From Squalus acanthias (taxonomy: Eukaryota), in contig CM059431.1 in NCBI GenBank assembly GCA_030390025.1, forward strand, positions 120,220,001 through 120,284,000: DNA of 64,000 bases, in the 5' to 3' direction. How positions within the stretch are numbered: the stretch's first letter is position 1; each line of letters begins with the position of its first letter. Below the pieces are notes generated by a model. That model was given only the letters and a program-made list of their open reading frames with translations, had not been told where the DNA came from and did no database searches. Shown here piece by piece: positions 1 to 64,000 of the stretch. Both the position numbers and the translations under genes were made by a program.

Positions 1-61
1 GGGGGGGTCACCATTGACCAGAAACTTAACTGGACCAGCTACAAGAGCAAGTGGTTATTCT

Positions 62-1275
62 AAGAACATAACATAAGAAGTAAGAGCAGGAGTAGGCCAG
101 ACGGCCCCTCGAGCCTGCTCTGCCATTCAATAAGATCATGGCTGATCATTGACCTCATCTCCACTTTCCCGCCCGATCTCCATATCCCTTGATTCCCCTA
201 GAGTCAAAAAATCTATCTATCTCAGCCTTGAATATACTCAAAGACTCAGCATTCACAGCCCTCTGGGGCAGAGAATTCCAAAGATTCACAACCCTCTGAA
301 TGAAGAAATTCCTCCTCATCTCAGTCTTAAATGACCTACCCCTTATCCTGAGACTATGCCCCCTAGTTCTAGACACTCCAGCCAGGGGAAACAGCCTCTC
401 AGCATCTACCCTGTCAATCCCCTTCAAAATCTTGTATGTTTCAATGAGATCACCTCTCATTCTTCTAAACTCCAGAGAGTATAGGCCCATTCTACACAAT
501 CTCTCATCATAGGACAGCCCTCTCATCCCAGGAATCAATCTAGTGAACCTTTGTTGCACCTCCTCCAAGGCAAGTATATCCTTCCTTAGATAAGGAGACC
601 AAAACTGTGCACAGTACTCCAGGTGTGGTCTCCCCAAGGCCCTGTACAATTGTAGCAAGACTTCCTTACTCTTATACTCCAATCCTCTTGCAATAAAGGT
701 CAACATGCCACTTGTCTGCCTTATTGCTTGCTGTACCTGCATGCTAGCTTTCTGTGTTTCTTGCACGAGGACACCCAAATCTCTCTGAACACCAACATTT
801 GAAAGTTTCTCACCATTTAAAAAATATTTGTTTTTTCTATTCTTCCAACCAAAGTGAATAATCTCACATTTCCCTACATTATACTCCATCTGCCACCTTA
901 TTGCCCACTCACTTCGTCTATCTATATCCCTTTGCAGACTCTTTGTGTTCTCCTCACAGCTTACTGTCCCACCTAGCTTTGTATCATCAGCATAATTGGA
1001 TACATTAACTTGGACCCTTCATCTAGGTCGTTAATATAGATTGTAAATAGCTGAGGCTCCAACACTGATCCTTGCGGCACCCCACCAGTTACAGCCTGCC
1101 AACCTGAAAAAAATCCGTTTATCCCTACTCTCTGGTTTCTGTCCGTTAACCAATCCTCTATCCATGCTACTATTATACCCCCAACCCCATGAGCCCTAAT
1201 CTTGTGTAATAACCTTTTATGTGGCACCTTATAGAATGCCTTTTGGAAATCCAAATATACTACATCCACTGGTTC
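62..1275 (-). mobile_element. CR1 (HER1-like) LINE, 5'-truncated RT/3' end
   Basis: ORFs 973-1269 ([22 protein letters not shown]) and 155-889 (RPHLEYCAQFWSP..RRMRGDLIETYKIL) are CR1 RT and C-terminus. Shark-type 3' tail with short repeats at ~62-150. It splits another LINE (1-50 continues at 1276). Confidence 0.92.
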
Positions 1276-1860
1276 TGCGGCGAGTGTCTTACCTTCTGAC
1301 TCCCCAAAGCCTTCCCACCATCTACAAGGTATAAGTCAGGAGTGTGACGGAATACTCTCCACTTGCCTGGATGAGTGCAGCTCCAACAACACTCAAGAAG
1401 CTCGACACCATCCAGGACAAAGCAGCCCGCTTGATTGGCACCCCATCCACCACCTTAAACATTCACTCCCTGCACCACCGGCGCACCATGGCTGCAGTGT
1501 GTACCATCTACAAGATGTACTGCAGCAGCTCGCCAAGGCTTCTTCGGCAGCACCTCCCAAACCTGTGATCTCTACCGCCTAGAAGGACAAAGGCAGCAGG
1601 TGCATGAGAACACCACCAGCTGCAAGTTCCCCTTCAAGTTACACACCATCCTGACTTGGAAATATATCGCCGTTCCTTCATCATTGCTGGGACAAAATCC
1701 TGGATCTCCCTCCCTAACAGCACTGTGGGAGTACCTTCACCACACGGACTGCAGCGATTCAAGAAGGTGGCTGATCACCACCTTCTCAAGGGCAATTAGG
1801 GATGGGCAATAAATGCCGGCCTTGCCAGCGACGCCCACATCCTAGGAACGAATAAAAAAA
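1276..1860 (+). mobile_element. CR1-group (Crack/L2-like) LINE 3' fragment
   Basis: EYSPLAWMSAAPTTLKKLDTIQDKAARLIG. The 3' UTR and A tail match the long copy at 63300-63875. Confidence 0.85.
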
Positions 1861-2191
1861 ACAGAGCAAAAACATCATGACAAATGCTGTTCTTTTAAAA
1901 TGTACAATTGCAATTATTGTTATAGGTGGCAGCTCTTGTTCCATTTCATGAGGAGAAAGTCAAGGTGCCCAGCTCAGAAAGACTAATGCATCCTTGCAGT
2001 TCACAGAAATCGACTCAATGTTGCCACTCATCCCTGGCATTCAGTCAAAAATGTTTCCAAATGGGGTTGATGAATGTCATTACACATGAACATCTGACTG
2101 TTGTGGTTTTTCACATTGCTCTCTTCACATAAAAACCTCAAAACAAGTAACAAATTGCCATAACCATGCCAGTTTTACCACAGTATATATT

Positions 2192-2956
2192 TGCCCAGAA
2201 ATTCGCCTCTCCGGCTTGCCGCGGGGGTAAGGATCGAGCGCGCTCTTACCTACCGCGCCTGCCGTTGAGTTTTGGGCCCACGGGAACTTCAGCTCCTGGT
2301 CCTGCTCCAAGTGCCGGCGCGCAGTGCTTGCGTGTCCCAGGGGCGTAGTTAGTGCGATGCGTCCCCTGGGATCACGTGGGCCATGGAGAGCCAATGGCAG
2401 CAGACCATCTTTCATTCATAGATTTGACAGGAGACCTGTCAAATCTGTGAATTGAAATCGGCTTCAAAAGAACAGCTAAACTTAAAATATATTTTTTTTA
2501 AAAACCATCACATTTATAAAATAACTATAGTTAAATAAATTAACCACTTTAAACAAAAATTTAAATTTTTGAAAAAATTAAAATACTTTTTAAAAGTGAT
2601 AAAAATAAACTTACCTTTCTTTAAAGTATCTAAAAAAGATAAACCTGTTGAAAAAATTTTAAAATTACACTTAATTAACCACTTACCTTTTTGAAAACGG
2701 GTCTTGCGCCTCCTTTTTAATAGCGTAGTTTCTTCAATACTTACCCTCGCGTAGAAACCTGAAAAAAAATCTAAGTTTGCTGCGTGCGCGCAGCCTCTAC
2801 CGCGCACGCGGTTCACCTAGGAACCGCCCCCTTCATCATACCAGAAGTTCCGGTTTCCCACGCATGCGCAGTGCATGCAGGAAACCGGCACTTCGGGACG
2901 CAGTACGGGTGAGTACGCACTGTGTACTCACCCGGGAAGGGCCGAATTTTTGGCCC
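2192..2956. mobile_element. Non-autonomous Harbinger-like MITE (copy A)
   Basis: Termini gcccagaaattcg / cgaatttttggccc are inverted repeats. Flanks att/aat. A near-colinear second copy lies at 53577-54307. Confidence 0.8.
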
Positions 2957-3650
2957 AATATGTTATTATTGTGCTGTAGAAAAAGTTTACGAGACTTCTC
3001 AGGTCATGTTGGGGTACAATAAAGATTATAGCCAAGATTTTGCGCTGTGATAGAACTCCTTAGAACTGTAGTTCGGCCTGGAGCTGCCTTGTCTATAGGA
3101 TCAACTGCAGTGATGCAAACTCCTTTATCCAGCTGCCAACAATTGACTCAGGATTTGCTGCACATTCTGGGAGTCCATCGCCAGTGGATGGGCGTTCTAA
3201 TCGAACCAGCGCAGACCCCCAGTTGCATTTAACTATTCTAGGTATTCCCATCTCTGATTGAGAGATTTTCTCAAGTGGGAGGGGGGAGGAACGGTGTGCT
3301 GCGGCAGGATTTAAATGCCTGCAACAGCTTAAAGAACCTGGCTTTGTCAAGAGAATGGTCGGAATTTTCTGTACCTGGGCGGTTCGGGGGCGGGCGGTCG
3401 CCGTGGCAGGTCATGACCCCGTTCGTCATTCCATCCCGTTGCTGAGATCGACTTTCCGTTTATGGCGCCTATTAAGGCCACCCTGCGCATTACTCAGCCC
3501 TATTAAATGGTGCGGGTCTGATGACATCATTGATGACGCGTTATCAGCCGGGATATTTAAAGGAGCCACGGCCACATTGCATTTGAAAATTCATCGAGAA
3601 TAGTGAAGCCACTACACTGCACCATTGGAGTGTTCCAAACAGTGCTAGAC

Positions 3651-6000
3651 ATGATTGTACAGCGACAGAGGGCTGCACCCAGGTTCTTCGATGACTCCCT
3701 CCATACGCTTATGGAGGGAGTGAGAGCACGCAGGGAGGTTCTCTTCCCTTCCGATGGGCAGAAGAGATCTCCCTAGCAGACCAAAGGAGCTTGGCTCCAA
3801 ATAGCAGAGGAGGTCAACAGCAGGGATGTTGTCAGGAGGACCTGGCTGCAGTGCCGCAAATGTTTCAATGATCTCATTAGATCAGGAAAGGCGAATACAA
3901 AGCCACACTCAACTTCATCCTGCTGTGCCTCTCACCTGATTGCCATCACTCTGCCTTCCCAACCCTATTCCTGCATATCCTTGCGCACACCAGCATACCT
4001 TGCACGTCCACACATCCCTCTCTCTCTATCTAAATTATCACATCCCCATCTGACTAACCACCCCTCACACTCACCCTCATGCAATCATACCAACTAACAA
4101 CACACAAGGAGGCCACTTGGCATTGCTACCCCACTCCATCATAATCACCCTCTAAAGATGTAACGGATCCATTCTTTACACTCATTCCATCACTCTCACT
4201 CAACCTTCTCTTCTTTCCCTCCTTGCGGGAAAAGGGAGCCCATAATAAGGGGGAGAGAACCGAAGGTGGCCTTCCTTCCTTCGCCACCTTAACAGCAGCA
4301 GAGGAGGTTGCGTTGGAAATATCTGGAGTCGCTGAGCAGCTGGAGGTGAGAGATGGAGAGAGGGGGACATCTCAGCAACCTGGTGACTGAATTACATCTT
4401 ATACAGCCACATGGCATACTGCAGTCACTCGTTTTTTTATATATATACATTTGCGGGATGTGGGTGCATTTATTGCCCATCCCTAATTGCCCTTGAGAAG
4501 GTGGTGGCGAGCCACCTTCTTGAATACAACTGAGTGGTTTGCTCAGCCATTTCAGAGGGCAGTTAAGAGTCAACCACATTGCTGTGGGTCTGGAGTCACA
4601 TTTAGGCCAGACTGGGTAAGGACAGCAGATTTCCTTCCCTAAAGGACATTAGTGAACCAGATGGGTTTTTACAACAATCCGGTAGTTTCATGGTCACCAT
4701 TTCTGATACTAGTATTTTATTCCAGATTTATTTAATTGAATTTAAATTCCCCAGCTTGAACTTCAAACTTGAGTCTCTGGATCATTAGTCCAGACCTCTG
4801 GATTACTAGTCTAGTAACATAACCACTATGCTACTGTACCCTGTAAGGGGACTGATGTCAGCAGCCAGTGAATGGTCATTGTGTGCATAATGGTATCTGT
4901 ACCCATTCTTGATATGACATATCTAACTCATCTCTTTACTCTTGCACAGGTCCTTCACACCACACCCCCCCCCACCACAGCCACCCGCACACCCCACCCA
5001 CCCACCACCCCCCCCCCCGCCCTCCACTGTCCAGGAGGAAGAGGAAGACAGCTCTTCAGAGGAGCTTCCAGCCTCTGAGGGCGCACCATCACCAGACATA
5101 TTTGCACCCAGCACCAGCGCAGATATGCACACCTCGGTGGGTGCCAAGCGAGATAGAGTAGTGTTGTCAGCTGGTGTCTCACAACTCACAAGTGAGCAAG
5201 AGCAGATGGTGGAGACAAGGACAGCAGTGGGGACTCCTCGCCGGAGGGCGCAGGACGCTCCCAGCTCTGCTCAGCTGCAGGCAGACGCTGAGCCTCGGGG
5301 GTCATCCAGAAAGAGGGCGACCCTGGAGGTGCAGGAAGAAGTGCAGGAGCTTTGACAGGTTTTGCGACTGCGATGTCTGCAAATGTGCAGAGAATGGAGG
5401 AGTCCATCTCCAACATGAGCACCACTGTGTCACAGGCGATGGCGACTGCAGGCTCTTCCATGGAAAGGATGGCCACCTGCATGGAGCAGCTAATGCACCA
5501 CTCACATGAGCACATGGTCTCTATGGAGAATAGATGACTATCTATGGAGAATAGATGGCAGACGCTAATAGACCTCCTGTCTAGGAGTGATGTCAATGTA
5601 GATGTGGGTCCTCATGGCCCCACTGCTGTGCAGCTCTCCAGCTCCTTGCTAGCAGGGAAGTTGATTGGCCCATGAGAGGGATGATGGTGAGAGGGGACAT
5701 GGAAGTGGGGGCTCCTCTCAAAGCGCTCACACTTCTCCCCCATTGCCCAACCCCTCAGTCAGAGCCCCAGATAGCTCCTCGGATCCCGATGGCCGAGTCT
5801 GCCCCTGCACAGTCGCAGGAGGAGCAGACTTTGGCGGGCCCATCACAGGCTCCAAAACCCAGAGGACGTCCACCAAAAGTGTCTATGCAGTCACAGCAGG
5901 GAAGAGAGCAGGCTGCCTCTACCTCTGCTGAAGGCACAGGGGTAGCACCTCGTAGAAGCACGCATAAGAGAAAGATGAAACACCATTATATGCACAAGGG
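3651..6000 (+). pseudogene. Harbinger Myb/SANT-like accessory gene, multi-exon, disrupted
   Basis: 3651-3890 translates MIVQRQRAAPRFFDDSLHTLMEGVRARREVLFP..*..WLQIAEEVNSRDVVRRTWLQCRKCFNDL (Myb/SANT-like, NAIF1-type). Further putative exons at ~4229-4381 and ~4950-6000. Confidence 0.8.
4432..4841 (-). mobile_element. Bipartite SINE-like element (tRNA-like LINE head + LINE tail)
   Basis: On the minus strand, 4841-4525 matches LINE 5' region 60776-61077 and 4525-4432 matches LINE tail 63771-63875. Inserted in an intron of the Myb-like gene. Confidence 0.8.
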
Positions 6001-6259
6001 TAGCCACTTTGGAGTTTTAATAAATGTTTGTGTAAAGTTTCAATTACTGTGATATAACAGCTAAAAATATTTATTTTCCCCACTCTCATGGACAAATTTG
6101 TGTGCAACATTGGAAGTAGCTTAGTGAGTTGGAGTGAATGGTGAGATATAATGTTCCCTCCAGCAGTGGTGGTCAGTTTGAAAGGAACGCTTTATGGTAT
6201 TGCTGTGGGGTGGTGGGAACCTGGCAAAGCATGTGGCAGTTATATGGTTTTAATGCGTG

Positions 6260-7493
6260 AAGTTAAGTAAATCTGGCCATGATGAGGTCATCCCATGCCT
6301 CCCGGGCAGCAATGTGCTCAGGTGCTGGTGGGATCTGGACCGCAGGTTCCTCCTGATCCTCCTCCTCCTCATCTTCCAGCTGATGGTCCTCTTGCTCCTG
6401 CTCCTCCTCTTCCTCCTCTGAAGATGCTGTGCGCTCAGTGCCTTGCTCTTCATGAAGCGCTAACCCTCACTGCTGTGCTATGTTGTGCAGGGCGCAGCAG
6501 ACCATGAAAATTCTAGATAATATGGCTGGTAAACTCCTCCAGATCTGTCAAGGCATCTGAAGTGCATTTTCAGCATGCCTACTGTCTGCTCTATGACATA
6601 GCTGGTGGAAATGTGGCTTTCATTATATCTCTCCTGGGCCTTAGTACTTGGCCTCCTCAAGGGTGTCATGAGTCACGTCTTCAGTGGATAGCCCTTGTCT
6701 CCAAGCAGCCAGCCGGAAAGTCTGTTTGGAGGAGCGAAGAGCTGAGGGAGGGTGGACTGGCGAAGGACGAAAGAGTCATGGCAGCTGCCAGGGAATTTGG
6801 CGCACACATGCATGATGATCTTCCTATGGTTGCAGACCAGCTGCACATTGAGGGAGTGGAAGCCCTTGCAGTTCACAAACACTCCTGGGTGATGATGGGG
6901 TGCCCTGATGGCCACATGATTGCAGTCGATGATGCCCTGCACTCGTGGGAAGCCAGCCAGAGCAGCAAAGGCCACTCAGTAACACTGGCTTCATCAGTGG
7001 CAAAGTTGATACAATTGGCTGACTTGTCAAAGAGGGCGTCGGTGACCTGAGTGATGCATCGCTGGGTGACCGACTGTTAGATGCCGCAAATGTCTGCTGC
7101 AGATCCCTGGAAGGAGCCTGAGCTGAAGAAGTTGCAGGTGCTGGTGACTTTGACAGCCACTGTCAAGGCGTGTCCACCCGCTCCTCTGGGCTGCAGGTCT
7201 TGCTCCAGTAAGCTGCAAATGTCTGTGACGACCAGGCGTGATAGCCTGAGCCTCCTTTGGCACTGCTGCTCAGTCATGTTGAGGAAGCTCATCCTCTGCC
7301 TGTATACCCTGTGTTGGGGGTATCGCCTCTGGCGTGGTGCAGCCCTGCGCTGATGGCCGCTGTGCTGTGGAGCATCAGGTGGTGGAGGAGAAGGTTGGTG
7401 ATGTTGTTGTTGGTGCTGCTGGTGTGTCTGGTGTTGGGGCTCATCATGGTCCGATTCTGAAGACCAAGGTGAGACAATATAAACGGCACCCAT
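6260..7493 (-). pseudogene. Harbinger (HARBI1-like) DDE transposase, frameshifted
   Basis: [48 protein letters not shown] and IEQTVGMLKMHFRCLD motifs split over several frames. Confidence 0.9.
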
Positions 7494-9339
7494 GCTGATG
7501 TAATAGATGGTAGGTCAAGTAGAGATCAGAGGAGCAATCTGTCATCTGTCAATGGTGTGATAGTTGGTACCAATGAGGTGGCAGTGGATCCCGACTTTGC
7601 TGAAAAGACTTGCAACCTCCAGAAAGCTAAATCTGTGCTGACAATGCAGTCACAAAAGCATCTGCCTTAGGAAAGTACCCAGGTGTCAGGTGAGAGTTTT
7701 TATTGTACTTTTCATGCTGTGCACTAATGAGCTGGATGAATGGCCACTCAACTTTTGCCTCAGGTTCACAGACGTGGTTCCCGAGCTGAGTGATTCCCGT
7801 GCTCATCCACGGAAGTTTGAAAGGTAGGGTTAAAAAGACTCCAAAGGGCCTGACAAGTACCTCACAATCATTTGAATTAGCTCGACCGCCTCTGCCGTTT
7901 GGGTCACTGCCTCACTGGCAAACGCGCCCGAGGGAAAGGTGCATGGGGGCAGGATGATGGTGGGGTCCTGACCTGCTCCAACTTATTTCAAATTTCCCAC
8001 CCGACCTGCCTCCAATCACACCCGCATGGATGCCAGAAAATTCCAGCCAATATCTTTTTGACTAGGCTGATTGCAAGGCATCACAGTTCTCTCATAAGTC
8101 TTACAAGTCTACTGTAGGGTGCAGAGCACATCCCCTCCCTCAAACTATCCAAAGTGCCAGTAGAACTGCTGCTGGCCCAAATCAGGATGAGAAAGGAGGA
8201 CCTGTTTGGGACAGAGAAGAAAAGCAGTAGAAGGGAATTGTAGAACAAGCTGGCCATGGGATCGAGTGTCACCCCGAATGCTCCTTCATGGCTATTCAGT
8301 TCTACAAGACATTTAATGACATTAACAGATCAGAAGGTAAGAAAAGTCATCCACACGTTCCAAGGATGCACAGACTAAACATGTTTGCCACTTACAACCA
8401 CCACCTCCTATGCACCATGTTGAAGTGCTTCAAAAGTTTACCATTAACGTTTCGAAGTTTCTGTGGAGTACTATATACTCCCGATCTTTACCTGTAAGTG
8501 TCCTTCACTCACAATCTGGGAAAGCAGCCCATTAAAAGCACCACACAATATGTGATTGCTTGTTTTAGGCACCTATCATCACTCCATGATTGTTCACCTA
8601 CTGACAAACAGAAAGCATTCTCACTTTTTGCATTCTTCTTAAAGGAGAAGACAGTCTATAGCATTAGAGAGAGATTAACCACAGCTGGTGGTTCCCTCAA
8701 CCTCCAGACTCTCATCTCCCTCTGAGGAGAAAGCCTTGGAGATCCTGGAAAGGCAGATAGGAGAAGGAGTTTCAAATGGGGAAGCTGGATGGCAGGTACG
8801 AACTGGAGGTTTACCATGACATTCTGCTTCTGTTTATTCTCATGCTATTGAACCACGCAAAACCTGACAGCATGCTACCTTGTGAAATTCTCATGTAACT
8901 CCTACTGAAAGCTACATTTGAACTCATAAGCAGGGGATTGCCGACAGTGGAAGATAAGGAGGTAGACGGTGTTGATCTGAGGGTCAGGACATGTCCACCT
9001 CTGCTGAAGAGCCTTGGGACCCATATCTCACAGGTCATGTTTGTAAAAGAAGGGGGTTTTCAGAGCATCAGATGAAAGCACAGGCACTGGCGATGGACTC
9101 CCAGAATGTGCAGCAAATGCCGAGTCAATTGGTGGCAGCTGCGTCACTGTGATGAAGGAGTTTGCATCCCTGTAGCTGATCCTATTGACAAGGCAGCTCC
9201 AGGCCGATCTGCAGCAGAGCGCCAACCCCTCCCGGCAAAGACCCTAAGGACAGTCAGTTTCTGGCAAGTACGTCCAGACTGCTCCCATAGAGGCCTAGGA
9301 ACAAGATTCAAATAGGCTAACCCTTCCAGCTTCCAAGAT

Positions 9340-9478
9340 TCCAAGGAATTATTGGAATTAACGGATATGGGGATAGTGCGACAAGGTGGATTTGAGATGG
9401 AAGATAAGCCATGATCTTATTGAATGGCGGAGCAGGCTCGAGGGGCCAAATGGCCTACTCCTGCTCCTGTTTCTTATA
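9340..9478 (+). mobile_element. CR1/HER1 3' tail fragment
   Basis: cagccatgatcttattgaatggcggagcaggctcgaggggccaaatggcctactcctgctcct-type tail. Confidence 0.75.
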
Positions 9479-10489
9479 TTAATAACTGTATTTTTGGGGG
9501 TTTTGACAGTCTGGAAGTGGGTATTTTGTATAGAATTTTCTTCACCAGTATCAGTTGCCTGGAATTTCCTCAGAGCTGTCATAACTTTGCAGTAAGTCTG
9601 GCAAAAAGCCAGTTTAGGCACATAAGCGGGATTTCTGCCGCACTTCTGGCAAAATTAACGAGCCGGGGCGAGAGCAGCTCTGAGGAAATTCGAGACCATA
9701 ATGAATGAGGCGTGTTGTCCACAATCCACTGTCCACAGTCATGCAGCTAGATTCTCCTATGAATTGCCGCCTGATTTGGGGTAGATTGGGGCATAAAATG
9801 GTGTAAAATACGTTAATGAAGGTTACCACCTCAAAAGTGCCTCTAAAAACTGCACCACTTCAAACTCTCCTGGAAAAATCACCCGTCCTCTTTAAGGGCC
9901 ACCGGAAGCCCAATCAGCTAACTGTAAATGGGGTCACAGGGGCATAGGTAACCCTTCCGACCTATTTTCTCCAACCTCCACCTCAGTAAGGTATCACTGA
10001 GGCAGATTTCACATTCACACAGCCATTTTGTGGGCTGCTACTGAAGGTTAGTGTCTGCATTTTGAACTCGAGTATTTTGGAGGTTTAGTTAAGTCTTTTG
10101 CTGCTAGTTTTACGTCAGAAGGACACCACTTTTGCACCCCTGCCCAAAAAATAAAGTCATAGAAAGTTCAGGCCCTGACAATAAAAGCAGTTTATTTCAA
10201 ATCTGATTAAAAAAAAATTCCCATACTGAAATACATCTATTTCTGATGTAAATTCGATAAGTAGTGGGTGCAGTGTCCTTCCCACCTACCCAATGACGTC
10301 TGTAGAAGGACCGAGCGATTTCTGTGATCGGGGCTCACCTCAATACAGGAGGTCAGCTGCCAGCACGAATCCCTCTGTTTATTGACCGCTCACCATTTGG
10401 GAGGGCAGTAATCCAGTAGGGCAGAGACAGAAGTGGGCCTGTGGCAGCACCTCAGCGGAAAGGGTTAAAAAATAGTCAGAGGGGGGGAA

Positions 10490-10700
10490 TCAACGGAGCA
10501 GCCGATTGAAGTGGCAGGGCAACGTAGAAAGCACACCGAGCAGCAACGTCCAACCACGCCTTCTTGGTGAGAGCAGGTTTCCTCCCTCCATTGCTGGGAA
10601 AGGTATGTCCCTCCTGCACCTCACTGCAACCAGCAGTAATTCCAGGGACGCATCATTGAACCTGGGATGCTGCCCTTGCTCTCTGTGCATCCATCATGAA
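10490..10700 (-). pseudogene. Harbinger Myb-like exon remnant
   Basis: QHPRFNDASLELLLVAVRCRRDIPFP resembles the Myb-like exon at 3651. Confidence 0.55.
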
Positions 10701-10969
10701 CAATTCCTGGCTCCTACATATTCAATTTCTACATTGTCCTTTAAATAGAGTTGAGATCGCGTCATGCGGGTGTGCAACATGCCCGCTGCGCAGCTTGGAG
10801 ACGCGACACACAGAAGTGCTGAAAACAGAGAATCTGATGCGCTGACACGTATGCTTCACCCACGTAATTCCAGCCCACCGCTCAGAAGTCACCTTCACAT
10901 AAATATTGAGGCCTAGGTTATTATCAAATACATGTACAGTCATTGCAGCTTTAACAAAGCTAACAATCC

Positions 10970-12840
10970 ATAGGCACCATAGGAACACAGTCTGTGCCAC
11001 CATTCAATCAGATCATGGCTGATCTGTGCTTCCACTTCATTTACCTGCCTTTGCTCCATATCCCTTGATACCCTTACCTAATAAAAATCTATCAATCTCA
11101 TAAAATCCACATCCATTTTGCAGGAGAGAGTTCCATATTTCCATTACCCTTTGTGCGAAAAAGTACTTCCTGATTTCACACCTGAATCACATAGCTCTAA
11201 CGTCAAGATCATGCCCCCTTGTTCTGGAGTCCTCACTAGAACAAATAGCTTCTCTGTATCTATCCTAGCGAATCCTTCTGTCGTTTTAAATACTTCACCT
11301 CAATCATCCCTCAATCTTCTAAACTCAAGGGAGTACACACCAAATTTATGCAACCTGGCATCATAATTTAACCCTTTAAGCCCTGGCATCATTCTGGTGA
11401 ATCTGCGCTGTACCTCCAAGGCCAATATATCCTTCCTGAGGTGCAATACCCAAAACTGAATACAGTGCTCCAGGAGTGGTCTGATCAAGGCTCTGAGGGG
11501 GAGAAATTCAGTATCGCCCCATTTGGGGCGCAATTATCGGCCGGGCGCAAAGATTAGCGCCTGGCACTAATTATCGCCACCGACTGCAAACTTGACTTTT
11601 ATCGCCCCTGGAGGTGATTGGAGCGCTAAATCAGGCGCTTCACACCTGTCTTAAGGCGCAAAGGCCGAGGAGCGAGGCGCTACCTCAGAGCGCTGGCGAA
11701 GCTCATGTAATGTCAGTCAGCAATGGAGCACACACACAATGGCACCGGCCAGTTCTTAAAGGGGATGGTTAATCTCACTTTCCATCCACATCCTGCTAAT
11801 TGCAGCTTTGAATCTCGGCCTGGAGAGACCTGCACATCAAATCTGCTGGAAAGAACAATGGAGAGTACCAGGCAAAGAGCTCAGAGTTCAGCCCCCACAG
11901 TCTCTTCTAAATCGATACAAGGAATGGCATATCAAAATGAACCTGCAAAGTGCTGCTCAGTACCCAAAACTCCTTCACACAATGTTGAAACTCTCCAGAA
12001 GTCTCTCTCTCTCTCTCTCTCTCAGAATGCGTAGTTCAAAAATGGCACCAACAATAAAAGGCAGGAAGCGGTCACCTTTAAATAGCGCTCCCCCTTTCCC
12101 TTCATGACTGCAGAACGCTCCACTCAAACTGTCGTTGCTAGCGTCAGGCGGTAAGGCAGGGGGCGCCACTCAATATCCGACCGGGGCGATACCGGGGCGT
12201 TGCGCACTCGACTGACGTCACGATCTGCCGGTGCAGGAGATCGTGGTGGTAGTGTTTTGCGCTGCCGCAAAATGTCTAGTTAATTTCACGAGCGGCGCAA
12301 ACTTCGCCGCGCCTGGGCGCTAGATGCTTTGCGCCCCATTAGCGCCCTCTTAAGGCGCTAACGGGAGGCGCAACCAACTGAATTTTTCCCCCTGACTAAC
12401 TGAAGCACAACTTCCACCCCTTTGTGTTCCAGCCCTCTTGAGATAAAAGCCAACATTCCATTCGCCTTTGTGATTAACTTCTGTACCTGTGCACTAGCTT
12501 TTAGTGGTTTGTGTACCCAGACATCCAAATGTCTTTGCTCCCCCAGTTCCTAGTCTCTTGCCATTAGGAAAATATTCTGAGTTGTCTTTCTTGGATCCAA
12601 ATAAATACCTTACACTTGCCCATATTGGACTTAGTCTGTCTATGCTCCTTTGTAACTTCAAGCTCCCATCTATGCACCTTACTGTGCCTCCTAACTTAGT
12701 GTTATCTGCAAACTTGGATACAGAACTCACTATTCCTGCATCCAAGTCATTGATATACCTGATGAAAAGCTGAGGTCCCAGTACAGATCCCTAGCGAACG
12801 CCACTTGTCACATCTTGCCAACCAGAATACATTTCCTTTA
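10970..12840 (-). mobile_element. CR1 LINE fragment, split by MITE 11497-12392
   Basis: RPLLEHCIQFWV..LEFRRLRDD (11300-11496) resumes after 12393 with SKFADNTKLGG. Confidence 0.85.
11497..12392. mobile_element. Non-autonomous Harbinger element
   Basis: TIRs gggggagaaattcagt / actgaatttttccccc (15/16). TSD TGA on both sides. Removing it restores the CR1. Confidence 0.85.
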
Positions 12841-14910
12841 TGAAAAATGCATTGCAGTACAACCGCATACTAGCCACCTTAATAGAATCTCCATTAGAAT
12901 TTTCCATTATAACAAAATGTTACCATGGCATGACTAAAGAATTTATAATGTTACACAGCAGTACAAGTTTTGTGACATAAATGGATTTATGGTCATATCT
13001 TCCGGCTAGCCACAGAGCCTTAGCTCCAAGTTTATGAGTCCTTTAAGTAGCGCTACATAGGGTCAGCTCCCGACTTATACCACCTATGGTTTGTGAACAA
13101 GTACAGGAAACAGCAGTGGCAGTGCCGATTGACATTAAAATGACATTTGGGTCCAAACAAGTTTATAGAACTCGTTTTAATATGTTAATTTGGCCCCTGC
13201 CAGTTTCCAGTAGGTGCACTGGTCGCCTAAATTGAGGCCCACTCGAAAATTTCAAAGGGTGGGCCTCCGGTGGTAAGTCAGCAGTTTTGTTTTTAGCGAT
13301 ATTTATCCCACTATCACCTGTTCGTACTGAAAAACCGGGGCGACAGGGAGATGAAAATCAGCCCCAGTATGTGCAATTAAATTCAGTGTGTGTAGGACAG
13401 AGACAATACTGTTGACAATAGGGTCCATTTTCAGAGTCTGTACCAGTAGTGAAATGCCTGGCCTACTTCCGGTGCATATCAGACAATTGCCGGCATGTTG
13501 CCTGTGAGTTTCTCTCCATGCTTTTAAATATAACATAATGTTTGGATTTATCAGACCAATTATTTTATTATGAAAATGCATTTTGTATGAATCTTGACAA
13601 AAAAATATATACAAATCTACATGGAAGAGGATCCATCAAGCCCACTCCATCTAGACATGTTTCAGCCTCGTACATATTCAACCTCCCCCCACCTCCCCAG
13701 TCAGGCGATCTCTTGGTTTGGATAACTCTTTGACTTGATTCATTGTTCACTTCTCAAAAGTGGCTACCAATATTTTTCTGTGAATTCATTCCTCTGTCTG
13801 TACACCAAATTAATCTGTAATCTACTTCAAAATAGCAGAAATATGAAGATCCACAAAAAATCTTTTTAATCCGCACCCAAGAGCAAAGGGAATCAAAGTC
13901 TCAAATTCACGTCACAAACAGACGATTCGGGACCCAATTACAGCTTGCCCTCAGACCTTGCGCACCTTATAATGTGCTTTTATTTACTGCCATCTGCTTT
14001 CTCTCACAACAGGGTTTTAACAGCATAGAAATATTATTTCAGAAATTATGTATACTAAATGGCAGCAATGTTATGGTAGTTAAATTAGTTCCCAGCAGAG
14101 ATTTAAAAAAAAGCTCCTCCGCATTTATAAATGAAACAACAGATGTGCTTGCTCTTGCATGTTTCTTTTGCCCACAGCGAAATCCACAGACTTGCTTTCA
14201 TCCTTGAGGCTTCATTTTCTGATTTGTGTTAACATTTCTCCTGAATTGTGGTTTGCACATCCATTAACTACATTTCAAAGTTTCACTACATAAAAAGGTT
14301 GTAAACATGCTTGTTTGATATTATCCACGGTTATGGATTGTGTGTTAATGGGGACCAGCTGGAACTGCTCAAATAAGTCATTAATATATCTCAGCTCAAG
14401 TGTTTTTTTTTTATCTGCTACGAAAGCAGGGATCTGAGCCTCTGAATATTTCAGAGGTTAGGCCAAAATTTTATGTCAAAATAAAATAAAAAGCAAAAAT
14501 GTTTCAGACTTTTGGGACAGTATTGCAACTGAGAAACTGTTTGTTTTTCCTGATGTTATGTGGCAGAAAATGGGTTTGAAATGTAAAAACTAGGACATTA
14601 TGCAGAACGTTATTTTCATACTGAAAAATATTGCAGCTCCAGCTCTCCCATTTCACAGAGTTAAAGAAGGAATCATGTATGTAACACAATTTCAGGTTTG
14701 TCACCCTTGGAGTACTTCTACTAAAAAAAAAATGCAGAAATGTTTGCAGTAAGTTATTGCTGTAGGATGTGACCTTCAGTGAATCAGCTCCAAGCTGTTC
14801 CATCAGGTGCGCCTCCCTGCAGGTTACACTGAGGTCAGCGACAAAGGATCCTCCGTTGATGAATGTTTAAACTTAGAGGGCATTAGGATGCAGTTTCCGT
14901 TTTCTCCATC

Positions 14911-15375
14911 ATCCGTGGCTCAGTTGGTAGCACTCTCAACTCTGAGGCAGAAGGTTGTGGGTTCAAGTCCCACTCCAGGGACTTGAGCTCAAAAATCTAG
15001 GCTGACACTCCAGTGCAGTACTGAGGAGGTGCTGCACTGTCGGAGGTGCCAGCTTTCGGTTGAGACATTAAACCGAAGCCCCGTCTGCCCTCTCAGGTGG
15101 GTGTAAAAGATCCCATGACACTATTATGAAGAAGAGCAGCGAAGTTATCCCCGGTGTCTTAGCCAATATTTATCCCTCAATCAATATCACTAAAACAGAT
15201 TAACTGGTCATGATCACATTGATGTTTGTGGGAGCTTGCTGTGCACAAATTGGCTGCCACATTTCCTAGATTACAACAGTGACTTCATTGTACGTCATTG
15301 GCTGTAAAGTGCTTTGGGACGTCCGGTAGTCGTGAAAGGTGCTATATAAATGCAAGTCTTTCTTTCGTTCTTTCT
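14911..15375 (+). mobile_element. SacSINE1-like tRNA-derived SINE (Deu-SINE type)
   Basis: A box tggctcagttggtag, B box ggttcaagtccc, central domain, and L2-like tail gctatataaatgcaagtctttcttt. Confidence 0.8.
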
Positions 15376-15739
15376 CATAACATTAAGCAGGTTGAAAAAT
15401 ATGATCATAAAATTTCCAAGAGGTCCAGGGATTTTATTGAGCACTTTTAAAGTACGATATCTGATACAAAGTTAAGCTGATGTGAGACTATCTCCTGGAG
15501 GTAGTCTGACAGTTTCTGGCTGCAGTGCACTGAAGAATCAGATTGCCAGCTCGACTCCTGAGTTATACTGCCACTTTTATACTGTTTCACACCCAAAACT
15601 GCTTCACGTTACTGAGATTGTGTGCCCTATGAGAAGAATGTGTAAGTGTGGAGGCTAACTGCAGGTCTGATTTCCTTGGTTTGCTATTGTAGTGAAATTG
15701 TAAATATCTTCTTTATACTTCTGGTTATGATTTTGCTGG

Positions 15740-16130
15740 GAGGGGCATGCCTATGGCTTAATGGTAGCCTTCCTTCCTCTGAGTCCGAAGGTGAAGCGTT
15801 TGACCCCCACTCCAGTCAGCCTTGCCGAGTGGATGCTCGAATATGGTCTCTAAGTAGTGATGTGTAATATAGGGAAAGCTATAGCCAATTTGCACAGAGT
15901 AAGGTCCCACAAACAGCAGTGAGAGAAGATGATTTATTTTTGATCGTGTTGCTTCAGGGATAAATGTTGGCCAGTACACTAGAACTCCACTGCTTTTCTT
16001 CAGATACTGCTGTGGGATATTTGACCTCCACTTGAACAGGCAGATTGGACATCATCTCATCCAAAAGATGACTCCGCCAACAATGCATCATTTTTACTCA
16101 GAGGCAAGAGTGCTACCACTGGGCCAAGCT
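15740..16130. mobile_element. Degenerate SacSINE1-like fragments in both orientations
   Basis: Partial similarity to 14911-15375: forward ~15740-15860, reverse ~15880-16130. Confidence 0.5.
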
Positions 16131-16399
16131 GAAACTCAATGGGACCTATATTACAGAGTAGAAATACAGTTTAAGTTAGCTTAACAAGTTGAGGAACAAG
16201 ATTTGATTCAGAATACAAATTAACAAGCAGGTAGATAAGGTGGGCATGAAGCAACAGCATTAAAATTTGATTTTACCACAGTACTGATTCAAGCAAAGGA
16301 TAAATTCATGGCAAAAGATTTTCAGAGCTATGAAGATAATTTGGTGAAGGTGTTATGCTTAAAAAAGTTTTTTTATTTACTATTTATTTACTAGTGTCA

Positions 16400-16762
16400 G
16401 CCTCACCTCTGAGTCAGAAGGTTGTTGGTTCTAAGTCCCACAGAGATTTGAGCACAAAAATCTAGGCTGACACTCCAGTGCAGTACTGAGGGAGTGCTGC
16501 ACTATCAGAGGTGCCATCTTTCAGATGAGATGTTAAACTGAGGCCCAGTCTGCTCTCTCAGGTGGACGTAAAAGATCCCATGGCACTAGTTCGAAGAAGA
16601 GCAGGGGAGTTATCCTGGCCAATATTTATCCCCTAATCAACAGCACCAAAAAAACAGATTATCTGGTCATTATCACATTGCTGTTTGTGTTCATTAGCTG
16701 TAAAGCACTTAGGGATTTCCAGTGGTCGTGAAAGGCGCTATATAAATGCAAGTCTTTTTTTC
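16400..16762 (+). mobile_element. SacSINE1-like SINE
   Basis: Colinear with 14935-15365 and ends in the same tail. Confidence 0.8.
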
Positions 16763-18354
16763 TATTATTGCTGTGACTTTGCTACATAATTATTGCTTTA
16801 ACATTCTCAATTCTGTAACAGTGGATGATAAATATATAGGCAAATTAATTAATATTTATGTCAAATAGTAATCGAAATAACGATACCCATCTATTCAGCC
16901 AGTGCTCATCTAATTTGTTATCAAGCCCATGGAAACTCAGAAGAATAAAATGAAAGGCAACATAATATATGCACATGCTATAAAATAGTGCAGATCTGTG
17001 AATTTGTACTTCGCCATTCACCAATAATCTAGAATTAATCTAATGATCATCCAGAATTTCCTGCAATGGTGAGATTGGCGATGTACGCCATGAATTTCAC
17101 AGTTTTGAGTGGTACAATTGCCGTTACTAACTTACTGCAACATTTCCTGGTTCTGTATCTAGAATACATCACAGCGAGCATGGCAGATAATCAGAAGCAG
17201 TTCAGCCGAGGTCTAAACTATTGATCCCGTCGCTAACCATATAATTTCATGTCATAGGTGATAATATTTCCACAATTTAACCCGGCGACAACTTTTCTAT
17301 TGAATTTAAATGAGCGCTGCCAATTCAGGATAATATACCAATATAGCAATTGGCTTTCCAGATTAAAAAAAAAGTTTTACAAGTTCTGTTTCTGTAAAAC
17401 AAATAACTATATACAGTTAAATGGAAAGAGGGAATATTGTTAAAATTGTTATAGAAAATATGTAGATTACTTCATTTAAATAGACTTTTATTATATCTTC
17501 TTTTCTTCTGGAAAGTGACTAAATTAGAAATGAACAGTTTAACAAAATACTATAGGTGACAAATTCAGCAAGTTCTAGGTGTGATTGTCACAGATGCACC
17601 AAATGACCACAACTCTGTATTGCAATAATTTGTGGCATACTTGCTGGTTGAAATAAAATTGACTTTCTGAGAACATTTGTCATTCACCTATGTATAATCA
17701 GAATAAACCTGACATTTTATTTATTTAATTTATATCGACACCAAATGGTTTTAATAGCAATGGAAATATAATTATTTATATCTATTTAATACAAATGTGG
17801 TAAATGATGAAATGTTATCATAGGCATGCAATTTTGTGTCTTTTGTACATTTAACATTTACGTAAAACAATTACTATACCAGTTTATGAAAGAAAAAGCT
17901 AAAGGATATAAAGCTATGCTAATTAAACTCAATTGGTGTCAGTAAGGGGATTTCATCTATTACAGAAACTAATTGCAGGACACTTACATTAATTGTGATC
18001 GTATTAAGGCCTCATTAGACAGACTAGTGAAATATTCCACTACCCTAATGTTTATCACAATGTAAATGATTACGATGCCAAGTAATTTTCATTTTACATC
18101 CAATTAAATATATGCTTATATTAATGACATATTATTTAAAAAGTTATAACTGAGGACAAGTTATTGGAAGGATTTCAAAGCTGGGAAGATGTAGAAAGCA
18201 AGGTCTAAAAATGAGTATATAAATGCCACAGAGTTGGCATAGAACGAATGATCAGTGTCATTAAGAGGGAGAAAGCAGGATTTGTGGGTCAAACCGTAGG
18301 GAGTTGGATGAAAGGACAATTTCATCATGAGTGTCAGTGCAACACATGACATTT

Positions 18355-19390
18355 CTGGCCCTAACTAATCCAGGGGCTTGAACTAATAATTCACAGAATG
18401 TGAGTTCAAATCGCACCATAGCGGTGTGAGAATTTGAATTCAGTTTTTTTAAAAAAATCTAGAAATAAAAAGCTGGCGCCAGTAAAAGTGATCATGAATG
18501 GTTCACTAATGTCTTTTAGGAAAGGAAACCTGCTGTCCTTACCCAGGCTGGCCTATATGCGGTTCAAGTCCCACACCAATGTGGTTGACTCTTAGGGCTG
18601 GATTTTCATTGACCCGTGGAGGTGGGTTTGGAGGCGTGTGGGGGGTTAAAATTGCGAAAACTGTCAGACGGGCACAAGTCCCCCTCCATCCCACTTCCAC
18701 GCAATTTTCATTAAATCGTGTCTGCTGGTCCCGACTCCGTCCTGCCTCTAAGAGACGGGATAGGCTGTTAAGGCCCTTAACAAGCACTAAATTGCCTCTA
18801 TAATGCCATTTTGAAAGGCCTTTGTGATTTTAACCCTTTTTCTTCGTGAAGCACGCCTGTTCTGAACCACGAATGTGAAACCTGGCGGGAACACATTTGG
18901 CTGGCTGTGGGGATGCATATATGGATGGCTATGTGGGGAGACATATCTGGGAGTGGTGGTGTAAAAATATCTGGGAGCAGACTTAGGACTGCTGCTGCTC
19001 ATTTTGCAGGTCCTCTCACAGCAAAGGCCAGGCAGTCTTTGAAGACCTTCAATGCAGCAGCAATGATGACCTTCAATGCAGCAGCAATGATGACATCATC
19101 AGAGGCGACTTTCAGACTGAAAACACTAATTGGTTCATGGGTTCCCACATGCTGGAACTCAATTGCCCAATTAGGTGAAAATTGCATCAATCTCCCACAT
19201 CCAATTGCAGTCGGGTGGATAACACGAAAAGTGGATGACACGACCCCAATCCGCCCCAGTATCAAAATCCAGCCCTTAAACTGCCCTTTTAAATGTCCCA
19301 GCAAGGCACTCAATTGTAACAAACCATTACTTCAGCAACCAGAGATGGGCAATAAATGCCGGCCTTGCCAACAATGCCCACATCCAAACA
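18355..19390 (+). mobile_element. Bipartite SINE-like element, split by MITE 18595-19275
   Basis: gagttcaaatcgcacc..ggttcactaatgtcttttaggaaaggaaacctgctgtccttaccc..gtggttgactctta|aactgccc..gatgggcaataaatgccggccttgcc. Same head+tail layout as 4432-4841. Confidence 0.7.
18595..19275. mobile_element. Harbinger-type MITE
   Basis: TIRs gggctggatttt / aaaatccagccc with canonical TTA TSD. Confidence 0.85.
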
Positions 19391-19439
19391 CAACACACAA
19401 AATATTCGATCACAACAGGCACACTCTCAAAACACCTCA

Positions 19440-21430
19440 CAAGGTTGTCACTAGCACAATTCGCTCTTTCTTTCAGGAGGTTGGTGATAGCAGCTGCAGT
19501 TTGTCATGCAAAGTGTGTAGGGTGAGATAGAAGTAAGAAGGGGTAAAGAGGCTCAGGTGTGAAGAAACCTCAACTCCTCCAGCCTTGCCACTAGCCAAAG
19601 CCATGACTTTCCTCCTGCCCGTGATGGCCAGTATATCTTCTTCCAGAGGGAAAAGGGTTTGCAGGCGGGATCGGCCTCTTCTGTTTTGCGATTGCCTGCT
19701 ACAAGTTGCGCGCCAACTTCTCTTACACTAAAAGCCTGCCCTTATCCCTCTCTTTCAATTCAGGTGTTGAAGAAATACCTCCGCCACTTCAGGAGAAGGA
19801 GGTGAGCCTCCCTGAGGATACAGTATCACTCAGTCTGACCCTTGCAAGCACCAGCTCAGAGACTGGCACCACATGTATTTTTGAGGGTAGGTTAGAGGAG
19901 GGGTCTTAACGTGGTGAATTGCTGGCCACAAGTGTGCAGGAATATGGGGCTAGGACACCATAGGTGTCAGATCGCCGGAGGGTGAGATTACATACTAGCT
20001 CTGCGGCAGAGGACTCAGATGCTGACTTTGAGGGCCCCATTTACCAATGTAACTGATTGGCATATATCACAAAAAACTAGGTGCACTTGGCAGCCTACCA
20101 GAGAGCTTGCGCACAATAGCTCATAGCATGGAGGAATCCAGCTCTAACTTGTGTCGAGGCTTCGCGTAGAGCATGGAGGCCATATTTTCCAACATGGACT
20201 CAATAGTGAGCTCCATAAACACAACACCAGCACCCACCATGATGGAGCCTCTGCTAACTGCTGTGACAACTTTCATGGCAGCTCACATTGCTGCCATGGA
20301 AGTTCAGATGGCTACCATCTTGGCTGTAGGACCATGTTGACAGGGGCTTCCAGAGCATCACATCACTCCTGCATTTTGTTCTCATGCAGAACCGTAGGAG
20401 TGCTGAGGCATCGTTCCAGGACAGTGGCCTTGGCACCTGCTGTCCTCTCTCAGGTCGACAGAATGCCTGCTACCCCACAACCCACACTGCGAGTGCGCTT
20501 GTTAGTGCCACACAGCCAGCTGGGCCAGGCTGCTCTGGGACACGCCGAGATGCTGCAGTCTGAAGCTGGACCCTCAAGGCCTGGAGCTGCTCGAGGTCGC
20601 CCACCACGGCCATCAGAAATGTCCTCAATCAAAGCTCAGCAGCCCTCCAGCTCCCAAACTGTAGCCACTGGAGAATCACTTCGTACGAGTACTAGGATAG
20701 GTAAATGAGCACACAAGACAGGCACTAATCGGTTGCACAAAGATGATTGTTAATTATTCCTGTTAAATATTAAACACAAATAGAATTGAGTGTTGGATTT
20801 TTTTTTTCGGGATTTGGTGTTAGTGTTAATACTTAGAGTGAACTAAGAGCAACACCCATAAGGCTGTACTAAAGGTGATAGTGAGAATGATGGTGTCAAG
20901 GATTGCAGGACTGGTGGTGTATTGGAGGGATGGTTCAGATGAAGTGGTCTTGGATGAGTTGCTCAGTAAGAACTCTGGTGGTTGGTGCTGCTCCTGCTCT
21001 TCTTCCTCTTTATGCTGTTCTTCCTCCTCCTCCTTCTCCTGCAATTCCTGCTTCCCAGGTGGTAAGGGAAGATCCCTCATTATCGCAAAGTTATACAGCA
21101 TGCAGCACATGACCACAAATCTGGAAACATAGTCAGGGCTTTAATGTAAAGCAACTCCTGAATGGTCCAGGCAGTGGAAGTGTTGCTTGAGCATGCCAAT
21201 GGTCTGCTCGGTGATGTTTCTAGTGGCAGCACGGCTCTCATTGTAGGCTACATCTGCAGCTGTGCCCGGGTTGCTGACAGGAGGTATGAGCCGTGTCTGA
21301 AGAGGATACACTTTGTTGCCCTGTAGCCAGTCTGTGGCCTGACATATTGGTTGGAATAAAGGTGGCACAGAAGATTGGAGCAATATGAGCGAATCATGAG
21401 ATTTTCCAGGAAACCGAGCATGCAGACACC
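19440..21430. mobile_element. Harbinger remnant: Myb-gene 3' exon (+) and transposase 3' part (-)
   Basis: Minus strand ARFPGKSHDS..YNESRAATRNITEQTIGMLKQHFHCLD..CCMLYNFAI. Plus strand GPSRPGAARGRPPR C-terminus (20151-20708). Confidence 0.75.
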
Positions 21431-22681
21431 AAGGAAAGAGCCTGATCCAAAATGGCGGGTGAAGAATGAAACAATGGGGAACTGGTAGATGTGGCGTATT
21501 TGGATTTTCAGAAGGCCTTCGATAAGGTCCCACACAAGAGGTTGGTGAACAAAATTAGGGCACATGGAATTGGGGGTAATATACTAGCATGGATTGAGAA
21601 TTAGTTAACAGACAGAAAACAAAGAGTAGGGATAAATGGGTCTTTTTCAGGATGGCAGGCTGTGACTAGTGGAGTACCACAAGGATCAGTGCTTGGGCCC
21701 CAGCTATTCACAATCTATATCAATGATTTGGATGAGGGGACTAAATGTAACATTTCCAAATTTGCTGATGATACAAAGCTAGGTGGCAGTGTCAGTTGCG
21801 AAGAGGATGTGAAGAGGCTTCAAGGGGATCTCGACAGGCTCAGTGAGTGGGCGCGAACATGGCAGATGGAATATAATGGATAAATGTGAAGTTATCCACT
21901 TTGGTAGATAAAACAGAAAGGCAGGGTATTTCCTAAATGATGAAAGATTGGGGAATGCAGATGCTCAAAGGGGTGTCCTTGTACATGAGTCGTGAAAGTG
22001 AATGTGTAGGTGCAGCAAGCCATTAGGAAGGCACATGGTATGCTGGCCTTCATTACAAGAGGATGTCAGTACAGGAGTAAAGAAGTCTTACTCCAATTAT
22101 ATAGAGCCTTGGTGAGACCACACCTGGAGTACTGTGTGCAATTTTGGTCTCCTTACCTAAGGAAGGATATACTTGCCATAGAGGGAGTGCAACAAAGGTT
22201 CACGAGATTGATTCCTGGGATGGCGGGACTGTCGTATGAGAAGAGATTGAGTAAACTAGGCCTGTATTCTCTTGAATTCAGAAGAATGAGAGGGATCTCA
22301 TTGAAGCATACAAAATTATTACAGGGCTTGATAGGATGGATGCTGGGAGAATGTTTCCCTTGGCTGAGGAGTCTAGAACCAGGGGCCACAGCCTCAAGGT
22401 AAAGGGTAGGCCATTTAGGACTGAGATGAGAAGAAATTTCTTCACACAGAGGGTGGTGAATCTTTGGAATTCTCTACCCCAGAGGGCTGTGGAGGCTCAG
22501 TCATTGGGTATATTCAAAAAAGAAGTTGATAGATTTCTGACTAGTAAGGGCATCAAGGGATATGGCGATGGGGCCGGTGAACGGAGTTGAGGCAGAGGAT
22601 CAGCCATGATCTTATTGAATGGCAGAGCAGGCTCGAAGGGCCGAATGTCCTACTCCTTCTCCTATTTCTTATGTTCTTATG
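21430..22681 (+). mobile_element. CR1 LINE fragment
   Basis: [34 protein letters not shown] and RPHLEYCVQFWSP, with CR1 3' tail. Confidence 0.92.
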
Positions 22682-23250
22682 TAAGGTGGTAGATGGGGTG
22701 CCAATCAATCGGGCTGCTTTGTCCTGGATGGGCCAACACGGTGGCATAGTGGTTAGCACTGTTACCTCACAGCGCCAGGGACCCGGGTTCAAATCCGGCC
22801 CCGGGTGACTATCTGTGTGGAGTTTGCACATTCTCCCCGTGTCTGCGTGGGTTTCCTCCGGGTGCTCCGGTTTCCTCCCACAGTCCAAAGATGTGCGGGT
22901 TAGGTTGATTTGGCTATGATAAATTGACCCTTAGTGTTAGGGGGATTAAATACATGGGGTTACGGGGTTAGGGTGGGATATGTGTCGGTGCAGGTTCGAT
23001 GGGCCGAAATGGCCTCTATCTGCACTGTGGGGATTCTGTGATTCTGTGATTCTGTGTTGAGCTTCTTGAGTGTTGTTGGAGCTGCACTCATCCAGGCAAG
23101 TGGAGAGTATTCCATCACACTCCTGACTTGTGCCTTGTAGATGGTGGAAAGGCTTTGGGGAGTCAAGAGGTGAGACACTCACCGCAGAATACCCAGCCTC
23201 TGACCTGCTCTTGTTGCCACAGTATTCATGTGGCTGGTCCAGTTAAGTTA
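22682..23250 (-). mobile_element. Crack/L2-like LINE fragment split by HE1 SINE
   Basis: SHLLTPQSLSTIYKAQVRSVMEYSPLAWMSAA (23056-23180) and IQDKAARLIGTPSTT (22682-22730). Confidence 0.8.
22731..23056 (+). mobile_element. HE1-like V-SINE
   Basis: tRNA head ggtggcatagtggttagcact..ggttcaaatcc, V-domain tgtgtggagtttgcacattctccccgtgtctgcgtgggtttcctccgggtgctccggtttcctcccaca, and (gattctgt)n tail. Confidence 0.88.
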
Positions 23251-23852
23251 TGCTGGTAAGGTTAATTTTACTTCTTCCCCTGCATGTACGTGATACAGGC
23301 AAGCACAGCCTAATTCTTTCTGTCTGACAATAAACCCCTTCGCAGTGTCTTGTGCCTGGAAAAGAGTGCAGAAATGCAGCTACTGCTGCAGTCCTAAGAC
23401 ATTTGCATCAGCAGTAATGGACACCGCTTTTGAAGCCTTCTGGCTGCTGCCCAAAATGGCAAAAGACATTCAGCACCAATCCCTGTCTCAACTGACCATG
23501 AGAGAAAAAGGTGACTTATCTTTTTTGGTCCTCTGGTCTATTTGCCTCTCTCCAATTATCCTATTTGAAAGGGACTGGTGGTAGAGCATAAGGCCCATGT
23601 TCCGGGTGCCACTGAAAGTAACCATCCTTCCTGCACTGGGGAAGAAAATGAAGCAGAATGTTATGCTCTCTGCCAGCTATTAGCATGCTTGTAATGTGCT
23701 TGGTAATCAGATGGGAAGGAGCTTAACCTTAGCATGAGGTGGGAGGAGCCACCATGGGCATCTGGCCCTTTTCTTCTCTTTTACACCTGAGAACTGAGAA
23801 TTAATTGAACAGCAAGTTCATCCTTAGCCCAGATGACATCATTCTAAGTGAA

Positions 23853-23876
23853 TATATATATATATATATATATATA
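23853..23876. repeat. (AT)n microsatellite
   Basis: Visible dinucleotide run. Confidence 0.9.
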
Positions 23877-26115
23877 TTTCCAATGTGACTCCTACTCAAA
23901 CTAAGGTTGCAAGTGCTTCTGATCAGTCCCATTTGGATATACATTCAGCACAAAGGCAACTTACAAGGAGAAATTAGATTCTGGTGCTGAATATCATTGA
24001 CATTTCATCCTTTTTGGAAACCATGCGTCACATATTATGCTAAAGAATAATATGTCCAAAAATTCCAGTGGATCTCTTCTGCCATCACCAGTGCAACAGA
24101 GTGGACCCCCCCCCCCCTACCCCCCCCCCCCCCCCCCCGCCACCCATCTGCCCAAGCCAATTATTCAGGGCCCATCTCAAATTATAGGGACGGGGTCATT
24201 TGCATGGTCAGCGTGGGCACAGCGCACCTGCAAGGGTGCTTCAGCCGCACTCGTGCCAAACCACCACCGGAATATCAGAGCAGGCCCATCCCAGTCCGAT
24301 GGTGGAGTAGACTCAGCAAGGCACTGAAAAAATCTTCTTCATCACACCTTCTGCTCCGAATGGCCAAGTCGGTCCTCAATAGGACTCATGTCGGCTATCA
24401 GCCAGTGTGAGTTCTACTGCGGCCTACACAAGGTGTAAAGGGAGGAATTTCAGATGTAGCCTGTGAACTCCATTAGACACACCCTCTTGAACACCAACCT
24501 ATGCACCCACCCCTCCACACCAAATTTAAAGGGCCAGTGTAAACAGTAATTAATCCCATGAGCCTTAATATGATTCAAAAGGCACTAATACCTGTCCAAG
24601 TAATCTAGTGAAGGGAAGGATATTTAGCTTTGTGCTGGTGATGTACCTGTTCAATATTTGGTTGTCTGGGAGGGAGGATGTATGCAGCTTTGTGGTTGAG
24701 GTGGCATCACTCATTATCTGATTCCTGATTTTCACTGGGGAATAAGATAGCCGACAATTTTGTACTATGTCTGTTTGATCTACAAATGTTTCAAAATGAT
24801 GAGACTTATTCCCCATGATTTTTTTTCAATCTAGATGAAACCATTTTAGAAAAAGCTGTTTTAATATTCATCTATTGGCTTCAGAAAATATGTGTTTTAG
24901 AAACACTAAAGCTTAATCCAACATCTATAACAGCATAAATTCTTAATCACACATGTGCACTAGTTTTTCACGCAAGAAAGTGGCATTATGGTGAAAGATC
25001 ATAAAGCTACTCTCTGACCTTACAGACCTTAAAGCTAATTAATTGGATGTATTAGATACAGTAGTACATATATTCTGAAGGCAAATACACATTTTCATGG
25101 TAAAGTACATCCTGGATGGAAATGTGTATGCATTGTATAATAAGACTAAACAGTCTGTTCCCATAGTGCTGGGAGTGGGAAAATCAAGATACCAGGAAGA
25201 TTTTCCCAGGGAGACGAATCACAGTTCAGTATGGGGTCACTGAAATCCAAAATAAAAGTTTTTTACATCCTCATAACTAAGGTTCTCAGTATGAATGAGT
25301 GGTTTCTCTAGTTTGGCAAACACAATTCAGAACAAAGCACAAAGAATGAATGCATGCCACAGCCATTGGGAAAATCGAGTATTTAAGAGACTAATTTTGT
25401 AAGCTGGTAGTGCACGGAGTTCTAAACTTACTTTCTGCTGTTTTCTTTAAATACAGTGACACAAGCTGAAGTTTCAGTGGTTTCTGACAAGCAATAAGGC
25501 TTTTTTGAGGTGATGTGCGAACTCTAATAAAGACCATGCATCCTTTTGTACTCAATTATACCCTTACAGGTCATCCCTTGGTTTCTTGTGCCTCTGGAAA
25601 TCAGAGGTCAGGCCAAAGCCTCTTCTCAGGAAATTGCCAATGTCACTCTTAGTTCACTGATAGTAGGTACACAACAATGATCTGGTGAGGACATCAGTCC
25701 CAATTATCCCTCCTACAAATGGAGCCACCCAAAGCCTCTCATGCAATATACTTGAGATAGGCAACTCAGCATAATGGGGTGCAACCCTTCAATTACCCAG
25801 CACATGGCATCGACACTGTTCTCCACTCGTCCATGACACTGTTAATTCCTAATAATTAAAAACAATCTTTTGTGGTTAAGAACATTCTGGATGAAAAAAG
25901 CTGCATTTGTTTATGCAATGATAAATCTTATGGAATGAATGATCAGAGCAACAATTCTTAAATATTCTGACTATGCTTTTGCATCTATGATTAACCCCCC
26001 TCCAGGCACCACATGTCTAATGGAAACATCTGTATCACAGATTATCCCGCAGTTATAGTTGTAATATCACTACAGCCCTGACAGATATTGTGCAGCATTG
26101 AAGAAAAGAGAGTAT

Positions 26116-26802
26116 GGGGGGAATTTTACCCACTCCCATCACAACAGGATGGGCAGGAGAGAGGCGGTGGGGAGGAGGGGGGCGGTAAATTCATAAAAAC
26201 TGGGAAACCCGACCGGTTTAACCAGGATGTGTTGGGGGTCGGGCGAGTAACCTGCTCTCGAGTGGTGGGTCAGTAATTTTGATATGTTAATGAGGCTGCA
26301 TGCCTCAGATTTTTAGCAGCCCTTTGGATTTAACAGTTGTGGGCGGGTTTCCCAGGGCTCGGGAATCCTGACAGCTAAAGGCAGGTGAGAACTGATGGAT
26401 TCAGTAGGTAAATGCTTTCCCAGCACTGCTTGTGGACCAGGAGGAGCAGTGCTTCCTCCTAGACCCCAAACTAACCTGCTGTGATTTGCCTCCCTCCCCC
26501 TCCCCAGCCACGGCCTGCTGCTGACTCCCCCAGCGATCTGATGCTGACCCGCGATCTCCCAACCAGCACCCCCCCCATCTGTGATCTCTCCCCCCCTCCT
26601 TCCCTTCTCTCCGGTCACCAGCTTCGGCCTTCTACCACAGGCCTTCCGTCTGCCAACTGGCCAGCCTCTCCATCTAGCCAGCAGAGAAAAAAAATTCAAA
26701 TGAGGTCCTGCCGTTAAATTTGGCAAGACCACCACGTTCCCCGTATTTTCCGCATTTTCCGGCCACTAAAAGACCCTCCCCGCTTCATGTAAATTTTGGG
26801 CC
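26116..26802. mobile_element. Harbinger-type MITE
   Basis: Imperfect TIRs ggggggaattttac / gtaaattttgggcc, TSD TAT. Related in reverse orientation to 47507-48204. Confidence 0.65.
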
Positions 26803-26844
26803 TATATGTTTCTGTTTCCTGATCAGCCCACTATGTGAGAGAAC

Positions 26845-28534
26845 TGTAAGGGGGCGTGTCTCAGACGGTGCTGGTGCGAGGTTAGGCCTTCGTTGCCTAA
26901 TACTATTGCTTGCTCTGGTCTCCAGCCAGCCTTATTGCAATAAGCACCTGTGAGTGGTTCGACCCACTCGCCCTTACGGTTCTAACACTGGACTTAGGTG
27001 CAGAGAGCAGTAATGCAGAGAAAAACTCAAATAGACCCGGTTGAATAGTACGAAATGGAAATCTTTATTGCATGGCGTCTAAAATCATGAAATACATGTC
27101 ATAGGCGCAAATCAACGATAGTACAAGTATACATACATTCATAAAGCTTGGTCTGTGGAAATGGAGAACACACGGCACATCGTAGAAAGGGGAACACATT
27201 ATATCTTAACCTTATTAAAACCACCCTCCCTTAATAATACCTACACTACGTCTAGATTTGTAGGATCGGAAATCATGCTCACCACTCGTGTTACTTCGGA
27301 GATTTTTAAAGTGAGGCACTCGGCTCGTTTCGCTGCAGCGCCTGACTGTCACGTGTTTGGAAGGGTTTCTGCACCCCACTTGTTTACTTTCGCTGCTGCG
27401 AAAAGTAGGCCAGACTCCCTGTTGTCATGAAGAACTCAACGGACCTCGGACACAGTTCAAAGAAGAGTCTTCCTGTGCTCGACACAGGTTGTAGTCGGTA
27501 GAACTCAAAGAAGAGTCCTGTATTTATATTTTCGGGCGCGGTCGGGGTTTACTGACTGTGGCGGCACGTGGAATTTCTTCTCGTCTTCTTCTCGTCTTCT
27601 TCTCGTCTCGTCTCCTCGGGCCTCCGGGTCCAGACACCGTTTACCGACGCTCGGGATGGTGTACCCTGTTACTTGCCCTTGTCGGGGCGGCTCGTTCTGA
27701 TTGAGCTCCACCCAACACTCGAATAACCGACCAGTACGGCTAAGAGTCAAGAGTCAACAAAGTCCAGAGAGAAAATCAGAAGGTTGCCCGTCCAGCAGAG
27801 CGCTACCAGAGGATTAGGATAAGAGTTCAGCCCGAGTCAAGAGTCAGCAGAGATAAGAGCTTAAGAGTCCAGCAAGCGAAAGAAGAGAGCGATGGACATT
27901 TGTTCTCTATAGTTATAGTGATGTGTCCTCCTTATCTCCTGCTCAAATCTTAATGTTTGTCCTTTGTGTAATATTTGGTGCTCAAAACTCCCAGCATGGG
28001 GCGATTATCTTCTTTAACGGGTTTCGGTAGCACCTGAAACTGGCCAACTATCCGTTAATGTTTTCCCATTGTTGACCCAGCCAGGATGTGTATGAATCGT
28101 CTCCCTGACTGGTTTTGGGGCCCCCCGAATACTTGCTTAATCACCCGTCGATGTCTCTCTCATTGTATAGCCGGGGGGGTATTTGTGTATTGATGTGTCT
28201 GGATGGGCCTTCGATTGCCCAGTACAATGATCCTTACTGTGCATAGGAAAACGATTCCAGCACTTATATCTTTGCTATTGTTCCAAATGCAAACGGGTTG
28301 CATCCTGTCTTTATCAGTGTTTACCGAGTATGATCCAATCTTATACTAAATGTATATTCAACGCCATTTTGTCCGCCCACTGTGTTTCTGGAAGCTTCTG
28401 CCACGCTGCTCAGCGGCCATTTTACAGGCTTCTGTGTCCTTTATTATCAGGACAGCATTTCGTTTAATAAAACTGATCAAACGAATCTGCTTCTCTTGTG
28501 TTATTTTGAATCGCGATAATTGCGAAACTTTACA
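26845..28534 (-). mobile_element. Solo LTR (1690 bp)
   Basis: TGTAA..TTACA termini and 4-bp TSD GAAC (26841-44, 28535-38). Minus-strand TATAAA 27528-27523 and AATAAA 27069-27064. No internal coding region. Confidence 0.8.
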
Positions 28535-29891
28535 GAACTGACAGAACACCATGTGCACAGAACCAGGTGCACGTACTGAGCACGATTCACCAGTGGGATC
28601 ATCAGCTCTTTGCACTCAGTAAGTAGCAAAAGGACACCTTCCCTTACCACTAAGCATTAAGAAAAGTAGACATAGGACAAACTTTTCATCCGTCAGAGCA
28701 AAAACTGCAGATGGTGCAAAGCAATAGTAATACAAGATGCTCCTTTCAAGGTAATCTCACTTCTATTGATAGGTTTAAAAAAAACACAGGCCAGCAGCTG
28801 AAGTAATTTGCTGTACTTTTGTCTCCAGAATATTGATAAACCAACCGCAAAATTGTAGTACAGCAAGATGAGAAATGGTGACTGTATAATAGAGACCGCC
28901 AACCAAAATTAATCATTTTTAATTGAATGCGATAAAGGCATTTAGAGCTTGGATAATTTAAATTTTCCTTAATCACAATAAATTCATAAAATAAAACGTT
29001 TGTCAAAAACCAACCAATCCTTTTGTTTATGAATCAATGTTCTCACAATATTCTGCACTGCTAGCAAAAGCTGTACTTATTTCTGCATGCACGGCAAGAT
29101 TACAAAGTTGCTCGCCCAGTCACTAAGCAAGTTTGACAAGTATAACGAATTATTTTGTTTGTGGTTTGTTCCAATCTGTGGTTTTGAGTAAGTTAAAACA
29201 TCAATTTATATTTAGAACACGTGCGCTGTGCATTGTTGAGTTGTAAAAACTTATTTTGTGCTTCAGTGACATCCACACTGAACTGTGTTGTTCAGCTCTG
29301 AGAAATTGACTTTAGTATTCCTATTTTCTTGCCCCAGGCAATTTGCTATCAAGATCTCACCATACAGTGTATGCATTTCTACTCTTAGGAGGTTGTATAA
29401 TGCATGTATTTCCATATTAATTCTATGCTTTTAAGCCTGTAATATATGCATTTCATTGTGGCATTTATGCATTCAATGTCTGATTAATGTGACTGCAGAC
29501 TTTCATGTTAGCGTTGCTAATATCTACTTATAGTTATTTCAGTTATGAGCTTTGGAACTATTTCAGAAGAGGTCACAACAATATTAAGTCATTTTATTCG
29601 AAGTCTATAATTAATTAAAAAAGCTGAAAACAACACAGTTATAGATAAAGTGACAGAATCGGGCTGAAACACCTTCAAGAGATGCGACATTAAAAGACTT
29701 GTTGCCACATAGCTTGTAAGCTGTCATAATTTTAGATAAGCAGTTATGTCAGTCACAATTCAGTATAAACAATACCCGCAACAAAAATAGAAACTGTAGA
29801 TCTGTTTGCGTTACCATGATCTCAAACAAAGGCTGATGATCCCTCTCCTAAATGATTTGTCTCCTGTTGTTTGATGCAGCATAGACATAAT

Positions 29892-32800
29892 GGCTGGAAT
29901 TTTTACATTGCAGGGAGTGTGGGTTCGCGAGCGGGTCAGCAGTTAAAAGCACTGAAACTGACAGCGCGTCGGGTACCCACGTTCATCCCACCGACTTCCG
30001 CAATTAACTCGGGCGCGTTTCCCAGTGTGCACAGACTCACTCGAGAGAGGCAGGCAACCTCATTGAAGTAGTTAACGGCTCGTTGCGAGACCCTTAATGT
30101 GAGCTTTCAGCTTTTACTGCTTGTGCATGAGATTCACGGAATTCCTGATGTTCGTCTGTGAAGGCAAGGCGAGAGCTCAGTGGCCATTGTGCGAGTTCAT
30201 TAAGTGACAGCTGGAAAAAGCACATTAATACACACACCTTAAACCTGCTTCCTTGCCTAAGGGAAAGGCTCTTGCCGACACCATTTTGTGCAGAGATTTT
30301 GCTTTCAGGAGTTTGCAGGTGATTTCTGCAGCCTCGGAAGCCACTCTCACTACATTGGAAGTCACTTTCACTACATTAGAGGATTGTGTCTCTGATCTCC
30401 ACTTTACCTGGCATCTATCAGATCAGCATGGGTGCTGCTTATGCTGTTTCACCTTGGACCTCAGATTCTGACCAAGATGAGCCCCAGCACCATCTACACC
30501 AGTAACACCAGCAGCAGCAGCAACAACACCAGCAGCCTTCTCCTCAACCACCTGATGCTCCACAGGAGAGAGGGGAATCAGCACAGGGGTGCACCTCACC
30601 GGCGCGATACCCCCAACACCGGGTATACAGGCAGAGGCTGAGCTTCCTGGATGTAACTGAACAACAGTGTTTCAGGAGGCTCAGGCTATCACGCCAGGTC
30701 ATGGCAGACATTTGTAGCTTGCTGGAAGAAGACCTGCTGCCCAGAGGACCTGGTGGACATGCCTTAAAGTGGTGCTTAATTTCAGCAATGCCCTCAACTT
30801 CTTCACCTCAGGCTCCTTCCAGGGATATTCAGCAGACCTTTGCAAGATCTCGCAGTCGGCTGTCCACAAACGCATCACCAGGTGACCAATGCCATGTTTC
30901 ACTAGTCAGGCACTTATGTGCACTTTGCCACTGATGAAGCCAGTGTTACTGAGCGAGCGCTCGGCTTTACGGCTCTGGCTGGCTTCCCACAGGTGCAGGG
31001 CGTCATCGACTGCACACATGTGGCCATCAAGGCATCACCACATCATCCAGGAGTGGTTGTAACCCCGGAAGGGCTTCCACTCCCTCAATGTGCAGCTCAT
31101 CTGCAACCTCAAAATGATCATCATATATGTGTGTGTCAGATTCCATGGGAGCTGTCATGACTCTTTTGTCCTGTGCCAGTCTATCCTCCCTCAGCTCTTC
31201 GCACCTACAAACAGACAAGGACTATCCACTGAAGAAATGGATGATGACACCCTTGAGGAGGCCAAGCAATGAGGCTGAGGAGCGCTACAATGAAAGCCAC
31301 ATGATGACCAGATGTTTAGCAATTGGCATGCTGAAGATGTGCTTCAGATGCCTTTACAGATCTGGAGGAGCCATTCAGTACGCAGCAGCCAGGGTCTCCA
31401 GAAGGATCGTCGTATGCTGTGCACTGCACAACAGAGCACAGCAGTGAGGATTGGAGCTGCAGGAGGAGCAAGGCACAGAGCGCACAGCCTCTTTGGAGAA
31501 GGAGGAGGAGCAGGTGGAACACGAGGTGGAACATGAGGAGGAGGAGGAGCATGAGATGGACATGGCTCCAGCAGCGGCACACATTGCTGCCCAGGAGGCC
31601 CGGGATGGCCTCATAATGGCACGATTTAATTAAGTTGCACCAGTGCATCCACCTGGCTCCCAGATGCTGTACCAACTTCCCCACCCCCCACCAACACCAC
31701 AAAACAGTCCTAAAATTACCAAACCATTCCTGTCACACACACACCCATTGCTCGAGGTTAAGTAATGTCTCACCATTCACTCCAAGTGACAAGGCCACTT
31801 CCCAGATAGCAGGCAAAAATGGACCAGACGGGAAGGTGATGCAAAGAAATAAATTTATGTGCATCATAAATAGAACTGAAACTTAACACTAACATGTTGG
31901 CAAACATTCATGTGCATACCCTTGTGCATCTGCAATTGTGTCATTTTTCTTCAAGGTGCACCCCCATGTGGCTTCAGTAAAGGTAGAGGCAGGCTTCACA
32001 CTCCCCTGCTCAGACTGCTTAGACACTTTTGGCGGACATCCTCTGGGTTTTGGAGCCTGTGAGGGCCCCGCCAAAGTGCTTTGAGAGCAGCCCCCACTTC
32101 CATGTGCCCTCTCACCATCATTCCTCTCATGGGCCACCCGCACTTTCCTGCTAGCAAGGAGCTGGAGAGCACCTTACAGCACATCAGTGGGGTGATGAAC
32201 GGCCAAGTCTACATTGGTATCCCTTCTAGAGATGAGTTCAATCAGAGTCTGCAAGCTGTTGTTCAGAGCAAGCATGTTCGATTGACTGATGCATTAGCTG
32301 CTCCATGCAGGTGGCCACCCATTACATGGAAGAGCACATCAACGCCATTGCCAGTGATATGGTGCTGCTCACGTTGAAGGTGGACTCCTCCATTCTCTCT
32401 ACAATCGTGCACATCATGGCTGGAAAAGCTGCCAGAGCCTCGCGCATTTGTTGCTACACCTCCAAGGTCAACCTCTTTGTCGACAGCCCCCGAGGTTCAG
32501 CATCTGCATCCAGCTGAACAGAGCTTGGAGTGTTCTGCGCCCTCCGGTGAGGAGTCTCCACTGCTGTCCCTGTCTCCACTAACTGCTCTTGCTCACTTTT
32601 GATGTGTGAGACCCCCAGGTGACAAAACTACTCTCTCGCACAGGACCCACCGACATGAGCATATCTGCACTGATGCTCGGTGCGCTTGGGTCTGCTGACG
32701 GTGCACCCTCAGAGAATGGAGCTTCCTCTGAGGAGCCGTCTTCCTCCTCTGGCTGGACAGCGGCGGGGGTGGGCACTTGATGGGCCTGTAGGAGAGTAAA

Positions 32801-32950
32801 GGGATGATGCAGTGGAGTGGTACACAGGGCAACTCTCCTTGGAACCACCTCATGCAGCATCTCCACTTCGGGATCCATCAAACATGGGGTTACGTGCTGG
32901 GCTGCTCCATCAGACTCATGCCTCCAACTTGGATTTCTTTTCCCTTGATC
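29892..32950. mobile_element. Harbinger transposon related to 3357-8048, opposite orientation, one end lost
   Basis: Left TIR ggctggaatttt. Transposase (+) and Myb-gene 3' exon (-, ~31900-32790) are homologous to the first element. No right TIR seen. Confidence 0.85.
30428..31633 (+). pseudogene. Harbinger DDE transposase, frameshifted
   Basis: [47 protein letters not shown]. Confidence 0.88.
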
Positions 32951-33089
32951 TCTGCCCGTCAATTCTTCGTTGGGATGGGCAATAAATGCTGGCCTTGCCA
33001 GTGACGCCCACGTCCCAGGTTCGAATAAAAAAAGGTCACCATTGCAGCAAGGGAATTTCAGACCATAGTTGATTGCCACTGTCACAACA

Positions 33090-33655
33090 ACCACAACAAC
33101 AACTTGTATTTATATAGCACCTTTAACATAGTAAAATGTCCCAAGGCGCTGCACAGGAGTATTTTAAGACAAAAAAATTGATACCGATCCACATAATGAT
33201 AAATTAAGGCAGATGACCAAAAGCTTGGTCAAAGAGGTAGGTTTTAAGGAGCGTCTTAAAGGAGGAAAGAGAGGTAGCGAGGTGGACAGGTTTAGGCAGG
33301 GAATTCCAGAGCTTAGGGCCTAGGCAACAGAAGGCACGGCTACCAATGGTTGAGCGATTATAATCAGGATGCTCAAGAGGGCAGAATTAGAGGAGCGCAG
33401 ATATATCGGGGGGGGTTGTCGGGCTGAAGGAGATTACAGAGATAGGAAGGGGCGAGGCCATGGAGGGATTTGAAAACAAGGATGAGAATTTTGAAATCGA
33501 GGTGCTGCTTAACCGGGAGTCAATGTAGGTCAGTGAGCACAGGGGTGATGGGCGAACGGGACTTGGTGCGAGTTAGGACAAGGGCAGCCGAGTTTTGGAT
33601 GACCTCAAGTTTACGTAGGGTGGAATGTGGGAGGCCAGCCAGGAGTGCGTTGGAA
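33090..33655 (-). mobile_element. L2 LINE 3' fragment
   Basis: SNALLAGLPHSTLRKLEVIQNSAALVLTRTKSRSPITPVLTDLH, with tail gctatataaatacaagttgttgttg. Confidence 0.85.
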
Positions 33656-34480
33656 TCTGGATGTGTCAGCTGTATGCTGCAGGGTAACTGCAAGTGTCCT
33701 TGTGCAGATGGTATAGCTCTGCATCTGCCTCTTTGATGATCTTGTAAGATTCTAAAAAACCATAATAAAAGTGCTGCTACCGTGTGGAGATCGAAATTGC
33801 AAATGAATTGTGAAATGGTAACGGACGGACTCAAAATGAAGGAAGTCAGCATGTGTTCCTTTGTCTGTGAGGACACAAAATGGAGGAAGTCAGCAGGAGG
33901 TCTTTGCCTGTAAGGACTCAAAATGGAGATGCTCAGCATATGGTCCTTTGTTTGTAAGACCACATGGACAGGAAGGAGAAACACCAGATGAAGAGGAAGA
34001 CCCACCCCCACACACATCACAGGACCATGAACGTGTCATGCAGAACGAACTCCAATCAGGGAAGGTTGGGTTTGAAACTGACCTATCAGAGGGAGGTAGC
34101 TGGAGATATATGAGGGGGGCTGGCAGAAAGGTACTATAAAGGGATGACCCAGAAGTGGGAAATTCAGAAGAAGAAGACAACAAGAGGCAAAGAGGGCTGT
34201 TTGAAATGGCAGTCGATGTTTTCAGCCTACTACTTTTTCCGGACTGATCACCCTGGGATAAAAGTATGTATGAAAGTCGGACATAGAGCACAGATATTGC
34301 GAAAGGATACTTTTATGTACGGTTGACTTGGGATATGAATTGACAAGAATTAGTATATAAGTTGCTGGGAAGTACTTTTATGTATGGAACTGTGAGCATA
34401 TGGAGTGCCAAGGATTCGCCTAAATTGCAAGGATACTTTTATGTCCGTTTAGCTCATCTAAGTAGCGTATGAGTTGCTGG

Positions 34481-35928
34481 TGTAATGGAATAAGCCATAT
34501 TCCAAGAAATACATCATCCTATGAACAGATTTTGATATTATTAATATAAGACATGCTGAGTTTAAAAGTCTGGAAAGCCTCGGCGACACAGGCTGCAAAC
34601 ACAATACAGGCTTCTGAGATAAGATGAAGTGTTAACAAAAGCTGTAAAACACCATAGGCTTTGAAATGGGAGATGGTTGTAAGCACAAAAACAATGCCCC
34701 TATTGAAGCAAACCATTGGCGCTTCCAGAAGGTCTGGAGTTTGGGAGAAACACAATGGAATGACCCAAGTAAAGTGTTAAAATCTAACACTTCGAACAAG
34801 AAACACAGAATATTAAAGCAACCATATGCCTTCATAAAGTAACATCAAATAAGACAGGAAGCACAATTAAATATGCAACCAATTTAAATAGCTAAGAAAA
34901 CAAGAAAACACCACAGATGAAGCGTTTTTAATTTACAAGTTGTAAAATATACCTACAGAGAGGCTTTGAAGATATATATCAATAGATGACACCAAGCAAT
35001 TACATTATGTTTGTATTGAACTTGGAACACCACGGAGTCACGATGTCTGGCTTACAAGCAGTTAAGTGATATTAAGAGTTCAATAGAAAGATTTCCTAGG
35101 AATGGCATCAAATAGATAAATCGATAATAACCATAAAAATGATAAGTTTTTGAAACACCTAAAGGTTGAGACAGAATTCTAAAAGTTGGCAGCTGAAATA
35201 ACAGTAAGAATAGAAAAGAATTCAATAAAGAATCACCAGAGATAATTAGCTTACATCAGCAGGAAACTTCAAAGAAAATACCACTAAAAAAAGGTATAAA
35301 AATTGAGCTTTTCAGATAGAGAGTCAGAAGTCGCTGGAAGGGCAAGCGTTTCTCAACTTCACAGGCACTCTCTGTAAGTTTTTAACTCTGAGTCTCGGGT
35401 AATCAAGGTATTTGATTTTGGTGGATATTCTGGATTAAGAAACAAGTAGAAGTGTGGAAATGTAACAAAGTTAAGATTTGAGAATAAGGATCTCTGATAA
35501 GAAATGTAAGCTATTTGTATTTTGAATGGTTAAAGTTGCGATTGCCATACCAGCTGTTAACTAGATGTTGGTTCTTTAATAAATTTATATATTTTTAAAA
35601 TTGTCTCAAAGAGTATTTCTGTATCAATCTTGCAAACTCAATTTCTGTACACTCTTCAGTGAGGAGTTGCAGAATTCTTGGGGGTTTTCCGGACCCTCAT
35701 AATATTCGGAAGGTTACAGTCTAGTTAAACTTGTTAAAAGTGCTATCCGGAGGACGGTAACATCTTCAGGCCATTTCTTTCCTTTAGGGAGAGGTAGTCT
35801 GACCTTTAGACACAATTAAGCATCTCCAGGATTCGGCTACCGCTAACTTTAGTTAAAGGTGAACGTCTGGGGAATACGCCTGATCTGGGGTAGCCCGAAA
35901 AAGGCTAGGACATGTAATTATCCCTTCA
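34481..35928 (+). repeat. 5' LTR (1448 bp)
   Basis: TG..CA, direct repeat of 39828-41262. TATAAAA 35295, AATAAA 35578. Confidence 0.95.
35295..35379 (+). promoter_or_regulatory. LTR TATA box and putative major splice donor in R
   Basis: TATAAAA at 35295-35301 and GTAAGT at 35374-35379. Both are conserved in the 3' LTR. Confidence 0.6.
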
Positions 35929-35930
35929 GT

Positions 35931-35948
35931 TGACGCCCAACGTGTGTG
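35931..35948 (+). promoter_or_regulatory. Primer binding site, tRNA-Lys1,2-like
   Basis: TGACGCCCAACGTGTGTG versus TGGCGCCCAACGTGGGGC (14/18; 13 of first 14), 2 nt after the LTR CA. Confidence 0.85.
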
Positions 35949-36223
35949 TTGATGAGTTGATACAGAACCTATACTTATAGTTATATCTATATCCATCATG
36001 TAGATTGTAAAGTATAGAAGGAGTGTTTACCGACAATGGTACTAAGACCCAGATTTAAGTTTCTAGAGACGACAAGTCCCTGATCAGGCCTTGTAGAACT
36101 TAAATCAGAACTCCCTCAACATACCATTGAGGTCTAGAAATTTCTTATAAAGTTCAGATTAAAACCTAACCGAGGTTCGGTCCTGACGAAATTAAACCCT
36201 AACCGAGGTTAGGTCCTGAAGAA

Positions 36224-36808
36224 ATGGCAAACCCTGTCGGAATTGGCCAAGTCTTTTTAATAGAAAATTTAAACGATTGCTTTATTCAGGGAAATAATCC
36301 TATCCCTGTACCTCCACAAAACCAAGGGATAATTTTTGAAATAGAAGGCTTTGATGCCGAAGAAGCCGTTAGAACTCATGGCATGATTAATGTTGATCCC
36401 CAGAACCAGGGGATACCGAATATCCAGTGGGATACTCAAACAAATACTCCAGATCCAATAAATTCCTTAATGATAAGGTGCACACCTGCACAATTGGGAG
36501 GCCTAATGAATGGTGCCCAACAATGTGGTGGCAACCATGGCCGAATAGCAGGACCCGGAGCAGCCTATGCTCCTGGGGGCCATGGATTCTGGTTAAGGTG
36601 GCAAACTCCTGAAGAAATAAATGTCAAGAATCTTCGAGAAAACTATAGACAGCTTAGAATCCATTATAATAAACGGACCGACAAAACCCCTCAGGGATCT
36701 GGAAAACATGAAACCCCCAAGAGGGAGGAACATAAATCAGTTAAAATAATTAAAGACAAAGAAGCAAATAAAAATCAGGATTCTGAGGATGAACAATCCC
36801 AGGATTGA
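36224..36808 (+). CDS. gag: Truncated foamy-like Gag (N-terminal domain joined to a basic/acidic tail), 194 aa open ORF
   Basis: Gag position after the PBS/leader with a real ATG. DPINSLMIRCTPAQLGGLMN..GPGAAYAPG resembles PFV Gag NPHTMFMISGPLAELQLAFQ..GPLANGHYVQG. Too short to include capsid. Confidence 0.7.
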   Translation: MANPVGIGQVFLIENLNDCFIQGNNPIPVPPQNQGIIFEIEGFDAEEAVRTHGMINVDPQNQGIPNIQWDTQTNTPDPINSLMIRCTPAQLGGLMNGAQQCGGNHGRIAGPGAAYAPGGHGFWLRWQTPEEINVKNLRENYRQLRIHYNKRTDKTPQGSGKHETPKREEHKSVKIIKDKEANKNQDSEDEQSQD

Positions 36809-36817
36809 AGGCCTGGC

Positions 36818-37296
36818 ATGCAGCCAGGGCCTCTTAAATTCCCCTATGCCTTGGCAACCTTGCCCACAAACACACAAGTGAAAGCTCAATTTGTAAAAGA
36901 CCATTAGGGGGATTTACACAAGACAAAACCAAGATAATTAATTTTTACAAAATACCTATTACTATATATGGAATCACAGTGACCCTAGATGTAGGACTGG
37001 TACCACAATTGGCTTATTTCCTCCTTATAGGACAAATAAACATGAAACATTACCTTAAAATATCAACCAGACCAGTACAAGCATCCACATGGATGACAGG
37101 GAAAAACATGTTCGAACACAGCTTGATTGAACTTGCCTAGAGCGGGGAGGCAAAGACCTCCTTGAGCAATTCATTAATAAATACTATCCTTATCTACTAT
37201 GCCATCCAAATCAATGTGGAAAGATAGAGCATCTCCCCATCATGGAGGATGATGATACGGAGGAGGGAATCAGATAAATACCTATGAGACCGCTTA
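36818..37296 (+). pseudogene. pol: Pol protease remnant and start of RT; RT core deleted
   Basis: Manual translation gives MQPGPLKFPYALATLPTNTQVKAQ, YKIPITIYGITVTLDVGLVPQLAYFLLIGQINM (retropepsin C-half) and LLEQFINKYYPYLLCHPNQCGKI (cf. PFV LFVKYDNLWQHWENQVGHR). No DSG/DTG or YxDD seen. Confidence 0.7.
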
Positions 37297-37302
37297 TAGA
37301 AT

Positions 37303-37576
37303 GTGTGGGTTAGGTTGATTTGGCTATGATAAATTGACCCTTAGTGTTAGGGGGGATTAAATATGTGGGGTTATGGGGATAGGATGGGATATGTTAGGGG
37401 GAATTAAATACGTGGGGTTACGGGGGTAGGGTGGGATATGTGTACTGTGGGGATTAAAGCAGGGACAGGGTACTGGATTTGGATGATCAGCCATGATCGT
37501 ATTGAATGGCGGAGCAGGCTCGACGGGCCGAATGGCCTACTCCTGCTCCTAGATTCTATGTTTCTATGTTTCTATG
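37303..37576 (+). mobile_element. 5'-truncated HE1-like SINE inserted in pol
   Basis: Matches 22893-22985 (ggttaggttgatttggctatgataaattgacccttagtgttagggg) plus HER1-type tail (tttctatg)n. TAGAAT flanks both ends. Confidence 0.8.
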
Positions 37577-37578
37577 TA

Positions 37579-37929
37579 GAATACCATCAAGTTATTTACT
37601 GTGATGGAACGTCAATGACGATGAAAAAAGAGACATCCCAACAATCCTCAGCTGGGATAGGGATAGTAGTAGGGACTTTTCGTGATTCCTAATCTTTTTA
37701 TACAGAAGAATTTCTGTCTATACTCCTTGGCCATAAGACAGCGCAATATGCTGAAGCCGCAGCATTACGGTATGCTTTAGAGAAAGCAGACTTTATTAAA
37801 CCCACATTGTGGGAAGAAATTCTTCGTTCGAGGATGGAGAAACAGAATTGTCAGGTGATTCATGTAAACGGGCATACGACTGGAATAGTACACTCAAGAG
37901 GAACAAGCCTTGCTGATGAACAAGCAAAA
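37579..37929 (+). pseudogene. pol: Pol RNase H remnant (foamy-like)
   Basis: VIYCDGTS..SAGIGIVV..*..LLGHKTAQYAEAAALRYALEKA..IHVNGH..HSRGTSLADEQAK versus PFV FYTDGSA..NAGMGIV..PLGNHTAQMAEIAAVEFACKKA..QHEKGH..HTEGNALADKLAT. The central DS segment is missing. Confidence 0.85.
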
Positions 37930-37979
37930 TGTTCAGTCTGCATGATACCCCCTCGAGAGCAGGCCTGCCAATGTTAGTG

Positions 37980-39199
37980 TAATCACTAAGGCAGAACGGG
38001 CAGCTTATCAGGATGAGGAACTGATTCAGCTATTAGAAACAATAAAAGAGAACCACCAGAATATCCACCAAAGTACTTTTACTCGGAAACCCTACGGGTA
38101 TTGTACTAGTTAAGTTGCCCAAGGGAAACCGAGAAGTACCCACGAACCACAAACGAGAACAGCTTGTAAAAGAAGCTCATGAGGGCATAAGTTAAGTACA
38201 TTGTGGTGCCAGAACAACATTCTGCAAATTGACTCTCTTATATTGGTGGCCAGGCATGCTTAGAGCCTGTAAAACAGACATGGCAAATTGTGAGCCATGC
38301 TATTCTACCAATAAGTCATCACTAAATTAAGCCACCACCATTGGCTCCTGTGAAAGCTGATGAGCCAATGGGAAAATTATTTATTGACTTTATTGGACCA
38401 CTTTCCCCATCTTTGCGATATAGACATGTTCTCGTTTGTGTGGATGGATGCATTTCCTTCTGCTGGCTGGTCCCCACAAAAACTGTTTTGGATAACGCAC
38501 TTGCCAGGGCTATTTCTGATATAATTACTGTAGCTGGTGCACCCAAAATCTTACACTCCACTAAAGGCGGAGCCTTTGTATCCAAGGTCTTCAAAGCCTA
38601 CTGTGAACAAAGGAGGATTGGGTTAGAGCACAGCACGCCACATCATCCGCAATCAGCAGGGCTGGTGGAATGTAAAAACCGGGAAGTAATAAAGCTATTG
38701 GTCAAACTGTTGAGAATCAGGGGGAATAAGTGGACCACCATCATTCCGGAAGTACAGCTATCACTCAATAATGTGCCCGCATCTGCATCAGGGACAGTGT
38801 CCCCTAAAACTCCATATTATCTGATGTATGGGGTTGAGATGCATACACCGCTTACCCATAGTTATTTTATTGCCCCTACACACTTTGAGTCCTTGACCCG
38901 ACAGCGACAGTTAGAGAAAAAAGTAACAGAGGAGATTCATTGAATTGATCAGAGGATAATGGAAGCAAATAGGTCGAAAAATTGACAAAAAAAGCATGGC
39001 AACCCATAGTAGAGAATGGATACAGGAAATGAAGTTCGAGCAGAAATCTGGTTTAAGACCGAAGTGGAAAAAACCTGTTCAAATACATTCTGTTATTAAT
39101 GAAAGTACAGTTCAAATACATGTTAACCAACTGAATGGCAAGCATATTCTTAAAACTGTCTCCATAGACAATATCAAAAGATGTCCTGCAGGATACTGA
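37980..39199 (+). pseudogene. pol: Pol integrase (NED, HHCC, core, CTD), frameshifted
   Basis: DEELIQLL..YPPKYFY; AH..H..YWWPGM..CEPC; KLFIDFIGPLSPS..STPHHPQSAGLVECKN; LRPKWKKP..KTVSIDNIK. All parallel PFV integrase. The second catalytic D appears lost (HSTKGG vs HSDQG). Confidence 0.92.
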
Positions 39200-39817
39200 A
39201 AAGGAGGACCAATACAAGGTGCAGTCGTATACTGTCTTTTAAGACCCAGCTTGGAGCACGACACAGGAAATGGATGCGATCGAATTACTGACGATGGGAA
39301 GTCAGAAGATGTCGTCGGCTCTTCTACACGTTGCTTGGCAACGCATCAGGATTTGGATTTGCGAAAAGCAACAACCAAAACAAGGAAAGATCAATAAATT
39401 ACTTTAACGAAGGAGGTAGACGTCGCGGAAGAAGAAGGAATCAACTGAGTGCCTGGCAAGACCTTTACGAAAACAAGCATCTGTACACACGCCGGATCGA
39501 AGGAAAAGCGTGTCAAGCTTCAACTAGTTTCAAATGACGTCTCCTTGACTCGTATGAAGAACTCACCTCTACAGAACGTACATCTGCCAATTGGACATTC
39601 TAAGTACATGTTGTTTCGCTCATTACATGACTATGTACTTATCATCCTTTTAAATTGTGTACAATTTAAAATAAGGCAAAACATTGTCCTAGGATGATTC
39701 AAAAGGAATTTTCATGTAGCACATGATTGTGCATCTCGTGAACTTAATATGCTATTGTAACTTTATGAGTATCATTGACCAAACTCTGCCCTGATGTTAT
39801 AAGCTCATCTTTTGGTC

Positions 39818-39827
39818 AAGAGGGGGG
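39818..39827 (+). promoter_or_regulatory. 3' polypurine tract
   Basis: AAGAGGGGGG directly abutting the TG of the 3' LTR. Confidence 0.85.
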
Positions 39828-41262
39828 TGTAATGGAATAAGCCATATTCCAAGAAATACATCATCCTATGAACAGATTTTGATATTATTAATACATGATA
39901 TACTGGGTTTAAAAGTCTGGAAAGCCTCGGCGACACAGGCTGCAAACACAATACAGGCTTCTGAGATAAGGTGAAGTGTTAACAAAAGCTGTAAAATACC
40001 ACAAGCTTTGAACTGGGAGATGGTTGTAAAGACAAAAACAATGCCCCTATTGAAGCAAACCATTGGCGCTTCCAGAAGGTCTGGAGTTTGGGAGAAACAC
40101 AATGGAATGACCCAAGTAAAGTGTTATAAGCTAACACTTCGAACAAGAAACACAGAACATTAAAACAACCAAAGAAACATCAAATAAGACAGGAAACATG
40201 ATTAAATATGCAACGAATTGAAATAGCTAAGAAAACAAGCAAACACCATAGATGAAGCATTTTTAATTTACAAGTTGTAAAATATACCTACAAAGAGGCT
40301 TTGAAGATATAATACCAATAGATGACACCAAGCAATTACATTGTGTTTGTATTGAACTTGGAACACCACGGAGTCACGATGTCTGGCTTACAAGCAGTTA
40401 AGTGATATTAAGAATTCAATAGAAAGATTTCCTAAGAATGGCATCAAATAGATAAATCGATAATAACCATAAAAATGATAAGTTTTTGAAACACCTAAAG
40501 TTGAGACAGAAATCTAAAAGTTGGCAGCTGAAATAACAGTAAGAATAGAAAAGAATTCAATAATGAATCACCAGAGATAATTAGCTTACATCAGCAGGAA
40601 ACTTCAAAGAAAATACCACTAAAAAAAGGTATAAAAATAGAGCTTTTCAGATAGAGAGTCAGAAGTCGCTGGAAGGGCAAGCGTTTCTCAACTTCACAGG
40701 CACGCTCTGTAAGTCTTTAACTCTGAGTCTCGGGTAATCAAGGTATTTGATTTTGGTGGATATTCTGGATTAAGAAATAAGTAGAAGTGTGGAAATGTAA
40801 CAAAGTTAAGATTTGAGAATAAGTATCTCTGACAAGAAATGTAAGCTATTTGTATTTTGAACGGTTTAAGTTGCAATTGACATAAAGCTGTTAACTAGAT
40901 GTTGGTTCTTTAATAAATTTATATATTTTTAAAATTGTCTCAAAGAGTATTTCTGTATCAATCTCGCAAACTCAATTTCTGTACACTCTTCAGGGAGGAG
41001 TTGCAGAATTCTGGGGGGTTTTCCGGACCCTCATAATATTCGAAAGGTTACAGTCTAGTTAAACTTGTTAAAAGTGCTATCCGGAGGACGGTAACATCTT
41101 CAGGCCATTTCTTTCCTTTAGGGAGAGGTAGTCTGACCTTTAGACACAATTAAGCATCTCTAGGATTCGGCTACCGCTAACTTTAGTTGAAGGTGAACGT
41201 CTGGGGAATACGCCTGATCTGGGGTAGCCCGAAAAGGGCTAGGACTTGTAATTATCCCTTCA
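39828..41262 (+). repeat. 3' LTR (1435 bp)
   Basis: Direct repeat of 34481-35928, 13 nt shorter overall. TATAAAA 40630, AATAAA 40912. Confidence 0.95.
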
Positions 41263-42639
41263 CTGGGAGGTAATTTTATGTACGAAACTGTGAGCATATT
41301 TATTGCCGGAGCGAATTGATACGGTAAATTGCGAGCATATTTATTGCCAGAGCGAATTAACAAACTGTGGGCACAGACATTGCCGAGAGCGAATCTATGT
41401 ACGCTTGAATTTTAAACTGTAGTGTGAATAAAGATAATTTTATATATAACAAACTTATCTGTCATTGTTACGCTTATTCGCAATTCTCGATGTCCAAACA
41501 GTAGTAAGAGAAAGTCCTACAATCTGGACCCTGTGCAGACTGATTTATGCTAGGCAAATGTGCCAGGGCCTGCTGATGTTGTTGGTGGAATCTTGGCAGG
41601 TGTGGTCAATTCAGTGTAAACTTGGTGTTTTTCACCCTGAAATGCCTCTTTAATGAAGTGCCACTGAAAAAAATATGACATACTATGATTGGGGTGCTTT
41701 CGAGGAAGGACTGCATCCAACATAATGGATAGTCAGGCATTCATACATCTTGTCCCTCATCTCCTGTGAACTGAAAGCAGCATCGGATTCGTGGGTCCAG
41801 CTTCCTTTGGGAGGGCCTTTCGTGGGCAGGACAATCGCACAACACAAAATTCACCGCTGTAAAAATGGCAACAGGTGCTTACGTGTCTGGTTGGGGACGC
41901 ATTCCCCATTTCTTTATTTTTAACCCCCTCCCGCCTCCCCCGACCTGCCCCTGCCCACCATGGGGGGGGTGGTGGGGGAGTTAATGTCAAGGCCAATATC
42001 ATTGAAGATCTTTGTATTAATGATTACATTTACTGATGTTAATTCAGCTCCATCAAAAGAGAAGAGAATGTCAAAGTGAATCAAAACTGTTCAGAAGTTT
42101 TGATTTTTTTTTCAAAGGTGTACTGATAAAATTACATATTTAAATAACATGTTAATGTTCATTTTTTCTAAAAAAAAAAGTAAGAATGAGAATGATTGCA
42201 AAACAAAATATGTCCTTTTCAAAAACAAATTGTTTGATTAACATCTACCTTTGATTGAATACTGTGTGTGTGTATGGAATGCAAGTCGTTCAAAATGTTA
42301 TATTTTAGTGCTGTGAAACTCATCAAAATGTTAATGTGTAATATCATTTTTGAAGGCAATCAGTATTATTGTTGGTTGTCTACAATATAATTGCTTCAAC
42401 CAAACTTCATGAGTGAATGGGAATTGTTCACTACTCTTTCCTACATCAGTTACAAACTAAGCCTGACCTTCCATTGTTCCAGGTGATATGAAGCTTTTCC
42501 TACATTTTAGTTAATGAGGGAGTGTGAAGCAGAGTCTTGGGTTTCAATTATAATCCTCCTCGCCCAGCGAGAATGGTGTGTGGTAGAAGATCAGGCCAAA
42601 TCCACTTACTGTCCTGAGGCCACACCGATCCCGCTCGGC

Positions 42640-43050
42640 GACAACAGCCTACATTTATATAACGCATTTGACAAAGCAAAACGTCCCAAGGACCTTAACA
42701 AGAACAATATCAATAAAAAAAATTTGACACCGAGCCACAGAAGGAGATTTCAGGACAAATGACAAAAGCTTGGTCAAAGAGGTAGGTTTTAAGGAGCATC
42801 TTAAAGGAGGAGAGAGAGGTAGAAAGGCAGAGAGGTTTAGGGAGGGAATTCCAGAGCGTAGGGCCAAGGCAGCTGAAGGCACGGCTATCAATGGTGGAGC
42901 GATTAAAATTGAGGATGCACAAGAGGCCAGAATTGGAGGAGTGCAGAGATCTCGAAGGCTTGTAAGAGTGAAGGAGGTTACTGAGATAGGGAGGGGTGAG
43001 GACATGGAGGGATTTGAAAACAAGGATGAGGATTTTACATTTGATTTTAA
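42640..43050 (-). mobile_element. L2 LINE 3' fragment
   Basis: KILILVFKSLHVLTPPYLSNLL..RAFSCLGPTLWNSLP..FKMLLKTYLF. Homologous to 33090-33490. Confidence 0.85.
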
Positions 43051-43834
43051 AACAACTTATCTTGACCGACTTTGAAGTAGGCTGAGGCACCAGCTGCAGG
43101 AAAGCGAGGGCCTAATTTAAATGTAATATTTGTGGCCCGATGACGTCATCAGTGCCGCAAAATAATTTTTACGAAATCTCAGGGGTAGGTCCGCCCGGTG
43201 TCAAAGCTGCCAAAGAAACCTGGCTGAGACAACAGAGCGGCTAGAAGAGTCCAAGTTAAGTAAAACTTTTGACTCTTCAGAGGAGCAGGAAGAAATCATC
43301 GGGCCTCTTTTGTCCCGGCTTTACCCACACCGGCATCTGTTTGTGACTCCCATCCACCAGCACTTACCTCATACCGTGGGGCCTGTTCCCTTAGGCCCCT
43401 GGTGGCGGACGGCTCCTGGCTCAATTCTCACTCCTCACCTGCTGGCCTTGACATCATTCTGGCCCTATGTCTGACCCTCGAAATGGGCATGACTGCCCAG
43501 GAGCTTTGAACTCCCGGGCTCCGTTTAAATTTCACAACACTGAAACTCGCCCAAAGCTGGTAGTTGCAGGCCTTTGCTGGGAACCGAAGGAAATGGTTCC
43601 CCGGCAAGGTAAGTGAGCAAGAGGGCTTCCGGGCTAATTGCGGTTTTGGAGGCCCAAGGTTTCTTTGTTGAGCCATGAGGAGCACGCTTAAAACTTAAAA
43701 AATGTAATTCTTACCTGGACCTCTTCTGATCCGATGCTGCTTGACAGCAGCTTTTCCTAGCAGTGTGGAGACTGATCGCCATTCGCACATCTTCGAGTTA
43801 AATTGGCATCGGGCTCCAAATGATGTAATCGGAG

Positions 43835-44080
43835 TAGGGTTGCCAAACCTCCAGGATTGTCCAGGAATTGAAGATTAATCTCTTGCACACCACTGTGAGC
43901 AAACCAGGAGAAAAATCATAGGAGCATTAAAAAAATATTGTGTACTTCTTTCTTATTTTTTGAACACTTTTGTTTATTGGTTATAAAAAATTTGGAGATA
44001 GTAAAAAAAAAGGCTGCTTGTCTGGGCACGGCATGTAATAAAACCTCCAGGAATATGTCCAACCAGAGTTGGCAACCCTA
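43835..44080. mobile_element. hAT-like MITE
   Basis: TIR TAGGGTTGCCAA / TTGGCAACCCTA. Degenerate 8-bp TSD aatcggag / cattggag. Confidence 0.7.
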
Positions 44081-45872
44081 CATTGGAGCCTGACTTTTCA
44101 ATATTTATGACTCCCCAACCTGCTTGCGTGAGCGGCCTCCACATTCCTGAAAAACCCGGGAGTTAAAACATCAGGGATGGGCGGGAATGTAGCGGCTTTC
44201 ACTCAGTCTTCATGTTAACTCCCTGCCCACACCGTTCCCACATTAAAACCACTTTGTGATATGAAACCCAATGTTCCCAGATAAGTCTGTTCTTTGATTT
44301 TGTGTTGAACAGGGTATTTGGAAGTCAATTTGCGATGGGACATGTCGGGCTGATTTTAACCCTTCTCGCCAACGGGTGCATCTATTTACCACTGTATTGA
44401 AACAATAAAAGTTCTATTTTTATGTTGAGAGCTGTGATCTAATTGTCTGATTTTATTCAAAATCCTAAGCATATTATTTTGAGTAGGTGCAATGGGGTAG
44501 ATTTTAACTTGGGATCGGTGTGTGGGGGGCTGGAAGTGGGCGGCACACCTAGAAGAAGTGAACCGAGCGAGGTCCGGCCGATTTTAATGACAAGGCCTCA
44601 ATTTAATATTGGACATCTGGCTCCCGCCTGAAGCCAGTGGGAATGCCGTCACGGCCGGTGGGTGGGAGCAGGAATTAGAGCGGGGTCCAGGCGCTGCAGG
44701 GGATCAAAGGGAACGGTCTCCGGCATAAGCTAAGTGCTGAGGGTGAGAGTGAGGTTCCTAAGCAAATGTCGGGGTGAGGAAGGAGAGGGATAGCAGGGAC
44801 GGGTGATTCAGTCAGGGGCTCAGCGGTGCATTCCTGCTCCTCCTGGCCCCCAAGTAATCTGCCTGAAGAGTAAACAATAGAGCTTACTTTGGCCTCTGCT
44901 GCCTCCTGCTGGGTTTCTCTGGAAGATTAGGCACTGGGTGGGCAGCCCCCCCTCCCCTCCCCCCCGAGATGCCATCAGGCCGCGACTGCTACATGTCAAT
45001 TGGGCACCGGTCTGTTGTGGTGGGAGCCTGGGCCAACTTGAAAGTCGACTCGGCCAATTTTAACCACTCCCACGTACCCTCCCTGCCCGATGGGGGGTGT
45101 GGGATGGGTTAATTTGATCATGGGTTTTGCAATTTGAGCTTTCGATAACAAGAAAAAAAATTATGTTTTTCTGAAATTAGAAGCCATTTCATGTTTAGCA
45201 CTGCTGAGAACAATTTGGAAATATTTTTAGAGCCTCTTCGTGACAAACGACTCTAGTTTGTTAGATAACATCAAAGATATTTCAGTCTGTCAGTATGAAG
45301 TGCCATTGTCCTGTCAATGAATTCAATCACTGTGAAATTCCATTGAAAGGCTGGAATTGCACGCTCTGTGCCTGAGCTAAAAACACCAATGCAATAGCTC
45401 ATTTCTTTCAGTCTCACATTCAACTGAAAAGATTTCAAATTAAACATTGATAAAATAGAAAGATTTTGCAATGAACCCAAACTACTTTTTAATTTGAAAA
45501 CTAAACCATGGTCCAGACTAATCAGAAGCAACCATTCCAGCCCTCAGAAGACTCTCTCAGTGAACACAGGATGTGTGCTCTCAAGCAGAAGGAGTTCAGT
45601 TCCCACTGCACTGCCTCTTAATGATCTTAGTTATGATGTCTCAAAACTTTATAATGTCACGCAGAGGTATTTCCCTGAGCATTGACATTGCTTTTGCTCA
45701 GTTTAGACCTTGCAATCCAAAAGCACTGAGGAGGTTTTACAAAGGAATCACTCTGATCATGCTCTTATAAAATGGTATTAAATATAAGTTTAAACATTGT
45801 TATTCTTATTTCAATGACTATAGGTGGAGACTTATTCTGATATAAGTAACTTCATTTGCAAGTGACACAATA

Positions 45873-46835
45873 GGGGGAATTTTAACTGGGAGCAGGTTTC
45901 AGAGTGGGCAGGGGACAGGATGGGCGTCAAATCCGCCCACGAGTATGAGGCCCAGTTGATTTTAACTCTCGGACCTCATTTGCATCTGATTGGTAGGCCG
46001 CCCACCTAATCATGTTGGCTCATGAGAAAAGTCACTGGTGTCACCTGTTGCATCCTGAAAGGAGCCCGTGGCATAAAGGTGAAGGGCCCCAGTGACTTTG
46101 ACAGCCGAAGGCAATGCTGCCCATGCCCTGGTACGAGGCTGGAGTTATAGCTGCAGCGGGTGACATAGCTCGGTGACAGCATCCTTGGTGAAGGCACCCG
46201 AGACATTGCCCCTGAGTAAAGTTAAAGTAGGAGCAGTGCTCCCTGAAGACCCTCTGTCGATACGGCCTCCTACACAGTGCCCGCCTCCTCCTCCCTCTTC
46301 TGGCAGCTGTTCCTGCTCTGCGGTGTTTTCCTTGTTGCTCCCCCTCATCCTGCAGCCCAGAAGGAAACCCCCTGAGACCACCCATGTCTGCAGCCAGACT
46401 ATTTGAGAAGCAGCCAAGAAAAGTTCAAGACCGGCTAAACCTTGTTCTGTTTAAACAAAGTGAGGGATAAAATGCACCAAAAAGGCCCAGAAGTTAACCA
46501 GCATCCTGAAATGACAAACCAGCAACTAACCTGTAAGTATTGCATGATCCCTTTAAATAGCGCTGGTGAGATGGACGAGTTCAGCAAATGGCGAGTAAAG
46601 CACTGGGGCATTTGAATATTAGAAACGTGCCCTGCAAGAAGTGCAGGACACTAATTTAATTTAATTATTCCTCCATTTAAATAATCCCAACATGCATTCC
46701 TGCCGCCATGCACCCAGCTGATCCAATATGGCGGGCAGTGCACTGTTGGCCAGAAATGTCCTGCCTGCCATATTGCGACCTTAGTCGGCTGGTTAGCATC
46801 TGAAAAACCGGTGCTGTGCGCCAAATTTCTAGGCC
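45873..46835 (-). mobile_element. Deleted Harbinger element with transposase 5' remnant
   Basis: RRRALCRRPYRQRVFREHCSY matches the transposase N-termini at 54830 and ~58220. TIR-like ends and TSD ATA. Confidence 0.7.
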
Positions 46836-47506
46836 ATACAGCCTATAACTGAATAGAACTGATTGAGGATGGATGTTCAGTAATTAATTCAGTCACTAAC
46901 CTTGCTTTCAGAGCAGCAACAACGCATCAAGAGCGATATCTGGAAGTTTCTTTGCATGGTAGCAAAACGTGTTTACATTGTAAAATTCAATTACATTTCT
47001 TGTTTACTCCAATGAAAATGTAATAAAATTTGGCTGATAGAACTCCAACCCTTGCAAAATTATCCCATTGTCAAGGACTAGGCTTTAGGAATGTGACTAG
47101 ATTGTTTAAATGAGGCAATAGTCATCTCCAGCATGAATCCTTGCTTACAAATAGGTTGGTTCTGAATGGTAAGTAGGCACAATAGCTCATCTCTGCTATT
47201 TCAAATATGGTGCCATTGCTCCTGCCGCTCAGAACATAGCAACACACCCATGAAACAGCGTAGTACCATGAAGAAGCTCGCTGGTCTGCCACAACTGTTC
47301 ATCTTGGTCTTCCACCAAGAACAACATGCAATGGCAAGGATAGAAAATTCATCCCAGTTTTTCGTCCAAGACTTTTTAGCTGCTGACTGGCTATCTCCCG
47401 TTTTACACTACTGCACAAAGTCAAGATCTACCCCAATGTCTTTCTGCACTTGCTGTTCATCTCTGACACTTTCCAGTTTGATGAAAGGTCATCGAACTGA
47501 AACGAT

Positions 47507-48204
47507 GGCCCCGATCTTGACTGGGGAGGGTTTTCTAAGTGGGGGGAGGAGGAGTTGTGGTCGGGTCTCCGCACGCAGGCTTGTCTCCCTGTAGGGCTAG
47601 GAACACTCTGAAGGAGGTTGCAGCCTAGGAGCAGGTAGGGAGCCTACTGCTGGGTTAGTGATAGCATTGGGGCGGGGGGGTGGGGGGAGAGCGGAGGGGG
47701 TCTGAATCATGGGGATAGGGTCCGATCCTTGGGGGGTTCTAATCCTTGGAGGGGTCTGATCCTGGGGGATGTCTGCGATTTTGGAGGGGTGGTCAGCGAT
47801 CCTGGAGGGGGGGGGGTCGACGACCTCGGTGGGGTGGGGAACAGGTTTGCTGGGAGGAAGCACTCTGCTCCTCCTGACCTACAAGCAGTGCTAGAAAGGC
47901 ATTTACTTATTCCATGCAGCAGTCATCGCCTCCCTTTGGCTGACGGATTTTCCGAGGCCTGGGAAATCTCCAGCCGCTGAAAGACAGATAAAATGTGAGA
48001 CACGCAGCCTCATTATAATATTTAAATAACCAATCCGCCTCCTGGGAGCAGGTTGGTCAACCCCTCCACCCCGCCCTGTCCTGCCTCCGGTGAAACCGGA
48101 AGTGGGTGGGTTTGAGGCGGGTTGGGTTCGGGTTTGAAATTTTTAACATTTTAACATCCCACCCGACTCAAACCCACCCGCTTTTAGTGGTTAAAATTCC
48201 CCCC
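47507..48204. mobile_element. Harbinger-type MITE (relative of 26116-26802)
   Basis: Shares the ggaggaagcact..gctcctcctg..acaagcagtgct core in reverse orientation. End aaaattcccccc, flanks gat/gtt. Confidence 0.6.
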
Positions 48205-49785
48205 GTTGTCTCTCCCTTCAGCACTAGAAAAAGCTACTAATGGGCGAGATGCCTTCTGAACCTTTGCAAATTTTTGTTAGCCTATTGTGACATCCTGTTT
48301 AATTGCTTAACACCATTTAAATGTTACTTGCATACAGTGTTCTGCTCCCACTCATATTATGTGCTTCGTGCACTTGTCCAAAGCTGCACTTTGAACTACA
48401 CGTAATTATGATAATACGCTGAACTCTGAAAGCTGGGTGCAAACAGAAAATTTCCATTTGAACCTGTCTAAAACTCATTTCTAACCATTCAGTTATAAAC
48501 TGTGCACATATTGGAAAATCTAGGCCGGTAACCCCTGCAAAATCACTCCCTTGTTAGTATTACCAAAGCACAGCTAGCTCTCAGTGTGGGTGGGCTTGGA
48601 AGTGACACAGAGACATTTCTGTGTATTAGCGGCCAAAGCTATTTTCCAAAAAGAATATTTGGATCAATTTCACTGGTTGGGCTTCTGCTCCCTGCTGTTG
48701 GGAACTGTTTCCTGGCGGCTGAACTTTGATTGCGAGGTTTTTTTTAAAATTGCTGACTGCTAATTTTGATTTCTGCTTGTTACTTGTTGATTGGTATATT
48801 CCGTCCCTGTTCAATTGTGCTTTGTTGCTGTTTTATCAACACATTTCACCTATTCAAGTACAAATGGGCCATAGAAAACTACATGGGATGCACAGCGTGA
48901 TGCCAAATGACCCATTAAAGACAATTATGCAAAGGTGAGCAACCGATGACCTGAAGTCCATTGGGCACCAAGTCCTCTTATTATCAGGTGCTGAGGCCTA
49001 AGGCCTGAAGGTTGATGGGAGCCTGCGCACAGATTGAGGTAGCAATGAGTCTGGGCCCAGACTCAGTTCATTTGAGCCAAGAATCGCCAGGAATTGATCC
49101 TCGGGCCTCTGCTGGCTCGGGTCGCGCCTCCCTAAGCAGCTCACCACATGGGAAGAGTTCATTTCAGGCCACCTGCCTCACTGGCAGCAGCCCTGAGGTA
49201 AGTTCTGGGTGGGGGGGTTGGAGTGGGCAGAGGGGAGGGAGCGATCACTAGGACTTTAGATTCGAGGGTAGTTGAAGAATTCTCATCGGTCACTAATTTT
49301 GCAGAGGAGTCCTTCAATAGGCATTAGGCCCCTCATTAACAGCTCTGAGGGGCCTAAGGCCTGTTTTAGGCACTCACCATAGATGCCTAAAAAAATTAGC
49401 AATGGGACTAACGGCTGTTCAGATTCTCACTGCTAAGCTAGTATGATTTGTGCCCGTTTTACGCACTAAAACACGGGCGCAACATATACTAATTTATACC
49501 TGATTGTGTGCAAGTCTTGTTATGACCAACAAAAAATGCATATTCAGGGTCCTCCTCATAATGTGAATAGTGCAGCTGAGCAGTGCTCCAGCGCACAATG
49601 CCCATTTGGAACAGATGCTGAAAGGGAGGTTTCAAATAATAATAACACATTAAAAATCGTGTCCTGGTATGCCTCCTGCTCCTGTGTCACCTGTGCCACC
49701 TCTGCTTAGTGTACCCCTGCCACTTCTGCCGGTGCATTACCTCTGCTAGAATGCATAATCACACCCTGTCCTTCCAGATATGTTA

Positions 49786-50010
49786 GCCATGGCTCAATGG
49801 TAGCAGTCAGAGTGAGAAGGTTGTGGGTTCAAGCCCCACTCCAGAGATTTGAACACAGAATCGTGGCTGACACTTCAGTGCTGCACTGTCAGGCATTATC
49901 TCTTGGATGATGTTAAACTGAGGCCCTGTCTGCCCTCTCAGTTGTTTGGTGAAGATCCCATGATACTATCAAAAGAGGAGCAGGGTATTTCTTCGGGTGT
50001 CTTGCCCAAC
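49786..50010 (+). mobile_element. SacSINE1-like SINE, partial
   Basis: agccatggctcaatggtagca..gaaggttgtgggttcaagccccactccagagatttga. Confidence 0.7.
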
Positions 50011-50813
50011 AGTTACAGGGGATCGCTAACAAGGAAAGGGAATACACATTAAATGGTAGGACACTGAGTAGTGTAGAGGAACAAAGGGACCTTGGATTGC
50101 ATGTCCACAAATCCCTGAAGGTAGCAGGCCAGGTAGATAAGGTGGTTAAGAAGGCATACGGAATGCTTGCCTTTATTAGCCGTGGCATAGAATACAAGAG
50201 TAAGGGGGTTAAGTTTCAACTGTATAAAACACTAGTTAGGCCTCAGCTAGAGTACTGCGTGTAGTTCTGGTCACCACATTACAGGAAAGATGTGATTGCA
50301 CTAGAGAGGGTACAGAGGAGATTTACAAGGATGTTGTCGGGAGTAGAGAATCTTAGCTATGAGGAAAGACTGGATAGGCTGGGTTTGTTTTCCTTGGAAC
50401 AGAGGAGGCTGAGGGGAGACCTTATTGAGGTGTATAAAATTATGAAGGGCCTAGATAAAGTGGATAGAAAGGACCTATTTCCCTTAGCAGAGAGGTCAAA
50501 ATCCAAGGAGCACAGATTTAAAGTAATTGCTGGAAGGTTTAGAGGGGATTTGAGAGGAAATTTCTTCACCCAGAGGGTTGTGGGGGTCTGGAACTCACTG
50601 CCTGAAAGGGTGGTAGAGGCAGAAACCCTCATCACATTTAAAAAGTACTTGGATGTACACTTGGGATGCTCTAACCTGCAGGGCTACGGACCAAGAGTTG
50701 GGAAGCGGGATTAGGCTGGATAGCTCTTCGTTGGCCGGCGTGGACACGATGGGCCGAAATGGCCTCCTTCCATGCTGTAACTTTCTATGATGCTATGATT
50801 CTGTGATTCTATG
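50010..50813 (+). mobile_element. CR1 LINE 3' fragment
   Basis: LERVQRRFTRML..LEQRRLRGDLIEVYKIMKG, with a short-repeat (ctatgat-type) tail. Confidence 0.9.
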
Positions 50814-51992
50814 AGCCATTGCCCCTCAGCCCCACACTAGAAAATGGGCAGAGCTGAGAGTGCCAGAAAAAATATTCAAATTACCTGGATGAAATCAGCT
50901 CATTCCTGCGCAAGTACAAGCAGTGTCTGGCCAGCGCTGGCAATGCACTATTGGCCCCCTTAATTGTGAGGGATAAAATGCACGCTAAATGCAATATGCC
51001 AACATGGGATACAAAGAATAGTACATTGATGGAGGAGTGAATACATTTCAAAGGACAGTTCATACTTGGCAAGGTTTGATCAGCACATTTCAGTTTCTAG
51101 GAGGAGTTGGTGCACAAAGAAGCCAGGCTGGACTGAAAGGGTAGACTATGTAACACTGAACCAGGTGATGCAGCTTTGTGTCACAGACTGCAGTCTGTGC
51201 CCTTAAAGACACAAAGCTGTGTAACCCGATCAGGGTTGGAGCTTTCATTAGGTAATACAGTCTTTCTGAAATTTCACCTAGGCATAAAAAAACCTCCATG
51301 GTACTTTGACAGCACTGAAGCATTGACAGAAGAGTACTTGCCTCCAAGCAGATGGCAGTAAGTTTAAATCAAAGGCTTCCTGTCATTTGAGGCCATCTGC
51401 TATTTATTGCTGGGAGGGACTTTAGCCAGTTGTTGTCCAGGTCATGGAGTGGATTCCATGCCACGGCAGAACTCTTCATCTTGGGGAAGAAGAAATTGGC
51501 ACCATTATCTTGGCCCACAACAAATGCAGCTCCCATTAACTGTTTGCAGTCTGTTGCTGATAGCACTGATGGAGAAGATCTGGGCCAGGCCCAACTGCCT
51601 TCTAGCTGATGGAGCCTGGATTGCCCGTGCTGAAAACAGAGAACAACATGAAGTTAATAAATAAGCTGCACGAGTTAATTATACTCATTTGAGAAATGTC
51701 AGCAAATTTATCAGCTTTCTTTGTTTTACCAAACATATACCTTTTAGTCTTTTGAATGCTGAATGACTTTTCAACTTTCAAATCTATTGTTGGAGACTCC
51801 AAATATTATTTAAAAATTGGGGTTTTTCCTGTACCTCCTGTCCCGCTTGCCTGACTGTTTTCATATTGCATTAGGGGAGGGGAAGGTGCTATTTGGAGTC
51901 GATCACCCAGATGACATACATCAAAGGCTTAGGTAATAGATTTTTCATGGACCTGCTTTAATTTTAGACTCATTGGCTGAAATTTTCTCAAG

Positions 51993-52183
51993 GGAGGCGG
52001 GTTGGGGGCAGAGGGCCTCCGAGGCAGGTTGGGGGCGGGGGGCCTCCGAGGCAGGTTGGGGGGCGGGGGAGTCGGGTTGGGGGCGGGGGGCCTCCGAGTC
52101 GGGTTGGGGGCGGGGGGCCTCCGAGGCAGGTTGGGGGCGGGGAGCCTCCGAGGCAGGTTGGGGACGGGGGGCCTCCGAGGCGG
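51993..52183. repeat. G-rich ~27-bp minisatellite
   Basis: About 7 units of gaggcaggttgggggcggggggcctcc. Confidence 0.85.
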
Positions 52184-53576
52184 GCGGGAAACCTGGAAGG
52201 CCGGGTTTCCCGCAGGCCCTGCTGAATTTAATGGCAGGGCCTGATTTGAATGTAAGGCCTCGGTCTCATTTCAATCCCGCCGGCTGGCTTCCCACCCATT
52301 CGGTATGTTGGCAGGAAGCTTTGGAAAATTGAGCTGTGAGCCTGAGTTCAAAGTGTTGTAACAAGCCCAAATTGTAACATTTATCAAAATGAAAGTTGCC
52401 AGTGTGTGGAACATCTTTCTGCTTTTTCAATCCAGGGTCAGGATTGAGCCCTTCCCACTAAATATTTTAAAAGTTAGATTGTGGGTAAAGTTCCTTTTAC
52501 TCTATCCCAACAGTATGCCTTAACACAGCTTCAGTAACATGCCTGAATTTTAATATATTCATTTTACACATAGGCCATCTTTGTGGTCTCTCTGACGTGG
52601 AATGTTAATTGATTGTCAATCTCTGCAGTTATAATCATTTTTGTGCTATGGGGTTGCACCCATTAGAAACTGGGCCGAGACTATCCAAATTCATTCTTGT
52701 ACGCCACACAAACACAAACACAGAGGCGCAGAAAGGCACAGCTGTACTGGCACTTTTGCATCGCTGGAAAGCACTTTACTCTTCAGAGCAATGTAAAAGT
52801 TTCAGTATCACTCCAGAGTTGGGTGGGAAGCTTCATGAGAAGGCCATCTCAAATTGCTTGGCATTGACACGACAAGGAATACAACTGAAGTGTGACATTA
52901 AATTGGGTTTAATGGATCTGATGAGTATTTTATGTAGTGATGCCAAGACTTTTTAAATGTTTTCAAAAAAGGAAAGAATCTTGCCTGTTTTTCTACAATA
53001 TTTAGGACTTGATTTACTGCCCATTCATAGTCACTAGGTGGAACATTTAGCCCTTAAAATTTAGTGGCTTGATGCTTGTTACAAATATGAAGCTGATTTG
53101 TCTTGTTTTGGTTTAATATTTGTTCTATTAAATCAGCAACTACTTGCAATAATATAAAGCCTTTACTGTAGAAACATATCCCAATGTGCGTTACAAAGGC
53201 ATAATTAAAAGAAAAGATACAAGAACTGAGATTTTAAAAAACCTCAACTTATTTTGTTACATATATTGCAAAGTTTGTTGTTATAGTCTCCCCCGGTAAT
53301 AGGCTTGAGAGATATTTTCTGTGATTGGGTCAATTATGAATATGACAACTTGTTATCTTTGAATGAGGCTGTTAATTATGAATTTATATTGAGCCTTGGC
53401 AACAGATCAAGAGCAATAAAAAGAATGAATGGACAACAGTGCTCTGAGTGCAGTGTGACTGAAACACAATGAGATCTTCATAGAGAAACAGGCAGAGTTT
53501 AGCCAGTGTCCACAGCTTGTAAGGAGACAGGAAGGAGGTGAGCTGAGACTATAATGGGGCAGATTTTTCTCTTAAT

Positions 53577-54307
53577 GGCCCAGAAATTTGACTCGGAGGC
53601 TTGCCGCGGGGGTAAGGATCGCGCGCGATATCACACACCGCGCCGGCCATTGTGTTTTGGGCCCACAGGAACTTCTGGTCCTGGGCCTCTCCCTGGTGCC
53701 GGCGCGCAGTGTGTGCGTGTCCCAGGGGCGCAGTTAGTGCGATGCGACCTCTGGGATCATGTGGGCCATGGACAGCCAATGGCAGCAGACTATCTTTCAT
53801 TCATAGATTTGACAGGAGACCTGTCAAATCTGTGAATTGAAAGAGACCCCAAAAGAACAGCTAAACCTCAAATAAATTTAAAAAAAAACCATTACATTAA
53901 AAAAATAACTATAGTTAAATAAATTAATCACTTTAAACAAAAATTTTAATTTTTGAAAAAATTAAAAAAAATTTTTAAAGTTATAAAAATAAACTTACCT
54001 TTCTTTAAAGTCTCTAAAAAAGATAAACCTGTTGAAAAAAAATAAAAATTATACTTAATTAACTACTTACCTTGTTCAAAAGGGGTCTTACGCCTCCTTT
54101 TTACATGTGTAAAATCTTCCATACTTACCCTCGTGTTGAAACCTGAAAAAAAACCTAAGTGTGCTGCATGCGCACAGCCTGTAGTGCGCACGCGGTTCAC
54201 CTAGGAACCGCCCCCTTCGCAGTGCATGCAGGAAACCGGCACTTCGGGATCAAATACGGGTGAGTACACAGTGCATACTCTCCCGTATTCGGCCGAATTT
54301 TTGGGCC
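53577..54307. mobile_element. Non-autonomous Harbinger-like MITE (copy B)
   Basis: TIRs ggcccagaaatt / aatttttgggcc. Colinear with 2192-2956. Confidence 0.8.
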
Positions 54308-54829
54308 ATAGTGTTTGGGCATAAACGATGACTTGGGTGCAGTGCATAGAGATATTGGGCTAAAGGTTCGGGGGTTAAGAGCCACCCGTTACCGCCAGGT
54401 TGGTGGAAAAAATTGCTGCTGGGAGATCCTGCGGTGGCCGCCATTTTCAACTGGGCGGCAGCACTGCTGATGTCTGCGCTCGCGAAAATTATGTAGATTA
54501 TGCAGAGCATGATGTCAGTGAGTGTGCGACGCTCACTTGACACCCGATCTGCCATTTTCAACTTTACTGCACTTGCCGGCATGTCTTAAGTGCGACCAGC
54601 TGAGCAAGCATTGACAAGCAGGAAGGAGACCCCAGCAGCGGTATTTAAAGGGATCATCAGCAACTACTAACAACTGACATGTTTGTTCAGTTTGAATGGC
54701 TTGTGCGACTTTCTGGAACTCCAGCAGCTTTATAAACTTGTTTCAAGGTTCTAAGGTAAAAGTTGGGGTAATTGGAGAATGCCTTCATTCTTATTTAAAG
54801 GCTTCTGCTCACAGCACTTGCTCACAGTC

Positions 54830-56720
54830 ATGGGGACTCTACTTGTAGTTCCCCTCGCTCTCGAGTATCTTCAGGAGAGGGAGCGGAGGCAGCAAAGAAG
54901 AGGAGAAGATGCGTGCAGAGGGAGGAGGAGGAGGAGGGCTAGGAGAGCTCTCAACAGGAGGCCTTACCCACCTAGGGTCTTCAGAGAGCACTTTTCTTAT
55001 AGCCACTTAAGCGAGGAGCATAGGAACTTAGCAACATAGGAACAGGAGTAGGCCATTTAGCCCCTCGAGCCTGTTCTGCCATTCAATGAGATCATGGCTG
55101 ATCTGCAACCTAACACCATATACCTGCCTTTGGCCCATATCCCTTGATACCTTTGGTTAACAAAATCTATCAATCTCAGATTTAAAATTAACAATTGATC
55201 TAGCATCAATTACCGTTTGCGGAAATGATTTCCAAACTTCTACCACCCTTTCTGTGTAGAAGTGTTTCCTAGTTTCACTCTTGAAAGGCCTGTCTCTAAT
55301 TTTTTACACTATGCCCCCTAGTCCTAGACTTCCCAACGAGCGGAAACAGTTTCTCTCTAACCATCCAATCTGTTCCCCTTAAAATCTTGAAAACTTCGAT
55401 CAAATCACCCCTTAATCTTCTAAATTCCAGGGAATACAACCCTTATTTGTGTAATCTCTGCTTGTAATTTAACCCTTGGAGTCCGAGTATCATTCTGGTA
55501 AACCGACGCTGCACTCCCTCCAATGCCAAAATATCCTTCCTAAGGTGTGATGCCCAGAACTGCTCACAGTACTCCAGGTGTGGTCTAACCAGGGCTTTGT
55601 ATAGCTGCAGCATAACTTCTACCCCCTTGTATACTAGTCCTCAAGATATAAAGGCCAGCATTCCATTAGCCTTTTTGATTATTTTCTGCACCTGTTCATG
55701 ACATTTTCATGACCTATGTACCTAGACCCCCAAGTCTCTTTGGACCTCCACTGTTTTTAGCTTTTCACCATTTAGAAATTACCCCAGTCTATCCTTCAGC
55801 ACTGTATTAAATGGTGGTCTCAGAACTCTGCCACCTCCTGCAGCCTGAGTGCAGGGTGCCCACGGGTATTCCAGTGTCAGTCATCTCTTTGTGGCCCTCA
55901 ATTTCTATGCCAGCAGATCCTTCCAGTCTGCAGCAGGAGACATAGCCAACATCTGACAGTTTGCCATCCATCGCTGCATCCGGGAGGTCACAGAGGTTCT
56001 CTACACCAGCAAAAGGGATTACGTTTTCATCTCTCTGAGCAGAGAGAAGCAGGACGAGCATGCATGTGGCTTTGCCAGTATAGCGGGCTTCCCCATAGTG
56101 CAGGGCGCCATCGACTGCACACACGTGGCTTTGCAGACACTGCATAATAATCCTGAGATCTTCCGTAACTGCAAAGGCTTCCACTCACATAATGTGCAGT
56201 GGTTGTGCGACCATGCCCAGCGATTCCTGATGGTCAATGCCCTCTATCCTGGCAGCAGTCATCCTGCGTCAGTCCGGTGTGCCAACAATTTTCCAGCCAC
56301 CACATCAAACTCAAGGGTGGCTGCACGGAGACAAGGGCTATTCACTCTCCACCTGACTCCCCTCCGCAACCTCACCACTCGTGCGCAGCACTCATATAAT
56401 GAGAGCCGTGCCTCCACCAGGAACATCATCGAGCAGACTATAGGGCTACTGAAGCAACGGTTCTGCTGCCTTGACCGTTCGGGAGGAGCCCTCCAGTACT
56501 CGGTGGAGCGGGTGTCCCATTTCGTCGTGATCTGCTGCATGCTTCACAACGTGGCCATCATGAGGGCACAGCCCTTGCCAACAGGGATGGCGGGACCACC
56601 TCAGGAATGAGGATGAGGGAGAGGAGGAGGAGGAGGAGGAATGGAGCAGGCAGGCAGCCAATCCGCCTTCCGGACGGGCTGTCCGTGAAAGCCTCATCAG
56701 ACTCCGATTCCAATGACTGA
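54830..56720 (+). pseudogene. Harbinger DDE transposase interrupted by CR1
   Basis: MGTLLVVP..RRPYPPRVFREHFSY, then QGAIDCTHVAL..NCKGFHSHNVQ..YNESRASTRNIIEQTIGLLKQRFCCLD..CCMLHN. Confidence 0.88.
55018..55797 (-). mobile_element. CR1 LINE 3' fragment
   Basis: Same antisense CR1 tail and body as 62-830. Confidence 0.85.
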
Positions 56721-57180
56721 TACCCCAAATCCCCGTTGCTGCCCATCATACCATCCCTCTGTCACGGAATATCACAGTGTCCTCCTGGGCACTAAGCTGA
56801 AATGAGAGCCATCACAAAAGATTCCAAACAAAATTATTCAATTTATCAACAATCAATTTACACATACAATATGAACTAATCACCCTTGTGCAATCCCTTA
56901 GTGCCTGTCGTTCAGGTGACCTTTCCTGATCTAGTGCCCCTACGAAGTGTTGGCCCAGTGGCTGCAGCAGGGCTGGTGGAAGACTGATGAGTGTCCATGT
57001 GGGACACTTCAGATGGCCTTGCAGGATGACCTCGAGCAGCTCTGGATCTAGAAGGCCTGGCTTTAGACTGCACCACCTTGGCATGGGCAGCAGCAGTCTG
57101 AGCTGGCTGGCTGACAGGCAGTGGCAAGGGCAATGGCGGAGTGGCAGTGGTGGGAGCAGGAATGCTGTCATCCTGAGAGA

Positions 57181-57267
57181 GAAATGAGAAGTCGCACAAC
57201 ACCAGGTTATAGTCCAACAGTTTTATTTGAAATTACGAGCTTTCGGAGCTCTGCTCCTTCTTCAGGT
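57181..57267. mobile_element. Short Penelope-like terminal fragment
   Basis: cacaacaccaggttatagtccaacag..gagctttcggagc..ctccttcttcaggt interrupts the Harbinger exon. Family assignment is from recall. Confidence 0.45.
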
Positions 57268-58689
57268 ACAGTGAGGGCAGGACAGCAGGTTCCTGCTCCA
57301 CTGACCCACTGCCACCCAGGACGGCGCCTCAGCATTCCCAGCAATCTGTTGGAGCACAGATTGCTGGGCTGCTGCGACACCCTGCAAGCCCGGGCCGACA
57401 GTGGTAAATGCAGCCACAATGGCAGCAGTCTGATCTTGGGTGGCAGCAAGCTGAGATTGCATGAGAACAGCCTGATCTTGCGTGGCAGCACTAAGACGTT
57501 GGGTCGCTTCCGCCTTTGTCGCAATGGCAGTTGCGACATCGCCCAACACACACAGCATCATGTCTGGGTCGACACGGTCTCGTCAGGAGTTTTCCATCAT
57601 TTCCAGCCTGGAACTCCTGGGCTCCAAGCTCTGCGCAAAACCCCGAGCAATGTTGGAGGCGGACTCCCCCATGCACCTTGACATTGCCAAGAGTCTCTCT
57701 GGCAGGCTTGCCATTGCACCTAGCAATTCGGTATGCATGCCCATCACCCTTCTTTTGAAGGCCGGCCCATCGAGATCCTCATTTAAGTCCTGTGCAGCAG
57801 AACTTGTGCGCGAACTCATCCTCTGGGGAGCTGGCCCCCCGAGCTACCCTTTCCCCTGGCCTTGCTGCAGCCCACTCATGCCCGGGGCCTCATCCTGTGC
57901 AAATTAGGGCGAACATTGCGCACGACCTGCCATTTTCAACATCGTCACTCCATTCAACGCCCCCTCCTAAACACGCACATCTGGACGTGTGTTCAGCTGC
58001 ACGAGGGACCCCCCACCAGCGCTACTTAAAGGGGTATATCCAACTTGCAGGTAAGTTAATTATTGCTTTTGTTCTGGCTCTTGCAGAGTTTGTAGGAGTA
58101 CTGGGTTGCTGGAAGATATTTAAAAAGTTGTTAAAGTGTGCAGGGAGTGCTTCTGAACTTTGGGAAGGTGTTGGCCGCTACTGGAAGGCCTCTGCATACG
58201 CCACTTGCTCCCAGTCATGGGGGCTCTAGTTGCAGGCCCGCTTCTGCAGCAGCATGACAGGGAGATGGAGCAGAGGCAGCATAGAAGACAAGTTGCTCAC
58301 AGAGGGAGGAGGAGGAAGGGATGGAGGGGGAGGAGGACTCTCAGCAGGAGGCCTTACCCACCTAGGATCTTCAGGGAGCACTTCTCCTACCTGCACCTAA
58401 GCCAGAAGCAGTGTATTTGGTGGCTTCGCTTCACCAAGGAGGTGGTCACAGAACTCTGCCACCTCTTGGAACCACACCTGCAGCCTCAGTGCAGGGCGAC
58501 GACAGCGCTGCCAGTGGCCCTCAAGGTGACCTTGGCCCTGATTTTTTTCCTCTTGGCCACAATGCTGAAATGAAAGCCACCACAAATCAAATATGCCAAA
58601 CCACATTTATAAATCATTCAATCCAATATTACACATCAAAGTCAACCAAGCAGCCTTGTGCATTCCCTTAGTGCCTGTCTTCTGAGCGC

Positions 58690-60566
58690 CTTTGCATGTC
58701 CTAGTGCTCCTACGAAGTGCTACCCCAGTGGCTGCAGCATGGAGGGTGGAAGGCTGCTAACTTTCAGTGGGGGAGATTGCAGATGGCCTTGTAGGATGAC
58801 CTTAAGCAGCTCTGGGCCTAGAAGGCCCGGCTGTAGACTGCACCACCTTGGCATGGGTGGCAGCAGTCTGGGCTAGCTGACTGACAGGCAAAACAGCAAG
58901 GGCACTGGCAGAGTGGCAGTGGTGGAAATACGAATGCTGTCATTCTGAGAGAGGACAGCAGGTTTGTGCTTCATTCGGAGCCACTGCCACTCCCCTGGGG
59001 CGGTGCCTCAGCAATCCTAGTAATCTGTTGGAGGACAGATTGTTGGACTCTTGTGACACCCTGCAAGCCCCTTTCCACACTGGTAAATGCAGCCAAGCTG
59101 GCAGTAGTTTGAGCTTGCGTGGCAGCAAGCTGAGCTTTCATAACAGCAGTCTGAGCTTCCACTGAAGCACTCAGATGTTGGGTCACTTCTGCTAGTGCTG
59201 CAGTGGAAGCTGAGACATCGTCCATCAGACCCTGCATCATGGTTGGATCCACAAGTGCTCTAATGGAGCATCCTGGAAATCATGGGCTCCAAGCTCTGCG
59301 GAAAGCCCTGTGCAAGGTTGAAGCTGGACTCTTCCATGCTCCTTGACAGTGACAATAGGTTCTCTGGCAGGCCTGCCAATGCACCAAGCATTTCTGTGTG
59401 CATGCCCATCACCCTTCTTCTGAAGACTGCCCCACTGAAGTCCTTATTTGAGTCCTCTGCAGCAGAACTCGTGTGCTACCTCGCCCTCCGGAACCTGGCA
59501 CCTATGCTACCCGTTCTCCTTGCCCTGGCTGCAGGTCACTCCTGCCCGGTGACTCACCACGTGCAGATCCCGCCTCGATACAACCCTCTAAATTACGCGC
59601 AGTGCCAGTTTCTGAGCTGGTGCCTGCGAGTGTGAGGTTGAGTGACGGTGTTTCTTCTTCTCTAGCACTCTCCTTTAGCTATTCCTGCACTGGCTGGGAA
59701 GCTTGGAGTTCTTGGGTATCTGAAAGGAGAAAGGCACAAGAGTAGGGTTGTGGTGAGGGGGGGGGAGGTGAAAGCAAGATGTGCCCGCTTACACCATCAG
59801 CACCTTGTAAGTGAGAAGAGATTGTGGGATGAGGGGAAAGTGGGATGTGAGAAGGAGGATTACGTATGAGCCGACCGTCATTTTCAACTGTTTCAGCCTC
59901 GCGGATCGTCACGGCCTCAGTGACGGCCCATCCAATAATGTCAAGTACGGTCTCTTCCATCTGGATAAGGTTATGCAGGCATGCCTGAGCCACTTCGGGT
60001 AGCCCCTGCTGACTCCTGTTACGTGCCACCTTGCCCTGCAGGAGAAAGCGAAGTGTGTCAGTGAGTGTGGTGCAATGTGTTTCGGTTATGTACTTGACAT
60101 AGTTGAATAGCTGGAAGTGTGTGCAAGATGTGAGATGTGGGTGTGAGGCTTGCAGCAGTGGTAAGTGTGTGAGGGTGCGGTGAAACTATGAATGTGAGGT
60201 ATGAGTCGTAATTAATAGAGATTGTTTGCAGGTGAGTGATGGTGGTGTGGTGCATTGAGCAGTCTGTGAGGCTAATGGTGCAGATGGTGGGAGACGGCTT
60301 TTGAAGATGCACTCACTGTCCTTGACCACTTGTGTGAGGTCATTAAACTTCTTTCGGCACTGTGTCCAGTTCCTCTGGGCAAGACTCCTGGCAGTAACCG
60401 CTTCATCTATCTGCTCCCACTGCCTTCTGACTGTGCGGCTGGAGGGCCTCCTGGCCCCCTGCGGGTAGAGGACCTGTCTGTTCCATTCTACCACCTGCAC
60501 TAAGACCCCCAGTACTGTGTCGGAGATCCTAGGTGCCCTTTCTCTGCCCTGCTGAGCCATAACCAC
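58690..60566 (-). pseudogene. Harbinger Myb/SANT-like gene, three putative exons
   Basis: RERAPRISDTVLGVLVQVVEWNRQVLYP..WEQIDEAVTARSLAQRNWTQCRKKFNDL. Further exons at ~59870-60038 and ~58690-59720. Confidence 0.8.
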
Positions 60567-60775
60567 CGGAGAGTTGCTTTGACAACCAGTTCAATGAGGT
60601 GCTGAATGCAGAATGCACCTCCCCTTTCAGAGGTGCAGACTGCGTTTCAAAGTGGAGACTAGCTTTAAAAAGAGCTAGCCTTGCACGAACCTAGGCCCCC
60701 TACTGAGCGCTCAGCCACTCAGCAACGCTTTCAGCACTGGGCTGCACACATCAATAATGTTAGTTAATTGCAGGA

Positions 60776-63700
60776 ACGGTAGCGTACTGGTGATGTCACT
60801 GGGCTAGTAATCCAAAGGCCTGGACTAATGATCCAGAGACGTGAGTTCAAATCCCACCACGGCAACTGGGGAATTTAAATTCAGTTAATTAAATAAAAAT
60901 GGAATAATTACTATTATTAGTAATGGTAACCATGAAACTGTCATAAAATCCCATCAGGTACACTAATGTGCTTTAGGGCAGGAAATCTGCCGTCCTTACC
61001 TCTGTGACTCCAGACCCACAGCAATGTGGTTGACTCTTAACTGCCCTCTGAAATGGCCTACAAGTCACTCAGTTGTAACTAACCGCTGCGAAACATAATA
61101 AGAATGAAACCGGACAAACCACCCGGCATCGACCTCAGCACCGGCTACGGACATGGCAACGGCACACCCAGCCCAGTCGACCCTTCAAAGTCCTCCTCAC
61201 CAACAGCCTGACATAGTCATACTCACAGAATCATACCTTTCAGCCAATGTCCCAAACTCCTCCATCACCATCCCTGGGTATGTCCTGTCCCACCAGCAGG
61301 ACAGACCCACCAGGGTGGGCAGCACAGTGGTATACAGTCGGGAAGGAGTAGCCCTGGAAGTCCTCAACATTGACTCTGGACCGCATGAAGTCTCATGGCT
61401 TCAGGTCAAGCATGGGCAAGGAAACCTCCTGCTGATTACTACCGACCGCCCTCCCTCAGCTGATGAATCAGTACTCCTCCACATTGAACACCACTTGGAA
61501 GAAGCACTGAGAGTAGCAAGGGCATGGAATGTACTCTGGGTGGGAGACTGCAATGTCCATCACCAAGAGTGGCTTGGTAGCACCACTACTGACCGAGCTG
61601 GCCAAGTCCTGAAGGACATAGCTAGTCTGGGCCTGCGACAGGTGGTGAAAGAACCAGCACGAGGGAAAAACATACTTGACCTCGTCCTCACCAATCTACC
61701 TGTCGCAGATGCATCTGTCCATGACAGTATTGGTAGCAGTGACCACCACACAGTCATTGTGGAGACGAAGTCCCGTCTTCACACTGAGGACACCCTTCAT
61801 CGTGTTGTGTGCCACTACCACCGTGCTCAATGGGATAGATTCAGAACAGATTTAGCAGCTCAAAACTGGGCATCCATGTGGGGCAGTAGCAGAATTGTAT
61901 TCCACCACAATCTGTAAACCTCATGGCCCGGCATATCCCTCACTCTACCATTACCACCAACCCTGGTTCAATAAGGAGTGTAGAAGAGCATGCCGGGAGC
62001 AGCACCAGGCGAACCTAAAAATTAGGTGTCAACCTGGGGAAGCTGCAACACAGGACTGCATGCATGCTAAAAAGCAGAAGCAGCATGCCATAGACAGGTC
62101 TAAGCGATCCCACAATCAACACATCAGATCAAAGCTCTGCAGACCTGCCACATCCAGTCATGAATGGTGATGGACCATTAAACAACTAGCGGGGGGGGGG
62201 GGAGAGGAGGAGGCTCCATGAATATTCCCATCCTCAATGATGGTGGAGCCCAGCACGTGAGTGCAAAAGACAAGGCTGAAGCATTTGCAACCAGAAGTGC
62301 CAAGTGGATGATCCATATCGGCCTACTCCTGAGGTCCCCACTATCACATAAGCCAGTCTTCAGCCAATTCGATTCACTCCACGTGATATCAAGAAATGGC
62401 TGAGCGCACTGGATACAGCAAAGGCTATGGGCCCCGACCACATCCCGGCTATCGTGCTGAAGACTTGTGCTCCAGAACTAGCCACACATCTAGCCAAGCT
62501 GTTCCAGTGCAGCTACAACACTGGCATCTATCCGACAATGTGGAAAACGGCCCAGGTATGTCCTGTCCACAAAAAGCAGGACAATGATCGCCCCATTAGT
62601 CTACTCTCAATCATCATCAAAGTGATGGAAGGTGTCATCGACGGCGCTATCAAGTGGCACTTACTCACCAATAACCTGCTCACTGATGCCCAGTTTGGGA
62701 TCCCCCAAGACCACTCGGCTCCCGACCTCATTACAGCCTTGGTCCAAACATGAACAAAGGAGCTAAATTCCAGACGTGAGGTGAGAGTGACTGCCCTTGA
62801 CATCAAGGCAGCATTTGACCAAGTGTGACATCAAGGAGCCCTAGTAAAACTGGATTCAGGGGGAAAACGCTCCGCTGGCTGGAGTCATACCTAGCACAAA
62901 GGAAGATGGTTGTGGTGATTGAAGGTCAATCATCACAGCCCCAGGACATCGCTGCAGGAGTTCCACAAGGCAGTGTCCTAGTCCCAACCATCTTCAGCTG
63001 CTTCATCAATTACCTTCCATTCGCAACTCCTCAGATGATGAAGCAGTCCATGCCCGCATGCAACAAGACCTGGATGACGTTCAGGCTTGAGCTGATAAGT
63101 GGCAGGTAACATTCGCGCCACAGAAGTGCCAGGCAATGACTATTTCCAAAAAGCGAGAGTCTAACCACCTCCCCATGACATTCAACGGCATTACCATCGC
63201 CGAATCCCCCACCATCAACATCCTGGGGGTCACCATTGACCAGAAACTTAACTGGACCAGCCACATCAATACTGTGGCAACAAGAGCAGGTCAGAGGCTA
63301 GGTATTCTGTGGCTAGTGTCTCACCTCCTGACTCCCCAAAGCCTTTCCACCATCTACAAGGCACTAGTAAGGAGTGTGATGGAATACTCTCCACTTGCCT
63401 GGATGAGTGCAGCTGCAACAACACTCAAGAAGCTCGACACCATCCAGAACAAAGCAGCCCGCTTGATTGGCACCCCATCCACCACCTTAAACATTCACTC
63501 CCTCCACCACTGACACACCGTGGCTGCAGTGTACCCTCGACAAGATGCACTGCAGCAACTCGCCAATGCTTCTTCGGCAGCACCTCTTCCACCTTGAAGG
63601 ACAAGGGCAGCAGGCGCATGGGAACACCACCACCTCCAAGTTCCCCTCCAAGTCACACACCATCCTGACTTAGAAGTATATCGCTGATCCTTCATTGTCA

Positions 63701-63875
63701 CTGGGTCAAAATCCTGGAACTCCCTACCTAACAGCACTGTAGGAGTACCTTCACCACACGGACTGCAGCGGTTCAAGAACACGGCTCACCACCACCTTCT
63801 CAAGGGCAACTAGGGATGGGCAATAAATGCTGGCCTTGCCAGCGACACCCAGATCCCATGAACAAATTAAAAAAA
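60776..63875 (+). mobile_element. Near-full-length CR1-group (Crack/L2-like) LINE, decayed, tRNA-like 5' head, no evident ORF1
   Basis: APE endonuclease (PDIVILTES..VGDCNVH..NILDLVLTN..SDH) at 61153-61917. RT ([21 protein letters not shown]) at 62400-63510. 3' UTR and A tail. Exact clade is uncertain. Confidence 0.85.
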
Positions 63876-64000
63876 GGTACCAGGAATGTCACGTGCTGTC
63901 TGCACTACTTTCACCAGGCACGAGCCGATTGTGCATCGTGATCCCTGCGCCCGTTTTCGGGCCTAATCTAATTTTTAGCCCAAGAGGTTTCTGTTCTTTA

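Follow-up and report, generated by a model that had tools for sequence, protein, structure and literature searches.

The window, meaning the whole 64,000-nucleotide stretch of Squalus acanthias DNA that was analysed, carries an endogenous retrovirus (ERV) at positions 34481-41262. A pair of long terminal repeats (LTRs), a target-site duplication (TSD), a primer-binding site (PBS), and a polypurine tract (PPT) can all be found there (Table 1). An earlier note had described the CTGG duplication on both sides, the two LTRs of about 1.44 kb, and the PPT, and all of its structural claims were confirmed in place. Both LTRs start with TGTAATGG and end in CCCTTCA. The host had been taken to be shark-like, and an ATP1B1 exon in the host DNA is indeed identical, at 80/80, to a PDB chain of a shark Na,K-ATPase beta subunit.

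Table 1. Features of the provirus and its flanks, in window positions.
Feature	Position	Strand	Remarks
TSD, 5' copy, CTGG	34477-34480	+	Read directly; same letters at 41263-41266
5' LTR	34481-35928	+	1448 nt; TG...CA; 96.4% identity with 3' LTR
PBS, tRNA-Lys(CTT), Lys1,2 type	35931-35948	+	One G>A change at position 3
gag remnant ORF	36224-36808	+	ATG at 36224; in-frame TGA at 36806-36808
gag deletion, 977 nt, central	Junction near 36672-36685	+	blastn against fuller relative
Protease remnant	36809-37226	+	Frame shifted; blastn against L063 and translations
PR deletion, 69 nt	Near 36890	+	DTGA active site gone
RT-deletion junction	37213-37238	+	RT core lacks 1,267 nt here; break at about 37227/37228
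SINE-like host repeat insertion, ~274 nt	37297-37582	-	6-bp duplication TAGAAT at 37297-37302 and 37577-37582
RNase H remnant	37583-37977	+	Pfam RNase_H, E 4.1e-4, below cut-off
RNase H deletion, 109 nt	Near 37806	+	Seen against L045
IN N-terminal extension and zinc-binding domain remnants	37946-38325	+	Frameshifted; ORF 37946-38113
IN catalytic core	38326-38943	+	Open over 205 codons
IN C-terminal SH3-like domain	38960-39199	+	Other frame than core; Pfam SH3_11, 1.7e-6
env-deletion scar	39458-39641	+	182 nt, against 3,463 nt in env-bearing L064 (blastn)
PPT, AAGAGGGGGG	39818-39827	+	Read directly; adjoins 3' LTR
3' LTR	39828-41262	+	1435 nt
TSD, 3' copy, CTGG	41263-41266	+	Read directly

Aligned over 1434 sites, the two LTRs show 51 mismatches and four indel events, and their K2P distance is 0.0365. 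The mismatches counted by hand in the earlier note (14 over the initial 320 columns, 8 over the final 348) proved exact on realignment. Its description of the integration as "not very ancient" needs qualifying, as a K2P of 0.0365 translates into an age of about 18 to 83 million years at the rates that the literature uses for cartilaginous fish. Joined through one CTGG, the flanks form a unit of a host tandem repeat of ~65 nt sited just upstream, so the rebuilt repeat unit serves as an internal empty-site control. The PBS, TGACGCCCAACGTGTGTG, starts two bases past the 5' LTR. It is complementary at 14 of 18 positions to the 3' end, CCA included, of the tRNA-Lys(CTT) whose gene is found in the same genome, and the PBS of a sister copy (L018) reaches 15 of 18, the first 14 being contiguous. 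The Lys1,2-like primer proposed earlier is thus borne out by the host's own tRNA.

Remnants of gag, protease (PR), RNase H, and integrase (IN) follow one another in the order that had been claimed, with the RT core absent. In a Pfam search of nine ORFs from the window, six had no match at all. The gag ORF matched no Pfam family, and the assignments of gag, PR, and env rest on relatives, not on the window copy. The RNase H remnant scores 21 bits against a cut-off of 25.8, its top PDB matches being foamy Pr125Pol and PFV RNase H. The IN core is likewise below the cut-off for rve (E 3.6e-7; 30.8 bits against 32.6), and the SH3_11 match is above its own (28.5 bits against 25). In the core, the second catalytic Asp is replaced, as seen in translations: the window reads HSTKGG, compared to HSDQGG in a relative (L071). 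The foamy motifs reported earlier are present in the forms IDFIGPLSPS, LGHKTAQYAE, and TVSIDNIK; the first two have PFV or foamy counterparts in the PDB alignments, and no PFV counterpart of the third was seen. A SINE-like host repeat of very high abundance also sits in the provirus. It is missing from all 20 informative sister copies and is a later event than the integration of the provirus, and in four runs its word depth was 100-1000 times as great as in the bins alongside. The window copy has no coding function now.

Compared by blastn to fuller relatives (L063 and L045), the window copy shows four internal deletions of 977, 69, 1267, and 109 nt, by which the centre of gag, the PR active site, the RT core, and part of RNase H have been removed. 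The stretch missing from gag is the one that in L063 matches the Pfam model Gag_FV_central (8.4e-13; 48.7 bits, cut-off 30; found for L063/L045 and assigned to L063). L063 also matches Spuma_A9PTase (5.4e-7; 30.4 bits, cut-off 21), and RVT_1, RNase_H (1e-18), Integrase_H2C2, rve, and SH3_11 are further matches of L063/L045. Against PDB structures, the RT of L063/L045 matches foamy PR-RT at 2.2e-85, compared to 3.9e-24 for Ty3, 3.5e-22 for XMRV/MLV-type RT, and about 1e-5 for HIV. The IN of L045 matches PFV IN residues 9-303 at 3.6e-65 (Ty3 8e-9, HIV 7e-5), in an alignment that covers the N-terminal extension, zinc-binding, and core domains from residue 9. The extension domain, which the earlier note had claimed, is therefore seen in this relative; the window keeps frameshifted remnants of it only. 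Even the window's own IN core matches PFV IN at 2.9e-43, with ~41% identity (79 of 191 aligned columns, counted on the PDB alignment), and the best non-foamy match is HIV IN at 2.3e-6.

These comparisons argue strongly for an affinity with foamy viruses. IN, RT, PR, and Gag, together with the Env of an older relative described below, match foamy references far best, and the earlier interpretation of a foamy-like element in a shark host is supported. The placement is made from Pfam models and gaps between PDB E-values, two collections in which ERV-L and lokiretroviruses are unrepresented. Membership of Ty3/Gypsy (Metaviridae) was rejected on the RT and IN values given above, and so was an IN C-terminus of Ty3/Gypsy type, a retroviral SH3 domain being found instead of a chromodomain or GPY/F. 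A homologue search of a protein database gave only four weak, unrelated matches, and a scan of viral contigs for relatives gave none.

Such ERVs had been called rare, which does not hold for this genome. A 22-mer of the window LTR has 5,962 matches genome-wide and an IN word has 425, and the LTR copies are mostly solo LTRs. Of 17 LTR loci, 11 are solo LTRs flanked by perfect 4-bp duplications, and three more match at three of four bases, as expected of integrase-type insertion in the family at large. What the family lacks is env: neither the window copy nor any of the 24 informative sister copies has it, and all 24 are contiguous at the scar. The Foamy_virus_ENV model finds 11 matches at about 7 places in the genome, compared to 0 in 14 control genomes. 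At one of these (L064), RNase H, IN, and Foamy_virus_ENV occur in order, the env pieces lying downstream of IN and scoring above cut-off; an ORF downstream of env (296-730) matched no Pfam family. L064 is an older relative. Its pol has ~83% identity with that of the window, and a solo LTR from the window copy's own family lies within the locus and breaks it up.

The family would go back to a virus of foamy type that had gag, pro-pol, and a foamy Env, and one of its lineages would then have dropped ~3.3 kb of env and multiplied, probably by an intracellular route, as a gag-pro-pol element of ~8.9 kb. Its internal copies now number several hundred and its LTRs, most of them solo, thousands. The copies could instead have been made by repeated germ-line infection by enveloped particles, with Env provided in trans, whether by relatives that have env or by a helper virus of exogenous origin. 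Relatives with Foamy_virus_ENV, L064 included, do reside in the same genome, and complementation in trans by helper viruses is proposed for fish foamy-like ERVs in the available text of one study (PMC5512871). Reinfection is nonetheless unlikely, given that none of the informative close copies has env, that 11 Env matches stand against 425 for the IN word and 5,962 for the LTR word, and that the sole env locus examined, L064, is old and broken. So few env genes among so many copies also resemble the pattern of env-less "superspreader" ERVs, which reportedly look like this.

The deletions, too, are shared between copies. A 26-mer across the RT junction is present at 67 loci, spread over 29 contigs, the gag deletion junction is present at 39 loci, spread over 26 contigs, and the two lie 542-764 nt apart at 21 loci; controls with reversed patterns gave 0 matches. 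The RT junction 26-mer was not found in the fuller copies L063, L045, and L048. The gag breakpoint is the same base for base in seven copies and falls at a short similar motif, and the deletions may have arisen through template switching at short homologies. Because its junctions recur at so many loci, the deleted form most likely spread non-autonomously, and the shared junctions suggest that it was mobilised in trans. Among the copies, the gag and RT deletions are found together, each without the other, and not at all. Such a mix takes recombination or repeated deletion to explain and makes a plain stepwise history less straightforward.

One could also suppose that the deletions post-date a single integration, that the other junction loci are segmental duplications, and that the deleted form was never mobilised. 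The family does include what looks like a segmental duplication of its members, a cluster of five near-identical IN matches within 0.7 Mb (contig C1, 98.9-99.6 Mb). As an account of the junctions, duplication is very improbable: they are spread over 29 and 26 contigs, the copies diverge from each other by about 6-8%, and intermediates in which from one to three of the deletions are present occur at several loci. In addition, the 5' flank of L018, the sole other RT-deleted copy in which this flank is readable, is unlike that of the window.

The preferred reading, with a probability of roughly 0.78, is that the window holds a dead, internally deleted copy of a foamy-like ERV, a mobilised derivative of an env-less lineage in the shark genome. 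It would belong to a further-shrunken derivative, marked by the four deletions, that had kept the LTRs, the Lys PBS, the leader and gag 5' end, the pol sequence towards its 3' end, and the PPT. The deleted RNA would have been packaged, reverse-transcribed, and integrated by proteins provided in trans by fuller members of the family. The insertion in the window, with its 4-bp duplication, would have been made some tens of millions of years ago, to be followed by the SINE-like insertion and by point mutations, including the loss of the IN catalytic Asp. The LTRs of the window copy may still carry putative promoter signals.

The reading frame of the family is unusual for a foamy-like element. In the strict Spumaretrovirinae, Pol is made independently of Gag, from its own start, in a separate frame, and by way of a spliced mRNA, so that no Gag-Pol fusion arises. 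Here, a single frame runs through gag and pro-pol, which are split by one codon that is either TGA (111 exact 21-mers) or TGG (31); TGA was seen in 16 of the 19 distinct copies read, the window included. No in-frame ATG occurs between the gag-end codon and DTGA in the translations of L063 and L071. In this respect the family lacks one of the traits by which true foamy viruses are defined. A single frame with one TGA or nothing between the genes, as in gamma- and epsilonretroviruses, and the absence of env from most copies, as in ERV-L, could be taken to mean that the foamy resemblance is superficial and the element belongs to ERV-L/class III, lokiretroviruses, epsilonretroviruses, or Ty3/Gypsy, a reading made most improbable of all by foamy-specific Gag, PR, and Env models matched above their cut-offs, by RT and IN matches that, for foamy structures, run 40 to 60 orders of magnitude ahead of those for Ty3, MLV-type, or HIV, and by the IN extension domain, the Lys(CTT) PBS, and the 4-bp TSD.

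The likeness to exogenous foamy viruses, represented in the PDB by PFV, extends beyond the closest IN, RT, and RNase H matches. It includes the Gag central domain, the A9 protease, and the Env family (all in relatives, Env in older ones), the IN extension domain, YVDD in RT, the tRNA-Lys1,2 PBS, the 4-bp TSD, and LTRs of more than 1.4 kb. Apart from the shared frame and the lack of an ATG before the PR active site, the shark family differs in its protease motif, which is DTGA, compared to DSGA in PFV. It is also endogenous and multicopy, and env is gone from its amplified lineage. With only about 190 nt from the env scar to the 3' LTR, the window copy appears to have no room for tas/bet.

Foamy-like ERVs of cartilaginous fish have been published before. 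Those of chimaera, defined by RT/Pol phylogeny, share a cartilaginous-fish host with the present family; the host is a chimaera and not a shark, and the comparison is with their description alone. As far as the accessible text of its source goes, ERV-Spuma.0-Sca of the small-spotted catshark is a spuma-like ERV with 293 elements, LTRs dated to about 36 My at the oldest, a 9,220-nt consensus, and 866-nt LTRs beginning TGTTCTGG; its authors found no Gag or Env domains and grouped it with the foamy-like ERVs of ray-finned fish (Song et al. 2023, PMC10699275). The two families are alike in being spuma-like shark ERVs with hundreds of fragments. Identity was rejected on the LTR length (866 nt, compared to 1,448 nt here), the LTR start (TGTTCTGG, compared to TGTAATGG), and the architecture, the LTRs having been compared by eye over the first 400 letters. 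The domain content differs as well, Gag_FV_central, the A9 protease, and Foamy_virus_ENV being detected here. Newly described in the present family are the four deletions and the SINE-like insertion, the shared junctions, the family size and loss of env, and the single gag/pro-pol frame.

Outside the foamy viruses, the closest parallels are in how the family has spread. The env-less class III ERVs (ERV-L/MuERV-L) and the "superspreader" families have gag-pro-pol only, a high copy number, and an excess of solo LTRs, and they presumably spread by intracellular retrotransposition, as the shark family may have done. ERV-L has a Leu PBS and a dUTPase, whereas the shark family has foamy-specific features in Gag, PR, and the IN extension domain, along with its Lys PBS. 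The deleted form resembles ETn/MusD in mouse, which are non-autonomous ERV deletion derivatives mobilised in trans. In both cases, the LTRs, PBS, PPT, and packaging regions are kept, and the same breakpoints occur at many loci. Unlike derivatives of the ETn/MusD type, the shark derivative still has pol-derived RNase H and IN sequence; foamy vectors need a second cis-acting sequence in this region of pol (RNase H/IN).

The provirus described in the earlier note is real, and its foamy-like reading is right in its core. A repeat search returned five collinear direct-repeat blocks (34479-35851 and 39826-41185, spacing 5,334-5,347 nt, 93-98% identity). The two LTRs share a common start, TGTAATGG, and a common end, CCCTTCA. 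The site of insertion is a host tandem repeat with a unit of ~65 nt (window 34300-34480 and 41263-41400). Since the two flanks joined by a single CTGG rebuild a repeat unit closely like the neighbouring one (repeat family at 84%), the boundaries of the provirus and its 4-bp duplication are not due to chance. The LTRs differ by 51 mismatches over 1434 aligned sites (31 transitions and 20 transversions; K2P 0.0365) and by four indel events, and the counts made earlier by hand (14 mismatches over the first 320 columns, 8 over the last 348) are exact. A 44-nt tandem repeat, separate from the ~65-nt one, lies at window 33827-33964. The provirus is also bracketed by 147-nt direct repeats (33218-33364 and 42763-42909, 90% alike, 9.5 kb apart), which are probably copies of another interspersed repeat outside the ERV.

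Features of the window copy and their state at other family loci (the 32 distinct loci classified are best matches, biased to close relatives; counts cover the loci that reached each junction; L063 and L045 are two pieces of one fuller family copy)
Feature	Window position	Length or sequence	Basis or detail	Other informative loci
CTGG duplication	34477-34480 and 41263-41266	4 bp	outer flank of each LTR	
5' LTR	34481-35928	1448 nt	ends read and re-aligned	
PBS	35931-35948	TGACGCCCAACGTGTGTG	two bases past 5' LTR	
SINE-like host repeat insertion	37303-37576	~274 nt	reverse orientation; 6-bp TAGAAT duplication, span 37297-37582	0/20
PPT	39818-39827	AAGAGGGGGG	adjoins 3' LTR	
3' LTR	39828-41262	1435 nt	ends read and re-aligned	
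gag centre deletion		977 nt	part matching Gag_FV_central; blastn against L063 and L045	present in 6; 10 more break at junction, as expected of whole gag
PR active site (DTGA) deletion		69 nt	blastn against L063 and L045	present in 8, absent in 9
RT core deletion		1,267 nt	blastn against L063 and L045	contiguous across junction in 18/20
RNase H partial deletion		109 nt	blastn against L063 and L045	present in 17, absent in 7
env				absent in 24/24

The PBS of the window copy is complementary at 14/18 positions to the last 18 bases (CCA added) of one host tRNA-Lys(CTT) gene, and that of a sister copy, L018, at 15/18, the first 14 contiguous. The same genome has 240 exact matches to the 17-nt 3'-end motif of tRNA-Lys(CTT), and ARAGORN confirmed two of these loci. 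The motifs are heavily clustered on contigs C21 (6.7-11.0 Mb) and C26 (39.4-44.3 Mb), many of them ~1.8 kb apart, which suggests large tandem tRNA gene arrays.

When the nine forward ORFs of the internal 3.9 kb were tested against Pfam, three had matches: RNase_H (4.1e-4, under the cut-off), rve (3.6e-7, 30.8 bits, slightly under the 32.6-bit cut-off) and the retroviral IN SH3 domain (1.7e-6, over the cut-off). The other six had no Pfam match. Against PDB, the IN core (205 codons) matched the integrase of prototype foamy virus (PFV) at 2.9e-43 to 8.7e-41, with 79 of 191 alignment columns identical (counted by hand), and the next group was HIV-1 IN, from 2.3e-6. The RNase H remnant weakly matched foamy Pr125Pol and PFV RNase H only (7e-4 to 2e-3). 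The second catalytic Asp of IN has been replaced (HSTKGG versus HSDQGG of L071, a relative). The window copy is an ordinary dead ERV fossil and is not likely to have a function of its own.

The fuller form is known from one fuller copy in two separate pieces (L063 and L045), one pol region and one env-bearing locus, so that statements on the full-length form draw on two or three copies. From the blastn differences in the table, it measures ~6.05 kb between LTRs and ~8.9 kb in total; it carries gag and pro-pol, without env. In the fuller copy, Pfam recognised two foamy domains, Gag_FV_central (8.4e-13, 48.7 bits, cut-off 30) and Spuma_A9PTase (5.4e-7, 30.4 bits, cut-off 21), as well as RVT_1 (2.1e-23), RNase_H (1e-18), Integrase_H2C2, rve and SH3_11. 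Its RT matched foamy PR-RT structures at 2.2e-85, versus 3.9e-24 for Ty3, ~3.5e-22 for XMRV/MLV-type RT and ~1e-5 for HIV. Its IN aligned with residues 9-303 of PFV IN, the N-terminal extension domain (NED) included, at 3.6e-65, versus 8e-9 for Ty3 and 7e-5 for HIV in PDB. On these score gaps of IN and RT, a lentivirus-like, MLV-like or Ty3/Gypsy identity was rejected. Placed by Pfam and PDB scores rather than by a Pol tree, the family reads as a well-preserved foamy-like shark lineage with recognisable Gag, PR, IN-NED and Env. A protein homology search with a 712-aa Pol fragment gave only four weak matches, all of them retrotransposons of plants or metagenomes, with neither a foamy nor a vertebrate Pol among them; a protein-cluster search gave generic chordate integrase/RNase H clusters only (0.87-0.91), and no relative was found among the viral contigs searched for related loci.

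No retroviral lineage has been dated as older than the foamy viruses, and few fossils underlie what is known of their early marine history. A shark relative with a recognisable foamy Gag, protease and integrase N-terminal extension domain, and with Env in older copies, offers better characters with which to root the foamy tree. The shark family joins foamy-like ERVs already described from cartilaginous fish. In the accessible parts of the papers found, the record of these ERVs consists of chimaera Pol fragments and of a catshark consensus in which neither Gag nor Env is recognisable (PMC5512871, PMC10699275). The former include CmiFLERV, a foamy-like ERV of the elephant shark (PMC5512871, as far as its text was available). 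The latter, ERV-Spuma.0-Sca, has a 9,220-nt consensus with 866-nt LTRs and, in the available part of its description, no detectable Gag or Env domains (PMC10699275). Identity of the shark family with ERV-Spuma.0-Sca was rejected on the length of those LTRs, their different start and the lack of Gag and Env domains reported there. Han 2015 (PMC4422223), in the available portion, found epsilon- and snakehead-like ERVs only. In a literature search outside Repbase and subscription journals, no shark family with these features was found described.

The family is large. In the 3.71-Gb assembly, the window LTR has 40 further high-scoring matches (88-95% identity among those scored), and all 150 scored matches of the IN core are at 82-92% amino-acid identity. 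Exact words, counted genome-wide with the window's own copy included and with a reversed-pattern control of 0 for each, gave 67 matches on 29 contigs for a 26-mer across the RT junction, 39 on 26 contigs for a 28-mer across the gag junction, 425 for a conserved IN 22-mer and 5,962 for a conserved LTR 22-mer. The 13,109 IN candidates of a first look are misleading as a copy number, given the exact-word count. The ratio of ~5,960 LTR words to 425 IN words points to solo LTRs far outnumbering proviruses; by rough inference, the LTRs total ~8.6 Mb (5,962 x 1.45 kb), or 0.2% of the assembly. Among 18 LTR loci examined, 17 had both ends: 11 were solo LTRs with a perfect 4-bp duplication, three had a duplication at 3/4 bases, two had none and one was a 5' LTR followed by a PBS. 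There are at least two subfamilies with different U3, since the 3' LTR of L045 (3009-3597, contig C3544) matches the window LTR (34481-35029) at only 73% identity over the first ~550 nt despite a pol ~88% identical. On contig C1, five near-identical IN-bearing copies (L024, L026, L027, L036 and L043) lie within 0.7 Mb (98.9-99.6 Mb), and in four of these the match contains one TGA, common to all four; this looks like segmental or tandem duplication of a region with one copy.

The deletions are shared as well. Both junctions occur on one strand, 542-764 nt apart, at 21 loci, and the gag breakpoint is base-for-base identical in seven copies, at a short motif similar to the sequence at either end of the stretch that was lost. 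The gag and RT deletions are found in all four combinations, which points to recombination among co-packaged variants or to repeated deletion. The SINE-like insertion is an extremely abundant host repeat, as it lies in bins whose word depth was 100-1000x that of the neighbouring ERV bins (four runs, four coded organisms); ARAGORN found no tRNA-like head on it, and Rfam gave nothing at gathering threshold over the whole window.

Foamy_virus_ENV (PF03408) has 11 above-cut-off matches in the genome, at about seven places, and none in 14 control genomes. One of these loci, L064, is an older relative that carries three collinear Foamy_virus_ENV pieces besides RNase H and IN; it is ~83% identical to the window pol, and a stretch of 3,463 nt in it corresponds to just 182 nt of the window. 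The pol of L064 is interrupted by a solo LTR (93% identity) that belongs to the window's family (locus L009, contig C6, ~123.318-123.326 Mb). The env-less family was therefore active after the older env-bearing element had integrated. A foamy-like virus, as this family indicates, can lose env and multiply to thousands of LTRs, and can spawn non-autonomous deletion derivatives.

How such derivatives spread can be proposed in part. The copies have complete cis elements, an integrase-type duplication and identical junctions at many dispersed loci, and env has been lost in every close copy. They coexist with fuller copies bearing long open pol frames, of up to 1,153 codons; the 1,153-codon frame of one copy starts inside PR, past a one-base frame shift. 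Gag and Pol of fuller copies, acting in trans, would have packaged the deleted RNA, reverse-transcribed it and integrated the product, most likely within germ-line cells and without an extracellular step, and the deletions themselves probably arose from template switching at short homologies. Foamy vectors need two cis-acting regions, to which the retained parts of the window copy may correspond: the leader plus the 5' end of gag, and the 3' part of pol together with the PPT.

In true foamy viruses, Pol is made from its own spliced mRNA with its own start codon. Such a separate, spliced pol does not fit the shark family, in which gag and pro-pol lie in one common frame in the copies read. The gag-pro boundary reads ...QSQD-TGA-RPGTQPGPLEF in 16 of 19 distinct copies (window counted), the others being two with TGG and one with a frameshift, and the exact boundary 21-mer occurs genome-wide 111 times in its TGA form and 31 times in its TGG form. 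The L045-bearing fuller copy has TGG. In L063 and L071, the only two intact-PR copies read, no in-frame ATG lies between the boundary codon and DTGA. The simplest reading would be UGA readthrough or an uninterrupted Gag-Pro-Pol. A 9-bp hairpin predicted 3 nt past the gag TGA in the window copy and in another copy, L053, is not evidence of a readthrough signal: the 75-nt segments show no more folding than their shuffled versions (z -0.5 to -1.35), and for the TGG copy L063 no such hairpin is predicted. It is proposed, with a probability of roughly one in three, that this shark lineage made Pol as part of Gag-Pro-Pol, by in-frame UGA readthrough or, in some copies, from one frame, and that after the loss of env it turned into a retrotransposon-like family, several hundred copies strong and with parasitic deletion derivatives of its own. 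Gamma- and epsilonretroviruses make Pol in this same mode. The shared frame has a direct bearing on the time at which foamy viruses acquired their unusual way of producing Pol. If the proposal is true, Gag-independent expression of Pol, a foamy hallmark, would have arisen later, inside the foamy lineage, and the expansion would be the largest foamy-like one among those found described in the literature.

The age of the window copy depends on the rate applied to the LTR divergence. At 5e-10 per site per year, assumed for catshark in the available part of PMC10699275, it would be 36 My; at 2.2e-10, assumed for elephant shark in that of PMC4422223, 83 My; and at 1e-9, a value from neither paper, 18 My. 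A public run index lists 20 runs from eight coded organisms, with 16-33% of the stretch's sampled words; none is listed as RNA, a result that has no bearing on expression. Since four runs (coded organisms A, B, F and G) each cover 30/30 bins, with 1,301 to 4,674 pieces at least 99% alike, the family is common to several organisms.

The genome had been called shark-like, and this is supported at the level of one Na,K-ATPase beta exon. Beta-subunit genes were located with Pfam Na_K-ATPase, and the last coding exon of one is identical at 80/80 residues to PDB 2zxe_B and 3a3y_B, which we take to be the shark rectal-gland enzyme. The next match, bovine 4xe5_B, has several mismatches, and the exon of a paralogue was uninformative.

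No host gene was recognised in the window, which seems to consist of repeats alone. Several LINE-type fragments, taken by eye for reverse-transcriptase and endonuclease pieces, have long open frames; they lie at 155-1018 (-), 22010-22402 (+), 50265-50714 (+) and 61108-63513 (+), and three of them share the motif ...LEYC.QFWSP.(Y/H)(L/Y)RKD.... A 217-codon open frame at 55957-56610 (+) looks, again by eye, like the remnant of a Harbinger/PIF-type DDE transposase.

Follow-up and report, generated by a model that had tools for sequence, protein, structure and literature searches.

Positions 36224–36808 of the forward strand of the window, by which we mean the whole 64,000-nucleotide stretch of DNA that was analysed, hold a real open reading frame (ORF) made up of an ATG, 194 codons and a TGA stop. 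The tail rich in Lys, Glu and Gln that the preliminary description had reported was confirmed as well, and it is also rich in Asp. Within a 6.8-kb endogenous retrovirus (ERV), whose features and insertion site are listed below, the ORF comes first among the frames.

33741–34480, + strand: left part of a dispersed host repeat, the target of the insertion; uninterrupted copies (L154–L156) span the site.
34477–34480, + strand: left copy of the 4-bp target site duplication (TSD), CTGG; the empty site has a single CTGG.
34481–35928, + strand: 5′ LTR of about 1.45 kb, TG...CA, with 52 substitutions in 1435 aligned bases relative to the 3′ LTR.
35931–35948, + strand: primer binding site (PBS), which we take to be tRNA-Lys-like; other copies have G at 35933.
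36158–36223, + strand: leader segment with a 33-nt unit twice in tandem, directly 5′ of the ATG; a one-copy form is also seen.
36224–36808, + strand: mini-gag ORF, 194 amino acids, an in-frame fusion of Gag 1–149 with about 45 C-terminal residues.
36224–36670, + strand: Gag N-terminal region, a probable foamy N-terminal domain (NtD) head of weak likeness plus about half of a predicted long helix (134–161 in the long form).
36665–36673, + strand: deletion junction at a short microhomology with an ATAAT core; the 993 nt lost here include capsid and the GR-rich region.
36809–37302, + strand: broken remnant of protease and reverse transcriptase (RT), from comparison with longer copies.
37303–37576, + strand: SINE, presumably HE1-like, inserted in the window copy only (a gap in all sibling alignments); related copies lie elsewhere in the window.
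37577–39199, + strand: broken RNase H and integrase, with three stops, six frameshifts and one shared 111-nt deletion.
39200–39817, + strand: fused remnants from both sides of a deleted env; the halves match sequence upstream and downstream of the PF03408 matches in env-bearing relatives.
39818–39827, + strand: polypurine tract (PPT) with GGG|TG junction, a motif as in foamy-like fish ERVs (available text of PMC5210030).
39828–41262, + strand: 3′ LTR, paired with the 5′ LTR.
41263–41520, + strand: right TSD copy (41263–41266) and right part of the host repeat, from the empty-site comparison.

The two LTRs differ by 3.6%, the substitutions being accompanied by four frameshift-sized indels; the 5′ LTR of the window copy is whole, and the ATG of the ORF stands in a fair context. 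Relative to longer copies, the window copy has lost about 1.3 kb of RT and some 70 nt that include the protease catalytic motif. Three of the nine stops and frameshifts in its RNase H–integrase region were also found in other copies (in 8, 8 and 4 of 9 copies) and, as they recur in this way, were probably inherited and predate the insertion in the window. The open ORF had originally been set against a pol broken in every segment; this contrast is real but was overstated, as integrase is stop-free from 38326 to 38943, which at 205 amino acids is longer than the ORF. An Rfam scan of 33000–43000 gave no match.

Several other repeats were observed in and around the copies. The host repeat at 33741–34480 and 41263–41520 is about 1 kb long with short internal tandem units, and a genome search with it returned 690 candidates, the best 40 of which were scored. 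The SINE is 98.5% identical to a SINE that sits elsewhere in another copy (L062:3043–3315), and such identity between two differently placed SINEs points to a young SINE family. Taken as HE1-like, the SINE of the window copy also speaks for a shark as the probable host. The sibling L040 sits within an array of tandem units of about 40 nt each (L040:1–783 and 7324–9811). Remnants of a DDE_Tnp_4 (Harbinger-type) transposase and of a LINE endonuclease lie at 55957–56610 and 61108–61917 of the window, and old repeat copies form an inverted pair of 2–3 kb (4564–7539 and 30382–32615).

A DNA search of the genome returned 613 candidates; among the best 40, which were scored, 35 covered the full query and five ended at query position 584, where they hold about 1 kb of extra DNA. 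When this extra DNA was itself used as the query, 203 genome candidates were obtained. Comparison with one real long copy showed that mini-gag lacks 993 nt and that capsid and the GR-rich region are missing, the mini-Gag consisting of residues 1–149 of Gag fused in frame to the last ~45 residues of the 521-residue long Gag. The in-frame internal deletion of capsid proposed in the preliminary description was thus borne out, the long sibling carrying the PF20672 capsid.

For identification of the family, profile, structure and protein searches were run with the long copies. Gag_FV_central (PF20672) was found above cut-off at residues 187–348 in all five long frames tested (E 4e-13 to 3e-16), and the long Gag matched the PFV capsid, PDB 5M1H, with E 3.9e-6; these capsid matches upheld the suggested origin of the ORF from a foamy-like Gag. 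A search of 1.8 billion representative proteins returned seven, all with the capsid domain and feline foamy virus Gag among them. An A9-type protease (PF03539) was detected above cut-off (E 1.1e-6) in one of the two long frames that reach the protease. The C terminus of long-copy Gag is GR-rich and without a Cys–His box, the LTR is long, and the GGG|TG junction is present. Word-indexed protein searches with long Gag and with its N-terminal part found no matches; the ESM Atlas gave no usable match for the N-terminal part and only leads under 0.9 for residues 1–360, and metagenome contigs gave no match. A more distant foamy family, sought in the same genome to deepen the alignment, was not found.

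Over the genome, PF20672 gave at least 150 matches (150 of 150 scored), and the family comprises at least 150 relatives of the window element. Foamy env (PF03408) gave at least 11 matches, versus the at least 150 for capsid, and four of the five env loci that were fetched share 78–81% DNA identity with the window element; most family copies are without env. The distant members that keep env (L142–L152) show 78–90% DNA identity to the window. A lokiretrovirus identity was also considered; lokiretroviruses have an Env like the fusion protein of Mononegavirales and a capsid like that of MLV or Ty3 (available text of PMC7947760), and this identity was not borne out, env and capsid here matching foamy models.

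Most copies have gag and pol in one reading frame with a single stop between them (36806–36808 in the window), but among 30 short copies 10 have a sense codon (TGG) in place of the stop, and among 32 long copies 4 have a sense codon there. Folding of a read-through hairpin 3′ of the gag stop was no better than that of shuffled sequences (z −0.7 to −1.2). Derivatives of other shapes were also seen: L111, L112, L114, L115, L118, L125, L129, L130 and L137–L141 are without the N-terminal part of gag and keep capsid or just the junction, and contigs from sequencing runs carry still larger deletions, which start at ~36281 or 36339 and extend into RNase H-like sequence.

The ORF itself had no match in Pfam or in PDB sequence searches. 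Residues ~20–125 had been described as resembling the PFV Gag NtD. In an alignment to 15 further Gags, anchored on capsid, the first 160 residues were collinear; 11 of the 15 have a mammalian-type NtD, and a custom profile of these 11 foamy NtDs scored the ORF at 3.3 bits with the best stretch in register, a score reached by 5 of 1000 shuffles. HHalign gave a probability of 0.3% for the ORF against the foamy NtD profile and no significance against single Gag sequences; Pfam and PDB sequence searches gave no match to PF03276 or PDB 4JMR, and PF03276 (Gag N-terminal domain) over the genome gave none, the controls likewise being without match. The proposed resemblance is thus in register but weak, and is missed by the Pfam and PDB sequence searches.

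Single-sequence AlphaFold2 prediction was unusable (pLDDT 31.6). In a model of residues 1–360 of a long copy, capsid was confident and the N-terminal part poor (pLDDT 35–50); at this low pLDDT the latter was modelled as a helix, strands, a helix and a long helix (134–161), and the PFV Gag-NtD has the same order of elements with the long helix last (available text of PMC3649970). When this model was used for the AlphaFold–Foldseek check that had been suggested, the PFV capsid was matched firmly (E 3e-8) but the PFV NtD 4JMR only at ranks 7–10 (E 0.5–0.75), a result that is partly circular, as foamy rows were in the input alignment. From position and collinearity, the ORF's N-terminal region is probably a foamy Gag NtD of weak likeness, and the deletion cuts its predicted long helix about midway. 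The GWWGQ targeting signal, already reported as not evident, is absent, its place in the aligned window Gag reading EGFDA. Since teleost foamy-like ERVs are likewise without a GWWGQ-type signal or CTRS in the available text of PMC5210030, this signal is not defining for fish elements.

The 993-nt deletion was found at 41 loci or more; exact-pattern counts in the genome were 28 for mini junctions and 116 for the long form. Two junction variants of the same length were seen, in 26 and 4 of 30 copies, and the protease deletion is present in some mini copies and absent from others. A tree built from the shared 5′ stretch of 62 copies was star-like, with mini and long copies interleaving and 11 changes between mini and long states, at least three of which are forced by well-supported branches. 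A single origin of the deletion found no support in this tree, which recombination makes unreliable. DNA runs of four other organisms contain the family in abundance. Mini-junction contigs of depth 4–6 were obtained from three runs of two other organisms, the runs being presumed RNA, and a fourth, borderline junction contig has a 13-nt deletion within the frame. The mini junction exists beyond the source genome, but the bridging contigs do not demonstrate expression.

The same internal deletion at many loci, with LTRs, PBS and PPT kept and enzymes lost, fits a non-autonomous ERV deletion derivative. We propose that template switching during reverse transcription produced the 993-nt deletion, the frame of the join being set by the microhomology, for which an in-frame outcome is a one-in-three chance. 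The deleted RNA, having kept LTRs, PBS, leader and PPT, would have been packaged and copied in trans with proteins of other copies, and the junction could have reached several backgrounds when co-packaged RNAs recombined, or when the deletion recurred at that microhomology. Neutral decay after insertion, at about 1.2 disruptions per ORF, would then leave about a quarter to a third of the frames still open, and at the window insertion the 582 bases of the frame would so far have gone unhit.

For assessment of whether the frame is open beyond chance, 41 junction-bearing loci were looked at (30 from the genome DNA search and 11 further). Five of these (L137–L141) were left out because the 5′ part of the ORF could not be aligned, leaving 36 scorable copies; this sample was taken by best BLAST score, which favours intact copies, and a few on small contigs may be duplicates. 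Ten of the 36 are open, with an ATG and neither stop nor frameshift, where a Poisson fit expects 10.6; five of the ten end at 194 amino acids and one at 189, and four run on, the stop being absent. Stops or frameshifts were found in the other 26. The mean is 1.22 disruptions per copy, and the classes with 0 to 4 disruptions hold 10, 14, 7, 4 and 1 copies, against Poisson expectations of 10.6, 13.0, 7.9, 3.2 and 1.0, so that the distribution over the 36 copies shows no excess class of protected mini copies. Codons 1–149 are open in 13 of 30 mini copies versus 12 of 32 long copies. Recurrent stops were seen at codon 138 (five mini and two long copies) and codon 143 (two); these are probably mutation hot spots rather than marks of shared descent.

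The probability of an open frame is 0.25–0.26 when calculated from the window LTR pair and 0.11 from the private pol lesions of the window copy (6 in 532 codons). Among the explanations first offered for the open frame, openness by chance fits these values and the 10 open siblings. Some points tell against it, the bias of the sample towards intact copies among them. The join keeps the reading frame, and the mini frame has no fixed lesion, while the same lineage shares pol lesions, although about 1.1 fixed lesions are expected at the pol rate and none then has a P of ~0.3. Variants confined to mini copies and present in at least two of them number 11 synonymous, 21 non-synonymous and 2 stops, nominally slightly above the neutral 25%. 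Contigs from the runs presumed RNA also bridge the mini junction. With an LTR divergence of 3.6%, a 0.6-kb frame should still be open in about one case in four.

Pairwise pN/pS was 0.91–1.04 among mini copies and 1.6–1.9 for the window copy against 29 others. The comparison of dN/dS across paralogous copies that had been suggested as a check gave a value of about 1, with no constraint. The window copy has 11 private changes (shared with no more than one other among 61 copies), where 10.5 are expected from LTR divergence; all 11 are non-synonymous, which against neutrality has a one-sided P of 0.045 and is unremarkable among 36 copies.

Variants present in four or more copies (shared variants) were taken as change during spread. 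In the capsid of 53 long copies, shared variants were 23 synonymous to 10 non-synonymous, compared with a ratio of 57:149 among variants of single copies (Fisher P 5e-6). Part of this long set was chosen by capsid score; a smaller, DNA-chosen set gave 16:11. Shared variants of long copies were 15:28 over residues 1–160 (P 0.19) and 12:36 over the C-terminal part of Gag, and capsid and N-terminal region differ with P 0.005. For the mini-Gag ORF in 35 mini copies the ratio was 9:31 (P 1.0), and the pattern stayed when CpG-type changes were removed, mini-Gag then giving 4:28. The test has power, with capsid as its positive control, and it detects no constraint on mini-Gag. The earlier proposals that the frame was needed in cis or co-opted find no support in these data and run into the refuting conditions set with them, as 26 of 36 copies carry lesions, dN/dS is near 1, and neither private nor shared variants show a synonymous excess.

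A reading in which mini-Gag, or a mini-Gag–protease read-on product where the stop is missing, aided the packaging or copying of its own RNA in cis during spread, with decay of the copies only after insertion, has in its favour a join that is in frame in all copies, in both same-length junction variants, and the lack of any fixed lesion in the mini frame; the fusion protein of mouse IAP 1-delta-1 offers a precedent (available text of PMC6466679). We regard this as improbable, because the shared variants are neutral while constraint on capsid is detected by the same test, the RNA-binding region is deleted, and the five further junction-bearing loci are unalignable over the 5′ part of the ORF. 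Mini copies are also a minority, about 1 to 4, and the one-in-three chance set by the microhomology suffices for the frame of the join. An open frame needed solely for RNA stability might, for its part, escape the shared-variant test.

It is less probable still, and in our judgement very unlikely, that the locus was co-opted, with the truncated NtD countering related foamy viruses, as a decoy or in a dominant-negative manner, by binding the Env leader peptide or incoming Gag. The open frame, the fair ATG context and the whole 5′ LTR would suit such a role; the lack of any synonymous change among the 11 private ones could point to positive selection, the NtD of PFV binds the Env leader peptide (available text of PMC3649970), and zebrafish Bik-1/2 are a precedent for a multi-copy Gag function (available text of PMC12067270). 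Purifying selection was not found on the frame, however, and one copy with a P of 0.045 among 36 is the chance expectation. At the listed private sites, almost all of the read depth in DNA runs of the four other organisms shows the other base, the element is young by its LTR divergence with normal pol decay, and open frames are not above neutral (10 of 36 against ~25% from LTR divergence). The capsid is gone and the long helix is severed about midway. Fv1-type factors keep the capsid region. A broader version, in which a capsid-less foamy NtD, open at about ten loci, is expressed as an Env-leader decoy or dominant-negative Gag and provides multi-copy restriction against shark-type foamy viruses, is to our minds equally hard to credit. 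If true, co-option would amount to a Gag-derived foamy restriction factor, of which a targeted literature search found none.

We thus consider it highly probable that mini-gag is a foamy-like gag after a 993-nt in-frame deletion, in a non-autonomous ERV subfamily that likely spread via the proteins of other copies, and that its openness is most likely chance. It is best seen as the passenger of a non-autonomous deletion derivative, co-option and a need in cis being unsupported, and any protein made from it would be without the capsid, the RNA-binding regions and roughly half the predicted dimer helix. The ORF is ordinary; the better lead is the family-level pattern of env loss, constrained capsid, relaxed Env-binding region and gag–pol in one frame. 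Judged from sequence, the Env-binding domain of the long copies may have been released from constraint after env loss, and env loss with capsid constraint and no Env-binding constraint is the prediction for a foamy virus turned intracellular retrotransposon.

Among known systems, the gecko ERV-Spuma env, zebrafish Bik-1/2 Gag and Fv1 are similarly open retroviral frames in defective elements, but mini-Gag is without the marks of these co-opted genes. According to the available texts, the gecko env has kept its orthology for 96 My, at a dN/dS of 0.14 (PMC6669660), and Bik Gag keeps its capsid and is expressed (PMC12067270). As an internally deleted, probably trans-amplified derivative, the window element is like mouse IAP 1-delta-1, ETn, VL30 and MaLR. 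The deletion of IAP 1-delta-1 creates an open fusion frame whose protein acts in cis (available text of PMC6466679), whereas the shared variants of mini-Gag give no sign of constraint. No description of the deletion subfamily was found in the literature searched, which was mainly open-access; the available parts of bioRxiv 2021.11.23.469661 and bioRxiv 2020.12.18.423569 also belong to this comparison.

The family is like foamy viruses (PFV, feline foamy virus) in the capsid of its long siblings (PF20672; 5M1H, 8OZK), the A9-type protease and the GR-rich C terminus without a Cys–His box, and a few more distant copies have foamy env (PF03408). It is unlike them in its ~20% identity and in having no Gag_spuma_N match and no GWWGQ, and the window copy is also missing env, capsid and the greater part of RT. 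The layout of gag and pol, a single frame interrupted by one stop, sets the family apart from mammalian foamy viruses, in which Pol comes from a spliced mRNA (available text of PMC7828637). The GGG|TG PPT junction and the lack of a CTRS are shared with the foamy-like ERVs of fish and sharks (CmiFLERV, teleost FLERVs and ERV-Spuma.0-Sca; available text of PMC5210030). Published cartilaginous-fish elements comprise, in the available descriptions, pol only in the ghostshark and a catshark element without detected Gag or Env domains (PMC5512871, PMC10699275). By these descriptions the present family is set apart, as its Gag, protease and Env all match foamy Pfam models, although the catshark element (available text of PMC10699275) may belong to the same family. 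What the window element represents is thus a shark foamy-like ERV family with recognisable foamy capsid, protease and env.
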